A DNA stretch of 64,000 bases from Gammaproteobacteria bacterium (GTDB lineage Bacteria > Pseudomonadota > Gammaproteobacteria > Ga0077536), in contig JAUIFX010000001.1 of assembly GCA_030429865.1 (NCBI GenBank), positions 2,190-66,189 of the forward strand, written 5' to 3'. Every line of letters begins with the position of its first letter. Positions within the stretch are counted from its first letter, which is position 1. This document shows, piece by piece, positions 1 through 64,000 of the stretch. The position numbers were made by a program, and so were the translations under genes. A model generated the notes under the pieces. The model had not been told where the DNA came from. It made no database searches and saw only the letters and a list, made by a program, of their open reading frames with translations.

Positions 1-1437
1 CTTGACCGCGGCGATGATCGCCGCCGCGTCGAGCGCCCCCCCCGGGCTGAGCACGACCACGGCCTTGATCGACTCGCCCCAACGCTCGTCCGGCACGCCG
101 ATCACGGCGCATTCCAGGACCCCGGGCAGGGCCAGGATCGGCGCCTCGACTTCGGTCGCGAAGACGTTGAAGCCGCCGGTGATGATCATGTCCTTCTTGC
201 GGTCGACGATGTAGAGATAGTCGTCTTCGTCGAGGTAGCCGATGTCACCGGTATGGTGCCAGCCGAACTTGCGTGCCTCGGCGGTCGCCTCGGGACGCTC
301 GAAGTAACCCCGGGTGACGAGCGGGCCACGGCAGCAGATCTCACCCCGCTCGCCGCGCGGCAGGGGACGGCCATCGTCGTCGAGGATCGCGACCTGCGTG
401 CACGAAGTGACCTTGCCGCAGCTCTGCAGGCGTTCGACATGCTCGCCGGCGGCGGCCCGCGCGACGACCTCGGGAGCGAGCATCGAGATCAGCATCGGCG
501 CCTCGGCCTGTCCGTAGCACTGGCAGATGACGGGGCCGAAGACTTCGACGCCGCGGCGGAACTTGTCGGGCGAGACCGGCGCGGCCGCGATGAGGACCTG
601 GCGCAGGCTGGAGGTGTCGTACTCGCCGGCGCGCGGATGATCGAGCAGCGCGTAGTAGGCGGTCGGCGGCAGGAAGATGTGCGTCACGCGATGTCGCTCG
701 ATCGCTTCGAGTACCGCACCGGCATCGAAGCCCTGGTGCACCACGGTGGTCCCGCCAACGCTGGCGAAGATGCCGATGATGACGCCCGCGGCGTGCGTGA
801 TCGGGGCGACCGCGAGGTGCACGATGTCGTCTTCGTGGCCGGCGACGTAGTGCGTGAGGCCGAGTTCGAACATCGCCACGATGTTGGCATTGGTCATCTC
901 CACGCCCTTGGACGGCCCGGTCGTACCACCGGTCGGCCAACGCGAGAAGACCACTTCCGGCGCCCCGAACGGGTCCGACCAGTCGGGCAGCGCGGTCGCG
1001 GTGCCGGCCGCACAGAATTCCTCCAGCGCCGGCACCCCGGCCACCTCGCCGCCGAAGCACACGGCACCCTTGAGTTCCGGCAAGGCGTTCATCACCTCGG
1101 CCACCTCGTCGGCGACGTCGGCATGGAAGAACAACCAGCGCGTCCGCACGTAGGCCATGTACTCGGCGTTGCCGGCCGCCGAGTTGCGCACGTTGACCGG
1201 CACCCAGGCACCACCGGCCCGCATTGCCGCGAACACGCAGATCACGGCGGTGGCATGGTTGGGCGAGTAGACGGCGATGGAATCGCCCTGCTCGAAGCCG
1301 GCGGCGTACAGGCCCTGGGCGACACTTTCGATGAGGACATCGGCGGCCGCGAAGTCGTAACTGACGTCCTCGCCGACCAGGAACGGGCGGTGCGGCGCGC
1401 GCCGCGCCCCGCGGTCGAAATAGTCGATCGGTCGCAT
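1..1437 (-). CDS. AMP-dependent synthetase/ligase (acyl-CoA synthetase family), partial; C-terminus runs off the window
   Basis: The minus-strand frame from ATG (complement of 1435-1437) reads MRPIDYFDRG... and contains the AMP-binding signature WPTGGTTGPSKG, YGQAEA, and GWHHTGDIGYLDEDDYLYIVDRKKDMIITGGFNV. A GAGGGGA Shine-Dalgarno-like sequence lies 6 nt upstream. No stop before position 1. Confidence 0.85.
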   Translation of the reverse strand, partial: MRPIDYFDRGARRAPHRPFLVGEDVSYDFAAADVLIESVAQGLYAAGFEQGDSIAVYSPNHATAVICVFAAMRAGGAWVPVNVRNSAAGNAEYMAYVRTRWLFFHADVADEVAEVMNALPELKGAVCFGGEVAGVPALEEFCAAGTATALPDWSDPFGAPEVVFSRWPTGGTTGPSKGVEMTNANIVAMFELGLTHYVAGHEDDIVHLAVAPITHAAGVIIGIFASVGGTTVVHQGFDAGAVLEAIERHRVTHIFLPPTAYYALLDHPRAGEYDTSSLRQVLIAAAPVSPDKFRRGVEVFGPVICQCYGQAEAPMLISMLAPEVVARAAAGEHVERLQSCGKVTSCTQVAILDDDGRPLPRGERGEICCRGPLVTRGYFERPEATAEARKFGWHHTGDIGYLDEDDYLYIVDRKKDMIITGGFNVFATEVEAPILALPGVLECAVIGVPDERWGESIKAVVVLSPGGALDAAAIIAAVK

Positions 1438-1448
1438 GGTGTTCCCCT

Positions 1449-1471
1449 CGTGTTGCGTGTTGCGTGTTGCG
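1449..1471. repeat. Tandem heptamer (TGTTGCG x3; CGCAACA on the coding strand) in the 5' leader of the acyl-CoA synthetase gene
   Basis: Direct reading: cgtgttgcgtgttgcgtgttgcgcgcg, immediately upstream of the SD/ATG of the minus-strand gene. Confidence 0.6.
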
Positions 1472-1593
1472 CGCGGCACGCGCGGCAGGGCTCATGCTCT
1501 ACGCTGCGGCAGGCCGGGGCAAGCATGCCGTCGATGACGGCGCGCCCGCGCTTGCATTACGCTTGTCATCTCGCGAAACATCGGGGAGATACC

Positions 1594-1986
1594 ATGGGAA
1601 CCGCAGAGAACAAGGCACTGGTCACGCGCTTCTGGGAGACCTTCTCGGCCGGGCGCTACGACGAGGCGGTCGCCATGCTGAGCGACGACGCCACCTGGTG
1701 GGTCGCCGGCAGTACCGACCTGTCCGGCACTTACAGCAAGAGCGAGTTCGCCGCCCTGCTCGGCCAGGTCACCGCGTCCGCACCGGGCGGCATCCGCGTC
1801 ACGCCGAAGCTGCTCACCGCCGAGGACGACCGGGTCTCGGTCGAGGCCGAATCGCATGCCGAGATCAGCAACGGCAAGACCTACCGGAACATCTACCATT
1901 TCATGATGATCGTGCGCGACGGCAAGATCGGCGCGGTGCGCGAGTACCTCGACACCGAGCATGTCACCGAGGTCTTCGGCAGCTGA
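1594..1986 (+). CDS. SnoaL-like / NTF2-fold protein (ketosteroid isomerase-like)
   Basis: 130 aa: MGTAENKALVTRFWETFSAGRYDEAVAMLSDDATWWVAGS...REYLDTEHVTEVFGS, typical SnoaL_2 pattern. Internal ATG within a longer track ORF (253..1986) whose upstream part is R/G-rich shadow sequence. Confidence 0.65.
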   Translation: MGTAENKALVTRFWETFSAGRYDEAVAMLSDDATWWVAGSTDLSGTYSKSEFAALLGQVTASAPGGIRVTPKLLTAEDDRVSVEAESHAEISNGKTYRNIYHFMMIVRDGKIGAVREYLDTEHVTEVFGS

Positions 1987-2096
1987 ATCGCCGGGGATGG
2001 GGCGGCCGGCAACGAGGTGGCGCGTTCGCTGCCCACGCCCGCATGGTTTGATCGAGGTCATACCAGTGGCCGTCCGCGTCCGCTAGCGTCTCGACG

Positions 2097-2564
2097 ATGC
2101 ACCACCGTCTCCGCCCCTCCGCCGGCATCACGCTCCTCGTCCTGCTTGCCTGTGCCGCGCTCGGCGCCTGCCGCGCGGCACCGCCCGGCCCGGGCCCCGA
2201 GGCGTCGACGCCGCTGCATTACAGCGAGCGTCTGCGCAGCCTCATGCAACGCATGAATGCGCTCCTCTACGAACGTAACCAGACCGAGCTCGAGGTCGAC
2301 AAGGAGCGCCTCGAGCGCGCGCGCGAACTCGCCACGGCGGCTGCGACGCTGGCGCGCGAGGTCGGCGGCGAGGGCCTCGCCGCGAGTACCGGCGAGCCCG
2401 CGCGCGAGGCGTTCGCGGGCCTCGCCCAGGAACTCGCCGCCGCGGCGGCGGAACTCGATGCGCTCGCTGCGGCGCGCCGCTATTCCGCACTCTCACCGCA
2501 GATGGAACGCGTCGCGCACGTCTGTGCCACCTGCCATCTGCGCTTTCGCGACCGCAGCCCGTGA
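2097..2564 (+). CDS. Class II c-type cytochrome (cytochrome c'-like), secreted or lipoprotein
   Basis: N-terminal signal with LLACAALGAC lipobox-like sequence, helical body, single C-terminal CXXCH heme motif (CATCH) as in cytochrome c'/c556. GTGA overlap with the downstream porin gene. Confidence 0.5.
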   Translation: MHHRLRPSAGITLLVLLACAALGACRAAPPGPGPEASTPLHYSERLRSLMQRMNALLYERNQTELEVDKERLERARELATAAATLAREVGGEGLAASTGEPAREAFAGLAQELAAAAAELDALAAARRYSALSPQMERVAHVCATCHLRFRDRSP

Positions 2565-3925
2565 AGGCGCTGCGCACGTGCGCGGCCGCCGTATGCAGCG
2601 TGGCGTTCGCGCCGGTAGTCGCCGCCCAGGCCGACGCCGCCGCCGAACTGGCCGCGCTGAAAGCCGAGATCGCGCGGCTGTCGGCGCGCGTGGCCGAGCT
2701 CGAGGAACGTATCGCCGCGCCGGTGGAAGCCGGCACGGCACCGGACGCGGTCGCGGTGGCCGCACCCGCCGCAGCCGGGCAGGGCGACGACCTCGCCGCG
2801 ACGGCGCCGCCAGCGGCCGCTCGCGCACCGGCCAGCGCCGACGTGGCGGCGCTGCCCCGTGGACCGCGCGTGAGCGTCGGCGGCCGGGTCAAGCTCGATG
2901 TCGTGTTCAGCGATACCAGCCGCGGCAGCGGCGCGATCGGCGACACCCTGCTCGCCCCCGGTGCCATTGCGCTCGATGCGACGGGTGAGAGCGACCAGCT
3001 CGACTGGTCCGCGCGCGCCTCGCGGCTGTGGTTGAAGAGCTGGCAGACCACGCCATGGGGCGATGCCGGCGCCTACCTCGAACTCGACCTGCTCGGCAGC
3101 GGCGGCGATCAGCGCGTGAGCAACGGCTACGGCGCACGTCTGCGCCATGGTTATGGCGAGCTCGGCGGGCTGCTGTTCGGCCAGACCTACAGTACCTTCG
3201 TCGATGTCGGGGCCCTGCCGGAACTCAACGACGACGGCATCAGCGCCGGCAGTCTGAACGTGCGCCAGCCCATGCTGCGCTACCAGCACGCGGTCGGCGG
3301 CGGCGCCATGCAACTCGCACTCGAGGCGCCGGAGACGACCCTGACCGCGGCCGACGGCAGGCGGCTGTCGCCGGACGACGACCGCGTGCCGGACGTGGTG
3401 GTGCGCTATCAGCGCGACAACGCTTTCGGCCAGTGGTCACTGGCGGCGATGGTGCGCGAACTGCGCATCGACGACGGCCCCGCCGGTGCCGGGGACAGCG
3501 CCGTCGGCGCCGCCGCCAGCCTGTCGGGGACGCTTCGCTTGGGCGTGCGCGACGGCCTGCGCTTTACCGGCGTCGGCGGCAACGCGGTGGGGCGCTATCT
3601 CGCCTTCAACGCGTTTGACGGCGGCCGCCTCGACGCCCGCGGCAACATCACCCTGACCCCGATGGCCGGCGGCATGCTGTCCTGGCAACACCTGTGGGAC
3701 GAACACTGGCGGTCGAATCTCACCACCGGCTACGCCTGGGCCGATGACGACGGCGCCCATGGCAGCAGCAACGAATCGCTCTACACCGTGCACGCGAACC
3801 TGCTGTGGAGCCCGGTGGCGCACACGACGCTCGGACTGGAATGGATCCATGCCTACCGGCGTCTTGTCGACGGCCGGACGGGCAGCCTGCAACGGCTGCA
3901 GTTCAGCGCGGTCCACAAATTCTAG
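2561..3925 (+). CDS. DcaP-like outer-membrane porin (N-terminal coiled coil plus beta-barrel)
   Basis: Signal peptide (AFAPVVAAQA), coiled-coil segment ELAALKAEIARLSARVAELEERIA, Gly/aromatic-rich barrel body, C-terminal ...LQFSAVHKF ending in Phe. Confidence 0.55.
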   Translation: MKALRTCAAAVCSVAFAPVVAAQADAAAELAALKAEIARLSARVAELEERIAAPVEAGTAPDAVAVAAPAAAGQGDDLAATAPPAAARAPASADVAALPRGPRVSVGGRVKLDVVFSDTSRGSGAIGDTLLAPGAIALDATGESDQLDWSARASRLWLKSWQTTPWGDAGAYLELDLLGSGGDQRVSNGYGARLRHGYGELGGLLFGQTYSTFVDVGALPELNDDGISAGSLNVRQPMLRYQHAVGGGAMQLALEAPETTLTAADGRRLSPDDDRVPDVVVRYQRDNAFGQWSLAAMVRELRIDDGPAGAGDSAVGAAASLSGTLRLGVRDGLRFTGVGGNAVGRYLAFNAFDGGRLDARGNITLTPMAGGMLSWQHLWDEHWRSNLTTGYAWADDDGAHGSSNESLYTVHANLLWSPVAHTTLGLEWIHAYRRLVDGRTGSLQRLQFSAVHKF

Positions 3926-3974
3926 GCGCCGTGCGGAGGCCGGCGGTGGCGCCGTGCGGCGCGCCGCGGCCGCC

Positions 3975-4310
3975 TCACCCGGCGAGCTGCAGGTAACCGC
4001 GCTGCAACGCGTGCTCGAGCGCGGCGAAGCCCTCCAACGCTTCGTTGTAGGCCTCGCGCAGGCGCTTGAGTTCGAGCGCGACCTCGGTCTCGATACAGGC
4101 GTCGGGGCAATCCGCACCCAGTTCCAGGACACGGTGCAGGTAGCGCGCCCGCAGGCAGGCGACCATGCGCGCGACCTCGATGAAGCGCGCCTTGGTCACG
4201 GCACCGGTGACGCTGCCGATCTGCTCACAGTTGATGGTCTTGATGGCGTGCTCGAGTTCGTAGTGGAGCCGTCTGTTGTCGTGTTCGTCGCGTACCGCGG
4301 ACATGCGCAA
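3975..4310 (-). CDS. Hypothetical protein (111 aa)
   Basis: Non-repetitive, balanced composition (MRMSAVRDEHDNRRLHYELEHAIKTINCEQIG...), unlike the R-rich shadow ORFs. No family recognised. Confidence 0.4.
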   Translation of the reverse strand: MRMSAVRDEHDNRRLHYELEHAIKTINCEQIGSVTGAVTKARFIEVARMVACLRARYLHRVLELGADCPDACIETEVALELKRLREAYNEALEGFAALEHALQRGYLQLAG

Positions 4311-4434
4311 CTCCAGGGACTGCGCCCGGTGGGATGGTCGTACCCGGGTTAGCGGCCATTCGCGGCAGATCTTAAGGCCGCGCGGCCACGGCGCAACCGT
4401 GGGCGCGAGTGGCGTTGCCGCGCCGCGGATCGGC

Positions 4435-5031
4435 TCAGTCGTTGGTGGCGCGCGCGGCGTCCACGGCGTCCGGACGTTCGAGTCTCAGCGCCGAGACGTC
4501 GAAGCCCTGGCCACGGGCAACGTCGAGCAACCGCTCGTAGGTTTCGCGCGGGATGCGCGGGGTCCGCGCGAGCACCCACAGGTAGTCGCGGTCCGGCGCG
4601 CCGACCAGCACGGCGCTGTAGTCGGGCTCGAGGGCGAGGATCCAGTAATCGCCCCACACGAAGGGCAGGAAACCGAGCCAGGCCGGCGCAAAGCGCACCT
4701 CGAGACGCGCCGGGTCGTCGTACTCGGCGTTGAGACGGGCGACGCCTTCGGCGCGCTGTAGCGTGCCGCCCTCGTCACGGCAGGCATTGACCACGCGCAC
4801 GCGGCCATCGGGCAGCGGCGAGTACGTTGCCGTGGTTTCGGCCTCGCACATCGCCTGGAAGCGATTGGGCAGCAGCGCGATCTGGTGCCAGCGGCCCATG
4901 TAACGATCGAGATCGACGTCTTCGACCGTTTCGAGCGCAGCTGCCGCACCGCCGGCCGCAGCCGTGACGACCGAGAACAGCGCCATGAGCAGGGCGCACA
5001 GCGGGACCGCCGTGCGCGCCATGTCGCTCAT
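4435..5031 (-). CDS. blc: Bacterial lipocalin (Blc-like) outer-membrane lipoprotein
   Basis: 198 aa from MSDMARTAVPLCALL... (lipoprotein-type signal) with lipocalin core DLDRYMGRWHQIALLPNRFQ...GDYWILALEPDYSAVLVG...YLWVLARTP. ATG overlaps the stop of the upstream AOR gene (ATGA). The upstream 460 aa of the 658-aa track ORF is R-rich shadow. Confidence 0.75.
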   Translation of the reverse strand: MSDMARTAVPLCALLMALFSVVTAAAGGAAAALETVEDVDLDRYMGRWHQIALLPNRFQAMCEAETTATYSPLPDGRVRVVNACRDEGGTLQRAEGVARLNAEYDDPARLEVRFAPAWLGFLPFVWGDYWILALEPDYSAVLVGAPDRDYLWVLARTPRIPRETYERLLDVARGQGFDVSALRLERPDAVDAARATND

Positions 5032-6749
5032 GCGACGTGCTGCTGCCACCAGCGCCGCACCGAAGCGTTGACCTCGGCGGCGTGGAAGCGGGCCACCTTG
5101 TTGCTCGGTTCGAGGGCTTCCTCGTAGAAGAACTCGGGCAGCTCGTCGTCGGCCTCGGTAAAGCCGGCGTCCGCGTTGAACTGCGCCTCGAAGCGCAAGG
5201 TCTCGCGGCCCAGCTCGTAGAAGAAGGATGGTTCGAGCGACGTGCCCAGCGCATCGTTGAGCAAACCGACGATCATCTCGATGTTGGTGTTGGTCACCGA
5301 GCGGCCGAACACGCACAAGCCCAGCGAGTCGGCGGTCGCGCACACGGTCTGCATTTCCATGCTGACATCGACCAGCTCGTCGATGTCCTTGCCACTGCAC
5401 TCGTACTTGGCCGCGTTGCCGGTCGTGTGGTCGGCGCCCTGCGCGGTCACCATCATCGAAATGCCGGTGACCTCGATCACCCGCGGGTCGTAGGCGCTGA
5501 TGCCCTGGCGCTTGATGACCGGGGTACGCTTGACGCCGTAGTGCTCGCCGACGTGTGCCGTGCCGCACGCCCACAGGCGCCCCTGCTCGGAGCCGGCACG
5601 GATTTCGTCCAGCACCCCGGTCAGGAAAGCCACGTCGCCGAACCCGGCGAGACCGGCATCGAGCAGCACCCCCATCATCGCCCCGGTCTCGATGGTATCG
5701 ATGCCGAGGTCGTTGGCGTGCCAGTTGAGGCGTGCCAGGTCGTCGGGGTCGGTGAGACCGCAGTTCGTGCCCATCAGTCCCAGCGTCTCGTACTCGACCG
5801 GCGAGGCGATCTCCTCGCCCTGCTCGTCGACGTAGACGTTGGAGCATTCGATCATGCAGCCCGGCATGCAGGCGTGCGACGTCGTACCGCCGCGCGACAG
5901 ATTGCGTTCGCGGATGTGCTCGCCGCCCATCTTGAGCACCGCGCCGGCACCGCGCACCTGGGCGCCGGACGTGAAGTTGTTCACCGGCAGGCCGCCGACG
6001 TGGTTGGTGTAATCGGCCATCATCGCCGTGCCGTAGTCGCGCAGCGCGCCTACGGCCTCGTCGGCGCGCAGCTTCGCGCCGTATTCCTTGATGCCCTTGA
6101 GCAGCTTCTTGCGATCGTGGAAGGTCGGCATACGGTCCAGATCGACCACCACCGCCTTGACCTTCTTCGCGCCCATCACGGCGCCCACGCCGCCGCGCGC
6201 GGCGAGGCGCGTCGGCCGCTTGTCGGTATCGCTCATCGAGATGCCGGCAAGCAGGCCGCCGTACTCGCCGACCGGTCCGCAAATCGCCAGGCTGACCTTC
6301 TGCCCGTACTTCTCGTGCAGCATCGCCGCGGTCTCGAACGTACCCTTGCCGAGGTACTCGCTGCCGCTGTCCCACTCGATGCGCCCATCCTTGCACAGGT
6401 GAATGACGCACCAGTCCTCGGCGGCGCCGTAGAGCGTGAAGCCGGCGATCTCGAGCTGGCCCAACGCGAGGCCGAAGGAACCGCCGGCATTGGATTCCTT
6501 GACGCCGCCGGTGAGCGGGCTCTTGCAGCCGACGCTGGTGCGGTTGGCGTTGGAGAAATTACTGCCGGCAAACGGGCCGGCCGAAAAAATCAGCGGGTTG
6601 TCGGGACCCAGCGGGTCGACCTTGGCCGCGCCCAGCTCGTTGAGCGTCTTGGCGATGAAGTAACGCCCGGCACGCGCGATCTGCTCGCCGGAAAAAGTTT
6701 CCTCGCGAACGCTGCGCTGGGCGAGATCGATGTGGAAATACTTGCGCAT
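5028..6749 (-). CDS. Aldehyde:ferredoxin oxidoreductase family (tungsten/molybdopterin enzyme)
   Basis: 573 aa: MRKYFHIDLAQRSVREETF..., AOR N-terminal and catalytic-domain features including an iron-sulfur Cys cluster region (CMPGCMIECSNVYVD). Confidence 0.85.
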   Translation of the reverse strand: MRKYFHIDLAQRSVREETFSGEQIARAGRYFIAKTLNELGAAKVDPLGPDNPLIFSAGPFAGSNFSNANRTSVGCKSPLTGGVKESNAGGSFGLALGQLEIAGFTLYGAAEDWCVIHLCKDGRIEWDSGSEYLGKGTFETAAMLHEKYGQKVSLAICGPVGEYGGLLAGISMSDTDKRPTRLAARGGVGAVMGAKKVKAVVVDLDRMPTFHDRKKLLKGIKEYGAKLRADEAVGALRDYGTAMMADYTNHVGGLPVNNFTSGAQVRGAGAVLKMGGEHIRERNLSRGGTTSHACMPGCMIECSNVYVDEQGEEIASPVEYETLGLMGTNCGLTDPDDLARLNWHANDLGIDTIETGAMMGVLLDAGLAGFGDVAFLTGVLDEIRAGSEQGRLWACGTAHVGEHYGVKRTPVIKRQGISAYDPRVIEVTGISMMVTAQGADHTTGNAAKYECSGKDIDELVDVSMEMQTVCATADSLGLCVFGRSVTNTNIEMIVGLLNDALGTSLEPSFFYELGRETLRFEAQFNADAGFTEADDELPEFFYEEALEPSNKVARFHAAEVNASVRRWWQQHVA

Positions 6750-6915
6750 GACGTGTCCTTCCTGCGGCTGTTTCGCATGGCTCAGATGACGCGATTATAC
6801 CGGCCGCGGGGCATGCCGAGGGCATTTCCACAACACATGCACGGGTAACGCGCGGCGCCCGGCACGATCGGGTAGCATCGGGTTCCCGCCCAGGGATCGA
6901 CGAGGCTCAAGCCCC

Positions 6916-7785
6916 ATGAACACGGCCCACCCGGCTCCGAGCGAGCTGCCGGCATGGCTCTATTGGCAGGAAGCGGCGCCGATAGACAGCGTCGAAGCGC
7001 CCACGCGCGAAGCCTTCGTCGAGCGCTGGGGCGCGCCCGGCCTGCCGGTCAAGCTCGGCGGCCTGACCGACGCGTGGCCCGCCCGTGAACGCTGGTCGGT
7101 GGCCTTCTTCCGTCGCGAGCACGGCGCCTGTGACGTCACCGTCGAGGCGCGCGCTGCCGCCGGCGGTACGCGCAGTGTACGCCTCGCCGATTACCTGGCG
7201 ACACTCGACGGGCCGACGGGAAACGAGGCCTGGTACCTGAAGGACTGGGTCTTCCGCGAGCAGGCGCCGGCCCTCGCCGACGACTACCGCGTACCCGCCC
7301 AATTCCCGGACTATTTCGCCGAACTCGAGCCGGCGCTGCGCCCCGGTTACAGCTGGATCTACATCGGCCCCCGGGACTCCGCATCCAACTTCCACCGCGA
7401 CGTCGCCGGCACCAGCGCGTGGAACGCGCTGATCCGCGGCCGCAAGCTGTGGCTGTTCTTTGCGCCCGACGAACACGCCGCGGCCTACGACAACTCGCTC
7501 GACGCGTTCGTACGCGACCGCAGCCCGGATCCACGCCTCGCTGCGCGACGACCGCTCTACTGCATCCAGGAACCGGGCGAGATCGTATTCACACCGTCGC
7601 TGTGGTGGCACCAGGTCTACAATCTCGAGACGTCGATCGCCGTGACCGAGAACTTTGCCGACGACTGCAATCTCAAGCACGTGCTGCGCGGCTTGCGCGA
7701 GCGTCCCGAGGGCCGCCATACGGCACTTGCGCTGGCGCTGCTGGTCGGCTGCCGCCGCCCGCGCCCGATTGGAGCGCGGCAGTGA
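6916..7785 (+). CDS. JmjC/cupin-4-like hydroxylase-fold protein
   Basis: 289 aa with ...SWIYIGPRDSASNFHRDVAGTSAWNALIRGRKLWLFF...FTPSLWWHQVYNLETSIAVTENF, characteristic of the JmjC/cupin fold. Confidence 0.6.
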   Translation: MNTAHPAPSELPAWLYWQEAAPIDSVEAPTREAFVERWGAPGLPVKLGGLTDAWPARERWSVAFFRREHGACDVTVEARAAAGGTRSVRLADYLATLDGPTGNEAWYLKDWVFREQAPALADDYRVPAQFPDYFAELEPALRPGYSWIYIGPRDSASNFHRDVAGTSAWNALIRGRKLWLFFAPDEHAAAYDNSLDAFVRDRSPDPRLAARRPLYCIQEPGEIVFTPSLWWHQVYNLETSIAVTENFADDCNLKHVLRGLRERPEGRHTALALALLVGCRRPRPIGARQ

Positions 7786-7838
7786 CCTGTGGCAGCATGA
7801 GCGCCGTGTCGCCTCCGGCACGCGACGAGTAACCGCCT

Positions 7839-8210
7839 GTGAGCAATTCCAACGACGATGACCGCACGGTCGTGGTGAACCCGGCCTCGCTGCCGCCGCG
7901 CGTGCCCGATGAGGATGACGACGCCACGCCGTCCGATCGCACCGTCATCATGAAACCGTCGCAGCGCGCGCGCGAGGCGGCCGCGGCGCTCAATGCCGAA
8001 CGCCGCCGGCAGGAAAAGGCGAGCGCGGCAGAAGCGGCGGGCGAGGCCGTCGACTTCGACGTCACCCAGGGCATCGTCGCCGAAACGCCGGACGACGCCG
8101 TCGCGCCGCCGCGGGCGGCGGGCGGCAAGGGCATGCCCTGGGTGTTCGGATTCGTCGTCGGCGCGGTCGTCATGATCGGCGTCATCGTCGCCGTGCTCGC
8201 ACTGCTCTGA
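7839..8210 (+). CDS. Hypothetical acidic protein with C-terminal transmembrane anchor
   Basis: GTG start; Asp/Glu-rich N-terminus; single C-terminal hydrophobic helix WVFGFVVGAVVMIGVIVAVLALL. Start codon uncertain. Confidence 0.35.
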   Translation: MSNSNDDDRTVVVNPASLPPRVPDEDDDATPSDRTVIMKPSQRAREAAAALNAERRRQEKASAAEAAGEAVDFDVTQGIVAETPDDAVAPPRAAGGKGMPWVFGFVVGAVVMIGVIVAVLALL

Positions 8211-8268
8211 ACACGCGCTCGCGACGACGGCCGGGCCACGCGGCATCCCGGGCGCACCTGCCGGTCCG

Positions 8269-9633
8269 ATGAGCGAGCGCCTGCGCCTGATTCCCAGTGC
8301 CGATGTCGCCACCCTGGGCGCACATTGCTACCTTTTCGATCGCGCCGCGCTGCACGAAAACGTGGTGTCGGTGCCGACCCAGCGCGTTTCGCAGCGCATG
8401 CGCGAGGTCGTGCGGCGCATCCGCGCCGCGTGGCCCGACCATGCGCCACACCCGTACGGCGCCTTCGAGGCCCTGTTCGACAGCGCGGCGGAACGCAACG
8501 TGCTGGCGCAGCTGGCGCGTGCCGGTTACCTCGAGGCGGTGCCGCCGGTGGCGCCGGCACCCGGCGGCACGGCGGCGCGGAGCGGACACGCGGAGACCGG
8601 CGAGGCCACCGATCCGGCGGCGCACTTCCGCGAACGTGTCCTGCGCCACTTCTTCAAGCGCCCCGCGTTCTTCCACCTGCCGGAACAGATCGATGACGAC
8701 GACTGTGACGTTGCGCTCGTCGGCGTGCCGATTTCCTCGACGCTGGTCTCGAGCGGCACCGTCGACGCGCCCGCACGCCTGCGCCGCGACAGCCAGCGCG
8801 CCGGCTTCTGGTTCGACTTCCATGCCGACGGCGTCTATACCGAGACCGGCTGCGACGACAGTCCGCCGCGCCTGATCTGCGCGGGGGTGCGCGCGAAGGA
8901 CTTTGGCGACATCGGCAGCGACTGCCGCACCGTCGGCGAACTGTTCGCCCACGCGCGGCAGCTCGTCGACACGCGGCTCGTCCCGCATGGCATCCGCCCG
9001 TTGTTCATCGGGGGCGATCACGCGGTGACGTTCCCGCTCGTCGATGCCTACCTCCATCACCACCCGGGACTCGTCCTGATCCATCTCGATGCGCACAACG
9101 ACCTCTTCTACACCGAGCGGGTCGAGTTCAACCATGCCGGCCCGGTGCACGGTTTGCTCGTCCACTCCGGGCTCGACAAAGTGCTCTCACTCGGACTGCG
9201 CACCATCGGGGATCCCCGCGTCGGCCCCTACAAGCGCCTGGCCGCGAGCGGTGCGCTGCGCGAACGCGCGCACCTCTACTCGCTGCGGGCACTGGAACGC
9301 TGGCTCGACCGGCCAAGCGAGTTCCAGGCCCACCTGCGCGAATGCATCGGCGTTGACCGGCCGTGTTACCTCACCATCGATCTCGACGTACTGTCGGCCG
9401 ACTGCATCGCCGGACAGCTGTCGACCCCGGCAGGTCCCGGGCTCGGCTGGCACCAGCTGCTCGAGATGGTCCGCCTGGTGACGGAGACCTTCGACGTCGT
9501 TGCCTGCGACGTCGTCGAATTCAACCCGGATCACAAGGATCGCCCGGTCGACGATGCGCGCGAGATGACCGTCCTGCTGCTCGAGCTGATCGACGGACTC
9601 GCGCGCTGCGCGCGGCGCATCGTGCCGCCCTGA
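8269..9633 (+). CDS. Arginase/agmatinase/formiminoglutamase (ureohydrolase) family protein with ~150-aa N-terminal extension; candidate peptide arginase
   Basis: Ureohydrolase metal-binding motifs GGDHAVTFPLV, HLDAHNDL, TIDLDVLSADCIAG. Sits directly upstream of the NHLP precursor. Peptide-arginase role is inferred from context (OspR-type enzymes). Confidence 0.8.
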   Translation: MSERLRLIPSADVATLGAHCYLFDRAALHENVVSVPTQRVSQRMREVVRRIRAAWPDHAPHPYGAFEALFDSAAERNVLAQLARAGYLEAVPPVAPAPGGTAARSGHAETGEATDPAAHFRERVLRHFFKRPAFFHLPEQIDDDDCDVALVGVPISSTLVSSGTVDAPARLRRDSQRAGFWFDFHADGVYTETGCDDSPPRLICAGVRAKDFGDIGSDCRTVGELFAHARQLVDTRLVPHGIRPLFIGGDHAVTFPLVDAYLHHHPGLVLIHLDAHNDLFYTERVEFNHAGPVHGLLVHSGLDKVLSLGLRTIGDPRVGPYKRLAASGALRERAHLYSLRALERWLDRPSEFQAHLRECIGVDRPCYLTIDLDVLSADCIAGQLSTPAGPGLGWHQLLEMVRLVTETFDVVACDVVEFNPDHKDRPVDDAREMTVLLLELIDGLARCARRIVPP

Positions 9634-9963
9634 CGCCTGCGCTGCCGTGCACCACGCCGGGGCCGCCGTGACACGCCGCCAGGGCGTAACGGGCGATGTC
9701 CGGCAATACCTCGCCACTCGCTTCATCCGTTGTTGACGTGCCACCGGGGCCGTGCTCTCCTAGCCGGGCATCGGCAGTCAGCCCTCGGCTCCAGCGCTTC
9801 GGCGTCGACCGGTAGCGGGCAGCGGATGGCAGGGATGGTGCGCGCCCGGGGCCGCTCGACACGGCCTTCGACGCGACGCGATTAACGGGGCAGGTGCGTG
9901 CACACGCGCATCCGCGACGTCAGCCTTACGACGAAGAAAACCTGATAACGAGGGAGATAACAA

Positions 9964-10338
9964 ATGGCTCAATCACTCCAGCAAGTAGCCGAGCGCATTC
10001 ACAAGGTGAAAGAGGAAGTGGCCGTCCAGGCAGTCCAGGACGACGACTTCCGCGAAGCCCTGATGAGCAACCCGACTGCCGCCCTGTGCGAAGAGTACGG
10101 CCTCGAGCCGAGCTTCTTCGAGAACATCTCGGTGCGCGTCGAGGTCGAGAACCCGAACGAAGTGGTCATCGTGATCCCGGCCGAGGCGGCCGAGGAAGAA
10201 CTCAGCGACGAGCAGCTCGAGGCAGTCGCCGGAGGCGCCGCCTTCATCGCCGGTGTTGCGGCCGGTGCCGCGGTCATCAGCGCTGCCGCCGCTGCGGGGA
10301 CCATCGTGCAGAACACCCGCGCGGGACGCCGCTGGTAA
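9964..10338 (+). CDS. NHLP (nitrile hydratase leader peptide) family RiPP precursor
   Basis: 124 aa. Leader ...NPTAALCEEYGLEPSFFENISVRVEVENPNEVVIVIPAEAAEEELSDEQLEAVAGG matches the NHLP consensus, including the LSDEELEAVAGG double-Gly cleavage motif. Core AAFIAGVAAGAAVISAAAAAGTIVQNTRAGRRW. Strong SD (GAGGGAG) 7 nt upstream. Confidence 0.85.
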   Translation: MAQSLQQVAERIHKVKEEVAVQAVQDDDFREALMSNPTAALCEEYGLEPSFFENISVRVEVENPNEVVIVIPAEAAEEELSDEQLEAVAGGAAFIAGVAAGAAVISAAAAAGTIVQNTRAGRRW

Positions 10339-10430
10339 GCAACCAGGGACGCGCCGCCGGTTCCTGCTCACCCCGTCTCTCCAGGCATGGCGTGACGCGG
10401 CGAGGCGCGCGGCGAACGGCGCTACCAAGC

Positions 10431-10461
10431 GCCGGCGGCGGGCAGGAGGCCCGCCGCCGGC
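10431..10461 (+). terminator. Perfect 12-bp GC stem-loop downstream of the precursor gene (putative attenuator/partial terminator)
   Basis: gccggcggcggg-caggagg-cccgccgccggc, perfect inverted repeat with 7-nt loop, followed by GGUGAUGAUUUCCU. Lies between the precursor stop (10338) and the next ORF. Confidence 0.4.
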
Positions 10462-10493
10462 GGTGATGATTTCCTGAGCACGAGGCGCCTCGG

Positions 10494-10688
10494 ATGAGCC
10501 TGCGACCCCATAAACGCAACCGGATCCTGGCGCTTGCCTTCCTCGCGCTCGGCCTCACGTTCGCGGCGCTTGCCCTGGCCGGAGGCGAAGCACGACTGAC
10601 CCTGGGTCTGGCGGCGCTGACCAACCTGCTCGCGGCATTCGTGTTCTACCAGCAGCAGCGCGGCCGGGACGACTCGGGGGCCGACTAG
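10494..10688 (+). CDS. Small membrane protein (64 aa, two predicted TM helices)
   Basis: MSLRPHKRNRILALAFLALGLTFAALALAGG...LAALTNLLAAFVFYQQQRGRDDSGAD. Hydrophobic; immunity or accessory role is speculative. Confidence 0.35.
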   Translation: MSLRPHKRNRILALAFLALGLTFAALALAGGEARLTLGLAALTNLLAAFVFYQQQRGRDDSGAD

Positions 10689-10983
10689 ACCGTCCGCGCG
10701 CGCCGCGCGCCGCTCCGCGAGACCCGACGATGACTGCTTTCGCGCCCGACGCCGGGGCCTGCCGCTGGTCGACGCGCTGGCGTTGCCGTGCGCCAGGGCC
10801 TGCACCGTCAGCCCGGCGCGGGCGGGCCGCGGTGCATCACGGAGACCGTATGCCGAAACCATCGGGCGCCAGCACCGGCGTCGCGCGCAGGATTCCCCGG
10901 GTGCGCGCCGTGCCGCCCGGCTGCCCGCCAGCGAGCCGCCGGCACGCTTCGGCCGCCGCGCGCGGCTGGACGACCCGGGCCGC

Positions 10984-12162
10984 ATGAGCGGCTTGGACTC
11001 CGGGCGCCGGACTGCCGTCGACGCGCGCAGTCCGCACGACTTCAGCGTGGCCGACTACCTGCGCCCCCTCGCACGCGACCTGCCGCCAGCGCTGGTCGCG
11101 GCCGCGGCGCGCGATGCGATCATCGACCTCGCCGCGCAGCTGCCGGGCGCGATCACGAGCTTCTGCGGCTTCGAATGTCCACTCGGCAGCGTCGAGGCCC
11201 GCGCCGACTTCCTGCTCTGCAGCACGCGCGAAGAAGGCCATGCCAGCGTGCTCGCGGGTACGCACGGCGAGAGCGCACTCGCGCCCGCGCTGCGCGCGCT
11301 GCCGGCCTGGCAGCGCGTCGCGGAATTCTCCCGCGCATGGCTCGGCGGGGATGGCCTGCTTGCCGACCACCTCATGAACACCTGGCTCGAGTTCGACATC
11401 GGCCGCGACGCCGAGGCGCTCGCCGCGCCGAGCATGTTCTTCGGCACCCACCCTCCGCCGCCCGGCGCCGCTTCGCGCGCCCAGCTCGATGTCCTGCTCG
11501 CGGCACTGGCCGTGCTCGATCCGCCGGCCGTGCTGGGTCACCGTCGGCGCGCACTGGAAGCCCTGCTGGGAGCACTGCCGCCGGGCTGTCACGTGTTCCA
11601 GGTCGGTGCGATGTGGTCACGCGGTCAAGCGGCGGTACGGCTGTGCCTGCGCGGCGTCGAGCGTTCGGCCGTACCGTCCCTGCTCGGCGCGCTCGACTGG
11701 CCGGGATGCCGTGAAGACGTCGCCGTCCTGCTCGACACCGTGGGCGCACACGCGAGCCGCGTCGACGTCGATCTCGATCTCGGTGACCAGGTCGGTCCCA
11801 AGCTCGGCCTCGAGTGTTACTTCGGTACGGATGCCGGCAACGCCGCACGCCTCGCCGCGCTGACCGCGGCGCTCGTGCGCCACGGCGCGTGCACGCCGGC
11901 CGAGGCCGCGGCGCTCGATGCCTACCAGGGACTGACCCTGCAGGATGCCGCCCCGGCCGACTGGCCGCCTCATCTCGCCGCGCTCGCGCGTGCCGGCGGC
12001 CGCGGGCTGAGCAGCGCGCTGTGCCGCTGGGTGCACCACGTCAAGCTCGTGCACGAACCCGGCGCGGCACTGAGCGCGAAAGCCTACCTCGCCGTCGAGC
12101 ATCACCTGCTGGACCGGCGCCAGCTGCGCGCGCACATCGACGCCATGCGCAGCGGCGCCTGA
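10984..12162 (+). CDS. Hypothetical protein (392 aa), first gene of the translationally coupled modification operon
   Basis: Internal ATG (MSGLDSGRRTAV...) chosen because the upstream part of the track ORF (from 10783) is R-rich. No family recognised. Stop lies 6 nt before the halogenase start. Confidence 0.5.
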   Translation: MSGLDSGRRTAVDARSPHDFSVADYLRPLARDLPPALVAAAARDAIIDLAAQLPGAITSFCGFECPLGSVEARADFLLCSTREEGHASVLAGTHGESALAPALRALPAWQRVAEFSRAWLGGDGLLADHLMNTWLEFDIGRDAEALAAPSMFFGTHPPPPGAASRAQLDVLLAALAVLDPPAVLGHRRRALEALLGALPPGCHVFQVGAMWSRGQAAVRLCLRGVERSAVPSLLGALDWPGCREDVAVLLDTVGAHASRVDVDLDLGDQVGPKLGLECYFGTDAGNAARLAALTAALVRHGACTPAEAAALDAYQGLTLQDAAPADWPPHLAALARAGGRGLSSALCRWVHHVKLVHEPGAALSAKAYLAVEHHLLDRRQLRAHIDAMRSGA

Positions 12163-12168
12163 TCCCCG

Positions 12169-14727
12169 ATGCACGGCCCTTCCCCCGAGTACGACCTGGT
12201 CGTCGCCGGCGGCGGCCCCGCCGGCACCACGCTCGCCACGCTGGTCGCACGTGGCGGCCATCGTGTCCTGCTGCTCGAAGCAAACCGCTTTCCCCGCTAC
12301 CAGATCGGCGAGTCCCTGCTGCCGGCGACCTTCAACGGCCTGTTCCCGCTGCTCGGTATCGACGCCGACCCCGGCCGGCTGGGCGCACCGGTGCTCAAGC
12401 GGGGAGCGACGTTTCACTGGGGGCGCGACGACGACCTGTGGACGATGAACTTCGGCGGCGCGCCGGACGACACCGAACCCGCGCCCGACTGGCCGACGGC
12501 GTTCAACGTGCGCCGCGAGGTCTTCGACGACGTGCTGCTGGGCGCCGCCCGCGCGGCCGGTGTCGAGGTCCGCGAGGGCGCCCGCGTCACCGCTATCGAC
12601 GCCGACGGGGAACGCGTGCGCGGCGTCGAGGTGGGCAGCGACGACGGCACCCGCTGGCACGCGCGCGGCCGCTTCGTCGCCGGCGCAACCGGCCAGGGCT
12701 GTCCACTCGCGGCGCACGTCGGCACGCGCCAACCCTCGGTGTTCTTCCGCAACGCCTCGGTCTTCGGCTACTTCCATGGCGGCGCACGCCTGCCGGGCGC
12801 GCTCGCCGGCAACGTGCTGCTGGAAGCCTTCGACCAAGGCTGGGCGTGGTACATCCCGCTCAACGACGAACTGACGAGCGTCGGCGTGGTGCTGCATCAC
12901 CCGCACACGCAGCGTCTCGGCGGCGACCGCGAGGCCGCGTTCCGCGACAGCCTCGCGCGCTGCACCTACATCGACGGCTACCTGCGCGGAGCGCGTCGTG
13001 CCACCACGCCGCCCTACGCCGGGCTGCGCGTGCGTTCGGAGTTCTCCTACACGCACGCGCGCTTCTGGCGCGCAGGTGCGCTGCTGGTCGGCGACAGCGC
13101 CTGCTTCGTCGACGTGATTCTCTCCTCGGGCGTACACCTGGCGACGTTCGGTGCACTGCAGGCGGCGCGCGCTCTCAACGCCGTGCTCGACGGCGAATTG
13201 CCCGAGCGCCTCGCGCTCAACGAGTTCGAGCTGCGCTACCGTCTCGAGTTCACCCGCTTCTACCAGGGGCTGCTCGGCCTGCACGACATGGCCCACGATG
13301 GCGCCACCTACCGCGAATGGCTGCGCGGGATGCTGCGGCGTACCCAGGGCGTCTACCTCGACGACGCGGCGGCGCCGCCGGCGCAGCGCCGCCGCACCTG
13401 GCAGGCGCTGGCATGGCTGCGCAAGCAGAACGCGCAGCTGGTGGCGTCGACCGCGCCGCCCGCAATGGATGCCGCGGCCGCGCTGCCCGCGATCGCCGGT
13501 GAGCTGCTCGTGCATGCCGATGGACTGCGCTTCGCGCGCGCCGCCGAACAGACCGATGCCGGCGACGCGCCCGATCCGCGGGTCGACACGCCGCTCTACG
13601 ATTACGGCAAGCTGCACGCCAGCGCCGCTCCCTACCTGCAGGCCTGTCCCGACGGCGTCGACGGTGCGCTCGCGCTGGTCACGGCCGCGCGCAGCCGTGG
13701 CATCCACCTGCGCGTACGCGGCAGCGGGCACACCTTCAGCGGCGCGAGCCTGCCGCGCGAAGGCGAGGTGCTGGTGCGTACCAACGGCCTCGATCACTAT
13801 CACTTCCACGCGCCTGGCCGGCTCGTCGCCGGCGCCGGCGCCATGGTCTGGGACATCCGCGATCTCGCCCGCGACCACGGCTTCGACCTGCCCGTCTATA
13901 ACGGCGGTTGGGCCGGACCGACCCTCGGTGGCTACATCTGCGCCGGCGGGTTCGGCAAGAGCGGCCTGTCGGAGGATGCCGGCGGGCTGTGGGAGAACAT
14001 CTATGCCGTGCGTCTCGTCGACGGGCATGGGACGCTGCGCACGATCACGCGCGACGACGACGCCTTCCCGTGGCTGTTCGGCAGCTCCGGCCAGCTCGGC
14101 CTGCTGGTCGATGCCGAGCTGCGCCTGGTGCCGTACGCCGATGCCACGGGCGCGCCGCGCTACCCGGTCGATGAACGTGGCCGCGTACCGCGCCGCCAGG
14201 TCGATGACCCGCGCCTCAACGACGTCGCGCCACGGCCCGACGACGACAAGCGGCTGTTCTGGTTCACCTTGCTGGTGTCACCGGCGGAGGAAGCCGACGC
14301 CTGGGCCGGCCTCGAGCAGCTCGTCCTCGATCACCGCGACGTGCTCGTGCCGGATGGCGGCTGGGCCGGCCCGCAACTCGACGGTGCGCCGATCGGCTAC
14401 CGCTACGTGATCCGTTTCCACGAGTTCAACCCGCCGCTGGTCTACCCGCGCGCCGAGACGTTCCTGTGCATCGGCGTGATGAGCCTGCTCGCCAGTGGCG
14501 ATGCCGGGAGCGATGCGCGGCTGCGTGCGATCGAGCGCGATTTCGTCGCACTCGCGCGGACGCGCCGGCTGCGCCTGTACCTGCAGGCGGAAAACATCAC
14601 CGGGCAGGTAGACCAGCGCCGTTATTACGGGCGTGCGACCTGGGAACGCTTTCTCGAACTCAAACGCGACTTCGACCCCGCGGCGCTGTTCAATCGCGAC
14701 GTCGTCTTCCCTCCCGATGCGCTATGA
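12169..14727 (+). CDS. Fusion protein: flavin-dependent (tryptophan-type) halogenase N-terminal domain plus FAD-linked oxidase (PCMH-type FAD-binding) C-terminal domain
   Basis: N-terminus DLVVAGGGPAGTTLA (GxGxxG), GESLLP, and the halogenase signature WxWxIP (FDQGWAWYIPL). C-terminal half has RVRGSGHTFSGASL FAD-binding motif and oxidase-like body. Single uninterrupted 852-aa ORF. Confidence 0.8.
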   Translation: MHGPSPEYDLVVAGGGPAGTTLATLVARGGHRVLLLEANRFPRYQIGESLLPATFNGLFPLLGIDADPGRLGAPVLKRGATFHWGRDDDLWTMNFGGAPDDTEPAPDWPTAFNVRREVFDDVLLGAARAAGVEVREGARVTAIDADGERVRGVEVGSDDGTRWHARGRFVAGATGQGCPLAAHVGTRQPSVFFRNASVFGYFHGGARLPGALAGNVLLEAFDQGWAWYIPLNDELTSVGVVLHHPHTQRLGGDREAAFRDSLARCTYIDGYLRGARRATTPPYAGLRVRSEFSYTHARFWRAGALLVGDSACFVDVILSSGVHLATFGALQAARALNAVLDGELPERLALNEFELRYRLEFTRFYQGLLGLHDMAHDGATYREWLRGMLRRTQGVYLDDAAAPPAQRRRTWQALAWLRKQNAQLVASTAPPAMDAAAALPAIAGELLVHADGLRFARAAEQTDAGDAPDPRVDTPLYDYGKLHASAAPYLQACPDGVDGALALVTAARSRGIHLRVRGSGHTFSGASLPREGEVLVRTNGLDHYHFHAPGRLVAGAGAMVWDIRDLARDHGFDLPVYNGGWAGPTLGGYICAGGFGKSGLSEDAGGLWENIYAVRLVDGHGTLRTITRDDDAFPWLFGSSGQLGLLVDAELRLVPYADATGAPRYPVDERGRVPRRQVDDPRLNDVAPRPDDDKRLFWFTLLVSPAEEADAWAGLEQLVLDHRDVLVPDGGWAGPQLDGAPIGYRYVIRFHEFNPPLVYPRAETFLCIGVMSLLASGDAGSDARLRAIERDFVALARTRRLRLYLQAENITGQVDQRRYYGRATWERFLELKRDFDPAALFNRDVVFPPDAL

Positions 14728-16195
14728 CCCGAACCTGCCGCGGGCCGTGTTTCTGGGCCCCTCTTTCGCGCCCGCCGCGGCGGCCAGGCTGCTGCCCGCG
14801 AACTACTATCCACCGGTGCGCATGGGTGACGTCTATCGCCTGCTCGCCAGCGGCGTCGAGACCATCGTCATCATCGACGGCGTGTTCCACCAGAGCACGC
14901 CGGTATGGCAGCGCGAGATCCTCGCCGCGCTGGAAGCCGGTATCCGCGTCGTCGGCGGTGCCAGCATGGGCGCGCTGCGCGCCGCCGAACTCGCGCCCTA
15001 CGGCATGGAAGGCATCGGTACGATCTACGGCTGGTACCGCGATGGCGTGATCGATGGCGACGACGAGGTCGCGCTGGTCCACGCCGACGCCGAGCTCGAG
15101 TACCAGGCGCTGTCGGAGCCGCTCGTCAACATGCGCTACAATCTGGCGCGCGCGCGCGCGAACGCCGTCATCGACGCCGCCGCGCACGACGCGTTGTTGG
15201 CCGCGGCGCAACAGCGCTGCTTCACCGAGCGCAGCTGGCGCCGCCTCGAAGCGGCGCCCGCCTGGCAGGCTCTGGCGCCTGCGCGCCGCGCGGCGCTTGC
15301 CGCCTTCCTTGCGAACGATTATGTCGATCTCAAGCACGCCGACGCGCGAGCCGTGCTCGAACACGTGCGCCGCAGCACCGCAGACAGCCGTTCCGCGCTA
15401 CGCCCGCGCAGCCGGTGGTCGTATCCCGGCAGCGCCCGCGTACGTCTGCAGGCCGCGCTGGCGCCGGACGGCAGCCTGGTCGACGGCGCCACCGTGCTCA
15501 CCAGGGCACTCGCGGCCGACGACGCCTGGGTCGCTCCCTGTCTGCGCGAGGCGCACGCGCGCTGCTACCTCGAGGACTGGCTCGAGCGCTGCGCCGCGAT
15601 GCCGCCGGCGGAGACGCTGGCGCCGTTCCTGGCCAGGGTGACGCCTGCGCAGGCAAGCGGTGACGCAGCCGCGTTCGCGCGCGCCAACGGCCTGACCCGC
15701 GACGAACTCGACGCCGCGCTCGCGGCGCGTGCACGCCATGCCTGGCTGCTGGCCGGGGAAAGCGCCATGCCCGGGACGGACGACGCCGCGCACGACGCCC
15801 TCCTCGCCGCCCTCGGCGAGACGGCGGCGAGCGCGCGCGCGGCGGCACGCCGCGACGCCTGCCTCGCCGCCTGGGCGCGCCGGCGCGGCATCAGCTGCCC
15901 CGCAGCCGAGCACGACCGGCGCGCGCCGCACTGGTGTGCCGCGCACGGACTGTCCGCGGCGGCAGTCGACGCCGATGCGCGTCTCGCGCGCGCCCTCGCC
16001 GAACGGGTCCTTGCCGCCTGGCTGCTCGACCAGGAACCGGCACACTTCGGTTTCGAACGTTTCTCTGCCGACGCCGAGCTGCTGCTCGCGCTCAAGCTCG
16101 ATGGCCGCCACGCGGCGCTCGTCGCCGACCTGACCGGCGTGCGTGCCGCACCGGCACCACCGCACAAGGACAGCAGCGCCGCGGGGGCCGCATGA
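14717..16195 (+). CDS. tfuA: TfuA-like protein (YcaO partner for thioamidation) with long Ala-rich C-terminal extension
   Basis: N-terminal ~230 aa match the TfuA core (VFLGPSFA...GDVYRLL...IVIIDGVFHQSTPVWQREILAALEAGIRVVGGASMGALRAAEL...GIGTIYGWYRDGVIDGDDEVALVH). Overlaps the halogenase stop by 11 nt and the ycaO start by 4 nt (ATGA). Confidence 0.75.
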   Translation: MRYDPNLPRAVFLGPSFAPAAAARLLPANYYPPVRMGDVYRLLASGVETIVIIDGVFHQSTPVWQREILAALEAGIRVVGGASMGALRAAELAPYGMEGIGTIYGWYRDGVIDGDDEVALVHADAELEYQALSEPLVNMRYNLARARANAVIDAAAHDALLAAAQQRCFTERSWRRLEAAPAWQALAPARRAALAAFLANDYVDLKHADARAVLEHVRRSTADSRSALRPRSRWSYPGSARVRLQAALAPDGSLVDGATVLTRALAADDAWVAPCLREAHARCYLEDWLERCAAMPPAETLAPFLARVTPAQASGDAAAFARANGLTRDELDAALAARARHAWLLAGESAMPGTDDAAHDALLAALGETAASARAAARRDACLAAWARRRGISCPAAEHDRRAPHWCAAHGLSAAAVDADARLARALAERVLAAWLLDQEPAHFGFERFSADAELLLALKLDGRHAALVADLTGVRAAPAPPHKDSSAAGAA

Positions 16196-17358
16196 ACCAC
16201 GCCTTCGCCTACACGCGCGGCACCTACCGTATTGCGACCCCGCAGGCCACGCTGGCGCGCATCGCGCCGCTGCTGCCGGCATGCGGCATCACGCGCGTCA
16301 CCGCGGTCACCCACCTCGATCGCCTCGGCGTGCCGGTTTACTGCGCGATCCGCCCGAACGGCGTCGTCCTGCAGGTCTCCAACGGCAAGGGTCTGAGCGC
16401 CGACTGCGCGCGCGTCTCGGCGCTGATGGAAGCGATCGAGCTGCACCACGCCGAGAACCCGCCGCCAGGCGCGCTGCGCGAAGCCACCCAGGCCGAACTC
16501 GAAGCCGCCGGCGAACGCGTGCTCGCGCCGCCGGCCCTGCCCGGCTACAACGGGGCCTACTTCGCGCGGGACTTCCGCCTGGAATGGATCCGAGGAACGG
16601 CGCTGGATGACGGCGCCGCCGCCTGGGCCCCGGCCAGCCTGGCCTGCTTCGCGCGCTCGCCGGCACCGCTCGTCACCGACACCAACGGCCTGGCCTCCGG
16701 CAATCACCTGCTCGAAGCGAGCCTGCACGCGCTCTACGAGCTGCTCGAGCGCGACGCCCTGGCCGGTCTCGGGCAGGATGGCCGGCTCGCCATCCGCGAA
16801 CGCTGCCGCGTCGTCGACACCGCTTCGATCACCGATACCGATCTGCACGCGCTGATCGCCGCCATCGCCGCGCGCGAGAGCCACGTCGTGCTGCTGTGGG
16901 TGCCGAGCCGCGTCCCGGTGCACACGTTCTGGGCGGTACTGCTCAACCGCCGCAGCGGCGCGGCACCGGTATCGACGCTCAACCTGGGCGCCGGCTGCCA
17001 CCACGACCCGAAGGTCGCCGCGGCGCGTGCCGTGACCGAGGCGGCACAGTCGCGCCTGAGCTTCATCCATGGCGCGCGCGAGGATCGCGTTGCCAAGCCC
17101 GTCGACCGCGCGCGCGCGGTTTCGGAAAGCCCCGCCTATCGCTATTTCGATGGCCTCGAGGCCGACACCGCGTGGCACGAGCTGCTGCCTGCCGCGCATT
17201 TGCCCGGCGATCTCGAGCAGGCGCACGACTGGCTGGTCACGGCTTTGTCGGGCACCGGCATCCGCGCGTGGCGCTTCGACCTCACCCGCGCCGAACTCGG
17301 TATCCCGGTAGTCAAAGTCGTCGCGCCCGGCCTCGCCTTCAATGGACGCCTGCTGTGA
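16192..17358 (+). CDS. ycaO: YcaO domain protein (ATP-dependent backbone amide activation; thioamide or azoline forming)
   Basis: MNHAFAYTRGTYR...; YcaO ATP-binding motifs SALMEAIELHHAE and LHALYELLERDAL (ExxERD), GLASGN. Internal ATG coupled to the tfuA stop. Confidence 0.85.
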   Translation: MNHAFAYTRGTYRIATPQATLARIAPLLPACGITRVTAVTHLDRLGVPVYCAIRPNGVVLQVSNGKGLSADCARVSALMEAIELHHAENPPPGALREATQAELEAAGERVLAPPALPGYNGAYFARDFRLEWIRGTALDDGAAAWAPASLACFARSPAPLVTDTNGLASGNHLLEASLHALYELLERDALAGLGQDGRLAIRERCRVVDTASITDTDLHALIAAIAARESHVVLLWVPSRVPVHTFWAVLLNRRSGAAPVSTLNLGAGCHHDPKVAAARAVTEAAQSRLSFIHGAREDRVAKPVDRARAVSESPAYRYFDGLEADTAWHELLPAAHLPGDLEQAHDWLVTALSGTGIRAWRFDLTRAELGIPVVKVVAPGLAFNGRLL

Positions 17359-18133
17359 ACGCGGCGCACGCAAGACCGTCGTGACGGCGACACCCGCGAA
17401 CGCCCTGGTCAGCCGCGCCGCGGTGCTCGACGAGGCTGCCTGCGCGGCCATCGCCCAACGCGTGCACGCCCTGCGCGCGCACTGGGTCGCGCGCGACGCG
17501 GCCGCCTTCCACACGCTCGGCGCCGCGCTCTACCTCGACCGTCCGACGGCCGCGACGCGTGAACGCTTCGGTCTCGCCGATGCCGACCCGGCGCGCTACG
17601 GCACGCTCGCCCGCGCGACGAACACCCTGCTCGAAGCCGGCTTCGCCGAGCTCTACGCCGCCTTCGCCGACGCGCTCGCCGGCCTGCTCGATGCCGACGT
17701 ACGCTACGCGGCCGACCGCGCCCGCCCCGGCTTCCACGTCTTCGAGCACCACCCTTCCTACGCCCGGCAGTCCGCGCACGTGCCCCATTTCGACCGGCAG
17801 TACGAGTGCATCGACTGGCCGCAGGCGGCAACCATCGACTTCACGGCGGCGATCTCGATCACGCTGCCGATCCGTTTGCCGGCGCGTGGTGGCGGGCTGC
17901 GCGTGTGGGAGCTGAACCTGTTCGACGTACAGGCGCTGGGTCCCGCCGCGGCGCGCGAACGCGCGCGCCGGGCGCCCTCGCGCGTACATCGCTACGTGCC
18001 GGGTGAACTGGTCTGCCACCGCGGCCACCTCCTGCACCAGATCCAGCCCTGGCCCTCGCGGCCCGGCGACGAGCGCATCACGCTGCAGGCGCACGGCCTG
18101 TTCTACGACGGTGCCTGGCAACTCTACTGGTAG
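17342..18133 (+). CDS. Putative Fe(II)/2-oxoglutarate-dependent oxygenase-like protein
   Basis: Candidate HxD...H facial triad (HVPHFD ... CHRGHLLH). Overlaps the ycaO stop by 17 nt, so last gene of the coupled operon. Family assignment weak. Confidence 0.4.
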   Translation: MDACCERGARKTVVTATPANALVSRAAVLDEAACAAIAQRVHALRAHWVARDAAAFHTLGAALYLDRPTAATRERFGLADADPARYGTLARATNTLLEAGFAELYAAFADALAGLLDADVRYAADRARPGFHVFEHHPSYARQSAHVPHFDRQYECIDWPQAATIDFTAAISITLPIRLPARGGGLRVWELNLFDVQALGPAAARERARRAPSRVHRYVPGELVCHRGHLLHQIQPWPSRPGDERITLQAHGLFYDGAWQLYW

Positions 18134-18169
18134 GGCCGCGTCCCGCGCCGGTCGAGCGATCAACGGACC

Positions 18170-20185
18170 CTAGCGCAGCCCGGCGAAGAACGCGGGTGGG
18201 GGCACATCGCCGGCCAGCCTCAGCAGAAGCCGCTCGCCCGCCGCGCGCGTATCGAGTTCGAGTTCACCACGGCGCCCGTCGCCGTCGGCACGCACGCGCA
18301 GGCTGACGTGGCGCCCCGCGTCGTGCAGCGCGGTGACCACGGTCCAATCCGCCGGGGCCGGGGGCGGCGGCGCCTCCGGATCGCAGGACTCGCGCACCAG
18401 CGAGAGCGCCGTGATACCTGCGGCGAGACGGTCGAGCAGCGCCTGGTCGGTGCCCGGCAGGGCGACCCGGGTGACCGTCGCCGAGAGGGCCTGGCCGAGT
18501 TCCGGGGCGGTCAGCTCGACGCGCTCGGCGCGTGCGTGGCGCAGCGCGAGCAGGCGCACGAGACCGTTGACGAAAGCCGAGGCGCGCAGCGTCATGGGCA
18601 GCCCCGCATGCCGATCGAGGCTCTCGATGGCCGCGCTCAGCGCGTGCTCGACACTGAGCAGGCGGCGCGCCGTCGGCCCGAAGGCGTGCGCACGAGTCAG
18701 CTCGCGAAAGCGCGCGAGGTCGAAACCAAGCGATGCCAGGGGCGCTGCAGCGTCGTTGAGCCGCGCCAGCGCGGCGCCTTCGCCGAGGGCCCCCGCCGTG
18801 TAGTCATCCATCACGTCGCAGGCCGCGGTCAGCACCGGCAGCACCGTCTCCTCGCCGGCGATGCACGCACCCGCGGCCAGCGCCTCCTGCGCCGCTGCCC
18901 AGGCGCCGGCGTCGTCGCGCTCGAGCGCGGCCAGCGAGGGCACCACCTGGGCCAGGCTGAGCTGCTCGACCAGGCTCCACGCGGCCAGCCACCAGTCGGT
19001 CAGGGCAGCGCTGCGGAAGCCGCCGTAGCTGCCGTGCACGAGGTGGTCGTGGACCTGGACCAGGCTGTGCTGCAGGCGCGCGACCGGCGCGAAGCGCGCG
19101 GTCGAGAAATCGCCGGCAGCCCGCGCCTCGAGCAGGCAGCCGGCGAGCAGGTGCAGACTCTGGAACGTGTTGAGCAGGCCACGCGAGTAGAGCGCATCGA
19201 CGTTGCCGGCCGGCGCGCCGAGCAGGCACACGCGCTCACCGACGACCCCCGCCGGCACGGTTCTGGCCCCGCGACTGCTCATCCACGGCCGCACCGGCGC
19301 GGCCTTGCCGAACTGCGCGGCCAGCGCCGGGTAACGCGCCAGCAGCGCGGACCACTCTTCGCCCGGCGACGCATCCCCCGGCGGGTGCACGCGGTTGTCG
19401 AAATTGACGCCGACGCTGACCAGGCGGTTGCGCGAGCGCGGGTGGTTGCCGAACGGGATCACCCACATCCAGGCGCCGTCGAGGATGTGATGCAGGGTGC
19501 CGTGGTGCCAGGGCAAGGCCGGCGGCGGCGCGGCGGCGCAGTCGTCGAAGGGCCGCACGCCGGTGAGGTGGGTGAAGATCACGCGCGAATCGGTCCGCAG
19601 CGGCGCCGTGCCCAGCGCCGCGACCCGCGGCAGCGTGGCGCCGTGACCGACGCAGTCGACGAGGTAACGGCCGTGCACGCGCCCGGCGCTGGTCGCGAGG
19701 CAGACGCCATCGTCCGCCACCGCTTCCTCGCCGCGGATTTCCGCCGTCAGCAGGGTGCAGCCGGCCTCGACGGCGCGCGCGCACAGCCAGGCATCGATGT
19801 CCTGGCGATACAAGTGCGCCTCGAGCACGTCCTCGGCGTAATTGACGGCGATATTGGCCCACCACTGCGCCTCGGTACGGGCGCTGCCGGCGGCATGGCG
19901 CACGAAGCCGAAGGACTTCTTAACCCCGGAGCTGGGCCCGATCTCGTCGTGGATGCGGTTCAGGTTGGCGATCGCGGCCAGTTCCTCCGCGCCGTAGCGC
20001 TCGGCCAGCACGCGCATCCACAGCACGGTCGGCTTGAGCAGGGATTCGCCGAGCGCGAAGCGCGGGTGCGGCGCCCGCTCGACGATCACGGTCGAGACCC
20101 CCTGGCGCGCAAGCACCAGTCCGAGCGCGCAACCGGTGATGCCGGCACCAAGAATGATGACCTCGCAGGACGCCGCTTCCATCAT
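18170..20185 (-). CDS. Flavin-dependent halogenase (second copy) with ~250-aa C-terminal extension
   Basis: MMEAASCEVIILGAGITGCALG (GxGxxG), GESLLKPT, and WxWxIP signature (GAWMWVIPF). ATG at 20185 chosen over the upstream GTG at 20224. Confidence 0.8.
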   Translation of the reverse strand: MMEAASCEVIILGAGITGCALGLVLARQGVSTVIVERAPHPRFALGESLLKPTVLWMRVLAERYGAEELAAIANLNRIHDEIGPSSGVKKSFGFVRHAAGSARTEAQWWANIAVNYAEDVLEAHLYRQDIDAWLCARAVEAGCTLLTAEIRGEEAVADDGVCLATSAGRVHGRYLVDCVGHGATLPRVAALGTAPLRTDSRVIFTHLTGVRPFDDCAAAPPPALPWHHGTLHHILDGAWMWVIPFGNHPRSRNRLVSVGVNFDNRVHPPGDASPGEEWSALLARYPALAAQFGKAAPVRPWMSSRGARTVPAGVVGERVCLLGAPAGNVDALYSRGLLNTFQSLHLLAGCLLEARAAGDFSTARFAPVARLQHSLVQVHDHLVHGSYGGFRSAALTDWWLAAWSLVEQLSLAQVVPSLAALERDDAGAWAAAQEALAAGACIAGEETVLPVLTAACDVMDDYTAGALGEGAALARLNDAAAPLASLGFDLARFRELTRAHAFGPTARRLLSVEHALSAAIESLDRHAGLPMTLRASAFVNGLVRLLALRHARAERVELTAPELGQALSATVTRVALPGTDQALLDRLAAGITALSLVRESCDPEAPPPPAPADWTVVTALHDAGRHVSLRVRADGDGRRGELELDTRAAGERLLLRLAGDVPPPAFFAGLR

Positions 20186-20264
20186 GTTTCCGAGAGTATT
20201 GCCGCGCGCCAGTATCCGGGGCACCGTGCGCGAATGCCAGTGCCGTGAGCAGACCCGATCGAGA

Positions 20265-20310
20265 TTGCCGGATATTCCTATAATGCAGTTTAAGTAATTT
20301 TCGAAACTGC
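20265..20310. promoter_or_regulatory. AT-rich divergent promoter island with consensus TATAAT and a 7-bp inverted repeat
   Basis: Local AT-rich patch ~20270-20345 in a ~70% GC background. TATAAT at 20279-20284 (+). Inverted repeat GCAGTTT(20285-91)/AAACTGC(20304-10). Lies between the divergent halogenase and cNMP-binding/export genes. Confidence 0.35.
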
Positions 20311-20416
20311 TTGTTTTATTTGATACATCGCGTATCGTAAATCATCCTGCGCGAGCCTCGTGAAGGCGCACCACGCGCGCTGTGCGGCCACTGCCAACGA
20401 CAACCGGGGAGCGTCC

Positions 20417-20953
20417 ATGCGCAAGGTATTGTTCATTTTCGGTGAACTCACCGACGCCGACACCGAGTGGATGTGCGATGCCGGCCAGGCCCTCACCCTG
20501 GCGACCGGCGACCGTTTGATCGAGGCCGGCCACCCGGTGCACGAGCTCTCGCTGGTACTGCGCGGTGAACTCGGCGTGTACGCCGGCGAGCGCGAAATCG
20601 CGCTGCTCGGCGAAGGCGAGATCGTCGGCGAGCTGTCGTTTCTCGATGCGCGCCCGCCTTATGCGTCGGTCGTTGCCACCGAACCCTCGATCGTTTTGCG
20701 CGTACCGCACGAAGCGGTGCACGCGCGTTTCGCCCGCGACCCCGGCTTCGCCGGCCGTTTCTATCGAAGTCTCGGCATTTTCATGGCCAGCCGCTTGCGC
20801 CAGACGGTCGGGCAGCTCGGCGTGCTCGGCGATGACGACGAACTCGCCGAGGACGCGACCAGCGTCGACGAAATCGACCCCGACGTGCTCGATCGCTCGG
20901 CCATCGCCGGGCGCCGCTTCGAGCGTCTGCGCACCCGCCTCGGAGTCGAATGA
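20417..20953 (+). CDS. Cyclic nucleotide-binding domain protein (bacteriocin-export-associated type)
   Basis: cNMP-binding beta-roll motif GEIVGELSFLD...PYASVVATEP. SD GGGGAG 7 nt upstream. ATGA overlap with the downstream HlyD gene. Confidence 0.7.
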   Translation: MRKVLFIFGELTDADTEWMCDAGQALTLATGDRLIEAGHPVHELSLVLRGELGVYAGEREIALLGEGEIVGELSFLDARPPYASVVATEPSIVLRVPHEAVHARFARDPGFAGRFYRSLGIFMASRLRQTVGQLGVLGDDDELAEDATSVDEIDPDVLDRSAIAGRRFERLRTRLGVE

Positions 20954-22392
20954 GCGTGGCCGACGACAAAGACATCTTCCGTAAGGAAGCCCTCGACCAG
21001 CTGAGCTCGCCCGAACAGCTCGAGCAACTGCTCGAGGTGACCACCCGCAAGGCCTGGGTCAGCCTCTACACCATTGCCGGTGCGCTCGTCGCGATTCTCC
21101 TGTGGAGCGTGTTCGGCCAGATTCCGATCACGGTCGACGGCTCCGGCATCTTCGTCTACCCGAGACGGGTCGTGTCGTTCCAGTCGCCGGCGCCGGGACA
21201 GGTCGTGAGCATCGACGTCAACGTCGGTGATTTCGTCGACAAGGGCGACATCATCGGCACCCTCAACCAGCCCGACCTCGCGCAGGAACTCGAACAGGAA
21301 CGCGTGCGCCTGGCCGAAGCACGCGCCCAGGTACTGCTCAAGGGCGATGCCCTCGAACAGCGCCTGGCGCTCGAACGCGAATCGATCGTGCGCAAGCGCG
21401 AGCTGCTCGCGCAGCGCATCGAGTCGCTGCAGCGGATCTCCGAGGCGCAGAAGAAGCGCAATGCGGGCTACCTCGCGCAGCAGAGCAAGAACCTCGCCGA
21501 GGCGCGCAGCACCCAGCAGAAGCTCGGCCGCGCGCTGGAGGAACGTTTCGAGAGCTACGAGCGCCTGCGCGCCGAAGGGCTCTCCTCCGACGACAGCGTG
21601 CTCGCCGCACGCCAGCGCTACATGGACAACCAGGTGCAGCGCTCCGAGCTCGACCTGCGCGCCCAGGAACTCGAACTGCGCCGACTGGAGAACGAGCAGG
21701 CCTACCAGCAATCGCTAGACCGCATCGAGGAGTTCCGCACCCAGCTGCAGGATCTCGAGATCCGCGAGCGCGAGCTGGACCAGCAGGCGCTGGAGACCAG
21801 CGCCAGCGCGAAGCAGCGTATCCAGGAGATCGAACGCAACATCGCGCGCCTCGAAAGCCAGCTCGCGACGCGCAGCCAGATCGTCAGCGAACATGCCGGC
21901 CGCATCCTCGAGATCACGACCGGTCCCGGCCAGATCGTCAATGCCGGCCAGCGCATCGGCTCGATCGAGACCGAGGATGCCGCGGGTGAGCTGATGGGCG
22001 TGGCCTTCTTCGCCGTCGGCGACGGCAAGAAACTGGCCGCCGACGGCGTGCTGCGCCTCACCCCGACGACGGTGGAACGCGAACGCTACGGCAGCATCGT
22101 CGCCACCATCACGAGCGTCTCGGCCTTCCCGGTCACGGCGGATGCCATCAGCTCGATGATCGGCAACGCCGAGGTCGCCCAGGAAATCAGCCAGGGCCGC
22201 AGCGTCATCCAGGTCGTCGCCCGCCTGCACGAGGACGCGGACGCCCATACCGGCTACGAATGGACCTCCGGCAAGGGTCCGCCCGGACCGCTCACCGCCG
22301 GCACCACGGCCAGCGCGCGCGCGACGGTCGAATACCGCCGCCCGATCACGTTCGTCATCCCGATCCTGCGCAGGTGGACCGGCGTTGGCTGA
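20950..22392 (+). CDS. HlyD-family secretion (membrane fusion) protein, NHLM-bacteriocin-system type
   Basis: N-terminal TM (VSLYTIAGALVAILLWSVF), long coiled-coil (LAQELEQERVRLAEARAQ...), C-terminal beta domain. Coupled to flanking genes. Confidence 0.8.
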   Translation: MSVADDKDIFRKEALDQLSSPEQLEQLLEVTTRKAWVSLYTIAGALVAILLWSVFGQIPITVDGSGIFVYPRRVVSFQSPAPGQVVSIDVNVGDFVDKGDIIGTLNQPDLAQELEQERVRLAEARAQVLLKGDALEQRLALERESIVRKRELLAQRIESLQRISEAQKKRNAGYLAQQSKNLAEARSTQQKLGRALEERFESYERLRAEGLSSDDSVLAARQRYMDNQVQRSELDLRAQELELRRLENEQAYQQSLDRIEEFRTQLQDLEIRERELDQQALETSASAKQRIQEIERNIARLESQLATRSQIVSEHAGRILEITTGPGQIVNAGQRIGSIETEDAAGELMGVAFFAVGDGKKLAADGVLRLTPTTVERERYGSIVATITSVSAFPVTADAISSMIGNAEVAQEISQGRSVIQVVARLHEDADAHTGYEWTSGKGPPGPLTAGTTASARATVEYRRPITFVIPILRRWTGVG

Positions 22393-24637
22393 GCAAGCAG
22401 CGCCTCCGGCCAAGAAGGCCCCGCCCGAGATCAAGCACCCGCGCGTGCGCACGCCGTCGGTGCTGCAGCTCGAGGCGGTCGAGTGCGGCGCCGCGGCGCT
22501 GGCGATGATCCTCGGCTATTACAAGCGCGTCGTGCCGCTGACCCAGCTGCGCCGCGAGTGCGGCGTCTCGCGCGACGGCAGCAAGGCCTCCAACGTGGTC
22601 CGCGCGGCGCGCCGCTACGGCATGGAGGCGAAGGGCTTCACGAAGTCGATCAAGAAGCTCTACGACATCAAGCCGCCGTTCATCGTGTTCTGGAACTTCA
22701 ATCACTTCGTGGTGTGCGAAGGCTTCGGCAAGGATCGTGTCTACCTCAACGACCCCGCCGTCGGTCATCGCAGCGTGACGCACAAGGAGTTCAACCGCGG
22801 CTTCACCGGGGTCGTCCTGGTGATGAAGCCGGGACCCGAGTTCACGCCGGGCGGGCGGCTGCCCAGCGTGGTCGGCAGCATCCGCTCGCGCCTTGCCGGA
22901 TCCGGCCGCGCGCTCGGCTTCTGCTTCCTCACCGGGCTGCTGCTGGTGATTCCGGGGCTAGCCGTGCCGGCCTTCAACCAGGTCTACATCGATGCGGTGA
23001 TCCTGCAACAGCGTACCGACTGGCTGCGACCGCTGCTGCTTGCGATGGGCGTGTCCGGGGTACTCACCGCGGCGCTGCATTTCATGCAGTTCCGCTTCCT
23101 GCGCCGGCTCAAGATCAAGCTTTCGATCAAGTTCTCGAGCAAGTACCTGTGGCACCTGCTGCACCTGCCGGCCAGCTTCTACGCGCAACGTTTCGCCGGC
23201 GAGATCGCCAACCGCAGCCAGATCAACACGAAGCTCGCCGACCTGCTCTCGGGACGCCTCGCGACGACCGCGATCGACGTCACGATGATGGGCTTCTATG
23301 CCGCACTGATGTTCTACTACGACGTCATTCTGACCCTCATCGGCATCGGCTTCGCGATCATCAACGCCTTCGTGCTCAAGGTCATTTCGCAAAAGCGCGT
23401 CGAGACCAACATGCGCGTGCTGACCGAGTACGGCAAGGCCCAGGGCACCGGCATGGCCGGCCTGCAGAGCATCGAGACGATCAAGGCCGGCGGCCTGGAA
23501 TCGGGCTTCTTCGGCGTCTGGGCGGGCTATTACGCCAAGGCCGCCGTGGCACGCCAGGATCTCGAGATGTCCAACCAGTGGCTGGACATCACGCCGACCC
23601 TGCTGACCGCGCTGACCAGCGCCGCGATCCTGTGTTTCGGTGGCCTGCGCGTGATGCACGGCGAGATCTCGATCGGCATGCTGGTCGCCTTCCAGAGCCT
23701 GATGGCGAGCTTCCTCGCGCCGATCAACGAACTGCTCAGCCTCGGCGGCACGTTCCAGGACATGCGCGGCGACCTCGAGCGCGTCGACGACGTGCTCGAC
23801 AACGACACCATGCCGACGCCCGAGGTCGAGGAACTCGTCGACGAGAACGGCGATAGGGTCACGCGCCTGAAGGGCTACCTCGAGCTGCGCGACGTGACCT
23901 TCGGCTACAGCCCGCTGGACAAGCCACTGTTCGAGAACTTCAATCTCAGCGTCGCACCGGGCCAGCGCGTCGCGCTGGTCGGTGGCAGCGGCTCGGGCAA
24001 GTCGACGCTCGCGCGCATGATCTGCGGCGAGTACGAACCGTGGTCCGGCCAGGTCCTGCTCGACGGCCTGCCGCGCAGCCAGATCCCGGCCGACGTCCTG
24101 CGCAACTCCTTCGCCGTGGTCGACCAGGACATCAGCCTGTTCGAGGGCAGCGTGCGCGACAACCTCACGCTGTGGGACGACACGGTGCCGGAGATCAACC
24201 TGCGTCATGCGCTGCAGGACGCGGCCGCCCACGAATTCGTCATGGCCATGGCCGGCGGTCTCGACGCCAAGCTCGCCGAGGGTGGCATCAACCTGTCCGG
24301 CGGCCAGCGCCAGCGCCTGGAAATCGCGCGCTCGCTGGTACTCAACCCGGCCGTCCTGGTCTTCGACGAAGCGACCAGCGCCCTCGACGCCGATACCGAG
24401 GGCGTGGTGATGGAGCGGCTGCGCATGCGCGGCTGCAGCGCGGTACTGGTCGCACATCGCCTGAGCACCGTGCGCGACAGCGACCTCATCCTCGTGCTCA
24501 AGTCCGGCCAGGTCGTCGAACAGGGCACACACGAGGAGCTGTGGGTGCTCGATGGCGAGTACGCCCGCCTGATGCGCGCCGACCAGGAACCCATCGTCAC
24601 CATCAGCGAAGAAGCAGACGACGACGGCGATGACTGA
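22385..24637 (+). CDS. ABC transporter with N-terminal C39 peptidase domain (leader-peptide-cleaving exporter)
   Basis: C39 active-site region LQLEAVECGAAALAMILGYY; six-TM permease; Walker A GGSGSGKST; ABC signature LSGGQRQR; Walker B VLVFDEATSALD. TTG start overlapping the HlyD stop. Confidence 0.9.
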   Translation: MAEQAAPPAKKAPPEIKHPRVRTPSVLQLEAVECGAAALAMILGYYKRVVPLTQLRRECGVSRDGSKASNVVRAARRYGMEAKGFTKSIKKLYDIKPPFIVFWNFNHFVVCEGFGKDRVYLNDPAVGHRSVTHKEFNRGFTGVVLVMKPGPEFTPGGRLPSVVGSIRSRLAGSGRALGFCFLTGLLLVIPGLAVPAFNQVYIDAVILQQRTDWLRPLLLAMGVSGVLTAALHFMQFRFLRRLKIKLSIKFSSKYLWHLLHLPASFYAQRFAGEIANRSQINTKLADLLSGRLATTAIDVTMMGFYAALMFYYDVILTLIGIGFAIINAFVLKVISQKRVETNMRVLTEYGKAQGTGMAGLQSIETIKAGGLESGFFGVWAGYYAKAAVARQDLEMSNQWLDITPTLLTALTSAAILCFGGLRVMHGEISIGMLVAFQSLMASFLAPINELLSLGGTFQDMRGDLERVDDVLDNDTMPTPEVEELVDENGDRVTRLKGYLELRDVTFGYSPLDKPLFENFNLSVAPGQRVALVGGSGSGKSTLARMICGEYEPWSGQVLLDGLPRSQIPADVLRNSFAVVDQDISLFEGSVRDNLTLWDDTVPEINLRHALQDAAAHEFVMAMAGGLDAKLAEGGINLSGGQRQRLEIARSLVLNPAVLVFDEATSALDADTEGVVMERLRMRGCSAVLVAHRLSTVRDSDLILVLKSGQVVEQGTHEELWVLDGEYARLMRADQEPIVTISEEADDDGDD

Positions 24638-27551
24638 CGCGCGCACGATCACCATTCCGCGCGCGGAGCTGCGCCGCCTCGGTGCGCGCAAGATCCGCAT
24701 TCTCGGACATCACCCGCTGGTCCTCGACGATCCGTCGCGCATGTGGATCATCGCCGCAGGCGAGGTTTCGGTGATGACTTCCCACGTCGATCGCGGCCTG
24801 CCGGTCGGCCTGCGCCAGCTGGTCTTCGAGGCCGGTGTCGGCACGCCGCTGTTCCCCGTCTCCGACGGACGCAGCGAGGATGCCGAACGGCTCATCGTGA
24901 CCTCCACTGCCGAGGTCACCTTCTACGAAGCGCCGCTGCGCGCGGCGCGCGAGCTGCTCGCACTGATCGGGCTGTCGCTGCGCGAGGCGATCGACGACTG
25001 GACCAACAAGTTGTCGCGTTTCGCCGCCCGCGAGGAAGTGTTTGCCGGCGCCGACCGCTTTCCGCACGAGGGCAAGTTCGGACTCGCTGACGGCATGCTG
25101 GTCTCGGTCAGCCCGAACCAGGTCGCCTGGCTGCAGATCGAGAGCGGCGACCTGAACGCGTTCGGCGATCCGGAACTCGCCGTCGGCACGCTGCCGTTCT
25201 ACATGCCGGTGGGCGGCGAGATCTGGTTCCAGGCCGCCGACGAAACGCGCGTGCGCGTCAGCGACGAACTCGCGAATGCCTCCGACCTCGACCTCGTGCG
25301 TGGCCTGGCGCTGTTCAATTCGCTCCTGCAACGCCGCCTGCGCCAGTTCGAGCGCGCCGCCCAGGAAGCCGAGCGCGAACGGCTCGAACGCTCGGCACAA
25401 GTCGAATCACGCATCTTCGACGGCACGCTCGAGAAACTCGCCGGCGTGCTCAACCGGCGCGAAACCGTGCCGCAGCGCGAAAGCCTGCTCCTGACCGCCG
25501 CGACCATCGTCGGCAACGACCTTGGTGTTGCGATCGCGCCGCCCGCGCGCTCGGAGGATCCGCGGCGCATGAAGGATCCCGTCGAAGCCATCGCCCGCGC
25601 TTCGCGCCTGCGCCACCGTACCGTGATCCTGGCCGGCCGCTGGTGGGAGAACGACAACGGGCCGCTGCTCGCCTACCTCGAGGACGACGACATCCCGGTC
25701 GCGCTGGTGCGCGACCAGTGGCACGGCTACCAGATGACCGATCCGCGACACGGCGTGGCCGTGCCGGTGACACCCGACATCGCCCTCTCCCTCAAGCCCA
25801 AGGCGGTCATGTTCTACCCGCGCCTGCCCGAGAGCGTGCGTACCGCCTGGGCCGTGCCGCGCTTCGCCATGCGCGGCCGCATGTGGGACATGATCTTCGT
25901 CGCCCTGCTGTCGCTGACCATCACCGGCATCGGCATGCTGGTGCCGCAGGCGACCGCGCTGATCATGGACAACGCGATCCCCGATGCCAATCGCCGCCTG
26001 CTCGCCGAGCTCGGCGCCGGACTGGCCATGGCGGCCTTCGGCGCCGCCCTGTTCGGCATCGCCCAGGGGATCCTCAGTATCCGGCTCGGCATCCTCTCCG
26101 ACAGCGTCAGCCAGTCGGCCGTGTGGGATCGCCTGCTCAGCCTGCGCCTGCCGGTGTTCCGGCGCTTCTCCAGCGGCGACCTGCTCGACCGCGCGATGTC
26201 GGTCAGCGCGGTCAACCAGGAGATCAACGGCCAGGCGATGCGCACCATCCTGACCAGCGGTACCGCCCTGCTCAACCTCGGCCTGCTCTACTACTACAGC
26301 AGCAAGCTCGCCTGGATGGTCGCCGGCATCGGCATCACGATAGTCATCTTCACGCTCGCGGCCGGCTATCTGGCGCGACGCCACTACCGCCGCCTGATGG
26401 AACTGCAGGGGCCGTTCTTCGGTTTCGTCGTCGAGCTCGTCAACGCGGTCAGCAAGATCCGCATCGCCGGCGCGCAGCGGCGCGCTTTCGCGCGCTGGGC
26501 CGATCGCTACGTCGAGCAGCTGCACCTGATTCTCAAGGCGCAGAGCATCGAGGACTACGTGTCGGTGTTCAACCTGCTGATCCCCCTGGTCAGCGCCATG
26601 TTCCTGTTCTGGATGGGCGTGGAGATGCTCAACGCCGAGGGCGAGCAGCGCCTCAGCGTGGGCGTCTTCCTCGCCTTCAACACGGCCATGGGCACGTTCC
26701 TCGGCGGCGCCACGACGCTGTCCATCATGGGACTCGAATTCCTCGACACCATGGCCAAGGCGGCGCGCGTCAAACCGCTGCTGGTGGCACAGAGCGAGAT
26801 CTCCGACGATCTCCGCGACCCCGGCCGCCTGAGCGGTCAGATCGAGTTCAAGGACGTCCATTTCCGCTACGGCGAGGACGGCCCGCCGGTGCTCCGGGGC
26901 GTCAGCTTCCGCGTCATGCCCGAACAGTTCGTCGCCTTCGTCGGCCCCTCGGGCAGCGGCAAGTCGACGATCATCCGGCTCCTGCTCGGCTTCGAGGAGG
27001 CCGAGGCCGGGGTCGTCGCCTACGACGACCAGGACCTGACCGGGCTCGACATCACCGCCGTCCGGCGCCAGCTCGGCGTCGTGCTGCAGACCGCGCGTAT
27101 CAACTCGGCCTCGATCTTCGACAACATCGGCGGCGGCGCCGAGATCACGCTAGACGAAGCCTGGGAGGCGGCCGAGGACGCGGGCTTTGCCGACGATGTG
27201 CGCGAGATGCCGATGGAAATGCACACCGTGATCAGCGAGGGCGGCACCAACCTCTCCGGCGGCCAGCGTCAGCGCCTGCTGATCGCCCGCGCGCTGGTGC
27301 GCAACCCACGCATCCTCGTTTTCGACGAGGCCACCAGCGCGCTCGACAACAAGACCCAGGCGACCGTCACCGAAGCGCTCGACCGACGCAAGGTCACGCG
27401 CCTGGTCATCGCCCACCGCCTGAGCACGATCCGCAACGCCGACCGCATCTTCGTGCTGGCCCAGGGACGCATCGCCGAATCCGGCACCTTCGACGAACTC
27501 GTCGCCAACGGCGGCATCTTCGCCTCCATGATGGCGCGCCAGATCGTGTAA
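24630..27551 (+). CDS. Second ABC transporter (permease plus ATPase) with N-terminal cNMP-binding-like regulatory domain (NHPM-type)
   Basis: 973 aa; Walker A GPSGSGKST, LSGGQRQR, ILVFDEATSALD; ~350-aa N-terminal non-transporter domain. ATGA-type overlap with the upstream ABC gene. Confidence 0.85.
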   Translation: MTDARTITIPRAELRRLGARKIRILGHHPLVLDDPSRMWIIAAGEVSVMTSHVDRGLPVGLRQLVFEAGVGTPLFPVSDGRSEDAERLIVTSTAEVTFYEAPLRAARELLALIGLSLREAIDDWTNKLSRFAAREEVFAGADRFPHEGKFGLADGMLVSVSPNQVAWLQIESGDLNAFGDPELAVGTLPFYMPVGGEIWFQAADETRVRVSDELANASDLDLVRGLALFNSLLQRRLRQFERAAQEAERERLERSAQVESRIFDGTLEKLAGVLNRRETVPQRESLLLTAATIVGNDLGVAIAPPARSEDPRRMKDPVEAIARASRLRHRTVILAGRWWENDNGPLLAYLEDDDIPVALVRDQWHGYQMTDPRHGVAVPVTPDIALSLKPKAVMFYPRLPESVRTAWAVPRFAMRGRMWDMIFVALLSLTITGIGMLVPQATALIMDNAIPDANRRLLAELGAGLAMAAFGAALFGIAQGILSIRLGILSDSVSQSAVWDRLLSLRLPVFRRFSSGDLLDRAMSVSAVNQEINGQAMRTILTSGTALLNLGLLYYYSSKLAWMVAGIGITIVIFTLAAGYLARRHYRRLMELQGPFFGFVVELVNAVSKIRIAGAQRRAFARWADRYVEQLHLILKAQSIEDYVSVFNLLIPLVSAMFLFWMGVEMLNAEGEQRLSVGVFLAFNTAMGTFLGGATTLSIMGLEFLDTMAKAARVKPLLVAQSEISDDLRDPGRLSGQIEFKDVHFRYGEDGPPVLRGVSFRVMPEQFVAFVGPSGSGKSTIIRLLLGFEEAEAGVVAYDDQDLTGLDITAVRRQLGVVLQTARINSASIFDNIGGGAEITLDEAWEAAEDAGFADDVREMPMEMHTVISEGGTNLSGGQRQRLLIARALVRNPRILVFDEATSALDNKTQATVTEALDRRKVTRLVIAHRLSTIRNADRIFVLAQGRIAESGTFDELVANGGIFASMMARQIV

Positions 27552-27716
27552 GTGATGACGTCGCCGGCCGGCCCCACCGGCCGCGCATTGCACCACGGGC
27601 TGCCGCCCACCGCCTGTCCCCGGATCCTCGATAATCAGTATCGATATACTAAAATTAGATAGTTATATCGCTTTTCTCGTGTAAACTCTTACCTGATTCA
27701 GGCACGACGACATCCC

Positions 27717-30053
27717 ATGCAGCAGCCGCGGCCATTCCGTCCCCGAGCCCCGCGCCACGCCGCCGGCGCGCGCCTGCTGGCGCTCGCCGGCAGCACCCTG
27801 CTGCTCGCCGCCTGCAGCACCCGCGTGCCGCACCCGCTGCTCGACGAGGCGACCGAACGGCAGGCGACGACCATCGAGCTGTCACAGCCGCCGGCCGTCG
27901 ACGGCGCACGGGGCACGCGCGCGTCGGCCGTGACGCCGGCCGCGGACGACCCGGTCGCGGCCCCCAACGGGAGCTCGGCGAACCAGCAGCCCGCGGACAC
28001 ACCGGCCGGCACCGACACGGTTGCCGAAAGCCCCCGTCCTGCGCCGGCCGGCGCAGCGCAATCCGCCGTGGACGCACCGGTGCCGGAAGCCGCCGCCGGC
28101 GCCGCGAGCCCGCCGCCGCAGCTGCCCATCGGCATTGCCGACGTGCGCAGCCAGGCCATCGGCAACAATCTCGAGATCAAGACCGAGCTCGTCCGCCCCG
28201 CACTGCTGCGCGAGGATCGCCGCGAGGCCGAGGCACGCTTTCTGCCGACCGCGTTCGCCCGCTACACCTATTCCGCGTTCGACGAGCCGGGCGTCGCACC
28301 GACGCGTAATCCCAACGGGTCGACCACCGACGACGCCGAGCTCGGCATCGTCGTGCCGCTGCAGACCGGCGGCAGCGCGCGCGTCAGCGTACCGATCACA
28401 CGCACCGACTTCGGCGTCCCCGGCATCGAGAACGTGCACGACGCGGCGACCACTTTCTCGCTCAGCCAGCCGCTGCTGCGCGATGCCGGCCGTCACGTGA
28501 ATATCGCACCGATCACCGTCGCGCGGCTGCGCGAGCGCCAGCAGGACGCACAAACCAAGCTCGCCATTCTCAACGTCCTGGCGGGGGCGGATCGCTTCTA
28601 CTGGAATCTCTATGCCGCCTCGCGTGCGGTCGAGGTCCGCCTGCAGCAGTACGAACGCGCCAAGGAACAGGAGCGCCAGGCCGTGCGCCTCGCCGAGGAA
28701 GGCGTGGTGCCGGCGATCGAAGTGGTCCGCGCGCGCTCGGGCGTCGCGCGGCGCGTCGAAGACATCATCCGCGCCGAGAACACCCGCCGCCAGGTCGAGC
28801 GCGAGATCAAGCGCGCCATGAACCGGCCCGACCTGCCGGTCACCGGTGCCACCGCGCTACTCGTGACCACGCCTCCCGACCCGGTCGAGATCGTGATCGA
28901 CCGGCCCGCGGCGCTGGCCAGCGCGCTGGACAACCGCATGGAGCTGCTCAACCTCGAACTGCAGCTCGCCGTCGATGCGCTCTCGGTCGACGTGGCGCGC
29001 AACCAGAAGCTGCCCAGCCTCGCGCTCGACTACAGCTTCCGCTACCTCGGTGCGAGCAACGAGCTGGCCGAGGCCTTCGAGCAGATCGGCCGCACCGATT
29101 TCGCCAACCAGAGCATCGGGCTGACGCTGGAAGTGCCGCTCGGCAACCAGGCGCGCGTGGCGCGCTACAACCGCGCCGTACTGCAGCGAGCGCTGACCGC
29201 CGCGAACCGTGCCCAGCAGGCCCAGATCATCGAGCGCCAGGTGCTCGATACGGTCGACCAGCTCGACGAGGCGTGGCAACGCATCCTCGCAGCACGCGAG
29301 GAGACGCTGCTGGCCGCGCGCAACTTCCAGGCCGAACAGCGCCAGTTCCGCGCCGGCGTGCGCACCAGCACCGACGTCCTCATCGCCGCCGACTTTCTCG
29401 CCGATGCCCAGATCAAGGAACTCAATGCGCTCGCCGCCTACGAGATTGCCAAGATCGACCTCGCCTTCGTTACCGGCACCCTGCTCGGCAGCGGCAACGT
29501 CCAGCTTGCCTCGTTCGACGAAACCCACGACATCGACGAAGTCTCCGCCGCCGACATCGACAGCCTCGCCCCGATGCCGCCGAGTCCGCCGGTGTCGACC
29601 CAGGAGTCGATTGCACGCAAGCTCGAACGCCTCGACGTCAAGGCGCCTTCGGCGGCGTCGGTGCCGGGGATGCCCGACCTGCCGGCGCGTCCCGACGCGA
29701 TCCGGCCCGGTCTCAACCCGTCGGCCGTGCTGCCGGCGCGGCCCGCGCCATTGGCACCCGGCACCAGCAGCGACGCGGCCGGCGGCAATGTCGCGAGCGC
29801 CGGCGGCGACGCAGCCGGCGCCGTGGGGACAGCAGGCACCCCGGCCACCATCACCGTCGCCGCCGACGACACGCTGTGGTCACTCGCGCGCCGCTACCGC
29901 CCCGACGACAGCGTCAGCGTGCCGCACATGCTTGCCGCCATCATCGCGGCGAATCCGCGACAGTTCGGCGATGCCAACCCCGACCGGCTGGTGACCGGAA
30001 CCGTCCTGCGCGTCCCCGGCGAGGCGGACCTCGCGGCGACGGCACGCCCCTGA
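27717..30053 (+). CDS. TolC-like outer-membrane efflux lipoprotein with Pro-rich linker and C-terminal LysM-like domain
   Basis: Lipobox LLAAC-S; two outer-membrane-efflux-protein repeats; Pro/Ala-rich linker; C-terminal TITVAADDTLWSLARRYRPDD...LVTGTVLRVP resembling a LysM peptidoglycan-binding motif. Confidence 0.7.
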   Translation: MQQPRPFRPRAPRHAAGARLLALAGSTLLLAACSTRVPHPLLDEATERQATTIELSQPPAVDGARGTRASAVTPAADDPVAAPNGSSANQQPADTPAGTDTVAESPRPAPAGAAQSAVDAPVPEAAAGAASPPPQLPIGIADVRSQAIGNNLEIKTELVRPALLREDRREAEARFLPTAFARYTYSAFDEPGVAPTRNPNGSTTDDAELGIVVPLQTGGSARVSVPITRTDFGVPGIENVHDAATTFSLSQPLLRDAGRHVNIAPITVARLRERQQDAQTKLAILNVLAGADRFYWNLYAASRAVEVRLQQYERAKEQERQAVRLAEEGVVPAIEVVRARSGVARRVEDIIRAENTRRQVEREIKRAMNRPDLPVTGATALLVTTPPDPVEIVIDRPAALASALDNRMELLNLELQLAVDALSVDVARNQKLPSLALDYSFRYLGASNELAEAFEQIGRTDFANQSIGLTLEVPLGNQARVARYNRAVLQRALTAANRAQQAQIIERQVLDTVDQLDEAWQRILAAREETLLAARNFQAEQRQFRAGVRTSTDVLIAADFLADAQIKELNALAAYEIAKIDLAFVTGTLLGSGNVQLASFDETHDIDEVSAADIDSLAPMPPSPPVSTQESIARKLERLDVKAPSAASVPGMPDLPARPDAIRPGLNPSAVLPARPAPLAPGTSSDAAGGNVASAGGDAAGAVGTAGTPATITVAADDTLWSLARRYRPDDSVSVPHMLAAIIAANPRQFGDANPDRLVTGTVLRVPGEADLAATARP

Positions 30054-30269
30054 GGCCGGCGTGCCCCGACCCGGCGCGCTCCGGGGTCGTTGCAGGGCCG
30101 GCGCGCGGCCAGGTCGCCGCCCGGCGACCAGCGTCACCTCGGCAAGGAAACCCCCGTATACTCGCCAGCGTTCCCGTTGCCGCCCGCGGGGAAACGACAC
30201 CCGGCGTGGCGACCTGCGGCACGGCGCGGCGCGGCTGCGTGCGCCGTGCACCCGGGCGTTGACCTCGTC

Positions 30270-31610
30270 ATGAAAACCACCCACGCCTCGTCACGATCGA
30301 ACGGCGCCGCCTGGCTGCGCCCTTTCCGCAATGCCGGCATCCTGGCGCTGGGACGCGGCATGCAGGGCGTGCTGTCCCTAGCCTACGTCGCACTCGCTTC
30401 GCGCGCGCTGGGACCGGGTGCCTTCGGTGTCCTCGTGCTGGTGCACAGTACGGTGCTGGTGGCGGCGCAACTGGTGCGCTTCCAGTCCTGGCAGGCCGTG
30501 CTCAAGTACGGCGCCCCCGCGCTGCTGGCCGCCGATCACGCGGCACTGCATCGCGTTCTGCTCTTCGCGCTCGGGCTCGACGTCGTCAGCGGCGCCCTGG
30601 CCGGCGTGGTGCTGGTCCACGCCATGCCCACCCTCGCCGCCTTCGTCGGGATCCCGGATGCGGTCGTGCCGCTGGCGACGCTCTACGCGATGAGCGTCGC
30701 GTTCGTCATTCTCGGTGCCGCGCCGCTGGGCGTGCTGCGGCTGCTCGACCGCCACGATCTCATTTCCTGGCAAACCATCGTCGAGCCCGTCGTGCGCTGT
30801 GCGGGCGCGCTGTTCCTGTTCGCCAGCGATGGCCTGCTGGCCGGGTTCCTGATGGTGTGGTTCGTGGCAACGGCACTTGGCAAGGGCGCGCTGTTCGTCG
30901 CCGCTTCGAAGGCGCTCGCGGCGCGCGGACTCAGCCTGCGCCACGCCGCGCTCGACCGCCGCTGTCTCGCGCCGGCACCCGGCATCTGGCGATTCAGCGC
31001 AGGCACCAACCTGAGTTCGATGCTCAACCTCAACGACACGCAGATCGGGCCGCTGCTCGCCGGCAACCTGCTCGGCGCCGCGGACGCCGGCCTCTACCGC
31101 ATCGCGCAGCAGGTCGCCAACGTGGTTTCGAAGCCGGTGCACAAACTGCTGGTGCCGGCAATCTATACCGACATGTCACAGCTCACCGCCGCCGGCGACC
31201 GCCGTACACGCCGCGAGGTCGTCGCCCGCTCCGGGCTGGTGGCAGGGCTCGCCGGCATCGCCATTTTCGCCCTGCTGGCCGCGTTCGGCGCCGATCTGCT
31301 GACCCTGGTCTTCGGCGAGGCCTACCGCGCAGCAACCGGACCGATGCTGTGGCTGTCGTTCGCGGGCGTCCTCGCCACGTTCGCTTTCCCCCTCGCGCCC
31401 CTGCTGATGTCAGGCGGCAAGGTCCGCCACGTCGTGATCATCCGCCTCGCCGCGCTGGTCGCGTACCTCATCGCGTTCTACCTGCTGGTTCCGGTCCACG
31501 CGCTGCTCGGCGCAGGCCTCGCGGTCAACCTGCATGCCCTGTTGACGGTTGCGGGCATGGCCTGGTGCGCGCGCGAGTTGCTGGGTCGCGATGACGTGCA
31601 GCAGCGGTGA
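30270..31610 (+). CDS. Polysaccharide biosynthesis protein / Wzx-MurJ-like flippase (MOP superfamily)
   Basis: ~447 aa polytopic membrane protein with typical flippase topology. Internal ATG chosen because the upstream part of the track ORF is R-rich. Confidence 0.6.
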   Translation: MKTTHASSRSNGAAWLRPFRNAGILALGRGMQGVLSLAYVALASRALGPGAFGVLVLVHSTVLVAAQLVRFQSWQAVLKYGAPALLAADHAALHRVLLFALGLDVVSGALAGVVLVHAMPTLAAFVGIPDAVVPLATLYAMSVAFVILGAAPLGVLRLLDRHDLISWQTIVEPVVRCAGALFLFASDGLLAGFLMVWFVATALGKGALFVAASKALAARGLSLRHAALDRRCLAPAPGIWRFSAGTNLSSMLNLNDTQIGPLLAGNLLGAADAGLYRIAQQVANVVSKPVHKLLVPAIYTDMSQLTAAGDRRTRREVVARSGLVAGLAGIAIFALLAAFGADLLTLVFGEAYRAATGPMLWLSFAGVLATFAFPLAPLLMSGGKVRHVVIIRLAALVAYLIAFYLLVPVHALLGAGLAVNLHALLTVAGMAWCARELLGRDDVQQR

Positions 31611-31613
31611 TGC

Positions 31614-31637
31614 CCGTGGACACCGCTTGGTCCACGG
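31614..31637 (+). terminator. Perfect 8-bp inverted repeat hairpin immediately after the flippase stop
   Basis: ccgtggac-accgcttg-gtccacgg, 4 nt after TGA (31608-10). No U-tract, so could equally be a protein-binding palindrome. Confidence 0.3.
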
Positions 31638-31769
31638 CACTACACTCGATGCCCGGTAAGGAACCAGTCTGCCCCGTTCGCGGTCAGAGGGGCTTTCGGC
31701 AGCCGGACGCCGCGCGGGACGACCGTCCCACGTATCCCCGCCGGCCAGGTGCGCGGGCAATCATGTGAC

Positions 31770-34286
31770 ATGAAACGATTTTTCTCGCATCGCCGCCGCC
31801 GCGCCGGCAGCGGCACGTCCGAAGACGATCCACGCCGGTTCCTCGATACCATCGTATTCCCGCCCACCCCCGGGGCGGCCCCATCGCCGCTGCCGCCGGT
31901 CCGGATTTTTCTCGGCACGGAAGCCGCGCACTACCGGGCCGAACGCGTGTTCCTGTGGTCGATCCTCGAACATCGCAACCCCGCACGGCGTTACGAAATC
32001 ATCCTGATGAAGGATCTGCCCGGTTTCGACCGCACGGCCTGGACGACCGGTTTCAGCAACTACCGCTTCGCCATCCCCTACCTCGCGGGCGGCGCGGGCC
32101 GCGCGATCTACAACGACGTCGACCAGATCTATCTCGCCGATCCCGGCGTGCTGTTCGACCACGACCTCGGCGACCACGGCTTTCTCGCCCTGTCGGGCGA
32201 GGACACCTCGGTGATGCTCATCGATTGCGCGCGCATGGACGACGCATGGCCGCTCGCGCGTGCGCGCAGCGCGCCGAAGCGGGAACTGCTGGCCCACGCC
32301 GCCGCCCTTCGCGGCGACTTGCCGGCCGAGTGGAACGCTCGCGACGAGGAGTTCCGCGCGGGAAACAGCAAGCTGCTGCATTTCACGGCGCTGCACCTGC
32401 AACCCTGGACCCCGGAGCCCGATCGCTTCGCCTACCGTGCGCATCCGCACGGCGAACGCTGGTACGCGCTCGAGCGGGCCGCGGACGCGGCGGGCTTCAC
32501 GGTATTCGACCGCGCGCACCCGAGCCGGCGTTACCGCGAGCTGATCGCGTGCTGCAGCGATCTCCACGCCCATGGCAGCGGCACGCCCGGGCAGAGCGCC
32601 GGGCAGACGTTCCCCGGACAGGTCCTCCCACGCCATGTCGGCAGCGTCGCCCGCCTGGTCGAAGCAGCCAATGCGCGGACCGTCCTCGACTACGGCGCCG
32701 GCAAGGCCGGCGCCTACCAGTCACTGCCCGGAGAGCCGCCGGAATCGCCGGTCAAGGCCATGCCGGCATGGGGCGCGGACCTGCGCGTGACCGTCTACGA
32801 CCCGGCCTATCCGCCTTACAGTGAGCTGCCCGAGGGCCGCTTCGACGGCGTCATCTGTACCGACGTCCTCGAGCACATCGCCGAGGAAGACATCCCGTGG
32901 ATCCTGCAGGAACTGTTCTCCCATGCCACGGCGTTCGTCTATGCCTCGGTCGCCTGCTACCCGGCGAAGAAGGTCCTGCCCAACGGCGAGAATGCGCACG
33001 TCTGCCAGAAGCCGCCGGCCTGGTGGGATGCGCAGTTCCGTGCCGCCGCGCGCGCACACCCGCACGTGCATTGGGAACTGTCGATCCGCAAGAAGAACTG
33101 GCGCGGCAAGAAAGTCCGGCTGAGCCGCGTCGGCGGTCACTGGCTGGACCGCCCGCGCGTCTGGGTGCTCGGCGATGACAAGCCCGGGAATACCAACCAG
33201 GCCATCGCCCTCGCCGCGGCGCTGGGCTATGACTACGACCTGCGCGTGCTCGAGTACGGTCCGCTCGCGCACCTGCACAATCGCCTGCTCGGGGCGAGCC
33301 TGGCGGGCCTGACGCAGCGCTGCGCGGCGAGCCTCGCACCGCCGTGGCCGGAACTCGTCGTCGCTTGCGGCCGCCGCACCGCGCCCGTGGCACGCTGGAT
33401 TGCGAAGCGCTCCCGCGGCGCTACCCGCGTGGTCCAACTCGGCCGCAAGGGCGGTGACACGGCACGTCCGTTCGATGTCGTCGTGACACCGGCCCACTGC
33501 CACCTTGCCGGCGACCCTCGACGCATCGAGACCCTGTTGCCGCTGACGCCGCTGGCCATTGCCAAGGGCGCCACCACGCCTGCAGGGGGCGCGAGCCCCC
33601 GCACCGTGGTGCTGCTCGGCGGCGCCACCCGCCGCTACCGTTTCGACGCCGATGTGATCGACGACCTGGCACGCCGACTACGCGCCGATCATGCCGCACA
33701 CGGCGGCGAGCTGTGGGTCCTGACCAGTGCGCGGACCGGCGCCAAGGCGCTCGCGCAACTCTCCGCCGCACTCGATGACGACACCCGCATCTTCGACCCG
33801 GATACGCTCGGCAGCCGCTACTGGGAGACCCTCGTCGCGGCTGACCGCATCATCGTCAGCGGCGAGAGCGAGTCCTTGCTCGCCGATGCGGTCGCGACGG
33901 GACACCCGGTGTTCATCCACGCACTGCCGCCGCGACCCCAGTCCTTGCTGCTGCGGGCCGGTGCGCAGCTCGACCGCTGGGCGCGCCGGCGCCCGACCAA
34001 CCGGCGCGCCACCACGCGCCCGCAGCGCGGGCTCGAATATCTCTGCGCACGGCTGATCGAAACGGGCCTGGCACGGCCGCCGCGCAACCTCGAAGAGTTG
34101 CACCAGGCCTTGTACGCGCGCGGCGTCGCACAACCGTTCGGCGCCGCGCCGACGCCCCTGGACGCAGCCCATCCGCTGCGGTTCAGCGCGACAGAGGAAA
34201 CAATAGAAGTCGCCCGGCGTGTGCGCGAGGCGCTCGGCTTCGGCGTCTGGACCTCGCCCGCGGAGCCGCCCGGTCAGGACGTCTGA
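31770..34286 (+). CDS. Three-domain fusion: GT8-like glycosyltransferase (DxD) plus class I SAM-dependent methyltransferase plus ELM1/DUF1022-like C-terminal domain
   Basis: N-terminal IYNDVDQIYLADP (GT8 DxD). Middle VLDYGAGKAG...FDGVICTDVLEHI (SAM methyltransferase motifs I and post-I). C-terminal VWVLGDDKPGNTNQAIALAAALGY resembling the ELM1 family. Single 838-aa ORF. Confidence 0.55.
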   Translation: MKRFFSHRRRRAGSGTSEDDPRRFLDTIVFPPTPGAAPSPLPPVRIFLGTEAAHYRAERVFLWSILEHRNPARRYEIILMKDLPGFDRTAWTTGFSNYRFAIPYLAGGAGRAIYNDVDQIYLADPGVLFDHDLGDHGFLALSGEDTSVMLIDCARMDDAWPLARARSAPKRELLAHAAALRGDLPAEWNARDEEFRAGNSKLLHFTALHLQPWTPEPDRFAYRAHPHGERWYALERAADAAGFTVFDRAHPSRRYRELIACCSDLHAHGSGTPGQSAGQTFPGQVLPRHVGSVARLVEAANARTVLDYGAGKAGAYQSLPGEPPESPVKAMPAWGADLRVTVYDPAYPPYSELPEGRFDGVICTDVLEHIAEEDIPWILQELFSHATAFVYASVACYPAKKVLPNGENAHVCQKPPAWWDAQFRAAARAHPHVHWELSIRKKNWRGKKVRLSRVGGHWLDRPRVWVLGDDKPGNTNQAIALAAALGYDYDLRVLEYGPLAHLHNRLLGASLAGLTQRCAASLAPPWPELVVACGRRTAPVARWIAKRSRGATRVVQLGRKGGDTARPFDVVVTPAHCHLAGDPRRIETLLPLTPLAIAKGATTPAGGASPRTVVLLGGATRRYRFDADVIDDLARRLRADHAAHGGELWVLTSARTGAKALAQLSAALDDDTRIFDPDTLGSRYWETLVAADRIIVSGESESLLADAVATGHPVFIHALPPRPQSLLLRAGAQLDRWARRRPTNRRATTRPQRGLEYLCARLIETGLARPPRNLEELHQALYARGVAQPFGAAPTPLDAAHPLRFSATEETIEVARRVREALGFGVWTSPAEPPGQDV

Positions 34287-34302
34287 GGCCCGTTCCAGGT
34301 TC

Positions 34303-35913
34303 TCAAGGTGCGGCGCCGCCTTTGCGCGCCAGCAGGTGGTCGCCGAGTCGGTGGGCGAGCGCGACTATCGTCAGCGTGGGATTCGCCCAGCTCGCGGTCG
34401 GGAATACCGAGGAGCCGGCGACGAAGAGGTTCGCGTAGCCGTGCACGCGGCAGTCGCGATCGACCACGCCCTGCTCTGGCGCCGCGCTCATGCGCGTCGT
34501 GCCCATGTGGTGGTAACCGCCGATCGCATGGTTGCCGACGGTCGCATCGACCGGCCACGCCGTGCCCGCTTCGCGCAGCCACGCCGCGGGTTCGAGATGG
34601 CCGACGCCACGCGCCGCGAGGCGTGCAGCGAGACGCTCGACCATGATCGCGACGGTACGCTTGTCGAGCTCGCACAGGCGCCATTCGAGCGCCGCGCGCG
34701 GCATGCCCAGCGCATCCCGCTCGCTGGCGAGACGCACCCGGCTGGATGGATTGGGTGCCTGCTCGGCACGCACCATCACGTTGACACGCCGCATGCCGCG
34801 CGCGAAACGCACGCGCTCGACCCGGCGCCGCAAGCGGTGCTGGATGAATCGCCGCAGGTCGCGGTAGCGGTGCCACAAGGCCCGGTTGGCCCGGGTCGGC
34901 GCGAGCTGGTGCTTGAGGTCGTTGTACAGCCGCTTGTGCAGCGCCACGCCGCGCGCGCTGTCGCGCTGCAGCTTGAACGTGAACGCGGTATTGAGGATGC
35001 CGGCCTCGCGCTGCAACGCGGGGGCCGGTAACAGTACCGACGCGATCTCGTTGCCATCGGCGCCGTGACGGCGCTGGAACGCCGCCCACAGCGCGAAGCC
35101 GGCGCGCGGCTCGAGCCGCCCGGCGCGCGCGTGCGGATGCTCCATGAAACAACGCCCGACCTGGTCATGACGGTTACCGACGCCGGCCGTCTCGACGTCG
35201 TCGGAGGCGAGCAGCAGGCGCGGGTTCTCGATACCGCCGGCGGCGAGCACGTAGTGCCGCGCGACGAGACGCGCGCGGCGTCCCTCCAGCGACGCCAACT
35301 CGAGGGCCTCGACCCGGTTCGCCGCGGCGCTGACGCGGATTCGGGTCACGTTCGCATGCAGCACGATGCGCACGTCGCCGGCGCCGAACAAGTCGTCCAT
35401 GCGCGCGGCATTGAATCGCTCGCGCTCGTTGTCGAAATGCCAGCAGCGCGTGACGAAATCGCCGTCGAGGCCGTTCTGTGCGGCGTTGTCGTCCCGCCAC
35501 CCGGATGCCGCGGCGGCGCTCTCCGGCAGTGCGAAATCGCGTGCTGCCTGCGCGTACCAGGGGTCGAGTTCGTCCAAGCTCAGCGGCCAGCCGCTCAGCG
35601 GGACCCAGGATCGGGGCTCGAGGTCGATGGCCTCGAAACGCGCGCAGCGCCCACCCCAGATGTTCGTCGTACCGCCGAGAAAACGCAGGCGGGCATCGAC
35701 CAGCGCGTAGTAGGGATCGCCGCAGTCCGGGCCGGCGGCGAGATCCTGCGTGGCCGCCTCGAAGTCGCGGCCGCCGCTCTCGACGACGCATACCTCGATG
35801 CCGTGCCCGGCCAGGTGCCGGGCGAGCGTGATACCGGCTGCGCCGCCGCCGACGATGGCGATGTCGCAGGCCAGCTCGGCGTTCTCGGGATAGTCGTTCA
35901 GATCGTGCAGCAT
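34303..35913 (-). CDS. GMC-family FAD-dependent oxidoreductase (choline dehydrogenase-like)
   Basis: DIAIVGGGAAGITLA (GxGxxG); C-terminal GMC signature ...HHMGTTRMSAAPEQGVVD...GYANLFVAGSSVFP. Confidence 0.8.
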   Translation of the reverse strand: MLHDLNDYPENAELACDIAIVGGGAAGITLARHLAGHGIEVCVVESGGRDFEAATQDLAAGPDCGDPYYALVDARLRFLGGTTNIWGGRCARFEAIDLEPRSWVPLSGWPLSLDELDPWYAQAARDFALPESAAAASGWRDDNAAQNGLDGDFVTRCWHFDNERERFNAARMDDLFGAGDVRIVLHANVTRIRVSAAANRVEALELASLEGRRARLVARHYVLAAGGIENPRLLLASDDVETAGVGNRHDQVGRCFMEHPHARAGRLEPRAGFALWAAFQRRHGADGNEIASVLLPAPALQREAGILNTAFTFKLQRDSARGVALHKRLYNDLKHQLAPTRANRALWHRYRDLRRFIQHRLRRRVERVRFARGMRRVNVMVRAEQAPNPSSRVRLASERDALGMPRAALEWRLCELDKRTVAIMVERLAARLAARGVGHLEPAAWLREAGTAWPVDATVGNHAIGGYHHMGTTRMSAAPEQGVVDRDCRVHGYANLFVAGSSVFPTASWANPTLTIVALAHRLGDHLLARKGGAAP

Positions 35914-36068
35914 GGTGTTCGACGGCGCAGCGCCTCGCGCGGGCGCCGCGATCATAGGGTGCGCGCGCGCCTGCGGCCAGTCGTTTCGCGGCGCTGGCAC
36001 CGGCCGGCGCCATACGCGATCATGCGGCGACGCACAGACGCCACACGCAGCGCGGGAGTTCAGCCACG

Positions 36069-36917
36069 ATGTCGAGCACGACGAGCAACACGGGAACCGA
36101 CCAGGCAACGTTCTGGAACGAGGAAGGCGGCCGCCGCTGGGTCGCGCACATCGACCAGCTCGAACGCATGCTGGCGGGCCTCAGCACGGTGCTGGTCGAT
36201 GCCGTCGGCGCGCAACCCGGCGAGCGCGTGCTCGACGTCGGCTGCGGCGGCGGCCCGACCAGCAACGCCTACGCGCGCGCCGTCGGCGATGCGGGCCGCG
36301 TGCTCGGCGTCGACATCTCGGCGGTGATTCTCGAAGTCGCGCGGCAACGTGCCCGGCACATCCCGAACCTCGAATTCGCGACTGCCGATGCCGCCACGCA
36401 CGCCTTCGAGCCGGCCAGCTTCGATGTCGTGACGTCACGCTTCGGTGTCATGTTCTTTCCCGATCCCCACGGCGCGTTCGGCAATATCCGCCGAGCCGTG
36501 CGCGCTGGCGGTCGCCTGTGCTTCATGTGCTGGCGCGGCATCGACGAAAACCCCTGGATGGGCGCCCCGGCGAAGGCCGCGTTCAGCGTCATTCCGCCGC
36601 CCGAGAAGCTACCGCCGGGCAGCCCGGGACCGTTCGCGTTCGCGGACCCGGCGCACGTGCGCGACATCCTCGCGAGCGCCGGTTTCGTCGACATCGAGCT
36701 GAGTCCCCACGAGCACCGCATCACGCTCGGCACGGTCGACGAGGCACTCGAATGGCTGACCAACATGGGACCGGCGGCAACACCGCTGGCCGAAGCCGGG
36801 CCGGACGCCCGCGCCGCCGCACGCGAGGCGATGCGCGAGCTGCTGGTCCGCCACGATACGCCGCAGGGCGTGACCCTGGACGGCGCAACCTGGCTGGTCC
36901 GCGCGCGGGTACCCTGA
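36069..36917 (+). CDS. Class I SAM-dependent methyltransferase
   Basis: VLDVGCGGGPTS (motif I), DVVTSRFGVMFF, GGRLCFMCW. Confidence 0.75.
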   Translation: MSSTTSNTGTDQATFWNEEGGRRWVAHIDQLERMLAGLSTVLVDAVGAQPGERVLDVGCGGGPTSNAYARAVGDAGRVLGVDISAVILEVARQRARHIPNLEFATADAATHAFEPASFDVVTSRFGVMFFPDPHGAFGNIRRAVRAGGRLCFMCWRGIDENPWMGAPAKAAFSVIPPPEKLPPGSPGPFAFADPAHVRDILASAGFVDIELSPHEHRITLGTVDEALEWLTNMGPAATPLAEAGPDARAAAREAMRELLVRHDTPQGVTLDGATWLVRARVP

Positions 36918-37051
36918 ACGCGCGGCAACGAGCCCGCCGGCGAGCGGCTACACTGGAACGGACAGGCCGCCTGGCACGGCCCGAGCGCGGTCACGCGGTC
37001 GGGCCGCGCCCCGGCGCGGCGTGCAAGACCAACCGCGGGGAGACGACCGAC

Positions 37052-37642
37052 ATGGGTAAAGCCGAGATTCCGAGCGGGACGCTGGCGTTCTGCGACCTCG
37101 ATTTGAAGGAGCGCGACAACCTCGACAGCGAGATGGCGGCCATGGTCGCCGGCATCGAGAAGAAGTACGGCTTCGTGCCGAACTTCGTCAAGCTGTTCGC
37201 CACCGACAACCAGCGCCTGCGCGCGTTCATGACGCCCTACATGGAGCTCATGCGCCGGGATTCCGGGCTCGACATGCTGGAGCACGAGATGATCGCGCTG
37301 GTCTGCGCGGCGACCAATGGCTGCGTCTACTGCTGCGCCCACCACGGCGCGCAGCTGCGTGGCGAGAGCGGCGACGCCCTGCTCGCCGAGTATCTCGGGC
37401 GCAATTACCGCCTCGCCGAGCTGTCGCCGCGCCACCGCGCAATGCTCGATTTCGTGGTCAAGGTCTCGACCGATGCCGAGGCCATCGATGCGCGGGACCA
37501 CGACGCCTTGCGCGAAGTCGGTTTCGACGACGAGGCGATCTGGTCGATCGCCTCGACCGCCGCGTTCTACGCCGGCGCCAATCGCCTCGCCCAGGCAGCC
37601 GGGCTTCGCGTGACACCCGAATACCTCGCGATGCACCGCTGA
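37052..37642 (+). CDS. Carboxymuconolactone decarboxylase / AhpD-like peroxidase-related protein
   Basis: 196 aa with CVYCCAHH motif typical of AhpD-fold proteins. SD GGGGAG upstream. Confidence 0.7.
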   Translation: MGKAEIPSGTLAFCDLDLKERDNLDSEMAAMVAGIEKKYGFVPNFVKLFATDNQRLRAFMTPYMELMRRDSGLDMLEHEMIALVCAATNGCVYCCAHHGAQLRGESGDALLAEYLGRNYRLAELSPRHRAMLDFVVKVSTDAEAIDARDHDALREVGFDDEAIWSIASTAAFYAGANRLAQAAGLRVTPEYLAMHR

Positions 37643-37673
37643 CGGCGCGCGCGGGCGCCGCCCGGCCGCGCGC

Positions 37674-38129
37674 TCAGCGTGGGCGGACAGGCGCGAGCGC
37701 CTCGCCCAGGTGCGCGCCGAGCGCCGGCGCCTCGACGTGGGCGAGATCCTTGGCGACGCTCGCGACCACGCAGGCGGCGGTCCGCGTATCGAGCGCCTCG
37801 CGCAACTGACCAAGAAAGCGTGGCTCGGCGACGAGCACGAGTTCATCCATCTCGCCGGCGCCGCGGGCCCTGTCGAGACGCGCGCCGATCTCGCGCGCGA
37901 AGTCCGCGGCGATGCGCTCGTGCGGACTCTCGGCGCGGCTCATCGCGTGGCGTCCCTCGCCGCCGCTGTCGAACGCGCGCCCCGGCCGGTCGGCATCGAT
38001 CGCGCCGTCCTTGAGGCGGCCGCGCGGATTGTCGAACGTTTCGCGCAACTCGAGCGTCTTGCCGCCGTCCCGGACTGCCATGATGCGTGCGCCGACGCGA
38101 TCGGCGACGACTAACCACTTCTCGTGCAT
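37674..38129 (-). CDS. Host-attachment-protein family (PF10116-like) protein
   Basis: MHEKWLVVADRVGARIMAVRDG... resembles the conserved N-terminus of host attachment proteins. 151 aa. Confidence 0.45.
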   Translation of the reverse strand: MHEKWLVVADRVGARIMAVRDGGKTLELRETFDNPRGRLKDGAIDADRPGRAFDSGGEGRHAMSRAESPHERIAADFAREIGARLDRARGAGEMDELVLVAEPRFLGQLREALDTRTAACVVASVAKDLAHVEAPALGAHLGEALAPVRPR

Positions 38130-38301
38130 GCCTTGTCTCCTCGTGCTGTAGGCGGACGCTGCCGCCGCTGTGACGGCGTCGCACCGAGCCTACGTCGCTG
38201 CGCGCGGCGCTACCTGACCGCGATCAGGATGACGCGCCGTGGCACCTCGCCCGGCAGGTCCGCAGCGTGTCCCGCGCGGCGTGGCATCGCACGGCGAAAC
38301 G

Positions 38302-39297
38302 CTAGCGAATCGCCACCGGGTTGATGATCATCTGCACCGTGCCTTTGAGGCGCGCCTGGCCGAGCACGAAGAGGAACTCCCAGGCGCGATCGGCGACCAG
38401 CTCGGCGGTGACGACGTTCTCGAGGATGTAGATGCCGCGCTTGGTGAGAAACTCCTGGTGCACCGGCAGGTAGACGCCGTCGACCTCACCCGGCTGGATC
38501 TCGAGGCTGAAGGTGTCGCCGCCGACTGCGACGGGCTCGCGCTCGGCAAGGTAGAGGGCACCGGCCTTGCCGAGCCCCGGCTGGCTGGCCATGTAGCGCT
38601 CGGCATCGAGACGGCTGAGCGGCATGTAGCCCGTGTGCAGCAGGACGACGTCGCCACGCGCGAGCGCGACGCCCTGGCGGGTCAGCGCGGCCTCGATCTC
38701 GGGCTCGTTGACGGCGACCTCGGGGCGCAGCATGACGTGTCCGTCGACCGTCATCAGGCGTTCCGGCTGCGTCTCGGCGAATAGGCCGACGATGTCGAGA
38801 ACGACACCGCGCGCGACGATCGGCGGGATGTCGGAGGTCGAGAACTTCTTCAGGCCGCTCTGGTGAAAGAACTCGTGGATGTCGGTCCCGTTGTAATAGG
38901 TGTGGTCGATGCCGACGTGACCGAGCCCGTCGATCTGCGTGCCGACACCGAAGAAGACCAGGCCCCAGTCGTCGTTGCCGGTCACCTTGCCCTCGCCGAT
39001 GGGCTCACCCGCGTTGTTGAAGATCGCGCCGTTGGACACCACGAACGTCTCCACGGTGCGCGAACCGAACGCCGGGGTCTCGCGCGAGACCTCCATGCCG
39101 AGCGCGTAGCGCTTGCCACTGCGTACCAGGCGCGCCGCGGCGGCGACGCTGTCGTCGGTGATGAGATTCACCGCACCCAGGGTGTCGTCCTTGCCCCAGC
39201 GCGACGGATACCAGTCCGCCGCCGTCGCCGATCCCGTGACCGTCAGCGCCAGCAGCGCCGCCACGAGCCCGTATCCCACTTCATACCGCATCGTCAT
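38302..39297 (-). CDS. Cyclase-family protein (kynurenine formamidase-like metal hydrolase), secreted
   Basis: Signal peptide MTMRYEVGYGLVAALLALTVTGSATA; cyclase-family motifs GTQIDGLGHVGIDH, GDVVLLHTGY. Confidence 0.7.
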   Translation of the reverse strand: MTMRYEVGYGLVAALLALTVTGSATAADWYPSRWGKDDTLGAVNLITDDSVAAAARLVRSGKRYALGMEVSRETPAFGSRTVETFVVSNGAIFNNAGEPIGEGKVTGNDDWGLVFFGVGTQIDGLGHVGIDHTYYNGTDIHEFFHQSGLKKFSTSDIPPIVARGVVLDIVGLFAETQPERLMTVDGHVMLRPEVAVNEPEIEAALTRQGVALARGDVVLLHTGYMPLSRLDAERYMASQPGLGKAGALYLAEREPVAVGGDTFSLEIQPGEVDGVYLPVHQEFLTKRGIYILENVVTAELVADRAWEFLFVLGQARLKGTVQMIINPVAIR

Positions 39298-39326
39298 CTC
39301 CCCTCCCCACCTGACCAAAATTTAAG

Positions 39327-39347
39327 CAAAAGTGTCAGACACTTTTG
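39327..39347. promoter_or_regulatory. 21-bp perfect palindrome CAAAAGTGTCAGACACTTTTG (operator-like site, copy 1)
   Basis: Direct reading. Located 9-30 nt upstream of the cyclase-family gene start (minus strand). Confidence 0.6.
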
Positions 39348-39374
39348 CCCTGCCGCAGCCTTCACGTATCACCC

Positions 39375-39395
39375 CAAAAGTGTCTGACACTTTTG
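39375..39395. promoter_or_regulatory. 21-bp perfect palindrome CAAAAGTGTCTGACACTTTTG (operator-like site, copy 2)
   Basis: Near-identical second copy, 48 bp centre-to-centre from copy 1, same intergenic region. Confidence 0.6.
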
Positions 39396-39437
39396 CGTGC
39401 GTGCTGCCGGGCTCGTCAGCGCCGCGGCGGCGCGCAA

Positions 39438-41144
39438 TCAGCCGGCCGCGCGGGCCAGCGGACCGCGTACCAGCCGCCCCGGCGTCGCGCCGGTGGCGCG
39501 CTCGCCCTCGAGCAGCACCTCGCCGTTGACGACCGTCCAGGCGATGCCGCGCGAGGTCTGCTTGAGGCGTTGCGCGCCGGCGGGCAGGTCGTTGACGAGT
39601 TCTGGCATGTTCGGCGCCACGGTATCGGGGTCGAACACCACGATGTCGGCGTTGAGACCCTCGCGCAGCAGGCCGCGATCGTGCAGCCCCCAGGCGCTGG
39701 CGGTGTCATAGGTGATGAGGCGGACGGCCTCCTCGAGCGTGAATTCCTGCTTCTCGCGTACCCAGTGACTGAGCAGATGGGTCTGCAGCGAGGAATCCAT
39801 GATCTGCGCGACGTGCGCGCCGGAGTCCGAGAAGGTCACGACGCTGCGCGGGTGCTTCATCATTTTCAGCACCGCGTCCTGGTCCTCGTTGGCCAGCGGC
39901 TGGCGGAAGAAGACATCGAAGTCGCGCTCCAGCGCGATATCGATCATCGCCTCTACCGGGTGCACGCCGCGCTTCGCCGCGACCTCGGTCATGAGCACCT
40001 CGTCGCCGATGCCGTTGAACAGGTACACCCAGTCCCACTCCGGCGGGCGCGCCTCGGCGCCGACCACTTCCGGGCCCTCGTAGGGGCGGGTCGCGATTTC
40101 GACCAGGCGGCGCTTCATGTCCGGGTCGGCGAACAGCGCTTTCTGCTCGTCGAGCGGCTTGGTGCGAACGTCCTTCCATACCTCCCAGGCGTCGAACGGG
40201 GTATGCGACTTGAACGACAGCATGGTCGAGATGGAGCGGCTGTGCGCCTGCACGAACAGGCGCCCGCCGGCGGCCGCGACTTCGTCGCCGAGGTCGTAAT
40301 AGGCCGGCCACAGGTCGGGCGCGATGCGGATGCTCGGCATGCCGTAAGTCACCGGGCAGCCGGACTCGACTGCGAGCTGCTTGAGGCGGCCGAAGTATTC
40401 GGCCTGGCGCCGTGGACTCCGCCCCGGTGCTTCGCTCGCGAGTTCGAAGATGCCAGCGCCGAGCTCGCCCATGGCGTTGACGATCGCGCGCACCTCGTCC
40501 CAGTCGGCGACGCGGCTCGCGACGGGGCGATCGTCGGAAGTGAGGTGGTTGTAGGTTCGCGAGGTCGAGAAGCCGATGGCCCCGGCACGGATCGCATCCT
40601 GGACCTGGCGGCACATGCGCGCGAGTTCGTCCGGCGTGGCCTGCTCGCTGAAGGCGCGCTCGCCCATCGCCCAGGTGCGCAGCGCGGAGTGCCCGATGTA
40701 GCCACCGTAGTTGATGCCCTTGGGCAGCCGATCGATGACGTCGAGATACTCCGGAAAGGTCTCCCAGCGCCAGTCGATGCCGGCCTTCATGGCATCGCGC
40801 GACAGGTCCTCGGCGCGCTCGAGGTTGCGGAAGACGAAATCGGCATCGTCGGCGGCACAGGGCGCGAGCGTGAAACCGCAGTTGCCCATGATGACCGTGG
40901 TGACACCGTGGTAGCAGGAACACGAACCGAGCGGGTCCCAGAAGACCTGCGCATCCATGTGCGTGTGACCATCGACGAAGCCCGGCGCGACCACCTGCCC
41001 GTCCGCATCGAGGGTGCGCGCGGCGCGCTCGTTGATGCGCCCGATGCGCACGATGCGGCCGCCGCTGACAGCCACGTCCGCCGGGTAGCGCGGGCCGCCG
41101 GAACCATCGACAACGAAGCCGTTCTTGATCACCAGGTCGTACAT
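39438..41144 (-). CDS. N-acyl-D-amino-acid deacylase (D-aminoacylase) family amidohydrolase
   Basis: MYDLVIKNGFVVDGSG...APGFVDGHTHMD (metal-binding HxH), full-length D-aminoacylase architecture, 568 aa. Confidence 0.8.
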   Translation of the reverse strand: MYDLVIKNGFVVDGSGGPRYPADVAVSGGRIVRIGRINERAARTLDADGQVVAPGFVDGHTHMDAQVFWDPLGSCSCYHGVTTVIMGNCGFTLAPCAADDADFVFRNLERAEDLSRDAMKAGIDWRWETFPEYLDVIDRLPKGINYGGYIGHSALRTWAMGERAFSEQATPDELARMCRQVQDAIRAGAIGFSTSRTYNHLTSDDRPVASRVADWDEVRAIVNAMGELGAGIFELASEAPGRSPRRQAEYFGRLKQLAVESGCPVTYGMPSIRIAPDLWPAYYDLGDEVAAAGGRLFVQAHSRSISTMLSFKSHTPFDAWEVWKDVRTKPLDEQKALFADPDMKRRLVEIATRPYEGPEVVGAEARPPEWDWVYLFNGIGDEVLMTEVAAKRGVHPVEAMIDIALERDFDVFFRQPLANEDQDAVLKMMKHPRSVVTFSDSGAHVAQIMDSSLQTHLLSHWVREKQEFTLEEAVRLITYDTASAWGLHDRGLLREGLNADIVVFDPDTVAPNMPELVNDLPAGAQRLKQTSRGIAWTVVNGEVLLEGERATGATPGRLVRGPLARAAG

Positions 41145-41248
41145 AGCTCCTCCCCTGTCGCGCTCGGACCCGCTTCGAGATTAGCATTAACAGGCTGCCG
41201 CTTCAGTCGCGCGGCGGCAGGGACAGGCGGCGCCGGGGAGGGCCAGGC

Positions 41249-42406
41249 ATGACCGAGTACAGCATCATCGACGTCGACACCCACGTCAGCGAAGCGGCCG
41301 ACCTGTGGACCAGCCGCGTACCGGCACGGTGGCGCGACGCCGTGCCGCGTGTCGGCACCGACAAGCGCGGCATCGCGTACTGGTACCTCGGCGAACGGCC
41401 GCTGGCCAAGGTCGGCCTCGCCGCAACGGCCGGCGTCGGCTCGATGAAATCGCCGCCGCGCGGCTACGATGACATGCACCCGGGCGCATGGGACCCCGCT
41501 GCGCGCCTCGCCTACATGGACGAAATGGGCATCTGGGCGATGGTGCTCTATCCGAATGTCGGCGGCTTCGGCAACCAGGCCTTCCTGCAGCTCGGCGACC
41601 CGGAGCTCATGCTCACCTGCGTCCAGGTCTATAACGACTGGCAGACGGAGTGGGCATCGGCCGACCCGCGCCGGCTGCTACCGGTCACCTCGCTGCCGTT
41701 CTGGGACGTGGCCGCCGCCGTCGGCGAGGTGCGCCGCTGCGCCGCCCTCGGGCACAAGGGCATCCTGTTCACCGGCGAGCCGCATGCCTTCGGCCAGCCG
41801 GTGCTCGGCGATCCGCACTGGAACCCGCTGTGGGAAGTGGCCTGCGAACTCGATCTGCCGATCAGTTTCCACATCGGGTCGGGCAACATGGAGGGTGGCC
41901 TGAACCGCGACAAGCTGCGCCTGTACGGCAAGATGGCCACGTTCACCGAGCTCTCGGTCGAGTTCTTCATGCGTAACGGCATCCAGCTCACCGACCTGCT
42001 GATGAGCGGCGTACTGGCGCGCTACCCGACCATCAAGTTCGTCTCCGTCGAGTCCGGCATCGGCTGGATCCCGTTCCTGCTCGAGGCCCTCGACTACCAG
42101 TTCGAAGGCAACCAAGTACGCAGCGAACGCGCCGACCTCGACCGCCTGCCGTCCGAGTATTTCGCGCGCAACGTCTACGGCTGCTACTGGTTCGAGCAGG
42201 TCGCACCGCGCCGCCTGATCGACAAGGTCGGCGTCGACAACATCCTGTTCGAGACCGACTTCCCCCATCCGACCTCGCTGTTCGGCGACCAAGTGCATGC
42301 GCGCATCGCGAACGGCCTCGGCGAGTGCGACGCCGACACGCGGCGCAAGATCCTGTGGGACAACGCCGCCCGCCTGTACAAGGTCGAGCTGCCGCCCGCG
42401 GCCTGA
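41249..42406 (+). CDS. Amidohydrolase-2 family protein (ACMSD-like metal-dependent hydrolase/decarboxylase)
   Basis: IIDVDTHVSE (N-terminal HxH-type), FETDFPHP near C-terminus; 385 aa. Confidence 0.75.
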   Translation: MTEYSIIDVDTHVSEAADLWTSRVPARWRDAVPRVGTDKRGIAYWYLGERPLAKVGLAATAGVGSMKSPPRGYDDMHPGAWDPAARLAYMDEMGIWAMVLYPNVGGFGNQAFLQLGDPELMLTCVQVYNDWQTEWASADPRRLLPVTSLPFWDVAAAVGEVRRCAALGHKGILFTGEPHAFGQPVLGDPHWNPLWEVACELDLPISFHIGSGNMEGGLNRDKLRLYGKMATFTELSVEFFMRNGIQLTDLLMSGVLARYPTIKFVSVESGIGWIPFLLEALDYQFEGNQVRSERADLDRLPSEYFARNVYGCYWFEQVAPRRLIDKVGVDNILFETDFPHPTSLFGDQVHARIANGLGECDADTRRKILWDNAARLYKVELPPAA

Positions 42407-42409
42407 ATC

Positions 42410-42727
42410 ATGGCGCGTATCAGCACGGCCTTCGTCGAGTTCCGCGAACTGCTCGCGCGCCACGTGCGCGAACTCGAACAGGCTTACCCCGAACGCTACT
42501 CCACGACCTGGTTCTTCCTGCGCTACCTCAAGCGCGTGCAGCGCCAGGCCGAGGGCCCGACGCCGCGCGCCTGCGAGCGCGCCATGCGCGGCCTGGTGCG
42601 TTTCTATTGCGACATGGCGGACAGCGAGCAAGGCCTCGCCGAACGCTTCGACGAGGTCTACTTCGCACACCGCAACGCCGTGCTGCTCGAACAGCGGGCC
42701 GAGCGCCGCGCTTCGCGCCGCGGGTGA
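42410..42727 (+). CDS. Hypothetical protein (105 aa)
   Basis: Starts 4 nt after the amidohydrolase stop; balanced composition; no family recognised. Confidence 0.4.
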   Translation: MARISTAFVEFRELLARHVRELEQAYPERYSTTWFFLRYLKRVQRQAEGPTPRACERAMRGLVRFYCDMADSEQGLAERFDEVYFAHRNAVLLEQRAERRASRRG

Positions 42728-42810
42728 AAACACCTGTGACGAAACCGCCTATACGGTAGCGTATGGCGTGGCGTAGAATCGCGCCCGGACCCATCACGAG
42801 GTGCAAGGTG

Positions 42811-43035
42811 ATGCCCCGCTACCAGAAACAGTTCAATCTCGATATCGCCGACATCGACCTCATCGAGCACGCCCTGCGCGGCGAGATCGCGCGCCACTCG
42901 GTGCGCGGCAATGGCGCCCTCGCCGGGCCGGAACACCGTGCGCAGATGCGCGCGATCAATGCGCTGCTCGGCAAGATTCACAATCAGAAGATTTTCTACG
43001 CCCAGGTCAAGGCGCCTGGCGTGCCGGCCGGCTGA
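42811..43035 (+). CDS. Hypothetical small protein (~74 aa)
   Basis: MPRYQKQFNLDIADIDLIEHALRGEIARHS...; internal ATG of the 42763 ORF. Weak. Confidence 0.3.
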   Translation: MPRYQKQFNLDIADIDLIEHALRGEIARHSVRGNGALAGPEHRAQMRAINALLGKIHNQKIFYAQVKAPGVPAG

Positions 43036-43241
43036 AACGGGCGCCCGGCACCCTGCGCGCGCCGGCTGCGAACAGCCCCGGCACGGCGCGGACCCGGCTC
43101 CCGGCAAGCTCTTCCGCGAGGGCGCGGCAAGCGAGGCCGCCGCCCGCCGGACACCTTGCCCGGCGCAAGCGCACGCCGCGGCGCCTGCGCGCCGCCCCGT
43201 TGAGGCACAATAGCGCGCTCGATCAGGGTTGAGGCGAAGGC

Positions 43242-44084
43242 ATGAGCTGGTGGGGCAAGGTCGTCGGGGGCGCGTTCGGGTTCATGCTCGGCGGGCCGCT
43301 CGGCGCGCTGTTCGGCGCGGCGGTCGGACACCATTTCGACCGCGGCCTGAATCGTCTCGAGGAGGTCGAACAGCCGTTCGGTAACGGCCCCGGGCAGGAA
43401 CGGATCCAGATGGCCTTCTTCACCGCGACATTCGCGGTGATGGGCCACGTCGCCAAGGCCGACGGGCGCATCAGCGCCGACGAGATCGCGCACGCCCGCG
43501 CGGTGATGCGCGAAATGAATCTCAACCCGGAGCAGACGCGCGTCGCACAGTCGCTGTTCCGCGAGGGTAAGGCAGCGGGTTTCGACCTCGAGGGCGTGCT
43601 GCGCCAGTTCCTGCGCGAGTGCCGCCGGCGTCAGACCCTGCTGCAGATGTTTCTCGAGATCCAACTGCAGGCTGCCTACGCCGACGGCACGCTGCACGAT
43701 GCCGAGGCCGCCTTGCTGCGACGCATCGCCGGCCGCCTCGGCTTCAACAGCGCACAGTTCGAACAGCTCGACGCGCTGATTCGCGCCGCGCGCGAACGCG
43801 GCACGCACGGGCCAGGCGGTGCCTCAGGGGGGCAACGCGGCAATCGCCGTGGAGCGTCCGGCCCGGCCGCCATGAGCGCAGACGAAGCGCGGGCCATCCT
43901 CGGCGTCGCGGCCGGGGCCGGCGAGGCCGATATCAAGAAAGCCTACCGCCGTCTCATGAATCAGCATCATCCGGACAAGCTGATCGCACGCGGTATGCCG
44001 GAGGAAATGGTCAAGGTCGCGACGACGCGCACCCAGGAGATCCGCACCGCTTACGAGACATTGCGCCGCACCGCGCGCGCCTGA
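43242..44084 (+). CDS. djlA: Co-chaperone DjlA (TerB-like domain plus C-terminal J domain)
   Basis: N-terminal TM (VVGGAFGFMLGGPLGALFGAAVG), TerB-like middle, C-terminal J-domain with HPD motif (KKAYRRLMNQHHPDKL). Confidence 0.8.
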   Translation: MSWWGKVVGGAFGFMLGGPLGALFGAAVGHHFDRGLNRLEEVEQPFGNGPGQERIQMAFFTATFAVMGHVAKADGRISADEIAHARAVMREMNLNPEQTRVAQSLFREGKAAGFDLEGVLRQFLRECRRRQTLLQMFLEIQLQAAYADGTLHDAEAALLRRIAGRLGFNSAQFEQLDALIRAARERGTHGPGGASGGQRGNRRGASGPAAMSADEARAILGVAAGAGEADIKKAYRRLMNQHHPDKLIARGMPEEMVKVATTRTQEIRTAYETLRRTARA

Positions 44085-44245
44085 CCGGCGCGATTGGCAA
44101 GCAGAACCGGATCTGGTCCAATGAGCCGCCTCGTGACGGCGGGCACGGCCCGGCCTGCGCCGCGGCCGGCGAGAGACGCAGGCCGGCACGGACGCAACAA
44201 CAAGAACAAGAACACGTGACTCCGCCGAGACAGATTGCCAACGCC

Positions 44246-46699
44246 ATGGACGCGGCCAGCGCAGACCCGTACGCGGAACGTCTCATCGACGACGCGCCGT
44301 TTCTTCTCTGGGTAACCGACGCCGCCGCCGCGGTCGTCTATGCCAATGCCGCGTGGCACGCATTCACCGGTTGCGGTCCGACCGGCTACGCGGGCGCCGC
44401 CTGGCTCGACGACGTTCACCCGGATGACCGTGCCCGCTGCCACGCTGCCCTGAACCCGGACGGTGACGAGCTCGAGCTGCGGCTGCGCCGCCACGACGGC
44501 GCATTTCGCTGGCTGCACGCCCGCGTGCGCGCCCACTACGACGACGACGGCGAGGTACTCGGCTACGCCGTTTACGGCGTCGACGTGAGCGCCCTGCACG
44601 AGGCGCGCGAGGCCGAGTACAACGCCCGCCTGCGCCTCGAGCTCGCCATCAGCGGGGCCAATGAGGGTATCTGGGACCGGCCGGACTACGACTGCGAGGA
44701 CGAGTACTGGTCGCCGCGCATCTACGAGTTGCTCGGCTACGAGGACCGCGCCTTCGCCGGCGGCTACGCGGCGCTGCTGGAACGCGTTCACCCCGACGAT
44801 CGCGATCTCATCGTCGCCAGCCTGGACAAGGCCATCGACCGCCGCGCGACCTACAACCAGGAATACCGCCTGCGCACGCGCCGCGGCGAGTACCGCTGGT
44901 TTCATTCGCGCGCCGTGATCGTGCGGGACGCCAACGGCAAACCGGTTCGCATGACCGGCTCGCTCGCCGATATCCACGCGCGCAAGACCGCCGAGTTCGC
45001 CCTGCGCGACGAGAAGGAAAAGGCCGAGGTGACTCTCGCCTCCCTCGCCGAGGGCGTGATCACCATCGACGACAACGGCGTGGTCGAATACATGAACGGT
45101 GCTGCCGAGCGCCTCAGCGGTGCGGCGCCGGACGGCTGGCGCGGCCGGCCGCTCGACGACCTGCTGCCCGTGGTCGACGAGGACGGCGAAGCGATCGGCC
45201 TGCAGGCGGTATGCCGCGGGGTCGGGCAGGACGAGCGCCGCACGCTGGAAGGCTACCTCGCGCTGCGCCCCGGCAAGCGTACCGTCCTCGAGATCACGGT
45301 CGCTCCGCTCGGCGGCGGGCGCGGTCATCACACCGGCGACATCGTGGTCCTGCGCGACGTGACCGAGGCGCGGCGCATGGCGCGGCGCATGGCCCACCAG
45401 GCGACCCACGATCCGCTCACCAACCTCGTCAACCGGCGCGAGTTCGAGCGCCGCCTCGAACGCATCCTGCGCAGCGCGCGGGACGATGCCACGCGCCACG
45501 CGTTGTGCTACATCGACCTCGACCAGTTCAAGATCATCAACGACTCCTGCGGTCACGGCGCCGGCGACGAACTGCTCAAGCAGATCGCGCGCCTGCTGCG
45601 GGGTGCCGTGCGCAAGCGCGACACGGTCTGCCGCCTCGGTGGCGACGAGTTCGGCGTTCTCATGGAACACTGCGACCTCGAACACGCCGTGCGCAGCGCC
45701 GATCTCATCCGCGAACGCACCGCCGCCTACCGCTTCACCTGGGAGGGGCGCGGCTTCGCCATCGGCACCAGCATCGGCGTGGTTGCCATCACCACCGACA
45801 GCGACGACCTGGCCGGCGTGCTGCGCCGCGCCGACGCCGCCTGCTACGCGGCCAAGGAGCAGGGCCGCAACCGCGTGCACGTCTACCACGACGACGACGC
45901 CGAAATGGCGCGCATGCACAGCGAGATGCGCTGGGTCGCGCGCATCAACCACGCGCTCGAGGCCGATGCCTTCGAACTGTACTACCAGGCCGTGCACGCG
46001 GCGGGTACGCAGCGATCCGGCGCGCCCTACTACGAGTTCCTGCTGCGCATGCGTGAAGGCGAGAGCCTCGTCGCGCCGGGGAACTTCCTCCCCGCGGCGG
46101 AACGCTACGGACTCGCTACGCGCGTCGACCGCTGGGTCGTCGAACATGCGCTGATGCTGCTTGCCGGCGCCACCCTGCCCGGCGGCGACGACGCCGTGTG
46201 GGCCATCAACCTGTCGGGCGCCTCGCTTGGTGACGAGCATTTCACTGCGTGGGTCGTCGAGCAACTCGAAACGAGCGGCGTCGACGGCGCGCGGGTCTGC
46301 TTCGAACTCACCGAAACCGCGGCCATCACCAATCACACGAGCGCCATCGTCTTTCTCGAGACGCTGCGCGAGCGCGGCGTGCGCTTTGCCCTCGACGACT
46401 TCGGCTCCGGGCTGTCTTCGTTCGCCTACCTCAAGAGCCTGCCCGTCGACTTCCTCAAGATCGACGGCGTGTTCGTCCGCGACCTCGCCAGCGATCGTAT
46501 CGCGCACGGCATCGTCAAGGCCATCGTCGACATCGGCCACCTGATCGGATCGACCACCATCGCCGAGTTCGTCGAGGACGCGGCGACCGCGCGGGAACTC
46601 GAACGCCTCGGCGCCGACTACCTGCAGGGCTATCACTTCGCGCGGCCGCGACCGGCGCTTGCGCAAGACTGCGGCGGCAACCGCGCCACGACCGCCTGA
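44246..46699 (+). CDS. PAS/PAC sensor-containing diguanylate cyclase/phosphodiesterase (PAS x3, GGDEF, EAL)
   Basis: Three PAS-like segments; GGDEF motif (RLGGDEFGVLM); EAL domain with EFLLRMREGE. Start uncertain (ATG 44246 or in-frame GTG 44216). Confidence 0.85.
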   Translation: MDAASADPYAERLIDDAPFLLWVTDAAAAVVYANAAWHAFTGCGPTGYAGAAWLDDVHPDDRARCHAALNPDGDELELRLRRHDGAFRWLHARVRAHYDDDGEVLGYAVYGVDVSALHEAREAEYNARLRLELAISGANEGIWDRPDYDCEDEYWSPRIYELLGYEDRAFAGGYAALLERVHPDDRDLIVASLDKAIDRRATYNQEYRLRTRRGEYRWFHSRAVIVRDANGKPVRMTGSLADIHARKTAEFALRDEKEKAEVTLASLAEGVITIDDNGVVEYMNGAAERLSGAAPDGWRGRPLDDLLPVVDEDGEAIGLQAVCRGVGQDERRTLEGYLALRPGKRTVLEITVAPLGGGRGHHTGDIVVLRDVTEARRMARRMAHQATHDPLTNLVNRREFERRLERILRSARDDATRHALCYIDLDQFKIINDSCGHGAGDELLKQIARLLRGAVRKRDTVCRLGGDEFGVLMEHCDLEHAVRSADLIRERTAAYRFTWEGRGFAIGTSIGVVAITTDSDDLAGVLRRADAACYAAKEQGRNRVHVYHDDDAEMARMHSEMRWVARINHALEADAFELYYQAVHAAGTQRSGAPYYEFLLRMREGESLVAPGNFLPAAERYGLATRVDRWVVEHALMLLAGATLPGGDDAVWAINLSGASLGDEHFTAWVVEQLETSGVDGARVCFELTETAAITNHTSAIVFLETLRERGVRFALDDFGSGLSSFAYLKSLPVDFLKIDGVFVRDLASDRIAHGIVKAIVDIGHLIGSTTIAEFVEDAATARELERLGADYLQGYHFARPRPALAQDCGGNRATTA

Positions 46700-46958
46700 A
46701 GCGCCGCTCGCCGGCGGACTCGCGTCGCGGCGATTGACAACGCCGAGAGGCTTCGTCGATGCTCTCCCGGCGGCGCCGGTGCCGTTTCGCCGCAGGGACG
46801 AACCCGGGCCGGTGAGTCCGGTTCGCCCGCGGTGCTTCGATCGATCGCTGCGCAGGCAGGCCGATTGCGGCCTTCGAGCGTGCCGGCCGCGGCGCGCCGC
46901 GCGGCGATCTCCGCCCCTCGCGGCCATCGCGATCCCAGCGACCACGGAATCAACGACC

Positions 46959-47429
46959 ATGGAGAACGCCTTGTACATCCTGGTAGTCGCAAGCCTGGTC
47001 GGCGCGGGCGTCGTCACCGGACTGTTGTTCGCCTTCTCGAACTTCGTCCTGGCCGCGCTCGCCGAGCTGCCGCACGAGCACGCCCTGTTCGCAATGCAAC
47101 GCGTCAACGAACGGATCATCAACCCGCTCTTTCTGCTGCTGTTCCTGGGAACGCCTCTCGCCTGCCTGGGCATCATCGCCACGAGTGGCTCGGGGGGCGC
47201 CGCACAGTTGCCCCTGGTGATCGGCGCGCTGCTCTACCTCGCGGGGCCGCTGGGTGTGACGGTGCTGCGCAACGTGCCCCTCAACAACCGCCTTGCCGGC
47301 GCGACGGCCGAGGACGCGGCGACGGCCTGGCCCGACTACGTGAGACGCTGGCAGTTCTGGAACCACGTCCGCAGCTACATGGGTATTGCCGCGCTGGCTT
47401 TGCTCGGCTGCGGAGCGGTGGCCTTGTGA
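46959..47429 (+). CDS. DUF1772 (anthrone-oxygenase-like) membrane protein
   Basis: 156 aa, four hydrophobic helices; internal ATG of a longer R-rich track ORF. Confidence 0.5.
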   Translation: MENALYILVVASLVGAGVVTGLLFAFSNFVLAALAELPHEHALFAMQRVNERIINPLFLLLFLGTPLACLGIIATSGSGGAAQLPLVIGALLYLAGPLGVTVLRNVPLNNRLAGATAEDAATAWPDYVRRWQFWNHVRSYMGIAALALLGCGAVAL

Positions 47430-47451
47430 CCACGCCCGCGCGAGTGCCGCG

Positions 47452-47649
47452 ATGAAGTACGTCGTCCTTCTCGCCGCGGGCACGCTCGCGATTGGCGCCC
47501 TGCTCACGATCGCGCTGTATTACCTCGCCGGGTCGGACGTGGCGTACTTCTTCGCCAGGTTCCTTGCCGGGCCCGTGGGCTTCATCGCCTCGTTCGTGCT
47601 GTTCATTGCCTATGACACGGTCCGGCCGCGGCAGGGTCGCGGCGAATAG
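47452..47649 (+). CDS. Hypothetical small membrane protein (65 aa, two TM)
   Basis: MKYVVLLAAGTLAIGALLTIALYYLAG...FIASFVLFIAYDTV; 22 nt after the upstream gene. Confidence 0.3.
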   Translation: MKYVVLLAAGTLAIGALLTIALYYLAGSDVAYFFARFLAGPVGFIASFVLFIAYDTVRPRQGRGE

Positions 47650-47851
47650 CCCCGGCAGGCGCGGGCCGGAGACGATTGCCGTCGCCGCGCTCCCGGCGCC
47701 ATTCAGCCCGTCGCGCGCGTCGACTACACTGCGAACCATGTCAGCCGGCCGCGCAGTTCAACCGTGATGACGCCGCGTCCATGCTCACGCGAGCTGGTAT
47801 GCAGCGCGCGCGGCGCTCGAACCGTCCCCTGCGGGACGCGGTGACCGGCCG

Positions 47852-48940
47852 ATGATCGCTCGATCTCCCGGGCGCGCGCAGCAAGTCTGCTTCGTCGCCG
47901 CGTCGGTCCATGCCGCCCTGGTCGTGCCCCTGTCCCTGGCGGCCGGCAGCAGCCTGCCGTTCGCCCTGGAGGCCTATGCTCCACCGGTCGGCCACGCACG
48001 CGAACTGCTCGGCGGATTCGTCCTCGCGGTCGTCACGGGCTACCTGCTCGGCCGGCCTTCGCGCGGGCTGTTCGGCGTACTCTGCGCGCCCTGGCTGGCG
48101 GCGCGCTTCGGCTGGCTGCTCGACGCCGGTGGCCCGTGGGCACTGGCCAGCCAGGGCGCATTCGCGCTCGCATTCACCGCGAGCCTGGCGCCGAAGTTCA
48201 TCGGCAGCGGTCGCCGCTGGCGCAATCTCGCCATCGCGCCGCTGCTCGCCCTGCTCGCCGCCGCCTCCGTCGCGCTCGACGGCATCACGGGCAACCTCGC
48301 GCTCGTGCACCAGGTCATGCTCCTGCTGCTGGCCATCCTGCTCGCCTTCATGGGCGGGCGGGTGCTCGCGCCCGCGGTGACGACGCAGCGCGAGCGTGAC
48401 GGCCACTCACCCGCGGTACGTATGCAACCGCGCCTCGAGGGCACGATCATGGCGCTCCTCGCGGCGGCGGCCACGGCGCTCGCCGCCGGGCTCGCGTCGA
48501 TCGCCGGCGCCGCCACGCTCGCGGCCGGCGCCGTCAGCGCGATCCGGCTGTGGCGCTGGCGCATCTGGACCTGCCGCGCCCGTACCGACCTGTGGTGCCT
48601 CGGCGCCGGCCACCTGTGGTTGTCACTCGGGCTGCTGGCGTTCGGCCTCGACCTCGCGCGCGGCAGCGGTACCAGTGCGGCGCTTCACCTGCTGACCGTC
48701 GGCGCACTCGGCACGTTCACGTTCAACATCATGCTGCGAGCGCGGCTGCAGCGTACGCAGGGCGAGCCGGCGCGGGAGTCGCTGCTGCCGGCCGGCACCG
48801 TGCTGCTTGCCGTGGCAACACTCGCGCGCTATGCCGCGACGCCGTCCGGCATGGGGCATGCGCCGATCCTGATCGGCGCGGCGGCAGCGGCGTGGACCGT
48901 GGCCTACGTCGCACTCGCGCGGCGCCTCCTGCGCGCGTAG
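47852..48940 (+). CDS. nnrS: NnrS-family membrane protein (NO-response associated)
   Basis: Polytopic membrane protein with conserved N-terminal His region (HARELLGGFVLAVVTGYLL) as in NnrS. Confidence 0.55.
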   Translation: MIARSPGRAQQVCFVAASVHAALVVPLSLAAGSSLPFALEAYAPPVGHARELLGGFVLAVVTGYLLGRPSRGLFGVLCAPWLAARFGWLLDAGGPWALASQGAFALAFTASLAPKFIGSGRRWRNLAIAPLLALLAAASVALDGITGNLALVHQVMLLLLAILLAFMGGRVLAPAVTTQRERDGHSPAVRMQPRLEGTIMALLAAAATALAAGLASIAGAATLAAGAVSAIRLWRWRIWTCRARTDLWCLGAGHLWLSLGLLAFGLDLARGSGTSAALHLLTVGALGTFTFNIMLRARLQRTQGEPARESLLPAGTVLLAVATLARYAATPSGMGHAPILIGAAAAAWTVAYVALARRLLRA

Positions 48941-49085
48941 GGTAGCGACATCGACAGGTGCACTCCATGCTCATCGGCGACGTCTTCAGCCCGGCACGCG
49001 TGACCACGCGCGATGCCGGCAACAACCTCGTACGCGGGGGCCGCGCGGTAGCCGCCGCGCCGCCCACCGGCGCCGGGTACTCGCC

Positions 49086-49709
49086 ATGACCGGATCGGCG
49101 GCTTTCTGGGACCGCATCGCCGCGCGGTACGCACGCAAGCCCGTCGCCGACGAAGCGGCGTACCAGCGGAAACTCGCTGTCAGCCGAGACTACTTCACGC
49201 GCGATTCGGAACTACTCGAGATCGGCTGCGGTACGGGTTCGACCGCACTCGCGCACGCGCCCTACGTGAAGCACATCCGTGCCATCGATTTTTCGTCCAG
49301 CATGATCGCCATCGCCGAGAAGAAGCGCGTCGACCAGCGCATCGACAACGTCACCTTCGAGTGCCGCGGCGTCGGCGAACTTGCCGATGACGGCCGCTGC
49401 TACGACGGCATCCTCGCGCTCAGCGTGCTCCACCTGCTCGATGACTGGCGCGGCGCGATCGGCCTCGTACACGACCTGCTGGTGCCCGGCGGCGTGTTCA
49501 TCAGCAGCACCGCGTGCATACGCGACATGCTGCCCGGCTTCCGCTTCATCGCGCCGCTCGGCCGCACGCTCGGTCTGCTGCCGGAGCTGAGCTGCTTCAC
49601 GGCCGCGAGCCTGCGCCGGGCGCTCGACGACGCCGGCTTCACGATCGCCTTCGAATGGCAACCGGGCAAGCGCCAGGCGCTGTTCCTGGTCGCCCGCAAA
49701 CCGCGTTGA
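49086..49709 (+). CDS. Class I SAM-dependent methyltransferase (UbiE/COQ5-like)
   Basis: LLEIGCGTGSTAL (motif I), DGILALSVLHLLDDW, GGVFISST. Confidence 0.7.
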   Translation: MTGSAAFWDRIAARYARKPVADEAAYQRKLAVSRDYFTRDSELLEIGCGTGSTALAHAPYVKHIRAIDFSSSMIAIAEKKRVDQRIDNVTFECRGVGELADDGRCYDGILALSVLHLLDDWRGAIGLVHDLLVPGGVFISSTACIRDMLPGFRFIAPLGRTLGLLPELSCFTAASLRRALDDAGFTIAFEWQPGKRQALFLVARKPR

Positions 49710-49720
49710 AGGCTGCGTGC

Positions 49721-50458
49721 ATGCATCCGACACCCGCCGTCGCCGACGCACTCGCCGGGCTCGCCCGCGCCTTCGATGCATTGCACGAAGCGGACGTCCG
49801 CGCGAATCCCGGCGGCCTGCTGGCGCAGGATCGGCCGCGCGCCGTCGCCGACATCGACGCCGCGCTCGATGCCACGCTGTCGGCCTTTCACACCCTGTGC
49901 CTCGCAACCGACGCGCAATGGCCCGACGTGCCGGTTGACTGGTACGCCAACGCGGACCTTGCCCTGGTACTCGCCCTGCACGCGGCCCGCGCGCAAGGCG
50001 ACGCGCGCCGCCCACGCACCGTTTACGCCGCCCACGCACAGGGCGCGCCGCGCCCGACGGCGCTGGAACACTACGTGCTGGTCGATTTCGATTACGCGGT
50101 GGAACGCGCTGATGCATTCGACGTGTTCCTTTCGTGGACGGACTTCGAGGCATACCTCGCGCAAGACGGCGCCGCTCACCAACGCCGCGCCGCGACCGTC
50201 GCATGCATTCGCCACTATCTCGGCGCCGACGACTTCCCGCACTACGCGGCCCACCACGCACTGCCCCTCGAACGCGTGTTTTTCAACGTCGTGCCACTGT
50301 TCGTCAACGCCGGCGCGACCGTCGCCACCCTGATCGCCCCGGTCGTCGAAGCCGACGCACAGGCGCGCGCACTGCTCGGCCACCGCTTCGCAGCGAACGT
50401 ACGCGCCGACACCCGCCGCCCGCTGGTGTCGTGCGGACCCTTCCTGCTACCGGCCTGA
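49721..50458 (+). CDS. Hypothetical protein (245 aa)
   Basis: ATG 11 nt after the methyltransferase stop; no family recognised. Confidence 0.4.
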   Translation: MHPTPAVADALAGLARAFDALHEADVRANPGGLLAQDRPRAVADIDAALDATLSAFHTLCLATDAQWPDVPVDWYANADLALVLALHAARAQGDARRPRTVYAAHAQGAPRPTALEHYVLVDFDYAVERADAFDVFLSWTDFEAYLAQDGAAHQRRAATVACIRHYLGADDFPHYAAHHALPLERVFFNVVPLFVNAGATVATLIAPVVEADAQARALLGHRFAANVRADTRRPLVSCGPFLLPA

Positions 50459-50486
50459 GCGGCGCCGGCCGGCACCGTGCCGTGCG

Positions 50487-53375
50487 TCAGGCATCCTCCG
50501 CCCAGGCTTCCGGCGGCGGACAGCTGCACACGAGGTGACGATCGCCGTGCACGTTGTCGATGCGCGCGACCGGCGGCCAGTACTTGTCGGCAATGTCCGC
50601 GCCCGCCGGAAAAAACGCCTGCATCTTGTCGTAGGGCCGCTCCCAGCGCTCGGCGATGAGCAGGCGGTGAGTGTGCGGCGCATGCTTGAGGGGATTGTCC
50701 TCGGCATCGGATTCGCCGCGCTCGACGGCCGCGATCTCCTCGCGAATGGCGATCATCGCTGCGCAGAAGCGGTCGAGTTCGCGCTTGTTCTCGCTTTCTG
50801 TCGGCTCGATCATGAGCGTGTCGGCGACGGGGAAGGACATCGTCGGGGCGTGGAAGCCGAAGTCGGCGAGGCGCTTGGCGACGTCGTCGACGGTGATGCC
50901 CGTGGCGTGCTTGATCGGGCGCAGGTCGATGATGCACTCGTGGGCAACGCAGCCGTTCTTTCCCGTGTACAGCACCGGGTAGTGCTCGCGAAGGCGATGC
51001 GCCACGTAGTTGGCCGCGAGGATCGCAACCAGCGTCGCGCGGCGCAGTCCCTGTGCGCCCATCATCGCGATGTAGGCCCAGGAGATCGGCAGAATGCTCG
51101 GCGAGCCCCACGGTGCCGCGGAGACGGTGCCGATGGTACCGGCCGGGCCGGCAGCCGGATTCACGCCGCCGATGACCGGATGATCCGGCAGGTAGGGCGC
51201 GAGGTGCGCCATGACGCCGATCGGCCCCATGCCCGGACCGCCGCCACCGTGGGGGATGGCGAAGGTCTTGTGCAGGTTGACGTGCATGACGTCGGCGCCG
51301 ATCTCCCCCGGCCGGCAGATGCCGACCAGGGCGTTGAGGTTCGCCCCGTCCATGTAGACCTGCCCGCCGTGCTCGTGCACCACGTGGCAGATTTCGCGGA
51401 TAGCGGCCTCGAACACGCCGTGCGTCGACGGGTAGGTGATCATCAGCGCAGCGAGGCTGTCGGCGTGCTCGGCGGCCTTGGCGCGCAGGTCGGCGACGTC
51501 GACGTTGCCGCTGTCGTCGCAGGCGACAAGCACGATACGCAGGCCTGCCATCACCGCGCTGGCGGGATTCGTGCCGTGGGCCGAAGCCGGCACGAGGCAG
51601 ACGTCGCGGGCGCCTTCGCCGCGCACCTCGTGGTACTTGCGAATCGTCAGCAGGCCGGCGTACTCGCCTTGTGAACCCGCGTTCGGCTGCAGCGAGAACG
51701 CGGCGAAACCGGTCAGGTCGCAGAGCATGCTCTCGAGCTCCGAGAACAGCTGCTGGTAACCCTGCGCCTGGTCGAGCGGCGCGAACGGGTGCAGGTCGGC
51801 GAACTCGCGCCACGACAAGGCCTGCAGCTCGGCGGCCGCGTTGAGCTTCATGGTGCACGAGCCGAGCGGGATCATGGCGCGGTCGAGGGCGATGTCGCGG
51901 CGCGCGAGGCGGCGCATGTAGCGCATCATCTCGGTTTCCGAATGATAGCGCTCGAACACCGGGTGAGTGAGTATCGGGTCGCGGCGCAGCAGTTCGCCGG
52001 GCAGGTTCTCGCCGATCTCGCGATCGAGCGCGGCGATGTCGAGTTCGTCGTCATCGCGCGCGAACACGCGCCACAGCGCGCGCAGGACGCCACGCGTCAC
52101 GGTCTCGTCGAAGGCGATACCGAGATGATCGGCATCGACCACGCGCAGGTTGATGCCGGCCTCGCGCGCGCGCGCCGCGAGGTGACGCGCCCGGTGCGGT
52201 ACCCGTACCGTGAGAGTGTCGAAGAACTGCGCGTGCACGACTTCGTAGCCGAGCCGTTGCAGCGCCAGCGCGAGAATCTGCGCGAGCCGGTGTACGCGCC
52301 CCGCGATCTGCGCGAGGCCGTGCGGGCCGTGGTAGATGGCGTAGAAACCGGCGATGATCGCGAGCAGGACCTGCGCGGTGCAGATGTTCGACGTCGCCTT
52401 GTCGCGGCGGATGTGCTGTTCGCGGGTCTGCAGCGCCATGCGCAGCGCGGGGTGTCCGTCACGGTCCACCGACACGCCGATGATGCGCCCGGGCGTCGCA
52501 CGCACGAAGGCCTCGCGGGTCGCGAAGTACGCCGCGTGCGGCCCGCCGTAGCCCATCGAGACGCCGAAACGCTGCGCGCTGCCGACAACGATATCCGCCC
52601 CCAGCGCACCCGGCGCCGTCAGCATGACCAGCGCGAGCGGATCGGCGGCGACCGCCGCGATCGCCTGCCGGGCATGTGCGGCCTCGATCACTGCGCGGAA
52701 ATCGCGTACCGCGCCGCTCGAGCCCGGGTACTGCAGCAGGATGCCGAAATAATCCTCCTCGGTACCCCAGGTCCCGGGGTCGCCGACGACGACATCGAAG
52801 CCGAAGTAACGCGCGCGCGTCTCGACGACGGCGATCGTCTGCGGGTGGCAGTCGGCATCGACGAGAAAGCGCCGGCCCTGGTTCTTGGCCACGCGCCGCG
52901 CCATCGCCATGGCCTCGGCCGCGGCGGTGGCCTCGTCGAGCAGTGATGCGTTCGCCACCGGCAGGCCGGTGAGATCGATGATCATCTGCTGGAAATTGAG
53001 CAGCGCTTCGAGGCGCCCCTGGCTGATCTCGGCCTGGTAGGGCGTGTAGGCGGTATACCAGCCGGGATTCTCGAGCACGTTGCGCTTGATGACCTCCGGC
53101 ATCACCGTGCCGTGATAACCCATGCCGATCATCGACACGTTGACGCGGTTGCGCGCGCACATCTTGCGCAGGTAGGCGAGCACCGCCTGCTCGGAGATGG
53201 TCTCGGTCAGCGCCAGCGGCGCGTCGGAGACGATGTCATCGGGGACCGCGCGGGTGACGATGTCGTCCAGCGAATCCAGCCCGAGCTCGGCCAGCATCTC
53301 GGCGACCTGGGCCGCGTCCGGCCCGATGTGGCGGCGGACAAAGTCGCCGCGCTGCTCGAAATCACGCAGCCGCAT
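50487..53375 (-). CDS. gcvP: Glycine dehydrogenase (decarboxylating), glycine cleavage system P protein
   Basis: 962 aa, full-length GcvP ([19 protein letters not shown]...). ATG at 53375 preceded by GGAGGG SD. Confidence 0.95.
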
Positions 53376-53398
53376 GCTGCCCTCCTCGCGGTACGCGC

Positions 53399-53776
53399 TC
53401 ACAGGCCGGCAACGTAGTCCTGGTAGGCCGCCTCGTCCATGAAGGCATCCAGATCCGCGGCATCGTCGGCCTCGATGCGCAGCAGCCAGCCGTCGCCGAG
53501 CGGCGCGCCGTTGACGAGTTCGGGGGCATCGGCGAGACGGTCGTTGACGGCGACGATGCGCCCGGCCACTGGCATGTTGATCTCGCCGACCGCCTTGACC
53601 GATTCGATCACCACCACCTGGGTGCCCGCGGCGACGGCGGCATCGGCCTCGGGCAGTTCGACGTAGACGATGTCGCCGAGTTGTTCCTGCGCGTAATCGG
53701 TGATGCCGACAGTGATGCTGCCGTCGTCCTCACGGCGCAGCCATTCGTGATCCTGGGTGAACTTGAGCGTGCTCAT
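53399..53776 (-). CDS. gcvH: Glycine cleavage system H protein (lipoyl carrier)
   Basis: 125 aa, [42 protein letters not shown]...[15 protein letters not shown] (lipoyl-lysine motif ESVKA). Only the C-terminal part of the 367-aa track ORF. Confidence 0.9.
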
Positions 53777-53790
53777 GGGCGGGGGTTTCC

Positions 53791-54903
53791 TCAGCCTCTG
53801 TAGTAACGGTGGGGGACGAAAGGCAGCGCATGGATTTCGACCTCGTGGCGCCGTTCGCGGATCGCGACCTCGAGCCGGGTACCCGGCCGCGCGCAGGCGC
53901 GCTCGACGTATCCCATGGCGACCGGATGACCGACGCTGGCGCCGAAACTGCCGGACGTCACCGTGCCGACGACGCGGCCGGCAGTGTCGACGAGTTCGGT
54001 ACCGGCACGCAACGGCACGCGGCCGCTGGGTGCCAGGCCGACGCGCACCCGCGGCGTGCCGTGGGTGAGTTGGTCGAGAACCACCTCGGCGCCCGGAAAG
54101 CGCGCCGCGGCGCTGCCGTCGCGGTACTTGCGCGCGACCGTCCAGGCGAGGTCGGCCGCGATCGGCGTGGTGGTGGCGTCGATATCGGTGCCGGACAGGC
54201 ACAGCCCGGCTTCGAGACGCAGCGAATCGCGCGCGCCGAGACCGACCGGCGCGACGCGCTCGTCGGCCAGCAGGCGCCGCGCGAGGCCTTCGGCATCGGC
54301 AGCGTCGAGGGCGATCTCGAAGCCGTCCTCGCCGGTGTAACCGCAGCGGTTGACCAGGCAGGTGCGGCCGGCCAGCCGGCACTCGCGCGCCGACATGAAC
54401 GGCAGCGTCGCGACTTCCGGCTCGAGCGCGCCGAGCACCGCCGCCGCGGCCGGCCCCTGCAAGGCGAGCAGCGCGCGGTCCTCGGCCAGGCTGACGCGGC
54501 ACGCCGCACCGAGCCCGGCTACCAGGTGCGCCAGGTCGTCATGCTTGAACGCGGCATTGGCCACGACGAACAGGCGCCCTGGCAGGCGCGTGATCATCAG
54601 GTCGTCGCGAATGCCGCCGTCGGCGTTGGTCAGCAGGCTGTAGCGTTGGCGCCACAGCCCAAGTCCCGCGATGTCGCCCGGCACCAGGGTCTCGAGCGCG
54701 TCGAGATCGCCCTCGATGGTGATCTGCCCCATGTGCGAGACGTCGAACAGGCCCGCGGCGCGCCGCGTGTGCAAATGCTCCTGGCGGATGCCGCCGTCGT
54801 ACTGCAACGGCATCGCGTAGCCGGCGAACGGCACCAGCCGGGCACCAAGCTCGCGGTGGAGTGCCTCCAGCGCCGTCGATCGGCCCGCAACCGCGTCATT
54901 CAT
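53791..54903 (-). CDS. gcvT: Aminomethyltransferase, glycine cleavage system T protein
   Basis: 370 aa, typical GcvT (ALHRELGARLVPFAGYAMPLQY...FDVSHMGQI...). Confidence 0.9.
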   Translation of the reverse strand: MNDAVAGRSTALEALHRELGARLVPFAGYAMPLQYDGGIRQEHLHTRRAAGLFDVSHMGQITIEGDLDALETLVPGDIAGLGLWRQRYSLLTNADGGIRDDLMITRLPGRLFVVANAAFKHDDLAHLVAGLGAACRVSLAEDRALLALQGPAAAAVLGALEPEVATLPFMSARECRLAGRTCLVNRCGYTGEDGFEIALDAADAEGLARRLLADERVAPVGLGARDSLRLEAGLCLSGTDIDATTTPIAADLAWTVARKYRDGSAAARFPGAEVVLDQLTHGTPRVRVGLAPSGRVPLRAGTELVDTAGRVVGTVTSGSFGASVGHPVAMGYVERACARPGTRLEVAIRERRHEVEIHALPFVPHRYYRG

Positions 54904-55080
54904 CGGCCATTGTCTCCACGCACGCGCTGCATCGTGCCCTGGTGTCTCCGAACCCTGTGCTGCCGCCGGCCTGTCATTCGCGCTGCCGGTGGAGGCATCA
55001 CCATATCATCCCGACCCGGGGCGGCGACCAGTCCGCTCGCCGCCCCGCGATCAAGTTTCGTCGCTGCCGTCCGCTACCCG

Positions 55081-56109
55081 ATGAGCGACCGTAACGCGCT
55101 GCGCGCGTTCCCCCACCATCGCCTTATGCTGCCTGCCCTGTCCCTCTACATGCTCCGCCTGAGCGCAGCGCGCGATGGCCATGCGCTCGCGCGCGCTTAC
55201 CTGGACGCGGCCCGCGAGCTGCTCGGCGGCGCCGAGACCACGCTGCTCGAAGTCCACATGCCGCTGGACGCCGTCAGCGGCACGCGCACGCTGCGCCCGG
55301 GAGAGACCATCGTGCGGCGCTTCGACGCCCGCGCCGGTGCCGCGGGCGGGCGCCGCCCCGTGGACCTGCGCGGCGTCCACGCGAGCATCGCGCAGCGCCG
55401 CGCGCTCGAACTGCCTGCCGCGGACGCGCATCCGGCGCGCCTGCTGCTGCCCATCGCGGGCGAGGGTAATCCGCGCCGCGTGCTCACCATCGACGAGCCG
55501 GCGGATTCGCCGGAGGCGCGCGTCGCGCTGTTGCAGCTGAGCGAGATATTCGCCAACCAGAGCGCACTCATCGACCAGCGCGAGCGCGACGCGCTGACGG
55601 GCCTGCTCAATCGCCAGGCCCTCGCGCAGCGCTACATGCAGATGCTCGGCACCCAGGCCGCCGGCCCGGACCGCGCGACGCAGCAACTGTGGCTGGCGGT
55701 CCTCGATCTCGACCACTTCAAGCGTGTCAACGACCGCTACGGGCACCTGATCGGCGACGAAGTGCTGCTGCACCTGGCGCGCCTGATGGAAAGCACGTTC
55801 CGCTACTCCGATGCCCTGTTCCGCTTCGGCGGCGAGGAGTTCGTCATCCTCATGCATGGCGACGCGGGGGCCGCGGCACGGGTATTCGAGCGTTTCCGGC
55901 AAACCGTCGCTGCGCATGCCTTTCCGCGCGCCGGCAACGTGACGGTGAGCATCGGCTACACGGGCGTCGCGGCCGATATGCCGCCGCCGGTGGCCCTGGA
56001 CATTGCCGATCGGGCGCTCTACGCGGCCAAGGCCGCTGGACGCGACCGCGTCGTGCGCGGCCGCAGTACCGGCGGGCCCCGGCGTGTCGGCGAAGTGGAG
56101 ATGTTCTGA
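55081..56109 (+). CDS. GGDEF-domain diguanylate cyclase with N-terminal sensory domain
   Basis: GGDEF variant GGEEF (RFGGEEFVILM), upstream DHFKRVND; divergent from gcvT. Confidence 0.8.
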   Translation: MSDRNALRAFPHHRLMLPALSLYMLRLSAARDGHALARAYLDAARELLGGAETTLLEVHMPLDAVSGTRTLRPGETIVRRFDARAGAAGGRRPVDLRGVHASIAQRRALELPAADAHPARLLLPIAGEGNPRRVLTIDEPADSPEARVALLQLSEIFANQSALIDQRERDALTGLLNRQALAQRYMQMLGTQAAGPDRATQQLWLAVLDLDHFKRVNDRYGHLIGDEVLLHLARLMESTFRYSDALFRFGGEEFVILMHGDAGAAARVFERFRQTVAAHAFPRAGNVTVSIGYTGVAADMPPPVALDIADRALYAAKAAGRDRVVRGRSTGGPRRVGEVEMF

Positions 56110-56168
56110 CGCGCCGCGGATTTCAAGAATCCCTATAATCGGGGACAGTCCACCAGGGGAGGAGACGG

Positions 56169-57989
56169 GTGCGATACCTGGCCGCATGGGGCGTCGCGCT
56201 GCTGCTGAGCGCAGCGGCTCACGCCGGAAAAGACGAGGCGCATGCCGCGCTCGCGCCGATCGCGGACGCGGACTGGAGCCGTGCGCACGCCGCGCACCTG
56301 CTCGAGCGCGCCGGCTTCGGCGGTACACCGCGCGAGGTCGACCGTCTCGCCGCGCTGGGCCCGCGCGCGGCGGTGCGGCACCTCGTGCATTTCGCGGGCA
56401 CGGCGGCCGACACCCTGCCGCCGTTCGAGCATTCGGGCATCTTCGACGAAGGCCTCGACCCCTTCCCGCCCAGCCGGCCGGCCACCACCAAGCTCGCCAC
56501 CGAGACCGGCGAGGCGCTCGGCATCAAGGTCCGCAGCGGCGGCAACCGTCCGCTGCAGCCCATCGTCAACAAGTTCTTCTACTGGCTGCGCGCCAGCCGC
56601 CTCGAGACCGACCGGGTCGCCCAGTGGTGGGCCGAACGCATGCTGCGTTCGCCACGGCCGCTCGAGGAGAAGATGGCGCTGTTCTGGCACGGACATTTCG
56701 CGACCAGCGAGGACAAGGTGCGCGACTATCGCAAGATGCTGCAACAGCTCGAACTGTTCCAGCGCGCCGGTCTCGGCAACTTCCGCACCCTGCTCGTGGC
56801 CGTGGCGCAGGACCCCGCAATGCTCGCCTATCTCGATGCCGGCGTGAACGTGAAGGGTTCGCCGAACGAGAACTTCGCGCGCGAGATCATGGAGCTGTTC
56901 ACGATGGGCGTGGGCAACTACAGCGAGCACGACATCCGCGAAGCGGCGCGCGCGTTCACGGGCTGGAACTTCGTCGGCACCGAGTTCCACGTCGATCCGG
57001 CCAGGCACGACGACGGACCGAAGACCTTCCTCGGCGAGACCGGCAACTTCGACGGTGTCGAGATCATCGACCGCATCCTCGCCCACCCTGCGACGCCCGC
57101 ATTCATCGCCGCCAAGCTGTATCGTTTCTTCGTCCGCGAAGATCTCGATCCAGCGCTCGAAGAAGCCCTCGCCGACAGACTCGTCGCGCTCGATTACGAG
57201 CTCGCGCCGTTCCTCGAGACACTGTTCCTCTCGCGCGACTTCTATGCCGACGCCTCACGCGGCACGCGCATCAAGAGCCCGGTCGAATTCGTCATCTCGA
57301 CCTACCGCAAGCTCGGTCTCACCGACCTGCCGGGCGCGCCCGACTTCAACCTCGTCACCGGCGCGCTCGGTCAGCGCCTGATGCATCCGCCGACGGTCGC
57401 CGGCTGGAGCTACGGGCGCAGCTGGATTACGCCCAGCCTGCTCATCGAGCGCGGCAATTTCGCCCTCGACCTGGCGTTCCCGGACATCGAGTTCATCCCC
57501 GAAGATCGCTACCCGGTCTACCCCACGGGGGAGGAGATCCGCGCCGTGCACCGGCGTCTCCGTGCCGGCGCCGACATGACCACGGCGACGCGCCCGGTCG
57601 AAGCCGGCATGAGCGAGGACGGTGACATGATGACGGCGATGTCCAACCAGGTCGATCGCGAGGAAGCCTTCAATACGCGCTACGGCAGCTATCGCGGCTG
57701 GCAGATGGCGATCGAACGGGTCAAGCCGATCGAGCGCGATCTCGCACCGCTCGACCTCACGCACATGGTACTCGCCGCCGAACTCGCCACGCCGCTCGCC
57801 GTCGTCGACCATTTTGCCCACCGTTTTCTTTCCGTGCCGCTCACCGAAGACACGCGCCGGCTGCTCGCCGACGCCTTCGAGCGCGAACTCGGCAGCGCCG
57901 ACGTGCTGGCCAACGCCACCTCGCTCGAAGAACCACTGCGCGTGCTGCTGCACCTCGTGCTGAGCCGGCCCGAGTACCAGCTGGGGTGA
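56169..57989 (+). CDS. DUF1800 family protein (secreted)
   Basis: Signal peptide; conserved DUF1800 features (FWHGHFATS, ELFTMGVGNYSE...). Followed 4 nt later by its usual DUF1501 partner. Confidence 0.7.
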   Translation: MRYLAAWGVALLLSAAAHAGKDEAHAALAPIADADWSRAHAAHLLERAGFGGTPREVDRLAALGPRAAVRHLVHFAGTAADTLPPFEHSGIFDEGLDPFPPSRPATTKLATETGEALGIKVRSGGNRPLQPIVNKFFYWLRASRLETDRVAQWWAERMLRSPRPLEEKMALFWHGHFATSEDKVRDYRKMLQQLELFQRAGLGNFRTLLVAVAQDPAMLAYLDAGVNVKGSPNENFAREIMELFTMGVGNYSEHDIREAARAFTGWNFVGTEFHVDPARHDDGPKTFLGETGNFDGVEIIDRILAHPATPAFIAAKLYRFFVREDLDPALEEALADRLVALDYELAPFLETLFLSRDFYADASRGTRIKSPVEFVISTYRKLGLTDLPGAPDFNLVTGALGQRLMHPPTVAGWSYGRSWITPSLLIERGNFALDLAFPDIEFIPEDRYPVYPTGEEIRAVHRRLRAGADMTTATRPVEAGMSEDGDMMTAMSNQVDREEAFNTRYGSYRGWQMAIERVKPIERDLAPLDLTHMVLAAELATPLAVVDHFAHRFLSVPLTEDTRRLLADAFERELGSADVLANATSLEEPLRVLLHLVLSRPEYQLG

Positions 57990-57993
57990 TGCC

Positions 57994-59178
57994 ATGACCA
58001 CGCGACGCCAATTCATCCAGGGCAGTGCCGCGGTCGGCGCCGCCGCGCTGACGTCCGCGTTCGCACCGCGGCTGCGCGCGGCGGGCGACGAGCGCATCCT
58101 GGTCGTGTTCGAACTCTCGGGCGGTAACGACGGGCTCAACACCATCGTGCCCTACGCGGACGATACCTATTACCGGCTGCGGCCGAAGATCGGCCTGCGG
58201 CGCGACGAACTGCTCGTGCTCGACGAGCACTACGGCATGAACCCGGGCCTGGCCGGCATGCACCGGCTATGGCAGAACGGTAATCTCGCCATCGTGCACG
58301 GCTGCGGTTACGCGCACCCCTCCTACTCGCACTTCACGTCGATGGCCTACTGGCACACCGCGTCACCCAACTCGGGCGATGCCTACGGCTGGGTGGGCCG
58401 CCTCGCCGACGCGCTGGAACCCGAGCCGCGGACGAATTTCCTGATCAACATCGATAGCGCGCAGTCGCTCGCCGTGAACAGCCGCGTGCACACGCCGGTC
58501 GTATTCGACGAGCCCGAGCGATTCCAGCGCCTGGCGCTCGCCCGCGAGCGGGAGGTGTTGGAGCGTGTCGCACCGGGCGGCTCGGGCAACCCGGCGCGCG
58601 ACTATCTCAACATGGTGGCCGCCAGCGCGAACGAAGCCTCGACCCGGGTGCGCGAAGCCTGGCGCAACTACGAATCGCCGGTCGATTACGGCCTGCTGCC
58701 GGCGCAGCTCGACAAGGTCGCCGCCTGCATCAGCGCCGGCCTGCCGGCGCGGCTCTACTACCTCGCCTTCCGCAACAACGCGTTCGATACCCACGTGCAG
58801 CAGCGCGACCTGCACCAGCGCCTGCTGACGTATGCGTCCGATGCCGTGGCCGGCTTTCTCGCCGACCTCGAGCGCCTCGGCGCGGCTGACCGCGTGGTCG
58901 TGCTGATGTTCTCCGAGTTCGGCCGCCGTGCCGGCGAGAACACCAACCTGGGCACCGATCACGGCACGGCCAACGTGATGTTTCTTGCCGGCAAGCCCGT
59001 ACGCGGCGGCCATTACGGCGCGCCGCCCGACCTCACCGAGCTCGACGACACGGACAACCTGCGCCACACGACCGACTTCCGCCGCGTCTACGCCAGCGCA
59101 ATCGACGGCTGGATGCGGCCGGGCGCGAGCGAGGCCGTGCTCAAGGGGCGCTTCGAGCCCTTCCCGGTGTTCGGCTGA
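57994..59178 (+). CDS. DUF1501 family protein with twin-arginine (Tat) signal
   Basis: Tat motif TRRQFIQGSAAVGAAALT; sulfatase/phosphatase-like fold features (SGGNDGLNT, GTDHGTANVMFLAG). Confidence 0.75.
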   Translation: MTTRRQFIQGSAAVGAAALTSAFAPRLRAAGDERILVVFELSGGNDGLNTIVPYADDTYYRLRPKIGLRRDELLVLDEHYGMNPGLAGMHRLWQNGNLAIVHGCGYAHPSYSHFTSMAYWHTASPNSGDAYGWVGRLADALEPEPRTNFLINIDSAQSLAVNSRVHTPVVFDEPERFQRLALAREREVLERVAPGGSGNPARDYLNMVAASANEASTRVREAWRNYESPVDYGLLPAQLDKVAACISAGLPARLYYLAFRNNAFDTHVQQRDLHQRLLTYASDAVAGFLADLERLGAADRVVVLMFSEFGRRAGENTNLGTDHGTANVMFLAGKPVRGGHYGAPPDLTELDDTDNLRHTTDFRRVYASAIDGWMRPGASEAVLKGRFEPFPVFG

Positions 59179-59253
59179 CGCCGGCAATGCGCGGGCGGTA
59201 ACGGTCCGTGTCAGGCAGCACGGGCCACCACCCGGGGCACGCCGCGGTGACGC

Positions 59254-60642
59254 TCAGAAGTAGAACGTGATGTCGGCATAGCCGTAGGCAGTGTCACCCT
59301 CACCGGTCGCGTTAGGCGCGGTGTCGAGGAAGCTGCCGTTGAGGAACAGCGCGCCGCCGGCTTCCAGGCGCACGCTCTGCGGCAGCAACCAGTAGCGTCC
59401 GCGCAACTCGATCTGGTGACCGGCGAAACTGCTGCTCGCACCGCTCGCATCGCGCACACCGCTCAGTCCCAGGCTGTCGCGGTCGGAGTCCAGCCACACG
59501 GCGCGCCAGGTCATCATGGCATCGGCGCGCGAGGTCGGCGCGACCTCGATGCGCAGCCCCGGCGAATTCAGGTTCGAACGGATGAGGTGGGTAAAGATCG
59601 AGGTTGGCCCGAGATCACCGCGCACCGGGCCGTAGAGACCGTCGAAGCGGCCGAAATCGCCGTCGTTCGGATCGTCGTCGCCCGAGGCGTAATCATATTG
59701 CAGCGACAGGCGCGGCGACCACGGCAGCGCGAACAGGCGGCCGAGCTCCGCGTGCGCGTAGCCGGCGAAGACATCGAGATCGCGGCGATCCAATGGCGAG
59801 GCGGTCGCACGCGCCTCGCCCGTCTGTACGCCACCCTCGAGGTCGAAATCGAGCTGCCCGCTGGCGCGCGGGCGGAACAGGCGCGCCCCGAACGTGACGA
59901 TCCGGCGGTTCTGCGTCTGGTGCTGCCAGTCGCCGTCGCGCTCGTGCAGGCCGAGCACGAAGCCCTCGATGGCGGTATCGCGCGCCGCCGGGTAGCGGTA
60001 GTGCACGCCCCATAGCTGCGTGTCGAAACTTTCGCGGTCGAACGCGACCTCGTTGTCCAGCACGCTGGCGCGGTCGAGCGGCAGGCGGCTGTGCGGCAAC
60101 AGGTACATGAGGGTCAGGAGCTCGTCGTGCCGCCCGCCGAGTTCCAGCTTGGCGCCGGTGAAGGCGTTCGGCATGTTGCGAAACAGGTTGCGCCCGATGA
60201 GCCGGCCCGCGCCGAGGTCGAACATCATGCGGCCGAGCATGAGATCGACGTTCTCGACCGGGCCGTCGAGGCCCTCGAAGTGCGCGCCCAGGTAGGCCTG
60301 CGCGAGTTCGGCCGTGTCGACCAGGTTGCTGTCCGCCGCGCCTCCGCGGTCGGTCAGGTAGGCGCGCGCGTCGAGCAATTCGCCGACCACGCGCCAGCGC
60401 TCGCCGTGCGCGGCGAGGCGCACGCTGGTGTACAGGCTGAGTGCCTGGTCGCCCCCCTCGCGCCCGGCGCGGAACTGGTCGTCGAGCGTTTCGTAGCGCG
60501 TGCGGTGCACGAGATCGAGACGCAGCCAGGCGGGCAGGCCGAGCGCGGACTGCAGCTGCCGCGGCGCGGCCGCCGCGGAGGCACCGCAAAGGCAGGCGCC
60601 GAGCAGCGCGATCGAAGGCAACAGTAACTTGAATCGGGTCAT
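59254..60642 (-). CDS. Alginate-export (AlgE-like) family outer-membrane beta-barrel protein
   Basis: Signal peptide, alternating beta-strand pattern, C-terminal ...YADITFYF ending in Phe. Confidence 0.55.
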   Translation of the reverse strand: MTRFKLLLPSIALLGACLCGASAAAAPRQLQSALGLPAWLRLDLVHRTRYETLDDQFRAGREGGDQALSLYTSVRLAAHGERWRVVGELLDARAYLTDRGGAADSNLVDTAELAQAYLGAHFEGLDGPVENVDLMLGRMMFDLGAGRLIGRNLFRNMPNAFTGAKLELGGRHDELLTLMYLLPHSRLPLDRASVLDNEVAFDRESFDTQLWGVHYRYPAARDTAIEGFVLGLHERDGDWQHQTQNRRIVTFGARLFRPRASGQLDFDLEGGVQTGEARATASPLDRRDLDVFAGYAHAELGRLFALPWSPRLSLQYDYASGDDDPNDGDFGRFDGLYGPVRGDLGPTSIFTHLIRSNLNSPGLRIEVAPTSRADAMMTWRAVWLDSDRDSLGLSGVRDASGASSSFAGHQIELRGRYWLLPQSVRLEAGGALFLNGSFLDTAPNATGEGDTAYGYADITFYF

Positions 60643-60723
60643 GAAGATGGGTGTCCTCGTGGTATCGGGTGGCGTCGTCCGCGCGCGGCCGCCTGCCGCG
60701 TGCGGCGCCCGCGGGGTACAGGA

Positions 60724-61986
60724 TCAACCAGGCAGCAGCCCGAAGGCAAAAGCGAAGGCGGAAACCATGAGACCGAAGGTGACTGCGAGTTCGCGCGGCC
60801 GCAGGTCGCTCGGTTGCGCACGCCCTGCGGCGCCCTGGAAGAGATAGAGATACATTTTCATCATGGTCATCGCGTTCAGCGCACCGCTGACCACGACCAG
60901 CGTGGTCGGCACCGCGGCGCCGGCGAAAGCGCCGCGCAGCACGAGATCGGAGGCGACGTAGCCGAGGGTGAGCGGCAGACCCGCGCTGACCAGGCCGAGC
61001 ACGAGAAAGGCGTTGGCGAGGCGCGGCCAGGACGCGTAACAACCGTGCGGGCGCACGAGGCTCAGCGCCGCACCCAGGCGCGCTTCGAGCGCACCGAGCA
61101 ACAGCACGAAGCCCGTGCTCGCGGTCACCACCGTGAGCAGGACGAACGTCCCTCCGACGACCGCCGCCTCGCCAGTGCTGAACTCCGCGAAGCCGGCAAC
61201 CGCGAGCTGGCTTGCCACGATGCAGGCGCAAGCACGACGCGCGTCGCGCTGGGCGAGCGCGAGCAAGGCATTGCCGAGCGCGGCGAACGCGAGCAGCCAG
61301 GAGAGCGGCTTCCGGGCCGGTTCCGGCACCACCGCGACTGCCGATTCGAGAACCGAGGCCTGCAGGATGACGATGCCCGCGAAGAGATTCAGCGGCAGCA
61401 CCTGTGCGAGGCGCAGGTACCAGGCGTGCAGCGGGGGCGCGGCGAGCAGTGCGAGCAACCAGCCCCCTGCGGCCAGCCCGCTCGCCGTGCCGAACCCCAG
61501 CGCCGCACCCGCGAGCACGCCGAGCAGGCCGGGCAGGATCAGCAGCAGCACCGCTGCTTCGCGCCCACCCGGTGCGGCCGCGAGGCTCGCCGTCGCGGCC
61601 GCGAAACCGACCAGCGGCAACACGCACACCAGCCACGGCGCGGCGGCGAACGGCACCGCGGCGGCGGTCGCAACCAGCACGCAAAGTACGGCGAGGTCGT
61701 AGCGCGACATACGCAGCGCGGGCGACAGCGCCAGCGCAACCACGCCGCTGCCGAGCGCCGCGAACGCGATCACGCGCGCGGAGAGCCATGGCAGTTCCGG
61801 TGGCAGGGCGAGCATCGATCGCTCGGGCAGGTGCAACAGCAGCCCCACGCCCACCGCGAGCGTCGCGGCGGCGAGCGCAGCGGTCGCGGCACGGCGTGCC
61901 ATGACGCGGTCGGGAGCGAGCACCGAGAGCAAGGCGCCAACCATGGCGCAGGTAATGCCGACCGTCAGCATGAGATCAGGATACAT
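60724..61986 (-). CDS. Polytopic membrane protein (possibly proton-conducting transporter subunit, NuoN/MrpD-like)
   Basis: 420 aa, >10 hydrophobic helices. ATG at 61986 with AGGAGAAGG SD, overlapping the upstream NuoL-like gene by 11 nt. Confidence 0.45.
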   Translation of the reverse strand: MYPDLMLTVGITCAMVGALLSVLAPDRVMARRAATAALAAATLAVGVGLLLHLPERSMLALPPELPWLSARVIAFAALGSGVVALALSPALRMSRYDLAVLCVLVATAAAVPFAAAPWLVCVLPLVGFAAATASLAAAPGGREAAVLLLILPGLLGVLAGAALGFGTASGLAAGGWLLALLAAPPLHAWYLRLAQVLPLNLFAGIVILQASVLESAVAVVPEPARKPLSWLLAFAALGNALLALAQRDARRACACIVASQLAVAGFAEFSTGEAAVVGGTFVLLTVVTASTGFVLLLGALEARLGAALSLVRPHGCYASWPRLANAFLVLGLVSAGLPLTLGYVASDLVLRGAFAGAAVPTTLVVVSGALNAMTMMKMYLYLFQGAAGRAQPSDLRPRELAVTFGLMVSAFAFAFGLLPG

Positions 61987-63373
61987 GGGCCTTCTCCTCG
62001 TTACGCCCGGCCCGGCGACCGCGCGGCAGCGCGGCGAGCACGGCGCGCGCCAGGCGGCCGGACCAGCGCTGCTCGGCAGCATCCAGGCCGCGCAGGGCAT
62101 CGAGCAGCACGCCGATCACGCGGTCTGTGAGCAGGGCATCCAGGCCGCCGCGTTCGAGCGCATGGCGGTAGACACGCGGCAGGGTCAGCCAGCGGTTGCT
62201 GCCGCTATCCAGGTCGATCGCGTGCGAAACGTGGTGCCCGAGCATCTGCTCGAGATGGTGACGATCGTGCAGCAGGCTCGGCGCGCGCAGGATCTGGAGC
62301 GTACGGTAGCCGGCATGGCCGATGATGTGCAGCAGCGCGACCAGGTGCAGGCCCAGGCCGATCTCGGCCATGATCAGACCGACCTGGGTCACCGAACCGT
62401 AGGCCAGCATGCTCTTGATGTCGGTCTGCACGCGCCCGACCAACGCGCCGTGCAGCGCGGTCGCCAAGCCGACCCCGATCAATGCGCCGCCAATCAGGGG
62501 TGACGCGTGGACCTGCTCGTGGCAACGCAGCAGCAGGAAGGGCCCGAGGTGTACGGACAACGCGCCGTAGAAAATCGCGCTGGACGGAGTCGGCCCTTCC
62601 ATTGCCCGCGGCAGCCAGCCCGAGAACGGCACCTGCGCCGACTTGCCCATCGCCGCGAACATCAGCGAGAAGCCAATGAGCAGGGACAGGGCGCCGGCGG
62701 CGCGTTGCGGCATGCCGAGCCAGGCGGCATTGCCGGGGCGAACGAAATCCGCGTCGCCGAAGTTCACGTGCAGGCAGACGATCGCGATGACGAGACCCAC
62801 GTCGCAGGCGCGGTAGGTCACGAACGCGCGCAGCGCATTGCGTACCGGTCCCGGGCGCTGGTTGAAGAACGCGATGAGCAGCGTCGAACTGATACCGACC
62901 AGTTCCCAGCCGATCAGCAGCATGTCCAGGCTGCCGGCGAGCGAGACCAGGGCGAGACCGGCGGCGAACAGCATGAGCAGCGCGTAGAAGCGATGGAAAC
63001 CCTGCTCGCGGTGCAGGTAGCGCCGCGAGAACGCGGCGACCAGCGCGACCATCAGCAGGCTGAAGCCGCCATAGGCGAGACCCAGCGCGTCGAGGCCGAA
63101 ACGCACTTCGAAGGCGTCATGGCCGACCGCGAACCAGCGCCCCGCACCGACGACGCTGGGTGCGCCGAGACCGGCCAGCAACACCGCTGCGAGGAGGCCC
63201 ATGAAAAGGCTCGCCCCGAGTACCCCGGTGGCAACGACGCCGTAGGTGTAGGCCTCACTGGTCGCGCGGCCGAACAGGCGCGGCAACAGCACGGCGGCGA
63301 AGGCCAGCACCGGCAACGCCGGCACCAGCAGCACGACATGCGCGCTCGTCGCGCGCAGTAGTTCAGGCAGCAT
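61976..63373 (-). CDS. NuoL/MrpA-family (complex I subunit 5-like) proton-translocating membrane protein; DabB-like
   Basis: 465 aa; conserved NuoL-family segment LLIGWELVGISSTLLIAFFNQRPG; ATG 63373 with GGAGGTGG SD; 7 nt downstream of a large soluble upstream ORF. Confidence 0.65.
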   Translation of the reverse strand: MLPELLRATSAHVVLLVPALPVLAFAAVLLPRLFGRATSEAYTYGVVATGVLGASLFMGLLAAVLLAGLGAPSVVGAGRWFAVGHDAFEVRFGLDALGLAYGGFSLLMVALVAAFSRRYLHREQGFHRFYALLMLFAAGLALVSLAGSLDMLLIGWELVGISSTLLIAFFNQRPGPVRNALRAFVTYRACDVGLVIAIVCLHVNFGDADFVRPGNAAWLGMPQRAAGALSLLIGFSLMFAAMGKSAQVPFSGWLPRAMEGPTPSSAIFYGALSVHLGPFLLLRCHEQVHASPLIGGALIGVGLATALHGALVGRVQTDIKSMLAYGSVTQVGLIMAEIGLGLHLVALLHIIGHAGYRTLQILRAPSLLHDRHHLEQMLGHHVSHAIDLDSGSNRWLTLPRVYRHALERGGLDALLTDRVIGVLLDALRGLDAAEQRWSGRLARAVLAALPRGRRAGRNEEKAHVS

Positions 63374-64000
63374 GTTCCACCTCCGCACGGACGCGTGCGC
63401 AGGACAGGTGCCCACGCCGGCCGGTGTAATGATCCATCGACGATTCGACGAGCGGCAGATCGCGCGAATGCGGCACGTACGGTACGAAACGCCCTTCCTC
63501 GAAGACCTGTACCGCGCCGCTCTCAGGGTCGACCGCGGCAAGCTGGATCCAGCGGTTGAGCACCAGCGCCGCGACGCCGGGGCGGGTCGCGACGATGTGT
63601 TCGAGTACCGCGGTGGTCGCCTCGACCACGGTGAGCAGGCGCATCGGCTCGTGGATCTCGACCATCTGCCAGGGCAGTCCGGTGCGCAGGTCGGAAGCGT
63701 GACCGTCGACGACGCCGACAAGACCCGTGATGTTGTGCGGCAACTTGGTCCCGCAGCCGTAGCCGCGCGGGTCGACATAGCTGAAGTAGTACTCGAGACT
63801 GATGCCGGCTCCGACCGGGGCGGCAGCCGCGAGCAGCGCGCCGAGCTTGGCGCCGTCCGCGTCATCACGCGGATCGTAGGAGATGAGGAACGCGCGACGG
63901 TCGAGAAACAGGCCGCGCGTGCTGCGCCGCCGGCCGATTACGCACACCGCGTTGGTGGCGTGTCCATACTCGGGCCGCGGCTGGCCGAGGTCCGTCGCGT
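63363..64000 (-). CDS. C-terminal part of a large soluble protein running off the window edge (possible DabA/DUF2309)
   Basis: Frame stays open from 63947 to the window edge (no stop in 64000..63948). Soluble C-terminus ...YGCGTKLPHNITGLVGVVDGHASDLRTGLPWQMV.... Sits immediately upstream of a NuoL-like gene, the DabA-DabB arrangement. Family assignment rests on context only. Confidence 0.35.
   Translation of the reverse strand, partial: ATDLGQPRPEYGHATNAVCVIGRRRSTRGLFLDRRAFLISYDPRDDADGAKLGALLAAAAPVGAGISLEYYFSYVDPRGYGCGTKLPHNITGLVGVVDGHASDLRTGLPWQMVEIHEPMRLLTVVEATTAVLEHIVATRPGVAALVLNRWIQLAAVDPESGAVQVFEEGRFVPYVPHSRDLPLVESSMDHYTGRRGHLSCARVRAEVEHAA

Follow-up and report, generated by a model that had tools for sequence, protein, structure and literature searches.

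A single open reading frame in the 64,000-nt window, the whole stretch of DNA analysed here, was originally predicted to encode a flavin-dependent halogenase (Hal) joined to an FAD-linked oxidase (Ox), which raises two questions: is such a fusion genuine, and what would its two domains act upon? The frame (12169..14727; like all features below on the + strand unless stated otherwise) starts with ATG and runs over 852 codons to its stop without an internal one, and a domain search returned Pfam matches above the curated cut-offs for both halves, PF04820 for the halogenase domain (residues 1-440, 12169..13488) and FAD_binding_4 for a C-terminal VAO/PCMH-fold flavoprotein domain (residues 476-852, 13594..14724). 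Between them lie the C-terminal tail of the halogenase and the inter-domain linker (residues ~441-475, 13489..13593), variable over residues ~458-474.

The single polypeptide predicted is thus what the sequence encodes, and several lines of evidence bear on whether it could stem from a frameshift or an assembly error. GC3 lies between 0.82 and 0.92 in a single frame over the whole ORF, junction included, and codon bias is uniform across the Hal/Ox junction. Fused proteins at least 90% identical to it occur in several independent assemblies, and 12 other protein clusters, at 68-81% identity, have the same domain order, which brings the Hal-Ox fusion to 13 clusters with that of the window protein; the nearest relative with a species genome, at 81% identity, is from a Gammaproteobacteria MAG. 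Linker length differs, always in frame, among 13 fused homologues, and the reverse fusion, Ox-Hal, is found in nine further clusters. As independent assemblies and 22 fused clusters agree with linkers that vary in length but stay in frame and with a uniform GC3, we regard the fusion as genuine and the artefact explanation as refuted, with practically no probability left to it.

A structure prediction of the whole fusion could be computed with AF2, and it yielded a pTM of 0.56 with neither confident domain packing nor confident inter-domain geometry; the halogenase half, represented by 13 sequences only, and the linker, which has low pLDDT, are poorly resolved in it. No description of a halogenase/VAO pair or fusion was found in the literature searched, in agreement with the original prediction, which knew of no such fusion in characterised enzymes.

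Family assignment of the two domains

In the Pfam search, the halogenase domain matches Trp_halogenase (PF04820) with an E-value of 7.5e-35 (121.1 bits, cut-off 21). The motifs from which a halogenase had been predicted are all present, GxGxxG at residues 14-19 (G14GGPAG19), GESLLP at 47-52 (G47ESLLP52) and WxWxIP at 225-230 (W225AWYIP230), and are accompanied by K77 and by GDSACFVD...SSGVHL at residues 308-324. Within a set of 31 homologues, G14, G15, G16, P17 and G19, the GESLLP motif with K77, and W225, W227, I229 and P230 are invariant. CndH (PDB 3e1t) is matched at an E-value of 1e-103, with 46% identity over 376 residues, and in this alignment K77 pairs with CndH K76, at the position of the catalytic lysine (K79 in PrnA). 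The best NCBIfam family is CmlS (4.8e-59), with secondary matches to QhpG (5.9e-39), LodB (4e-17) and GoxB (3e-11), and the PDB matches at E<=1e-5 are CndH, 8zop, CmlS, ChlB4, RadH, PltA, CtcP and PltM, with no PrnA, RebH or MibH chain among them. Judged by its sequence, the N-terminal domain is a CndH/CmlS-type (variant B) flavin-dependent halogenase. An assignment to the tryptophan halogenases proper (PrnA/RebH/MibH/SrpI) was rejected, as the PDB matches are of the CndH/CmlS type and the Trp-binding module is missing; of the predicted "tryptophan/pyrrole-type" enzyme, therefore, the variant B, phenol/pyrrole part stands and the likeness to tryptophan halogenases does not. CndH and CmlS share with the window domain GxGxxG, GESLLP, the catalytic lysine and WxWxIP, and likewise have no C-terminal Trp-binding module, but they are stand-alone enzymes of NRPS/PKS-type pathways that take carrier-bound or small phenolic substrates, whereas the window domain shares its chain with a VAO-type flavoprotein and is encoded in a RiPP operon with a core peptide that contains no tyrosine.

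The oxidase domain is matched by FAD_binding_4 (PF01565) over residues 493-626 (E-value 1.4e-13, 51 bits, cut-off 26.4), and this above-threshold match together with a two-domain VAO fold identifies it as a VAO/PCMH flavoprotein. The predicted RGSGHTFSG motif is indeed there, within L514RVRGSGHTFSG525, and corresponds to the histidine motif of covalent FAD attachment: in alignments, H521 falls on the GH of 9p1o and of CKX chains, and it is conserved, at the 8-alpha-flavinylation position (GxGH[ST]), in 102 of 103 homologues. From these alignments, His521 is probably the site of a covalent 8-alpha-histidyl-FAD. The closest folds are those of DprE1, alditol oxidase (AldO), L-galactonolactone dehydrogenase (GalDH) and cytokinin dehydrogenase (CKX), and BBE-like chains rank lower than all four. 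The berberine-bridge/cytokinin-oxidase-like body of the original prediction could not be upheld: the berberine-bridge assignment was rejected on this ranking and on the lack of a BBE domain in the Pfam output for the fusion protein, and the cytokinin-oxidase assignment because Cytokin-bind (PF09265) gives only a faint match below threshold (15.4 bits against a cut-off of 23, residues 758-841) and the cytokinin dehydrogenase fold matches are 18-20% identical to the domain. DprE1, alditol oxidase, L-galactonolactone dehydrogenase, cytokinin dehydrogenase, Clz9/Tcz9 and EncM share only 16-21% identity with Ox, which differs from these VAO/PCMH relatives in that it makes up a separate family of at least 120 clusters, whose proteins are ~385-450 aa long, and is linked to peptide precursors.

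Trp-terminal precursors and arrangements of the pair

About 2 kb upstream of the fusion, the window encodes a 124-aa NHLP-type precursor (9964..10338; TIGR03793, 59.4 bits, cut-off 50.9), whose leader ends in ...LSDEQLEAVAGG and whose core, AAFIAGVAAGAAVISAAAAAGTIVQNTRAGRRW, has tryptophan as its terminal residue. LSDEQL precedes the Gly-Gly site AVAGG in the leader, and the only aromatic residues of the core are one phenylalanine and the terminal tryptophan. The TIGR03793 leader, the AVAGG site and an exporter combining a C39 peptidase (PF03412) with an ABC transporter place the cluster among the NHLP/proteusin systems. At ~20 Hal/Ox loci we found ~40 double-glycine precursors of the NHLP or Nif11 type within 10 kb, all with a Gly/Ala/Val-rich core and all ending in tryptophan (RRW, RSW, GSGW, GGGW, GDGGW, GRGGW, GRVW and similar), under a search filter that did not require a terminal W. 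This tryptophan is the sole invariant core residue among them.

The question posed with the original prediction, whether orthologues are fused or split, has both answers: Hal-Ox and Ox-Hal fusions occur alongside split neighbouring pairs in either order, Hal>Ox and Ox>Hal, examples of adjacent split pairs being those of loci L009 (with a 4-nt overlap) and L011, of Hormoscilla and of Ruegeria. In neighbour-joining trees the Hal and Ox topologies agree, and each fused clade nests beside split pairs of identical gene order. Since the two trees agree, a co-evolving pair of genes became fused on at least two occasions. Ox is also encoded without Hal at three loci (L017, L029 and L032) where W-terminal precursors are still present, so that the tryptophan goes with Ox too, and not with Hal alone. 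Around more distant Ox homologues (at most 39% identity, ~30 loci), neither a halogenase nor a W-terminal precursor was detected alongside. In Ruegeria, the precursors, Ox and Hal are the only cluster-type genes within 10 kb. Overall, Hal/Ox RiPP loci are distributed over Gamma- and Alphaproteobacteria, cyanobacterial sponge symbionts, Acidobacteriota and marine metagenomes.

Possible roles of the fusion

The precursors beside Hal and Ox, whether these are fused or adjacent, invariably have tryptophan as their last residue, which suggests that it is tailored in two steps in a way not yet described, and on balance we lean towards reading the fusion as a bifunctional two-flavin RiPP enzyme that would both halogenate and oxidise the C-terminal Trp of the precursor. 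The coupled halogenation and oxidation on the peptide put forward in the original prediction thereby gains support from comparative genomics, by way of the invariant C-terminal Trp in neighbouring precursors; our inferences are that both domains share Trp as their substrate, and with it the order of steps, the halide and the product of oxidation. In such an enzyme, FADH2 and O2 would give a flavin hydroperoxide in the halogenase domain, which would oxidise the halide, with Lys77 directing the resulting hypohalous species to the substrate, and the C-terminal domain would work as an oxidase or dehydrogenase with an FAD probably bound covalently through His521. The NHLP precursor encoded upstream would serve both domains: the indole ring of its terminal tryptophan would be halogenated, and the same residue dehydrogenated or oxidised, for instance at C-beta or C-alpha, by an indole-assisted hydride transfer to FAD. 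TfuA/YcaO thioamidation, conversion of Arg to Orn, cleavage after the Gly-Gly site and export through the C39 ABC transporter would precede or follow.

A precedent for tryptophan as the target is SrpI, a brominase that targets the C-terminal Trp of NHLP precursors and reads an LxxxxL motif in their leader (PMC10858898). The leader in the window has such a motif in LSDEQL. SrpI (and also the RiPP halogenases MibH, MppI and ChlH) thus shares with the window the NHLP precursor, the LxxxxL motif, the Gly-Gly site and the presumed C-terminal Trp target; it was discovered by searching with MibH and consists of one domain (PMC12615548), whereas the window domain is part of a fusion and has no MibH-type chain among its PDB matches (E<=1e-5). 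No oxidase partner is mentioned in the SrpI literature searched. Several observations count against the tryptophan reading: the known substrates of CndH-type halogenases are phenols and pyrroles, not indoles; the second halogenase-like protein, the JmjC oxygenase or the two uncharacterised proteins of the cluster could modify the tryptophan; the distant Ox homologues come without Hal and without a detected W-terminal precursor; the full-length AF2 model has no confident inter-domain geometry; and no flavin reductase was seen among the cluster ORFs tested.

Both domains could instead be active at different sites or in unrelated steps, the fusion reflecting the assembly of a multi-enzyme complex or co-regulation, with Ox acting, for example, on the backbone, on Gly/Ser or on the product of the 392-aa protein encoded upstream, and Hal on Trp. 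Such a division would suit an oxidase that is linked more often to the 392-aa protein than to Hal, is even fused to it in locus L043 and occurs without Hal, and would sit well with a model that predicts no defined interface; we nonetheless judge it unlikely, given the independent fusions in both orders, the agreeing domain trees, the Ruegeria clusters that hold little beyond Hal, Ox and precursors, and the terminal Trp as the only invariant core residue. That the N-terminal domain should in practice be a tryptophan hydroxylase is suggested by its secondary matches, as QhpG, LodB and GoxB all modify peptide- or protein-bound Trp, but CmlS and CndH score far better and the halogenase-specific lysine and WxWxIP are invariant, which renders this explanation improbable. 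The C-terminal domain, for its part, might lack catalytic activity and serve only to dock the large NHLP/Nif11 leader. Variant-B halogenases such as CndH have an open cleft and normally need a carrier protein to present the substrate, and no RRE domain was detected here. The retention of the FAD-binding motif, the flavinylation histidine and ~25 invariant residues across at least 100 Ox homologues nevertheless makes a dead module very hard to credit.

An equally slim chance is given to a VAO domain that serves the halogenase, either by passing on reducing equivalents from substrate dehydrogenation or as a stand-in flavin reductase. The lack of a flavin reductase among the ORFs tested would then be accounted for, a two-electron oxidation would balance the two-electron reduction of the flavin, and reductase-halogenase single polypeptides do exist in Bmp5 and AetF (PMC12615548). 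Like these and JasF, the window protein unites halogenation and another flavin-related function on a single chain, but theirs is NAD(P)H-dependent flavin reduction (PMC12615548). The second domain of the window protein has the fold of a substrate oxidase of the VAO type, without an NAD(P)H site, and is not a fused reductase. VAO-fold enzymes hold their FAD tightly, here probably by a covalent bond, and covalent flavins have high redox potentials; moreover, Ox accompanies W-terminal precursors at the three loci that have no halogenase.

Returning to the joint tailoring of the terminal tryptophan, a broader and more tentative reading, which we put forward as a possibility, is that Hal and Ox, often with the ~390-aa protein, constitute an obligate Trp-tailoring module of a widespread, uncharacterised RiPP class, marked by an NHLP/Nif11 leader, a Gly/Ala/Val-rich core and the invariant C-terminal Trp. 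Its product may be a halogenated and oxidised Trp-derived C-terminus, such as a halo-dehydro- or beta-oxo-tryptophan, or a cyclised or prenylated derivative, and in the boldest version the two flavins may be redox-coupled, with substrate dehydrogenation powering halogenation. Only a handful of RiPP-acting halogenases are known, and peptide halogenases are sought for late-stage functionalisation (PMC12615548). Here, a CndH-type lineage has apparently been recruited to ribosomal peptides together with an obligate-looking flavin oxidase partner, for which two independent gene fusions are unusually strong genomic evidence of a functional link, and the invariant C-terminal Trp offers a clear, testable substrate hypothesis. 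Should oxidation make a new Trp-derived warhead, the VAO superfamily would gain a new reaction and the RiPPs a new class. Experiments are feasible, as there are cultured strains with the split pair (Ruegeria sp. EL01 and Ruegeria haliotis B1Z28) and with Ox alone (Catenovulum sediminis D2).

Neighbouring genes in the cluster

With TfuA, YcaO, an arginase-family protein, an NHLP leader and a C39 exporter, the window resembles TfuA/YcaO and landornamide-type arginase RiPPs, but the literature searched yielded no described TfuA/YcaO or proteusin RiPP in which a halogenase/VAO pair and an invariant terminal Trp are added to these, and a search for the combination halogenase/TfuA/arginase/NHLP gave only SrpI-type work and reviews. 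Polytheonamide-type proteusins differ in their radical-SAM epimerases and C-methyltransferases, with no Radical_SAM match among the ORFs tested in the window between 6.9 and 30 kb, where small ORFs were scanned non-exhaustively.

At the left edge of the cluster lies a Cupin_8/JmjC-type oxygenase (6916..7785; PF13621 3e-20, PF02373 1e-14), a gene that is also found in L004 and adjoins Ox in L017. It is followed by the arginase-family protein (8269..9633; PF00491 5e-33), which has an N-terminal extension of ~145 aa, adjoins the cluster in L003, L004 and L013 as well, and probably works as a peptide arginase on the RR that precedes the terminal Trp; L009 has an FlmR_OhkR_N protein. Between the precursor and the 392-aa protein is a conserved, small hydrophobic ORF of 64 aa (10494..10688), possibly an immunity or membrane protein. 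The conserved, uncharacterised 392-aa protein itself (10984..12162, ATG at 10984) is encoded directly upstream of the fusion and is the third recurring partner of the Ox family, its homologues adjoining Ox in ~30 loci; 14 members of the family gave no Pfam or NCBIfam match, and a profile search of the PDB was empty. An ABBA prenyltransferase barrel had been suggested by strand-like motifs in five pairs and by an IPP isomerase within the Catenovulum cluster, an identity that remains speculation because hhalign against NphB gave no support (probability 0.2).

Downstream, the ATG of a TfuA-like protein (14717..16195; PF07812 2.4e-45, NF033432 8e-65) overlaps the 3' end of the fusion by 11 nt, and is followed by its thioamidation-type YcaO partner (16192..17358; PF02624 1.9e-65, TIGR03266 9e-51) and by a conserved, uncharacterised 263-aa protein (17342..18133), in which an HVPHFD...H motif is visible by eye, with no family match in profile searches and with homologues in L001, L004 and L009. 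The second, separate halogenase of the original prediction, ~671 aa long and on the - strand (18170..20185), holds up as an FAD protein with GESLL, the aligned lysine and WMWVIP; having lost the GD of GDAAxFxD and scoring weakly against families (the best, QhpG at 1.3e-11, is below its cut-off), it is halogenase-like only and not a proven halogenase. A cNMP-binding protein (20417..20953; PF00027 2.5e-14), in the same position in L001 and L004, leads into the block of export genes (20950..30053), which comprises an HlyD-like adaptor (20950-22392), the C39-peptidase ABC transporter (22385-24637), a second ABC transporter (24630-27551) and an outer-membrane efflux protein (27717-30053).

Domain architecture of the fusion

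The interval 12169-14727 (+) contains one open reading frame with an ATG start, 852 codons and no internal stops, whose third-position GC content stays at 0.82-0.92 in one frame over its entire length, including the domain junction. Its N-terminal half matches the Trp_halogenase family (Pfam: PF04820; E 7.5e-35, bit score 121, cut-off 21) and residues 493-626 match FAD_binding_4 (Pfam: PF01565; E 1.4e-13, bit score 51, cut-off 26.4), with a further Cytokin-bind match below threshold at residues 758-841. The single-polypeptide halogenase/oxidase fusion of the original prediction is thus confirmed, as are all the motifs it quoted (G14GGPAG19, G47ESLLP52, W225AWYIP230 and L514RVRGSGHTFSG525); we find that reading essentially right, with two refinements, to the type of halogenase and to the subfamily of the oxidase.

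The closest solved relative of the halogenase (Hal) domain is CndH (PDB: 3e1t; E 1e-103, 46% identity over 376 columns), followed by 8zop, CmlS, ChlB4, RadH and PltA, and its top NCBIfam family is CmlS (4.8e-59). As no PrnA, RebH or MibH chain is among its PDB matches at E≤1e-5, the domain is, judged by its sequence relatives, a variant-B, CndH-type halogenase; its assignment as a flavin-dependent halogenase stands, while that to the classical tryptophan halogenases does not. Variant-B halogenases have an open cleft and act on substrates presented by a carrier. Lys77 aligns with CndH Lys76, and G14, G15, G16, P17, G19, GESLLP, K77, W225, W227, I229 and P230 are invariant in 31 homologues.

Searched with residues 441-852, the oxidase (Ox) domain retrieves at least 120 clusters of stand-alone, 380-450-residue "FAD-binding oxidoreductases" that are 37-60% identical to it, none of which carries a functional name. 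An AlphaFold2 model from an alignment of 103 stand-alone homologues (pLDDT 92, pTM 0.91) finds cytokinin oxidases as top Foldseek matches (E about 4e-18, TM 0.66, 18% identity), and the best PDB sequence match is 9p1o (E 1.3e-11), an entry from the Clz9/Tcz9 work. In RGSGH, the GH pair aligns to the GGHS/GHS flavinylation motif, whose histidine is kept in 102 of the 103 homologues and in every fused protein. Pfam tests for BBE and CKX membership were both negative, which rules out either assignment. The predicted RGSGHTFSG FAD-binding motif and PF01565 domain therefore hold, and in place of the berberine-bridge/cytokinin-oxidase-like body the domain represents a new subfamily within the VAO superfamily, distinct from BBE and CKX.

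Fused and split forms

In 5.8 billion proteins clustered at 90% identity, we found an identical protein, 12 more clusters of the same Hal-Ox architecture (68-81% identical, 842-859 residues) and nine clusters of 912-932 residues, about 44% identical, all nine of which have the reverse, Ox-Hal order by BLAST of the separate halves. The window protein's own cluster has members from several independent assemblies (Logan, ENA, JGI), and the junction (about residues 458-474) varies in sequence and length and is in frame in 13 of 13 Hal-Ox proteins. Together with the 13 Hal-Ox and nine Ox-Hal clusters and the uniform third-position GC, this refutes an artefactual fusion.

A survey of one genome per species gave 52 loci encoding an Ox-domain relative, and their arrangement was established by stop-to-stop analysis. 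Both fused and split orthologues exist: Hal-Ox is fused in three loci and Ox-Hal in four, while adjacent split genes run Hal>Ox in two (Hormoscilla) and Ox>Hal in six, three of them Ruegeria. The remainder have no halogenase nearby, and their oxidases are mostly at ≤39% identity. Split pairs are exemplified by L009, where a 483-residue halogenase gene overlaps by 4 nt the gene of a 397-residue oxidase that follows it, and by L011, where a 443-residue oxidase comes before a 475-residue halogenase. In neighbour-joining trees, computed without bootstrap, the Hal and Ox domains are mutually congruent and each fused clade adjoins split pairs of matching gene order. Most simply, two neighbouring genes co-evolved and became fused on at least two occasions, and the two fusion orders, the split pairs and the agreeing trees argue for functional coupling.

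Published reviews and original studies of RiPP halogenases cover MibH, SrpI, MppI and ChlH, and discuss only reductase-type halogenase fusions, Bmp5, AetF and JasF (PMC12615548), in contrast to the VAO-type oxidase found here. In line with the prediction that the fusion is absent from characterised enzymes, our literature search, which left subscription journals mostly uncovered and whose negative outcome is not proof, returned no description of a halogenase/VAO-oxidase pair, fusion or such a cluster type. These clusters are apparently an uncharacterised, widely distributed RiPP family.

Gene neighbourhood and precursor peptides

The fusion belongs to an operon whose genes are closely spaced or overlap and which comprises, in order, a Cupin_8/JmjC protein (6916-7785, +), an arginase-family protein with a ~145-residue N-terminal extension (8269-9633, +), an NHLP precursor (9964-10338; TIGR03793 above cut-off), a 64-residue ORF with two hydrophobic stretches (10494-10688, +), an unknown ~392-residue protein (10984-12162, +), Hal-Ox, TfuA (14717-16195), YcaO (16192-17358), an unknown 263-residue protein without family hit (17342-18133, +), a divergent halogenase-like flavoprotein (18170-20185, -), a cNMP-binding protein and, finally, export genes for an HlyD-like adaptor, a C39-peptidase ABC transporter, a second ABC transporter and an outer-membrane factor. 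This order is repeated in L001-L004 and L012-L014.

The leader of the window precursor ends in EELSDEQLEAVAGG and is followed by the core AAFIAGVAAGAAVISAAAAAGTIVQNTRAGRRW. At each locus we looked for small ORFs whose leader ends in a double glycine and whose core is rich in Gly/Ala/Val/Ile/Leu/Ser/Thr, leaving the last residue free, and every genuine candidate beside Hal/Ox ends in Trp (about 40 NHLP- or Nif11-type peptides from 20 or so loci, with endings including RRW, RSW, RQGW, GSGW, SGGW, GGGW, GDGGW, GRGGW, GRVW, GSAW and SNPW). Trp-terminal precursors also accompany Ox without Hal in L017 (Catenovulum), L029 and L032. In three Ruegeria loci, two of them from cultured strains (L025, Ruegeria sp. 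EL01; L028, uncultured Ruegeria; L030, R. haliotis B1Z28), the sole cluster-type genes within 10 kb are two or three Trp-terminal Nif11 precursors (...TSGSGW), Ox (about 450 residues) and Hal (about 485 residues), with no TfuA, YcaO or ~390-residue partner in that range; this minimal version, present in two cultured marine Alphaproteobacteria, offers a convenient experimental entry to the system. Since the candidates beside Hal/Ox, like those at the three Hal-less loci and at the minimal ones, end in Trp, the terminal Trp, the only invariant core residue, appears to be the one feature that travels with the enzymes.

The halogenase-free cluster of Catenovulum sediminis D2 (L017) also encodes an M23 peptidase and a JmjC protein besides TfuA and YcaO, and an isopentenyl-diphosphate isomerase gene (11150-11716, -; NF002995, 162 bits against a cut-off of 127) sits between Ox and a pair of Nif11 precursors with GSGW termini, which could point to an isoprenoid step or be a coincidence.

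Proposed chemistry and accompanying proteins

Two evolutionarily coupled flavoenzyme domains with intact catalytic signatures thus occur, at the level of sequence, in RiPP clusters with an invariant C-terminal Trp, which adds to the evidence of coupling a concrete substrate hypothesis. The Hal domain would halogenate the indole of this Trp, a flavin hydroperoxide oxidising the halide and Lys77 handing it on. This would parallel SrpI, an enzyme that recognises an LxxxxL motif in the leader of NHLP peptides and attaches bromine to their C-terminal Trp (PMC10858898); the leader of the window precursor contains LSDEQL. The Ox domain, with FAD probably linked to His521, would take a hydride from the same Trp. 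The enzymes nearest to it in fold oxidise C-OH or C-N bonds, and VAO itself oxidises benzylic carbons via a quinone-methide intermediate; by this analogy we favour, as a guess, Cβ/Cα dehydrogenation or Cβ oxygenation through an alkylidene-indolenine-type intermediate. By analogy with known families, the pathway would further include thioamidation by TfuA/YcaO, conversion of the two arginines of RR to ornithine, removal of the leader at GG, and export.

Alternatively, Hal and Ox may act at different sites inside one complex, in favour of which the Ox family is linked more often to the 392-residue protein than to Hal. This ~390-residue family is the commonest neighbour of Ox (~30 loci), has six paralogues in L032 and is fused to Ox in a 740-residue ORF of a Chlamydiia MAG (L043, 8786-11017). 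It has no match in Pfam, NCBIfam or PDB sequences; its ten strand-like conserved motifs form five pairs (FGFE/DFLxC, WLEFD/LFFG, VFQxG/RLCxxG, DxDxD/LGLExY and HHxKxV/AKAYL), and an hhalign comparison to NphB, for an ABBA prenyltransferase barrel, was not significant. That Ox supplies electrons to Hal is unlikely, given that it also exists in the absence of Hal, lacks an NAD(P)H site and probably binds its flavin covalently. The invariant Lys and WxWxIP speak against Hal being a QhpG/LodB-like Trp hydroxylase, and the conserved FAD site against Ox being a dead docking module.

The predicted second halogenase (18170-20185, -) is a separate gene that retains GESLL, WMWVIP and the Lys at the aligned position (VKKSFGF), but has lost the GD of GDAAxFxD; it carries a ~250-residue C-terminal extension, matches QhpG best, under cut-off, and is conserved in L001, L004 and L009. 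The arginase-family gene adjoins a precursor with RR ahead of the terminal Trp, and the related locus L009 encodes an FlmR_OhkR_N-domain protein, which suggests a candidate peptide arginase converting Arg to ornithine. The 64-residue ORF is conserved at its place after the precursor, with a 62-residue homologue in L001, and may serve in immunity or as a membrane component. The 263-residue protein, confined to NHLP-type clusters (window, L001, L004 and L009), has an HVPHFD...HRGHLLH pattern resembling a His/Asp metal site and ends in ...AWQLYW. Cupin_8/JmjC-type oxygenases also lie at the cluster edge in L004 (5308-6159) and L017 (9134-9946, directly upstream of Ox). The MAG records of L013 and L014, which carry a cluster of ~70% GC, are titled "Klebsiella pneumoniae" and "uncultured Klebsiella sp.", which looks like a taxonomic mislabel of bins.

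Follow-up and report, generated by a model that had tools for sequence, protein, structure and literature searches.

A PltM/CtcP-type flavin-dependent halogenase with a family-specific tail domain encoded in a RiPP gene cluster: a candidate peptide halogenase

Results

The window, i.e. the whole stretch of 64,000 nucleotides analysed here, includes a complete gene for a long flavin-dependent halogenase (FDH) of the PltM/CtcP type (18170..20185, minus strand) that lies in a RiPP gene cluster and carries a C-terminal domain specific to its own family. The explanation adopted here, with modest confidence, is that a RiPP pathway has taken up a halogenase of the PltM/CtcP clade, which acts there as a peptide halogenase, probably on a C-terminal Trp residue, with the tail domain and a Lys or Arg residue at position 51 as adaptations.

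The halogenase gene

The minus-strand frame is open over 18170..20224. Translation from the ATG at 20185 to the stop codon at 18170-18172 gives a protein of 671 aa, and this start is matched by the N-termini of homologues in the alignment. The GC content by codon position is 0.74/0.53/0.87, a strong GC3 bias in a window of ~70% GC, as expected of a genuine gene. The region 18170-20185 is hence confirmed as a genuine gene for an FDH. A look-up of the exact protein sequence gave no record.

The gene is on the strand opposite to every neighbour. As the earlier note had stated, it is divergently oriented, facing away from the cNMP/export operon at 20360, but it is convergent with the gene at 17342-18133. 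This opposite orientation is lineage-specific; in loci L003, L004, L005 and the JGI locus, the halogenase orthologue is co-directional with the TfuA and YcaO genes. The AT-rich intergenic stretch at 20225..20340 is probably a promoter region common to the halogenase gene and the divergent operon, though a sigma-70 consensus scan of this stretch found no site and a scan for promoter and terminator consensus sequences around the halogenase gene gave no match.

Catalytic motifs and clade

The FAD-binding core comprises residues 1-395 (19001..20185, minus strand, like all features of this protein). It includes the dinucleotide-binding GxGxxG motif as GAGITG (residues 13-18; 20132..20149), the WxWxIP motif as WMWVIP (residues 239-244; 19454..19471) and DALYSRG at residues 330-336. 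According to the earlier note, loss of the catalytic Lys or of conserved motifs would imply a pseudo-enzyme. K89 (19919..19921) aligns with K98 of CtcP and K87 of PltM, both named as catalytic (PMC12400496); the K87A variant of PltM is inactive (PMC6424973). The same Lys is found in 33/33 tail-bearing homologues, and WxWxIP is kept throughout these long homologues and a 20-sequence alignment of long and short forms. K89, WxWxIPF and D-x-L-x-SRG are invariant in the long as well as the short homologues, and distant Halioglobus-type homologues have GGSxSA in place of GxGxxG. With every catalytic motif intact, the pseudo-enzyme reading is ruled out by sequence criteria, and the enzyme is apparently catalytically competent. 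Tryptophan halogenases have a catalytic Glu. No such residue is reported among those that define PltM and CtcP (PMC6424973, PMC12400496), so its absence would be uninformative.

In phmmer comparisons, residues 8-461 match CtcP (E 6.7e-75) and PltM (E 8e-67). The AF2 model (pLDDT 91, pTM 0.89) has CtcP (TMt 0.82-0.85) and PltM (TMt 0.86-0.89) as its best Foldseek matches over ~500-570 aligned columns. MibH chains are absent among the PDB sequence matches at E<=1, and Pfam PF04820 (Trp_halogenase) does not match the window protein at E<=1; some of its homologues have precomputed, often faint, PF04820 matches. The enzyme thus belongs to the PltM/CtcP "phenolic" clade and apparently not to the tryptophan type of MibH and SrpI, the latter compared by description.

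One position in the core differs between the long and the short homologues. K51 (20033..20035) falls in a loop equivalent to I59-G60-Q61 of CtcP, which lines the CtcP substrate pocket (PMC12400496). The residue is Lys or Arg in 33/33 tail-bearing homologues versus T, A, P or G in short CtcP-like ones.

C-terminal region

An Ala/Leu-rich extension of ~250 aa had been described for this protein. The Ala/Leu-rich C-terminal part is real, but residues 396-554 (~160 aa; 18524..19000), which are all-helical with 25% Ala and 16% Leu, are already present in PltM and CtcP. By phmmer, AF2 and Foldseek, they correspond to the C-terminal substrate-cleft region at 390-502 of PltM (PMC6424973) and 407-555 of CtcP (PMC12400496). 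The sole segment beyond the extent of these enzymes is residues 555-671 (~117 aa; 18173..18523), a distinct alpha/beta domain.

The suggestion that the extension may have an RRE-like wHTH fold is contradicted by the predicted topology of this tail, which in the AF2 model is beta-alpha-alpha-beta5-alpha with a six-stranded sheet instead of three strands and three helices, and Pfam has no PqqD-family match for it. A profile of the tail searched against 1.84 billion protein representatives gave 12 matches; nine are members of the halogenase family or fragments of them, and the other three are repetitive proteins with low scores. Occurrence of the tail outside the halogenase family is ruled out by this search. 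Sharing of the tail with other enzymes of the cluster is likewise ruled out, as the tail HMM found only halogenases among all ORFs of the window and of loci L001-L003.

Structural comparison gave no confident relative of the tail, which is weakly similar to Eag/SciW chaperones and may be distantly PsbP/Eag-chaperone-like. Eag/SciW chaperones bind hydrophobic helices. Since a confident structural relative is lacking, a role for the tail can be deduced from its distribution only, and its exclusive association with the RiPP cluster makes a function in peptide recognition plausible.

Gene cluster and related loci

The cluster includes genes for an NHLP-leader precursor, a TfuA-YcaO pair, oxygenases, a peptide arginase/JmjC pair, a C39-ABC/HlyD/TolC exporter, two halogenases and a VAO-type oxidase; a flavin reductase is not evident in it. 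TfuA (14633-16195, plus strand) and YcaO (15934-17358, plus strand) form a backbone-activation pair (14633..17358), and the pairing suggests thioamide chemistry. Their coordinates overlap because they are mechanical ORF limits; orthologues of ~387-400 aa place the true YcaO start probably further downstream than 15934. The gene convergent with the halogenase (17342..18133, plus strand) encodes a 263-aa candidate WelO5-like Fe/2OG oxygenase with an HxD...H motif and is a conserved neighbour of the long halogenase. Its similarity to WelO5 is weak (best E 1.5e-6, in 2/5 orthologues), the 263-aa protein itself having no match.

As the earlier note had observed, the cluster encodes two WxWxIP halogenases. 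The first (12169..14727, plus strand) is a CndH-like FDH (PDB 3e1t) fused to a VAO/PCMH FAD_binding_4 domain, with the motifs GGGPAG and WAWYIP and the residue K77. As this enzyme and the WMWVIP enzyme on the minus strand are from different clades, the proposal of two halogenation events or different specificities fits. The CndH-like halogenase is not present in L003 (Halioglobus) or in the JGI locus; hence the long enzyme is the sole halogenase there, and the C-terminal Trp of the precursor is still kept.

Membership of the long halogenase in the RiPP cluster, also part of the first description, is borne out by strict synteny across the tail-bearing loci. The gene order of the window is reproduced in L001, L002 and L006. 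L003, L004, L005 and the JGI contig have the same gene set, their halogenases being only 36-40% identical. Halioglobus sp. HI00S01 is the only genome of a named strain, and not a MAG, in which the cluster was found. The halogenase gene is directly downstream of the gene for a 245-aa oxygenase, overlapping or abutting it, in L003, L005 and the JGI locus; tblastn finds this oxygenase in L004 as well. The tblastn matrix places TfuA, YcaO, the 245-aa oxygenase and a 387-aa protein, for which Pfam and PDB have no relatives, in 6/6 independent tail-bearing loci, and the NHLP precursor, TfuA, YcaO, the WelO5-like oxygenase and bacteriocin exporters occur together in all six. The same RiPP gene context was found in 0/77 short CtcP-like loci (Fisher p 2.6e-9 for 6/6 versus 0/77), and the tail is missing in all 77 of these non-RiPP loci. 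No description of this cluster type or of a PltM-like RiPP halogenase was found in the literature; the cluster looks like a rare and uncharacterised RiPP family from Gammaproteobacteria that are marine or uncultured.

Precursor peptide

The presumed substrate is an NHLP-type precursor peptide (9964..10338, plus strand), the leader of which ends in LSDEQL-EAVA-GG and fits the arrangement LxxxxL-x4-GG. Past the GG site, the core (AAFIAGVAAGAAVISAAAAAGTIVQNTRAGRRW) contains a single Trp, as had been noted before, and this is the final residue. A C-terminal Trp is present in 8/8 precursors from six loci, and core position 3 is aromatic in all eight (Phe, once Trp). It had been suggested that targets may include other residues; the C-terminal Trp, however, is the only invariant electron-rich residue in the eight precursors. 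A precedent is SrpI, an enzyme from a YcaO cluster: it is leader-dependent, brominates an NHLP precursor at its C-terminal Trp and recognises LxxxxL-x4-GG without an RRE (PMC10286304, PMC10858898).

Discussion

Proposed role of the halogenase

A peptide substrate is inferred for the halogenase from its synteny with the RiPP genes. In the reaction proposed, hypohalous acid would form from O2, halide and reduced flavin supplied by a host reductase, and it would be directed along the WxWxIP wall towards K89. The ring halogenated would most likely be that of the invariant C-terminal Trp, possibly oxidised first by the adjacent Fe/2OG oxygenase. The tail (residues 555-671) and the pocket-loop K/R51 may represent two adaptations to a peptide: the tail would hold the LxxxxL segment of the leader or the hydrophobic core, and K/R51 might be the partner of the free carboxylate at the C-terminus.

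Characterised enzymes of the PltM/CtcP clade act on phenolic small molecules, which counts against a peptide substrate. The active site of CndH-type halogenases is open, as suits substrates tethered to a protein, and tryptophan halogenation could therefore just as well be the work of the CndH-like enzyme of the cluster. Halogenated L-Trp does not fit into the pocket of PltM (PMC6424973), and that of CtcP is small and closed (PMC12400496).

The chemistry of the clade would be kept if the enzyme acted not on native Trp but on a phenol-like ring made on the peptide by another enzyme of the cluster, such as hydroxy-Trp or the hydroxylated position-3 aromatic residue, the maker being the WelO5-like Fe/2OG oxygenase, the JmjC enzyme or the CndH/QhpG-like flavoprotein. 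This is unlikely, though the characterised relatives of the halogenase are phenolic halogenases (PMC6424973; PMC12400496), an aromatic residue is always found at core position 3, and the halogenase gene directly follows the HxD...H oxygenase gene in L003, L005 and the JGI locus, with the oxygenase also found in L004. The usual targets of Fe/2OG hydroxylation are aliphatic carbons rather than aromatic rings, the resemblance to WelO5 is weak as given above, indole is already reactive enough for FDHs, and the order of reactions is not fixed by the sequence evidence. It is very unlikely that the substrate is a free small molecule with no relation to the peptide. All characterised members of the clade do have small-molecule substrates, and the tail could then be a lid or an oligomerisation element like the unique C-terminal hairpin of CtcP, which affects dimerisation and lies over the substrate cleft (PMC12400496). 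However, the gene is strictly syntenic with the RiPP genes down to 36% identity, the tail is missing from the non-RiPP loci, and no conserved small-molecule biosynthetic genes adjoin the halogenase gene across the compared loci.

WxWxIP and a catalytic Lys distinguish FDHs from flavin monooxygenases. As both are invariant here, and proven halogenases are closest in both sequence and fold, it is highly improbable that the protein is instead a monooxygenase, e.g. a peptidyl-Trp hydroxylase like QhpG, LodB or GoxB, even though the best NCBIfam match is QhpG (weak, E 1.2e-11 and 44 bits versus a cut-off of 240) and Pfam sees only generic FAD-binding domains, FAD_binding_3 being the sole model above threshold. 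If the protein were catalytically dead, it might serve as a scaffold or chaperone and present the hydrophobic core peptide to the other enzymes, which would agree with the degenerate GxGxxG motif of some distant members and with the weak resemblance of the tail to Eag/SciW chaperones. This is very improbable, as every catalytic motif is intact in the window protein, and K89 and WxWxIP are invariant even where GxGxxG is degenerate.

Significance

The few peptide halogenases described in the literature consulted (MibH, SrpI, MppI and ChlH) are of the tryptophan-halogenase type, and such enzymes are wanted as tools to label peptides and proteins site-selectively, e.g. by bromination with subsequent Suzuki or Sonogashira coupling. 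PltM chlorinates, brominates and iodinates. A peptide-directed enzyme from this halide-versatile clade would widen the toolbox, especially with a portable recognition domain, and would mean that small-molecule halogenases were adapted to ribosomal peptides a second time, by an independent route. The tail belongs to no known family, and the tailed halogenase is a good lead for genome mining. It is possible, though doubtful, that the enzyme is the first peptide-modifying member of its clade, with the tail as an undescribed non-RRE module that grips the NHLP leader or the hydrophobic core and K/R51 as the anchor of the free carboxylate on the terminal Trp, so that halogenation would be specific to a C-terminal residue in a new family of thioamide-containing bacteriocins.

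Comparison with known systems

Closest by sequence and fold are the tetracycline 7-halogenase CtcP (PDB 7v0b, 7xgb) and the phloroglucinol halogenase PltM (PDB 6bza), which share with the window halogenase the FAD-binding core, the position of the catalytic Lys, WxWxIPF and the helical C-terminal substrate-cleft region. The window halogenase differs in the ~117 extra residues that form a separate alpha/beta domain, in Lys/Arg at 51, in a RiPP cluster instead of a polyketide or phloroglucinol pathway, and in a presumed peptide substrate instead of a phenolic small molecule.

The proteusin C-terminal Trp 6-brominase SrpI resembles it in context: an FDH without an RRE domain is encoded beside a YcaO and an NHLP-leader precursor that ends in Trp and has an LxxxxL-x4-GG leader. 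SrpI was discovered with MibH as a search hook (PMC12615548) and is thus of the tryptophan-halogenase type, unlike the PltM/CtcP type found here (SrpI compared by description). Its YcaO makes thiazolines, whereas that of the window is paired with TfuA. MibH, MppI and ChlH, from lanthipeptide and lasso peptide pathways, likewise carry out flavin-dependent halogenation of peptidyl Trp in a RiPP pathway, but belong to another FDH clade and other RiPP classes, and their descriptions include no domain like the tail; MibH is, in addition, leader-independent.

The tail is comparable to an RRE, the PqqD-like wHTH, in being a small domain appended to a RiPP-modifying enzyme; an RRE has a three-stranded sheet and three helices versus the six-stranded sheet of the tail. 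The chondrochloren halogenase CndH (PDB 3e1t) is, like the long halogenase, an FDH with a catalytic Lys and WxWxIP, but is only distantly related to it (E 0.064), in contrast to its close match to the first halogenase of the cluster (E 4.5e-103).

The long halogenase and its relatives

The gene of the long halogenase (window 18170-20185, minus strand) lies in an open reading frame extending from 18170 to 20224. An ATG at 20185 gives a protein of 671 aa, the N-terminus of which is aligned with those of its homologues, and codon-position GC values of 0.74/0.53/0.87 in a window of ~70% GC indicate a real gene. The protein includes GAGITG (GxGxxG, residues 13-18), WMWVIP (WxWxIP, residues 239-244) and DALYSRG (residues 330-336), and all of the flavin-dependent halogenase (FDH) motifs sought were present. 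Pfam searches found generic FAD-binding domains only, with no match to Trp_halogenase. In a search of PDB chain sequences, CtcP (tetracycline 7-halogenase; E 6.7e-75) and PltM (E 8e-67) matched residues 8-461, all other halogenases giving E values of 4e-9 or weaker. K89 aligned in this search with CtcP K98 and PltM K87, the catalytic lysines (PMC12400496); PltM K87A is inactive (PMC6424973). K89, WxWxIPF and D-x-L-x-SRG do not vary among 33 long homologues, i.e. those having the C-terminal tail described below, nor in an alignment combining long and short (tail-less) proteins, which argues against a pseudo-enzyme. Hence, the second flavin halogenase reported in the earlier note was confirmed, and it is intact.

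AlphaFold2, run on the 33-sequence alignment, gave a confident model (pLDDT 91, pTM 0.89), for which CtcP (TMt 0.82-0.85) and PltM (TMt 0.86-0.89) were the best Foldseek matches. The long halogenase is almost certainly an FDH of the PltM/CtcP clade. K or R at position 51 (GESLLKPT) is unique to tail-bearing proteins, and this position falls in the loop lining the CtcP pocket (I59-G60-Q61; PMC12400496). In long halogenases of the Halioglobus type (P0016-P0031, e.g. L003 10001-12085), GGSxSA replaces GxGxxG while K89 and WxWxIP are kept; these proteins may bind FAD less well or in an unusual way.

The C-terminal region

The model consists of an FAD-binding halogenase core (residues 1-395), an all-helical region (residues 396-554; 25% Ala, 16% Leu), and a separate alpha/beta domain, the tail (residues 555-671), in the order beta-alpha-alpha-beta5-alpha. 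The helical part is equivalent to the 'unique helical C-terminal region', from which the substrate cleft is formed in PltM (390-502) and in CtcP (407-516, with a lid hairpin at 517-555) (PMC6424973, PMC12400496). Of the ~250-aa extension described in the earlier note, only residues 555-671 therefore stand as an additional domain. The proposal that it has an RRE-like winged helix-turn-helix fold was rejected, as the long halogenase has no Pfam match to PqqD and the modelled topology is wrong.

The tail modelled by itself remained confident (pLDDT 89). Its top matches, PsbP, Mog1, DcrB and the Eag/SciW chaperones, were all weak and reflect at most a shared fold class. The tail profile matched no other protein of the cluster and, among 1.84 billion representative proteins, only the tail-bearing halogenase family and its fragments. 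A role as a peptide-recognition module is tentatively proposed.

The gene cluster and its distribution

The window cluster comprises, in order, JmjC and arginase genes, the NHLP precursor, a small membrane protein, a 387-aa protein, a CndH-like halogenase fused to a VAO domain, TfuA, YcaO, a 263-aa protein, the long halogenase (inverted), and genes for a cNMP-binding bacteriocin transport protein, HlyD, C39-ABC, ABC and TolC-like proteins. The full halogenase architecture was found in ~34 proteins of 668-720 aa, nearly all from metagenomes or gammaproteobacterial MAGs, plus Halioglobus sp. HI00S01. When 185,579 GTDB species genomes were searched, 2 loci among the best 80 matched over the full length. 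Gene order is common to the window, L001, L002 and L006, and L003 (Halioglobus), L004, L005 and a JGI contig have the same gene set, with halogenases of only 36-40% identity. In a tblastn matrix, TfuA, YcaO and the orthologues of the 263-aa (245 aa in other loci) and 387-aa proteins were present in all six independent tail-bearing loci and in none of 77 short CtcP-like loci (Fisher p 2.6e-9). The long halogenase probably serves the RiPP pathway of the cluster.

The halogenase gene is co-directional with TfuA and YcaO in L003, L004, L005 and the JGI contig, so its inversion in the window is lineage-specific; in L003, L005 and the JGI contig it directly follows the 245-aa gene, overlapping or abutting it. 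The inversion places it behind the divergent intergenic region 20225-20340, which separates it from the cNMP-binding/export operon and is markedly AT-rich. This is a probable regulatory region; a sigma-70 consensus scan of it found no site.

An aldehyde:ferredoxin oxidoreductase gene adjoins both the window cluster (5028-6794, minus strand) and the distant JGI copy, which may be more than coincidence. Record CAZKRY010000012.1 (L007/L002) is titled 'uncultured Klebsiella sp.', yet it holds the same cluster, with proteins 47-84% identical to those of the ~70% GC window, and the label looks wrong.

Other cluster genes

The second WxWxIP halogenase noted earlier is indeed present (12169-14727, plus strand; GGGPAG, K77, WAWYIP). 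Its nearest match is CndH (3e1t, E 4.5e-103), and a VAO/PCMH-type FAD_binding_4 domain is fused to it. In L005, halogenase and FAD_binding_4 domain are encoded separately, and L003 and the JGI locus have the FAD_binding_4 protein alone. The 387-aa protein (10999-12162, plus strand) is encoded in all copies of the cluster (34-62% identity); even profile searches gave no relative in Pfam or the PDB. TfuA (14633-16195, plus strand) has 470-520 aa in all copies; the Pfam TfuA-like domain spans just ~120 residues (89-208), and the long Ala-rich C-terminal half matches no family. ThiS- and ThiF-like genes adjoin the Halioglobus cluster (L003 4029-5382) and might supply the sulfur for thioamidation by TfuA-YcaO; none were seen near the window cluster. 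A conserved two-helix membrane protein of 59-73 aa, encoded just after the precursor gene (window 10470-10688, plus strand; L001 19272-19478; L004 8389-8568), may confer immunity.

The JmjC/cupin hydroxylase and arginase-family genes (6790-7785 and 8176-9633, plus strand) are separate in the window and L002, whereas L003, L004 and the JGI locus encode a single fused protein of 770-870 aa. The fusion points to joint action on the Arg-rich ...TRAGRRW end of the precursor.

The precursor and the likely halogenation site

The precursor (9964-10338) belongs to the NHLP leader family TIGR03793 (E 2.3e-16). Its core past the GG site is AAFIAGVAAGAAVISAAAAAGTIVQNTRAGRRW; the single Trp claimed earlier is present and is the last residue. 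Eight precursor cores from six loci differ widely in the middle, one being Pro-rich and one Gly/Ala-rich; all have a C-terminal Trp and an aromatic residue at core position 3. L004 (10754-11122) encodes a second NHLP precursor with a wholly different Pro-rich core, SIWIGPCGPLGPIIPRLPRIPIPIPGGRIPRPW, bearing Trp at position 3 and the C-terminus. Halioglobus and the JGI locus, without a CndH-like enzyme, retain the long halogenase and the terminal Trp.

The proteusin brominase SrpI recognises its NHLP substrate via LxxxxL-x4-GG and brominates a C-terminal Trp without an RRE (PMC10286304, PMC10858898), and the same arrangement ends the window leader (LSDEQL-EAVA-GG). On the simplest reading, the long halogenase is the peptide halogenase conserved in this pathway and the terminal Trp is its target; for the site itself, the chances appear about even. 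The tail and K/R51 would then be adaptations letting a small-molecule-type cleft take a peptide end. Caution is needed, as known substrates of the PltM/CtcP clade are phenols and halogenated Trp is shut out of the PltM pocket (PMC6424973).

A further reason for caution is that the conserved adjacent WelO5-like oxygenase could first make a hydroxylated ring. This candidate oxygenase is the 263-aa protein (17342-18133, plus strand), the gene of which adjoins that of the long halogenase wherever both were called. The window copy has no Pfam match; its orthologues match the WelO5 family (best E 1.5e-6), and the hydroxylase-type Fe/2OG triad, H149-x-D151...H232, is invariant.

Comparison with known systems

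SrpI was discovered with MibH as the search hook (PMC12615548), and no MibH chain was among the PDB sequence matches of the long halogenase at E<=1. No account of this cluster type or of any PltM-clade RiPP halogenase was found in literature searches. The long halogenase is clearly related to PltM and CtcP and bears no RRE; its enzyme chemistry and fold are rated as known, and its appended domain and pathway context as new.

Follow-up and report, generated by a model that had tools for sequence, protein, structure and literature searches.

KdoT (A1S_2903) of Acinetobacter baumannii has been described as an 'ELM1-like' CMP-Kdo:Kdo2-lipid IVA KdoIII transferase, and in its SRRT motif the second arginine (R180) is required for activity while the first (R179) is dispensable (PMC12856342). 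GtrOC1 (PF06258) is a predicted LOS glycosyltransferase of the LOS outer-core locus (PMC4172580). Bacterial sphingolipids are thought to be widespread; a handful of their head-group enzymes are known, and according to a 2024 study no bacterial sphingolipid flippase or other transporter has been identified (PMC11087976). Glycosyltransferases of bacterial glycosphingolipids include Caulobacter Sgt1/Sgt2, the ceramide glucuronosyltransferase of Sphingobium/Zymomonas and the alpha-GalCer synthase of Bacteroides fragilis (PMC13318209, PMC9393093).

In the window (the whole 64-kb stretch of DNA that was analysed), one gene joins a GT8-like glycosyltransferase domain, a methyltransferase-fold domain and an ELM1-type domain, and it lies next to a MOP/Wzx-like flippase gene. 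With odds slightly better than even (roughly 55%), we read this pair as a cytoplasmic glycolipid head-group synthase and its flippase, for which a sphingolipid would be the most likely lipid anchor. The features of the three-domain gene are as follows:

31770..34286, + strand: three-domain gene, 838 aa plus TGA stop
31887..32534, + strand: N-terminal GT-A, GT8-like glycosyltransferase domain (aa ~40-255), from AlphaFold and Foldseek
32112..32126, + strand: DxD metal/nucleotide-sugar motif N115-D116-V-D118-Q119, from invariant positions in the alignment
32373..32408, + strand: LLH204FTALH209LQPW213, by motif position the putative counterpart of the GT8 C-terminal His/'HxxGxxKPW' region
32637..33134, + strand: class-I (Rossmann-like) SAM methyltransferase fold (aa ~290-455), predicted fold
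32682..32711, + strand: SAM-binding motif I, V305-LDYGAGKAG-314, sequence motif
32787-32801, + strand: acidic residue D344 (VTVYD) at the end of beta-2, sequence motif
33183..34283, + strand: C-terminal ELM1/GtrOC1-type GT-B domain (Pfam match aa 472-730) with a conserved extension to about aa 830
33723..33740, + strand: T652-S-A-R655-T-G, putative equivalent of the KdoT SRRT motif (A. baumannii)

Integrity, spread and glycosyltransferase domains of the fusion

The three-domain ORF runs on the + strand from GTG 31749 or ATG 31770 to 34286, and the start at ATG 31770 (MKRFF...), which gives 838 aa, matches the gene calls in close homologues. The distribution of GC over codon positions resembles that of coding DNA: GC content was higher at the third codon position than at the other two in all 15 sliding windows (15/15), and therefore no frame break is present in the ORF. 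Colinear copies of the gene were found at 94%, 93%, 85% and 84% identity, and the ORF is uninterrupted in all full-length loci, whose assemblies are independent of each other and comprise chromosome-level MAGs as well as the genome of an isolate. Throughout the family, a single ORF of 663–998 aa was present in 87 of 87 loci, the single short one ending at a contig edge. The concern of the first-pass annotation that an assembly or frameshift artefact had joined separate genes, for which the split versions in other lineages might have spoken, is thus effectively refuted by these copies, assemblies and the continuous GC3 periodicity, and the fusion is real and ancient.

Separate genes do occur among the orthologues, as had been raised for checking: in 27 loci a GT8 plus methyltransferase gene is split from ELM1, with the break exactly at the domain boundary. 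An ELM1-type match lies 1–3 kb away on the same strand in 11 of the 27, two of these 11 being confirmed by Pfam as ELM1 genes, which ties the modules together functionally. No fusion of reversed order (ELM1 N-terminal to GT8-methyltransferase) was found among the odd-length matches, which include P0326, carrying TPR repeats, and P0334, a distant GT8 plus methyltransferase relative that lies in a radical-SAM locus and carries a PqqD-like peptide-recognition domain as a fusion.

At least 485 species genomes, among them that of the isolate Nitrococcus mobilis Nb-231, encode a relative, and there are 276 clusters at 50% identity; NCBI already uses the name 'ELM1/GtrOC1 family putative glycosyltransferase' for the protein. 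The three-domain architecture is therefore not rare. It is common in databases, and, in line with the first-pass annotation, the searchable literature yielded no characterised enzyme with a GT8-MT-ELM1 architecture; searches on the fusion, on ELM1 with serine palmitoyltransferase and on Nitrospira sphingolipids returned nothing relevant.

NCBIfam gave no usable match to the protein, and an Rfam scan of 29900-34500 had no matches, to riboswitches or to any other RNA family. Searching the PDB with a profile of a 38-sequence alignment was uninformative (best E 0.07, ribosomal protein uS2), so fold prediction was needed. The protein lacks a transmembrane segment (peak 19-residue hydropathy 1.16) and is accordingly cytoplasmic or peripheral.

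The GT8-like domain is the best-conserved part of the protein, with 55–67% identity to relatives. The AlphaFold model of aa 30–265 has a pLDDT of 93.5, and its 50 best Foldseek matches in the PDB were mostly GT8 enzymes plus related GT-A enzymes (UGGT, WbbM); GlyE, 3tzt, LgtC, LARGE1, UGGT, glycogenin and WbbM were at the top, with E values down to 1.4e-10 and probability 1.00 at TM scores of only 0.5–0.6. The Pfam model Glyco_transf_8 (PF01501) did not match the window protein even at E<=1, and matched 18 of 38 relatives weakly (best E 6.7e-5). Since this threshold is not reached, the window protein is GT8-like rather than a demonstrable GT8 member, with a fold closest to solved GT8 structures and with both the DxD and the downstream histidines in place. 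Residues N115, D116, D118 and Q119 are invariant across the 38 sequences, as are H204, H209, Q211 and P212, and the DxD motif is retained in nearly all of 84 loci. By motif position rather than by superposition, the H204/H209 region would be equivalent to the Mn-binding histidine of GT8 enzymes.

The ELM1 domain (PF06258, GT-B clan CL0113) was matched at aa 472–730 with an E value of 2.4e-47 and 162 bits (cut-off 27), over model positions 1–265 of 304, and the match is present in all 38 of 38 relatives; a conserved block, RPQxGLEYLCARL, lies at the C-terminus. The sequence T-S-A-R655-T-G is located about 182 residues into the domain, and the SRRT of KdoT occupies residues 178–181. Among the 38 sequences R655 is invariant and T652, S653 and T656 are at least 90% conserved. 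Judged by motif and position rather than by an alignment with KdoT, the two may be equivalent, and the KdoT precedent together with the invariant R655 makes it likely that the ELM1 domain is active here. The sole characterised ELM1-type enzyme acts on Kdo2-lipid A, which is a point against the reading as a head-group synthase.

The three-domain composition proposed at first pass holds, by the PF06258 match for ELM1 and by predicted folds and motifs for the other two domains; in the suggested Pfam check itself, ELM1 lies above its cut-off and GT8 and methyltransferase below their curated thresholds. That the latter two fall below Pfam thresholds also counts against the reading as a head-group synthase.

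The methyltransferase-fold domain

The middle domain has a predicted seven-stranded Rossmann-like methyltransferase fold and carries the two class-I signatures, namely motif I (hhD/ExGxGxG; VLDYGAGKAG, 305–314) and the acidic residue of beta-2 (VTVYD344). Several observations would fit a domain that is also here a structural linker, that is, a pseudo-methyltransferase within a dual glycosyltransferase. The Methyltransf_23 match of the window protein is sub-threshold (20.6 bits against a cut-off of 27), the Foldseek matches are weak with TM below 0.5, and a loop or hairpin is modelled in place of the helix that usually follows motif I. Moreover, only the clade of the window protein and the 27 split two-domain proteins have an intact motif I and conserve the acidic residue of beta-2; about 80 fused relatives show motif I in degenerate form or have lost it, and nevertheless keep the domain. 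We consider this linker reading rather unlikely, as the window and split clades, at only 50–55% identity, retain the G-x-G-x-x-G loop together with the beta-2 Asp and the DVLEH block. The identity of the methyltransferase domain to that of the window is 52% in the split clade vs 27% in other fused members, the domain evolving about half as fast in these two clades as elsewhere.

With motif I and the beta-2 Asp conserved and with this difference in identity, it is probable that the middle domain functions as a SAM-dependent methyltransferase in the window clade. Methylation, as far as the motifs indicate, is not a property of the whole enzyme family, since motif I is degenerate or deleted in most members. 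The proposal that the enzyme both transfers and methylates a sugar is therefore plausible for the window clade, where the SAM motifs are intact and conserved, and does not extend family-wide.

Flippase pairing and the loci of relatives

The region upstream of the three-domain gene contains the following features:

30270..31610, + strand: MOP/Wzx-like flippase gene, 446 aa from ATG 30270 (longest ORF from TTG 30090)
31617..31646, + strand: sigma-70-like promoter match TGGACA-18-TACACT, within the 160 bp that separate the flippase gene from the three-domain gene

The upstream gene was rightly called a flippase at first pass: it matches PF01943 with 46.9 bits (cut-off 28.2) and PF13440 with 30.1 bits (cut-off 23), has a weak NCBIfam match to 'MOP flippase family', and encodes a polytopic membrane protein with multiple hydrophobic segments. 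Its true start, set by comparison with the 89%-identical gene call in locus L005, is probably 30270, giving 446 aa. The putative promoter is one site in the gap against 0.2 expected by chance, and L005 and L007 preserve its two hexamers amid variable flanking bases. No terminator was found by a scan between the two genes. An 8-bp inverted repeat (31614-31637) considered as an operator candidate was dropped, as it is not conserved in L005 or L007.

The flippase gene lies about 100–170 bp upstream of the enzyme gene, on the same strand, in every window-clade locus examined. The two form a conserved module in otherwise unrelated flanks (window, L005, L007, L087/88, L001, L004, L167), and these loci span 94–55% identity. 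Such persistence bears on the ribosomal-peptide cluster of YcaO-TfuA type upstream, whose product, exported by the adjacent C39-ABC/HlyD/OEP system, the enzyme might glycosylate or methylate. In the window as in L005, the gene follows the export genes directly and has their orientation, and the PqqD-like domain of P0334 would suit a peptide substrate. However, L001, L004 and L167 keep the flippase–enzyme pair without the peptide cluster, the cluster is missing from all other family contexts, and a lipid flippase as partner would make no sense for a peptide; a role in peptide modification is thus highly improbable, and the link to the cluster was rejected.

MOP/Wzx flippases classically carry undecaprenyl-pyrophosphate-linked sugars, which counts against the head-group reading. 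As a rival reading, the pair would be a minimal Wzx-dependent unit, in which a methylated di- or oligosaccharide would be built on undecaprenyl phosphate (for O-antigen, exopolysaccharide or protein glycosylation) and flipped by Wzx. The neighbour does belong to the Polysacc_synt/MOP family, its relatives are labelled 'O-antigen/teichoic acid export' or 'oligosaccharide flippase' in databases, and the structural matches of the enzyme include bifunctional polymerases with a GT8 module, for example WbbM. Against this, an initiating phosphoglycosyltransferase, Wzy, a chain-length regulator and sugar-nucleotide genes are absent within 10 kb in about six independent window-clade contexts, and the Pfam-annotated neighbours in the window, L001, L004, L005 and L167 include no initiating phosphoglycosyltransferase, Wzy polymerase or sugar-nucleotide genes of the kind that mark a Wzx/Wzy cluster. 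The flippase subfamily is also small (71 matches), with relatives beside serine palmitoyltransferase (Spt) operons. We regard such a unit as quite unlikely.

Among non-window fused loci, Spt is encoded within the examined flanks in 46 of 131, and of the 91 loci with enough flank, 32 have it on the same strand no more than 600 bp upstream, although Nitrospirales account for about 30 of the Spt-adjacent loci, which are mutually non-independent. The nearest outgroup of the enzyme (P0012/P0013/P0019, 45–48% identity) shows the order FAAL-CerR-ACP-Spt-[enzyme], and in L168 the start codon of the enzyme overlaps the preceding stop codon within the Spt operon. The Spt of L006 scored 642.8 bits against the NCBIfam serine palmitoyltransferase equivalog (threshold 500); the labels 'CerR', 'ACP', 'FAAL' and 'bCerS-like' were assigned by Pfam content, gene order and tblastn, a curated model being passed by Spt only. 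In addition, the three flippase relatives examined (P0148, P0164 and P0135; 35–44% identity) all adjoin genes of sphingolipid type, either Spt/ACP/CerR/FAAL or a sphingolipid-modification-type set of DAGK_cat, CDP-OH_P_transf, FA_hydroxylase and LptFG.

Because the closest relatives of both enzyme and flippase outside the clade sit in Spt operons, a sphingolipid is the most likely anchor. It is suggested by association only, since tblastn (E<1e-8) for Spt, ACP, CerR and a bCerS-like GNAT found none in the 64-kb window, and none within 10 kb in any window-clade locus. The CerR of Caulobacter is periplasmic (PMC11087976), which implies that a cytoplasmic glycosyltransferase must act on oxidised ceramide or that the order of the pathway differs.

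A lipopolysaccharide or generic glycan target, as first suggested, is not favoured by these neighbourhoods, which for the enzyme family and the flippase subfamily alike point to sphingolipid loci. In its specific form, the enzyme would extend and methylate the LPS/LOS core on lipid A by KdoT/GtrOC1-like and LgtC/WaaJ-like GT8 steps, with the flippase either unconnected to it or devoted to a different glycan. This would agree with KdoT, the sole characterised ELM1-like enzyme, attaching Kdo to Kdo2-lipid IVA, with GtrOC1 in an LOS outer-core locus, and with the LOS enzyme LgtC among the GT8 structural matches. Of 131 relatives, 37 also have LptF/G-like genes no further than 10 kb away, and one split-locus ELM1 protein has a weak WaaA-like region. 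However, core-lipid A is flipped by MsbA and not by a MOP flippase, the window is without lpx, waa and kds genes, the nearest-outgroup enzyme lies inside Spt operons, with the stop/start overlap in L168, and the flippase relatives adjoin sphingolipid-type genes in three of three cases. Taken together, an LPS/LOS core substrate appears unlikely.

Proposed mechanism and comparison with known systems

The following scheme for the head-group synthase and its flippase is our inference as regards sugar donors, reaction order, methyl acceptor, flippase substrate and the anchor lipid used by this organism. The enzyme would be soluble, cytoplasmic and peripheral to the membrane, and would build a sugar head group on a membrane lipid; the most likely lipid is a sphingolipid, either ceramide or the 3-keto precursor of ceramide. 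With a divalent metal at its DxD and His residues, the GT8-like GT-A domain would act as a retaining transferase and add an alpha-linked hexose from a UDP-sugar, and the ELM1/KdoT-type GT-B domain would attach a second sugar with inversion. The second donor may be an acidic, CMP-activated sugar, since in KdoT the donor carboxylate is contacted by an Arg whose putative counterpart, R655, is invariant. The middle domain, probably active in the window clade, would then methylate the product, and the adjacent MOP/Wzx-like flippase would translocate the completed glycolipid across the inner membrane to its outer face.

A more specific version is tentative, possible but short of probable: a dedicated glycosphingolipid system might furnish ceramide, or oxidised ceramide, with an O-methylated, LPS-core-like head group made of an alpha-hexose and an acidic sugar resembling Kdo. 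The MOP subfamily would then be the missing bacterial sphingolipid flippase, and sphingolipid operons in Nitrospirota, Binatia, Planctomycetota and many Proteobacteria might rely on the methyltransferase-decayed enzymes as their main head-group synthase. The enzyme family, fused to or beside Spt operons in several phyla, is a concrete candidate for a head-group enzyme, and the co-located MOP flippase subfamily is a candidate sphingolipid transporter. With this family, GT-B enzymes of the KdoT/ELM1 type, characterised only recently, would also reach beyond LOS synthesis, and, with the methyltransferase intact in two clades and a pseudo-enzyme in the rest, the family offers a natural experiment in domain decay. 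Were the sphingolipid link wrong, the gene would, on its sequence, still appear a clean case of an uncharacterised trifunctional glycolipid or glycan enzyme.

Compared with KdoT and GtrOC1, the C-terminal domain shares the Pfam family, a GT-B fold without a transmembrane helix and, as proposed here, a lipid-anchored acceptor at the membrane, and it has a putative counterpart of the S-x-R-T motif of KdoT, with R655, at the place of the functionally important second Arg, invariant. In contrast, KdoT is a stand-alone protein of ~35 kDa in an LOS locus rather than the C-terminal third of an 838-aa fusion, and the first Arg of SRRT is replaced by Ala in the window protein. The retaining GT8 enzymes (LgtC 1g9r, GlyE 5gvv, glycogenin, 3tzt) share the GT-A fold, the DxD and the downstream conserved His region, and are the best structural matches of the window domain (E to 1.4e-10), yet at only 12–17% sequence identity and TM 0.5–0.6.

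WbbM (6u4b, the Klebsiella galactan I polymerase) and LARGE1 (7ui6) likewise combine a GT8-type module with a second, unrelated glycosyltransferase module in one polypeptide, and the two modules make a defined disaccharide linkage pattern. Here, the partner module is an ELM1-type GT-B instead of DUF4422 or GT49, a methyltransferase-fold domain lies between the modules, and polymerising activity is not indicated. O-polysaccharide terminators of WbdD type also have a SAM methyltransferase domain physically coupled to glycan assembly, which methylates the sugar product; WbdD differs in serving ABC-transporter-dependent polymannan synthesis and in not being fused between two glycosyltransferase domains, and the class-I fold is its only apparent homology to our middle domain.

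The known glycosphingolipid glycosyltransferases have the role proposed here, the transfer of sugars onto ceramide, and the same linkage to sphingolipid synthesis genes. The characterised enzymes are GT4-type and single-domain; none is known to have the GT8-MT-ELM1 architecture, and none has been reported beside a MOP flippase. The logic of the flippase–enzyme pair is that of the YpfP-LtaA operon of Staphylococcus aureus, in which a cytoplasmic glycosyltransferase makes a diglycosyl lipid that the product of the adjacent gene flips; the likeness is one of analogy only, as that operon uses the GT28 and MFS transporter families and a diacylglycerol anchor.

The flippase and three-domain gene pair

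In the window, whose G+C content of about 70% makes spurious long ORFs frequent on both strands, the ORF at 31749/31770-34286 (+) is a genuine gene. Its codon-position G+C is 0.73/0.54/0.85, and in each of the 15 sliding windows GC3 exceeds the G+C of the other two positions, so the frame is unbroken; hundreds of full-length homologues match its protein, with E-values down to zero. The start is placed at ATG 31770 because close homologues begin with MKR, giving a protein of 838 aa that ends at TGA. The gene directly upstream is a Polysacc_synt/MOP flippase, as the first-pass annotation had claimed; by comparison with an 89%-identical gene call it starts at 30270 and encodes 446 aa, leaving a spacing of 160 bp. 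This gap also contains, at 31614-31646, an 8-bp perfect inverted repeat (CCGTGGAC/GTCCACGG) overlapped by a promoter-like TGGACA-18-TACACT; the relatives' loci L005 and L007 keep the hexamers but not the repeat's right arm.

Upstream of the pair is a thioamide-type RiPP cluster with type-I export genes; unrelated metabolic genes follow downstream.

Features of the window around the gene pair (window coordinates)
9964-30053: thioamide-type RiPP cluster with its own export system, comprising the next nine entries
9964-10338: NHLP/Frankia-peptide-like precursor candidate, sub-threshold
12169-14727: FAD/Trp-halogenase-like gene (FAD_binding_4)
14633-16195: TfuA
15934-17358: YcaO
20360-20953: cNMP-binding regulator
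20950-22392: HlyD
22385-24637: C39-peptidase ABC exporter
24630-27551: second ABC protein
27717-30053: outer-membrane efflux protein with LysM domain
30270-31610 (+): MOP/Wzx-like flippase
31770-34286 (+): three-domain gene
36069-36917 and 37674-38129 (-): stand-alone class-I methyltransferase and Host_attach/baeRF-family-12 gene

Since the ORFs of TfuA and YcaO share about 260 bp, at least one of their starts is miscalled. The stand-alone methyltransferase, 1.8 kb downstream of the fusion, is canonical (Methyltransf_11, E 4e-21); it and the Host_attach gene occur in L005 too and are absent from more distant loci of the window clade, that is, the loci with flippase and three-domain gene (window, L005, L007, L087/88, L001, L004 and L167).

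The probability that a peptide of the RiPP cluster is the target of the enzyme is negligible: the RiPP neighbourhood is common only to near-identical relatives (L005), and the flanks are wholly different in L001 (62% identity), L004 (55%), L167 (56%) and L087/88 (84%). These same loci keep the flippase, same-stranded and 100-170 bp upstream of the three-domain gene, so the conserved unit is a two-gene module, and throughout the window clade the MOP flippase is always paired with the three-domain gene.

Domain architecture in fused and split forms

The first-pass annotation read the protein as a fusion of GT8-like glycosyltransferase, methyltransferase (MT) and ELM1 domains. All three calls are right, two of them as '-like' assignments, ELM1 being the only domain confirmed by Pfam (PF06258, aa 472-730, 162 bits). 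In the window protein the Pfam methyltransferase match is below threshold (20.6 vs 27 bits) and Pfam GT8 gives no match at all, and a profile search of PDB sequences returned nothing useful; the two N-terminal regions were therefore structure-predicted separately from 110-sequence alignments. Compared by Foldseek with solved structures, the predicted fold of aa 30-265 (pLDDT 93.5) has a top 50 made up mostly of GT8 retaining transferases, alongside related GT-A enzymes, including GlyE, 3tzt, LgtC, LARGE1, UGGT, glycogenin and WbbM, with E-values to 1.4e-10 but TM-scores of just 0.5-0.6 and identities of 12-17%. Weak Pfam Glyco_transf_8 matches occur in 18 of 38 relatives, and the motifs N115-D-V-D-Q119 and H204/H209-x-Q-P-W vary little or not at all. 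No hydrophobic segment of the protein is long enough to span a membrane. The protein is soluble and combines two glycosyltransferase folds with intact catalytic motifs and, in the window clade, an intact SAM-binding fold.

The fusion is genuine, and misassembly as its source has a probability close to nil. The ORF is uninterrupted in 87/87 loci (the sole short copy runs off a contig end), relatives turn up in at least 485 species when one genome per species is scanned, and an exhaustive search with the GT8+MT half gives 276 clusters (50% identity) at E<=1e-30; the fusion is thus neither an assembly artefact nor rare. Carriers in the species scan include Nitrospirales, Binatia, Gamma- and Alphaproteobacteria, Planctomycetota and Myxococcales, among them the isolate Nitrococcus mobilis Nb-231, and the nearest relative is a 'Pseudomonadota bacterium' MAG (93% identity). 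Nearly all of the best 120 protein matches are 700-900 aa long and cover 93-99% of the query, some labelled by NCBI as 'ELM1/GtrOC1 family putative glycosyltransferase'.

Orthologues also occur as separate genes, a check that had been proposed with the fusion. At 27 metagenome loci a two-domain GT8+MT protein has its stop codon at the end of the MT domain (about window residue 453); in 11 of the 27 an ELM1-part match lies on the same strand, 1.5-3 kb upstream or about 1 kb downstream, and Pfam confirms the ELM1 gene in both loci scanned (L138 and L162). Such neighbouring separate genes are Rosetta-stone evidence that the modules work together.

The earlier reading that the enzyme both transfers and methylates is reasonable for the window gene, whose SAM motifs are intact, but does not hold family-wide. 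In some 80 fused relatives, motif I (which aligns with window aa 299-317) is degenerate, as in LLHYGLGSS or LLYCHFGQL, or deleted (L006, L009, L021-L079 and others; deleted in L024 and L050), while their glycosyltransferase motifs are almost invariant. Only the window clade and 27/27 split proteins still have motif I, the beta-2 Asp and the DVLEH block intact; together these two sets group as a single clade in the neighbour-joining tree built on residues 40-450. MT-domain identity to the window is 52% in this split/intact group vs 27% in the other fused proteins, with GT8 identity about equal (57% vs 59%). Fused members retain the middle domain despite loss of motif I; in most of them it is apparently a pseudo-methyltransferase kept as a structural spacer.

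Several relatives depart from this layout. At split-type L138 (6684-9065), a 793-aa protein has ELM1 as its N-terminal half and a C-terminal half that weakly matches the N-terminal domain of the Kdo transferase WaaA (Glycos_transf_N, E 6e-4); its neighbours include a bCerS-like GNAT, a cytidylyltransferase-like gene and a histidine phosphatase. As well, P0334 (L173 8001-10502), a distant GT8+MT relative (40% identity), has an N-terminal PqqD-like peptide-recognition domain and is surrounded by three radical-SAM genes, a second methyltransferase-like gene of 454 aa and a GT29-like gene, and there the module may have taken on a peptide or another non-lipid substrate. In the small fused clade L044, L051, L060 and L081, the ELM1 GG, S-x-R-T and ESES motifs are lost and the GT8 motifs kept, which suggests a decayed C-terminal transferase.

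Sphingolipid genes around relatives of enzyme and flippase

In the nearest outgroup (P0012, P0013 and P0019; 45-48% identity), the operon order is FAAL, CerR-like reductase, ACP, serine palmitoyltransferase (Spt) and, last, the three-domain gene, after which come a 2OG-oxygenase-like and a GT4 gene. The counterpart of this set in Caulobacter is the sphingolipid gene set spt, acp, cerR, acps and bcerS (PMC9393093). At L168 the Spt stop codon and the three-domain gene overlap, and the Spt of L006 scores above the cut-off of the NCBIfam serine-palmitoyltransferase equivalog (642.8 vs 500 bits). Within the flanks (up to 10 kb) of 131 non-window fused loci, Spt is present in 46, with about 30 Spt-adjacent loci being Nitrospirales and hence not independent of one another; at least one sphingolipid marker is present in 53, a 2OG-like gene in 57 and LptF/G-like genes in 37. 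Spt lies at most 600 bp upstream on the same strand in 32 of the 91 loci with at least 3 kb of upstream flank. The linkage also occurs in Planctomycetota, several gammaproteobacterial lineages, Myxococcales and unclassified MAGs.

The 2OG-like gene (about 240 aa; L006 12640-13356, L003 13688-14410) has a faint 2OG-Fe(II) oxygenase match and lies directly downstream of the fused gene in many lineages, the window clade being without it; a GT4 or GT2 gene or a stand-alone ELM1 paralogue often follows. Many genomes have an LptF/LptG-like permease pair no more than 10 kb from the fused gene and Spt operon (L003 3967-6165; L006 1-1552), a pair that might serve as housekeeping LPS exporter or form a paralogous glycosphingolipid system.

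The flippase subfamily is small, with 71 matches in 5.8 billion proteins. All three relatives inspected (35-44% identity, on long contigs; L171 10001-15784, L172 10001-15823 and L170 1-12454) adjoin sphingolipid-type genes: one is directly upstream of FAAL-CerR-ACP-Spt-desaturase, another adjoins Spt-ACP-CerR-FAAL, and the third adjoins LptFG, a fatty-acid hydroxylase, DAGK_cat and CDP-alcohol phosphatidyltransferase, the latter two being the Pfam types of Caulobacter CpgB and CpgA (PMC9393093). Moreover, three Spt-linked or related enzyme loci have a flippase of about 30% identity 4.5-5.8 kb downstream. A 2024 study describes the bacterial sphingolipid flippase or transporter as not yet identified (PMC11087976), and this MOP subfamily is a candidate.

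Proposed function and known enzymes

The module is most likely a glycolipid synthase with its flippase, a general model to which we assign a probability of about 0.55. The enzyme would act at the cytoplasmic face on a membrane lipid, its GT8-like domain adding an alpha-linked hexose from a UDP-sugar in a metal-dependent reaction, its ELM1/KdoT-like domain adding a second sugar with inversion and its MT domain methylating the product, which the flippase would then carry across the inner membrane. Because relatives of both enzyme and flippase converge on Spt loci, the anchor is probably a sphingolipid, a part of the model that we hold more tentatively; against it, Spt is absent from the window and from within 10 kb in window-clade loci. 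MOP flippases usually carry undecaprenyl-linked glycans, a weak point of the proposed mechanism, and such a glycan as product of the pair is an unlikely reading; no initiating transferase, Wzy or sugar-nucleotide gene lies beside the module in the window-clade loci examined. Nearly on a par, and also improbable, is LPS core as target. A further weak point of the glycolipid model is that the acceptor of the ELM1-like Kdo transferase KdoT of Acinetobacter baumannii is lipid A (PMC12856342). In addition, Spt and bCerS are cytoplasmic and CerR periplasmic in the 2024 study (PMC11087976); with CerR periplasmic as in Caulobacter, a cytoplasmic acceptor would be the 3-keto intermediate.

The analysis adds a family-wide tie to sphingolipid operons, clade-specific methyltransferase survival and a candidate sphingolipid flippase, all directly testable. 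No paper tying the fusion, or ELM1 proteins, to Spt operons was found in the searchable literature, nor, in line with the first-pass annotation, any characterised counterpart of the GT8-like/MT/ELM1 architecture.

Bacterial ELM1-family proteins were long merely predicted glycosyltransferases (GtrOC1; PMC4172580), until December 2025, when in-vitro work identified the A. baumannii 'ELM1-like' A1S_2903 as KdoT (PMC12856342). In its conserved SRRT motif the second Arg, R180, is required and modelled facing the donor carboxylate, while the first, R179, is dispensable (PMC12856342). Equally far from its start, the window ELM1 domain carries T-S-A-R655-T-G as the putative counterpart, and R655 is invariant in the three-domain family; this conservation favours an active transferase and may point to an acidic sugar donor. 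The ceramide glycosyltransferases already known from bacteria, namely Sgt1/Sgt2, ceramide glucuronosyltransferase and the B. fragilis alpha-GalCer synthase, are single-domain and unrelated to the three-domain enzyme (PMC13318209). The protein is a predicted multi-domain glycosyltransferase and belongs to a large, database-visible and experimentally untouched family.
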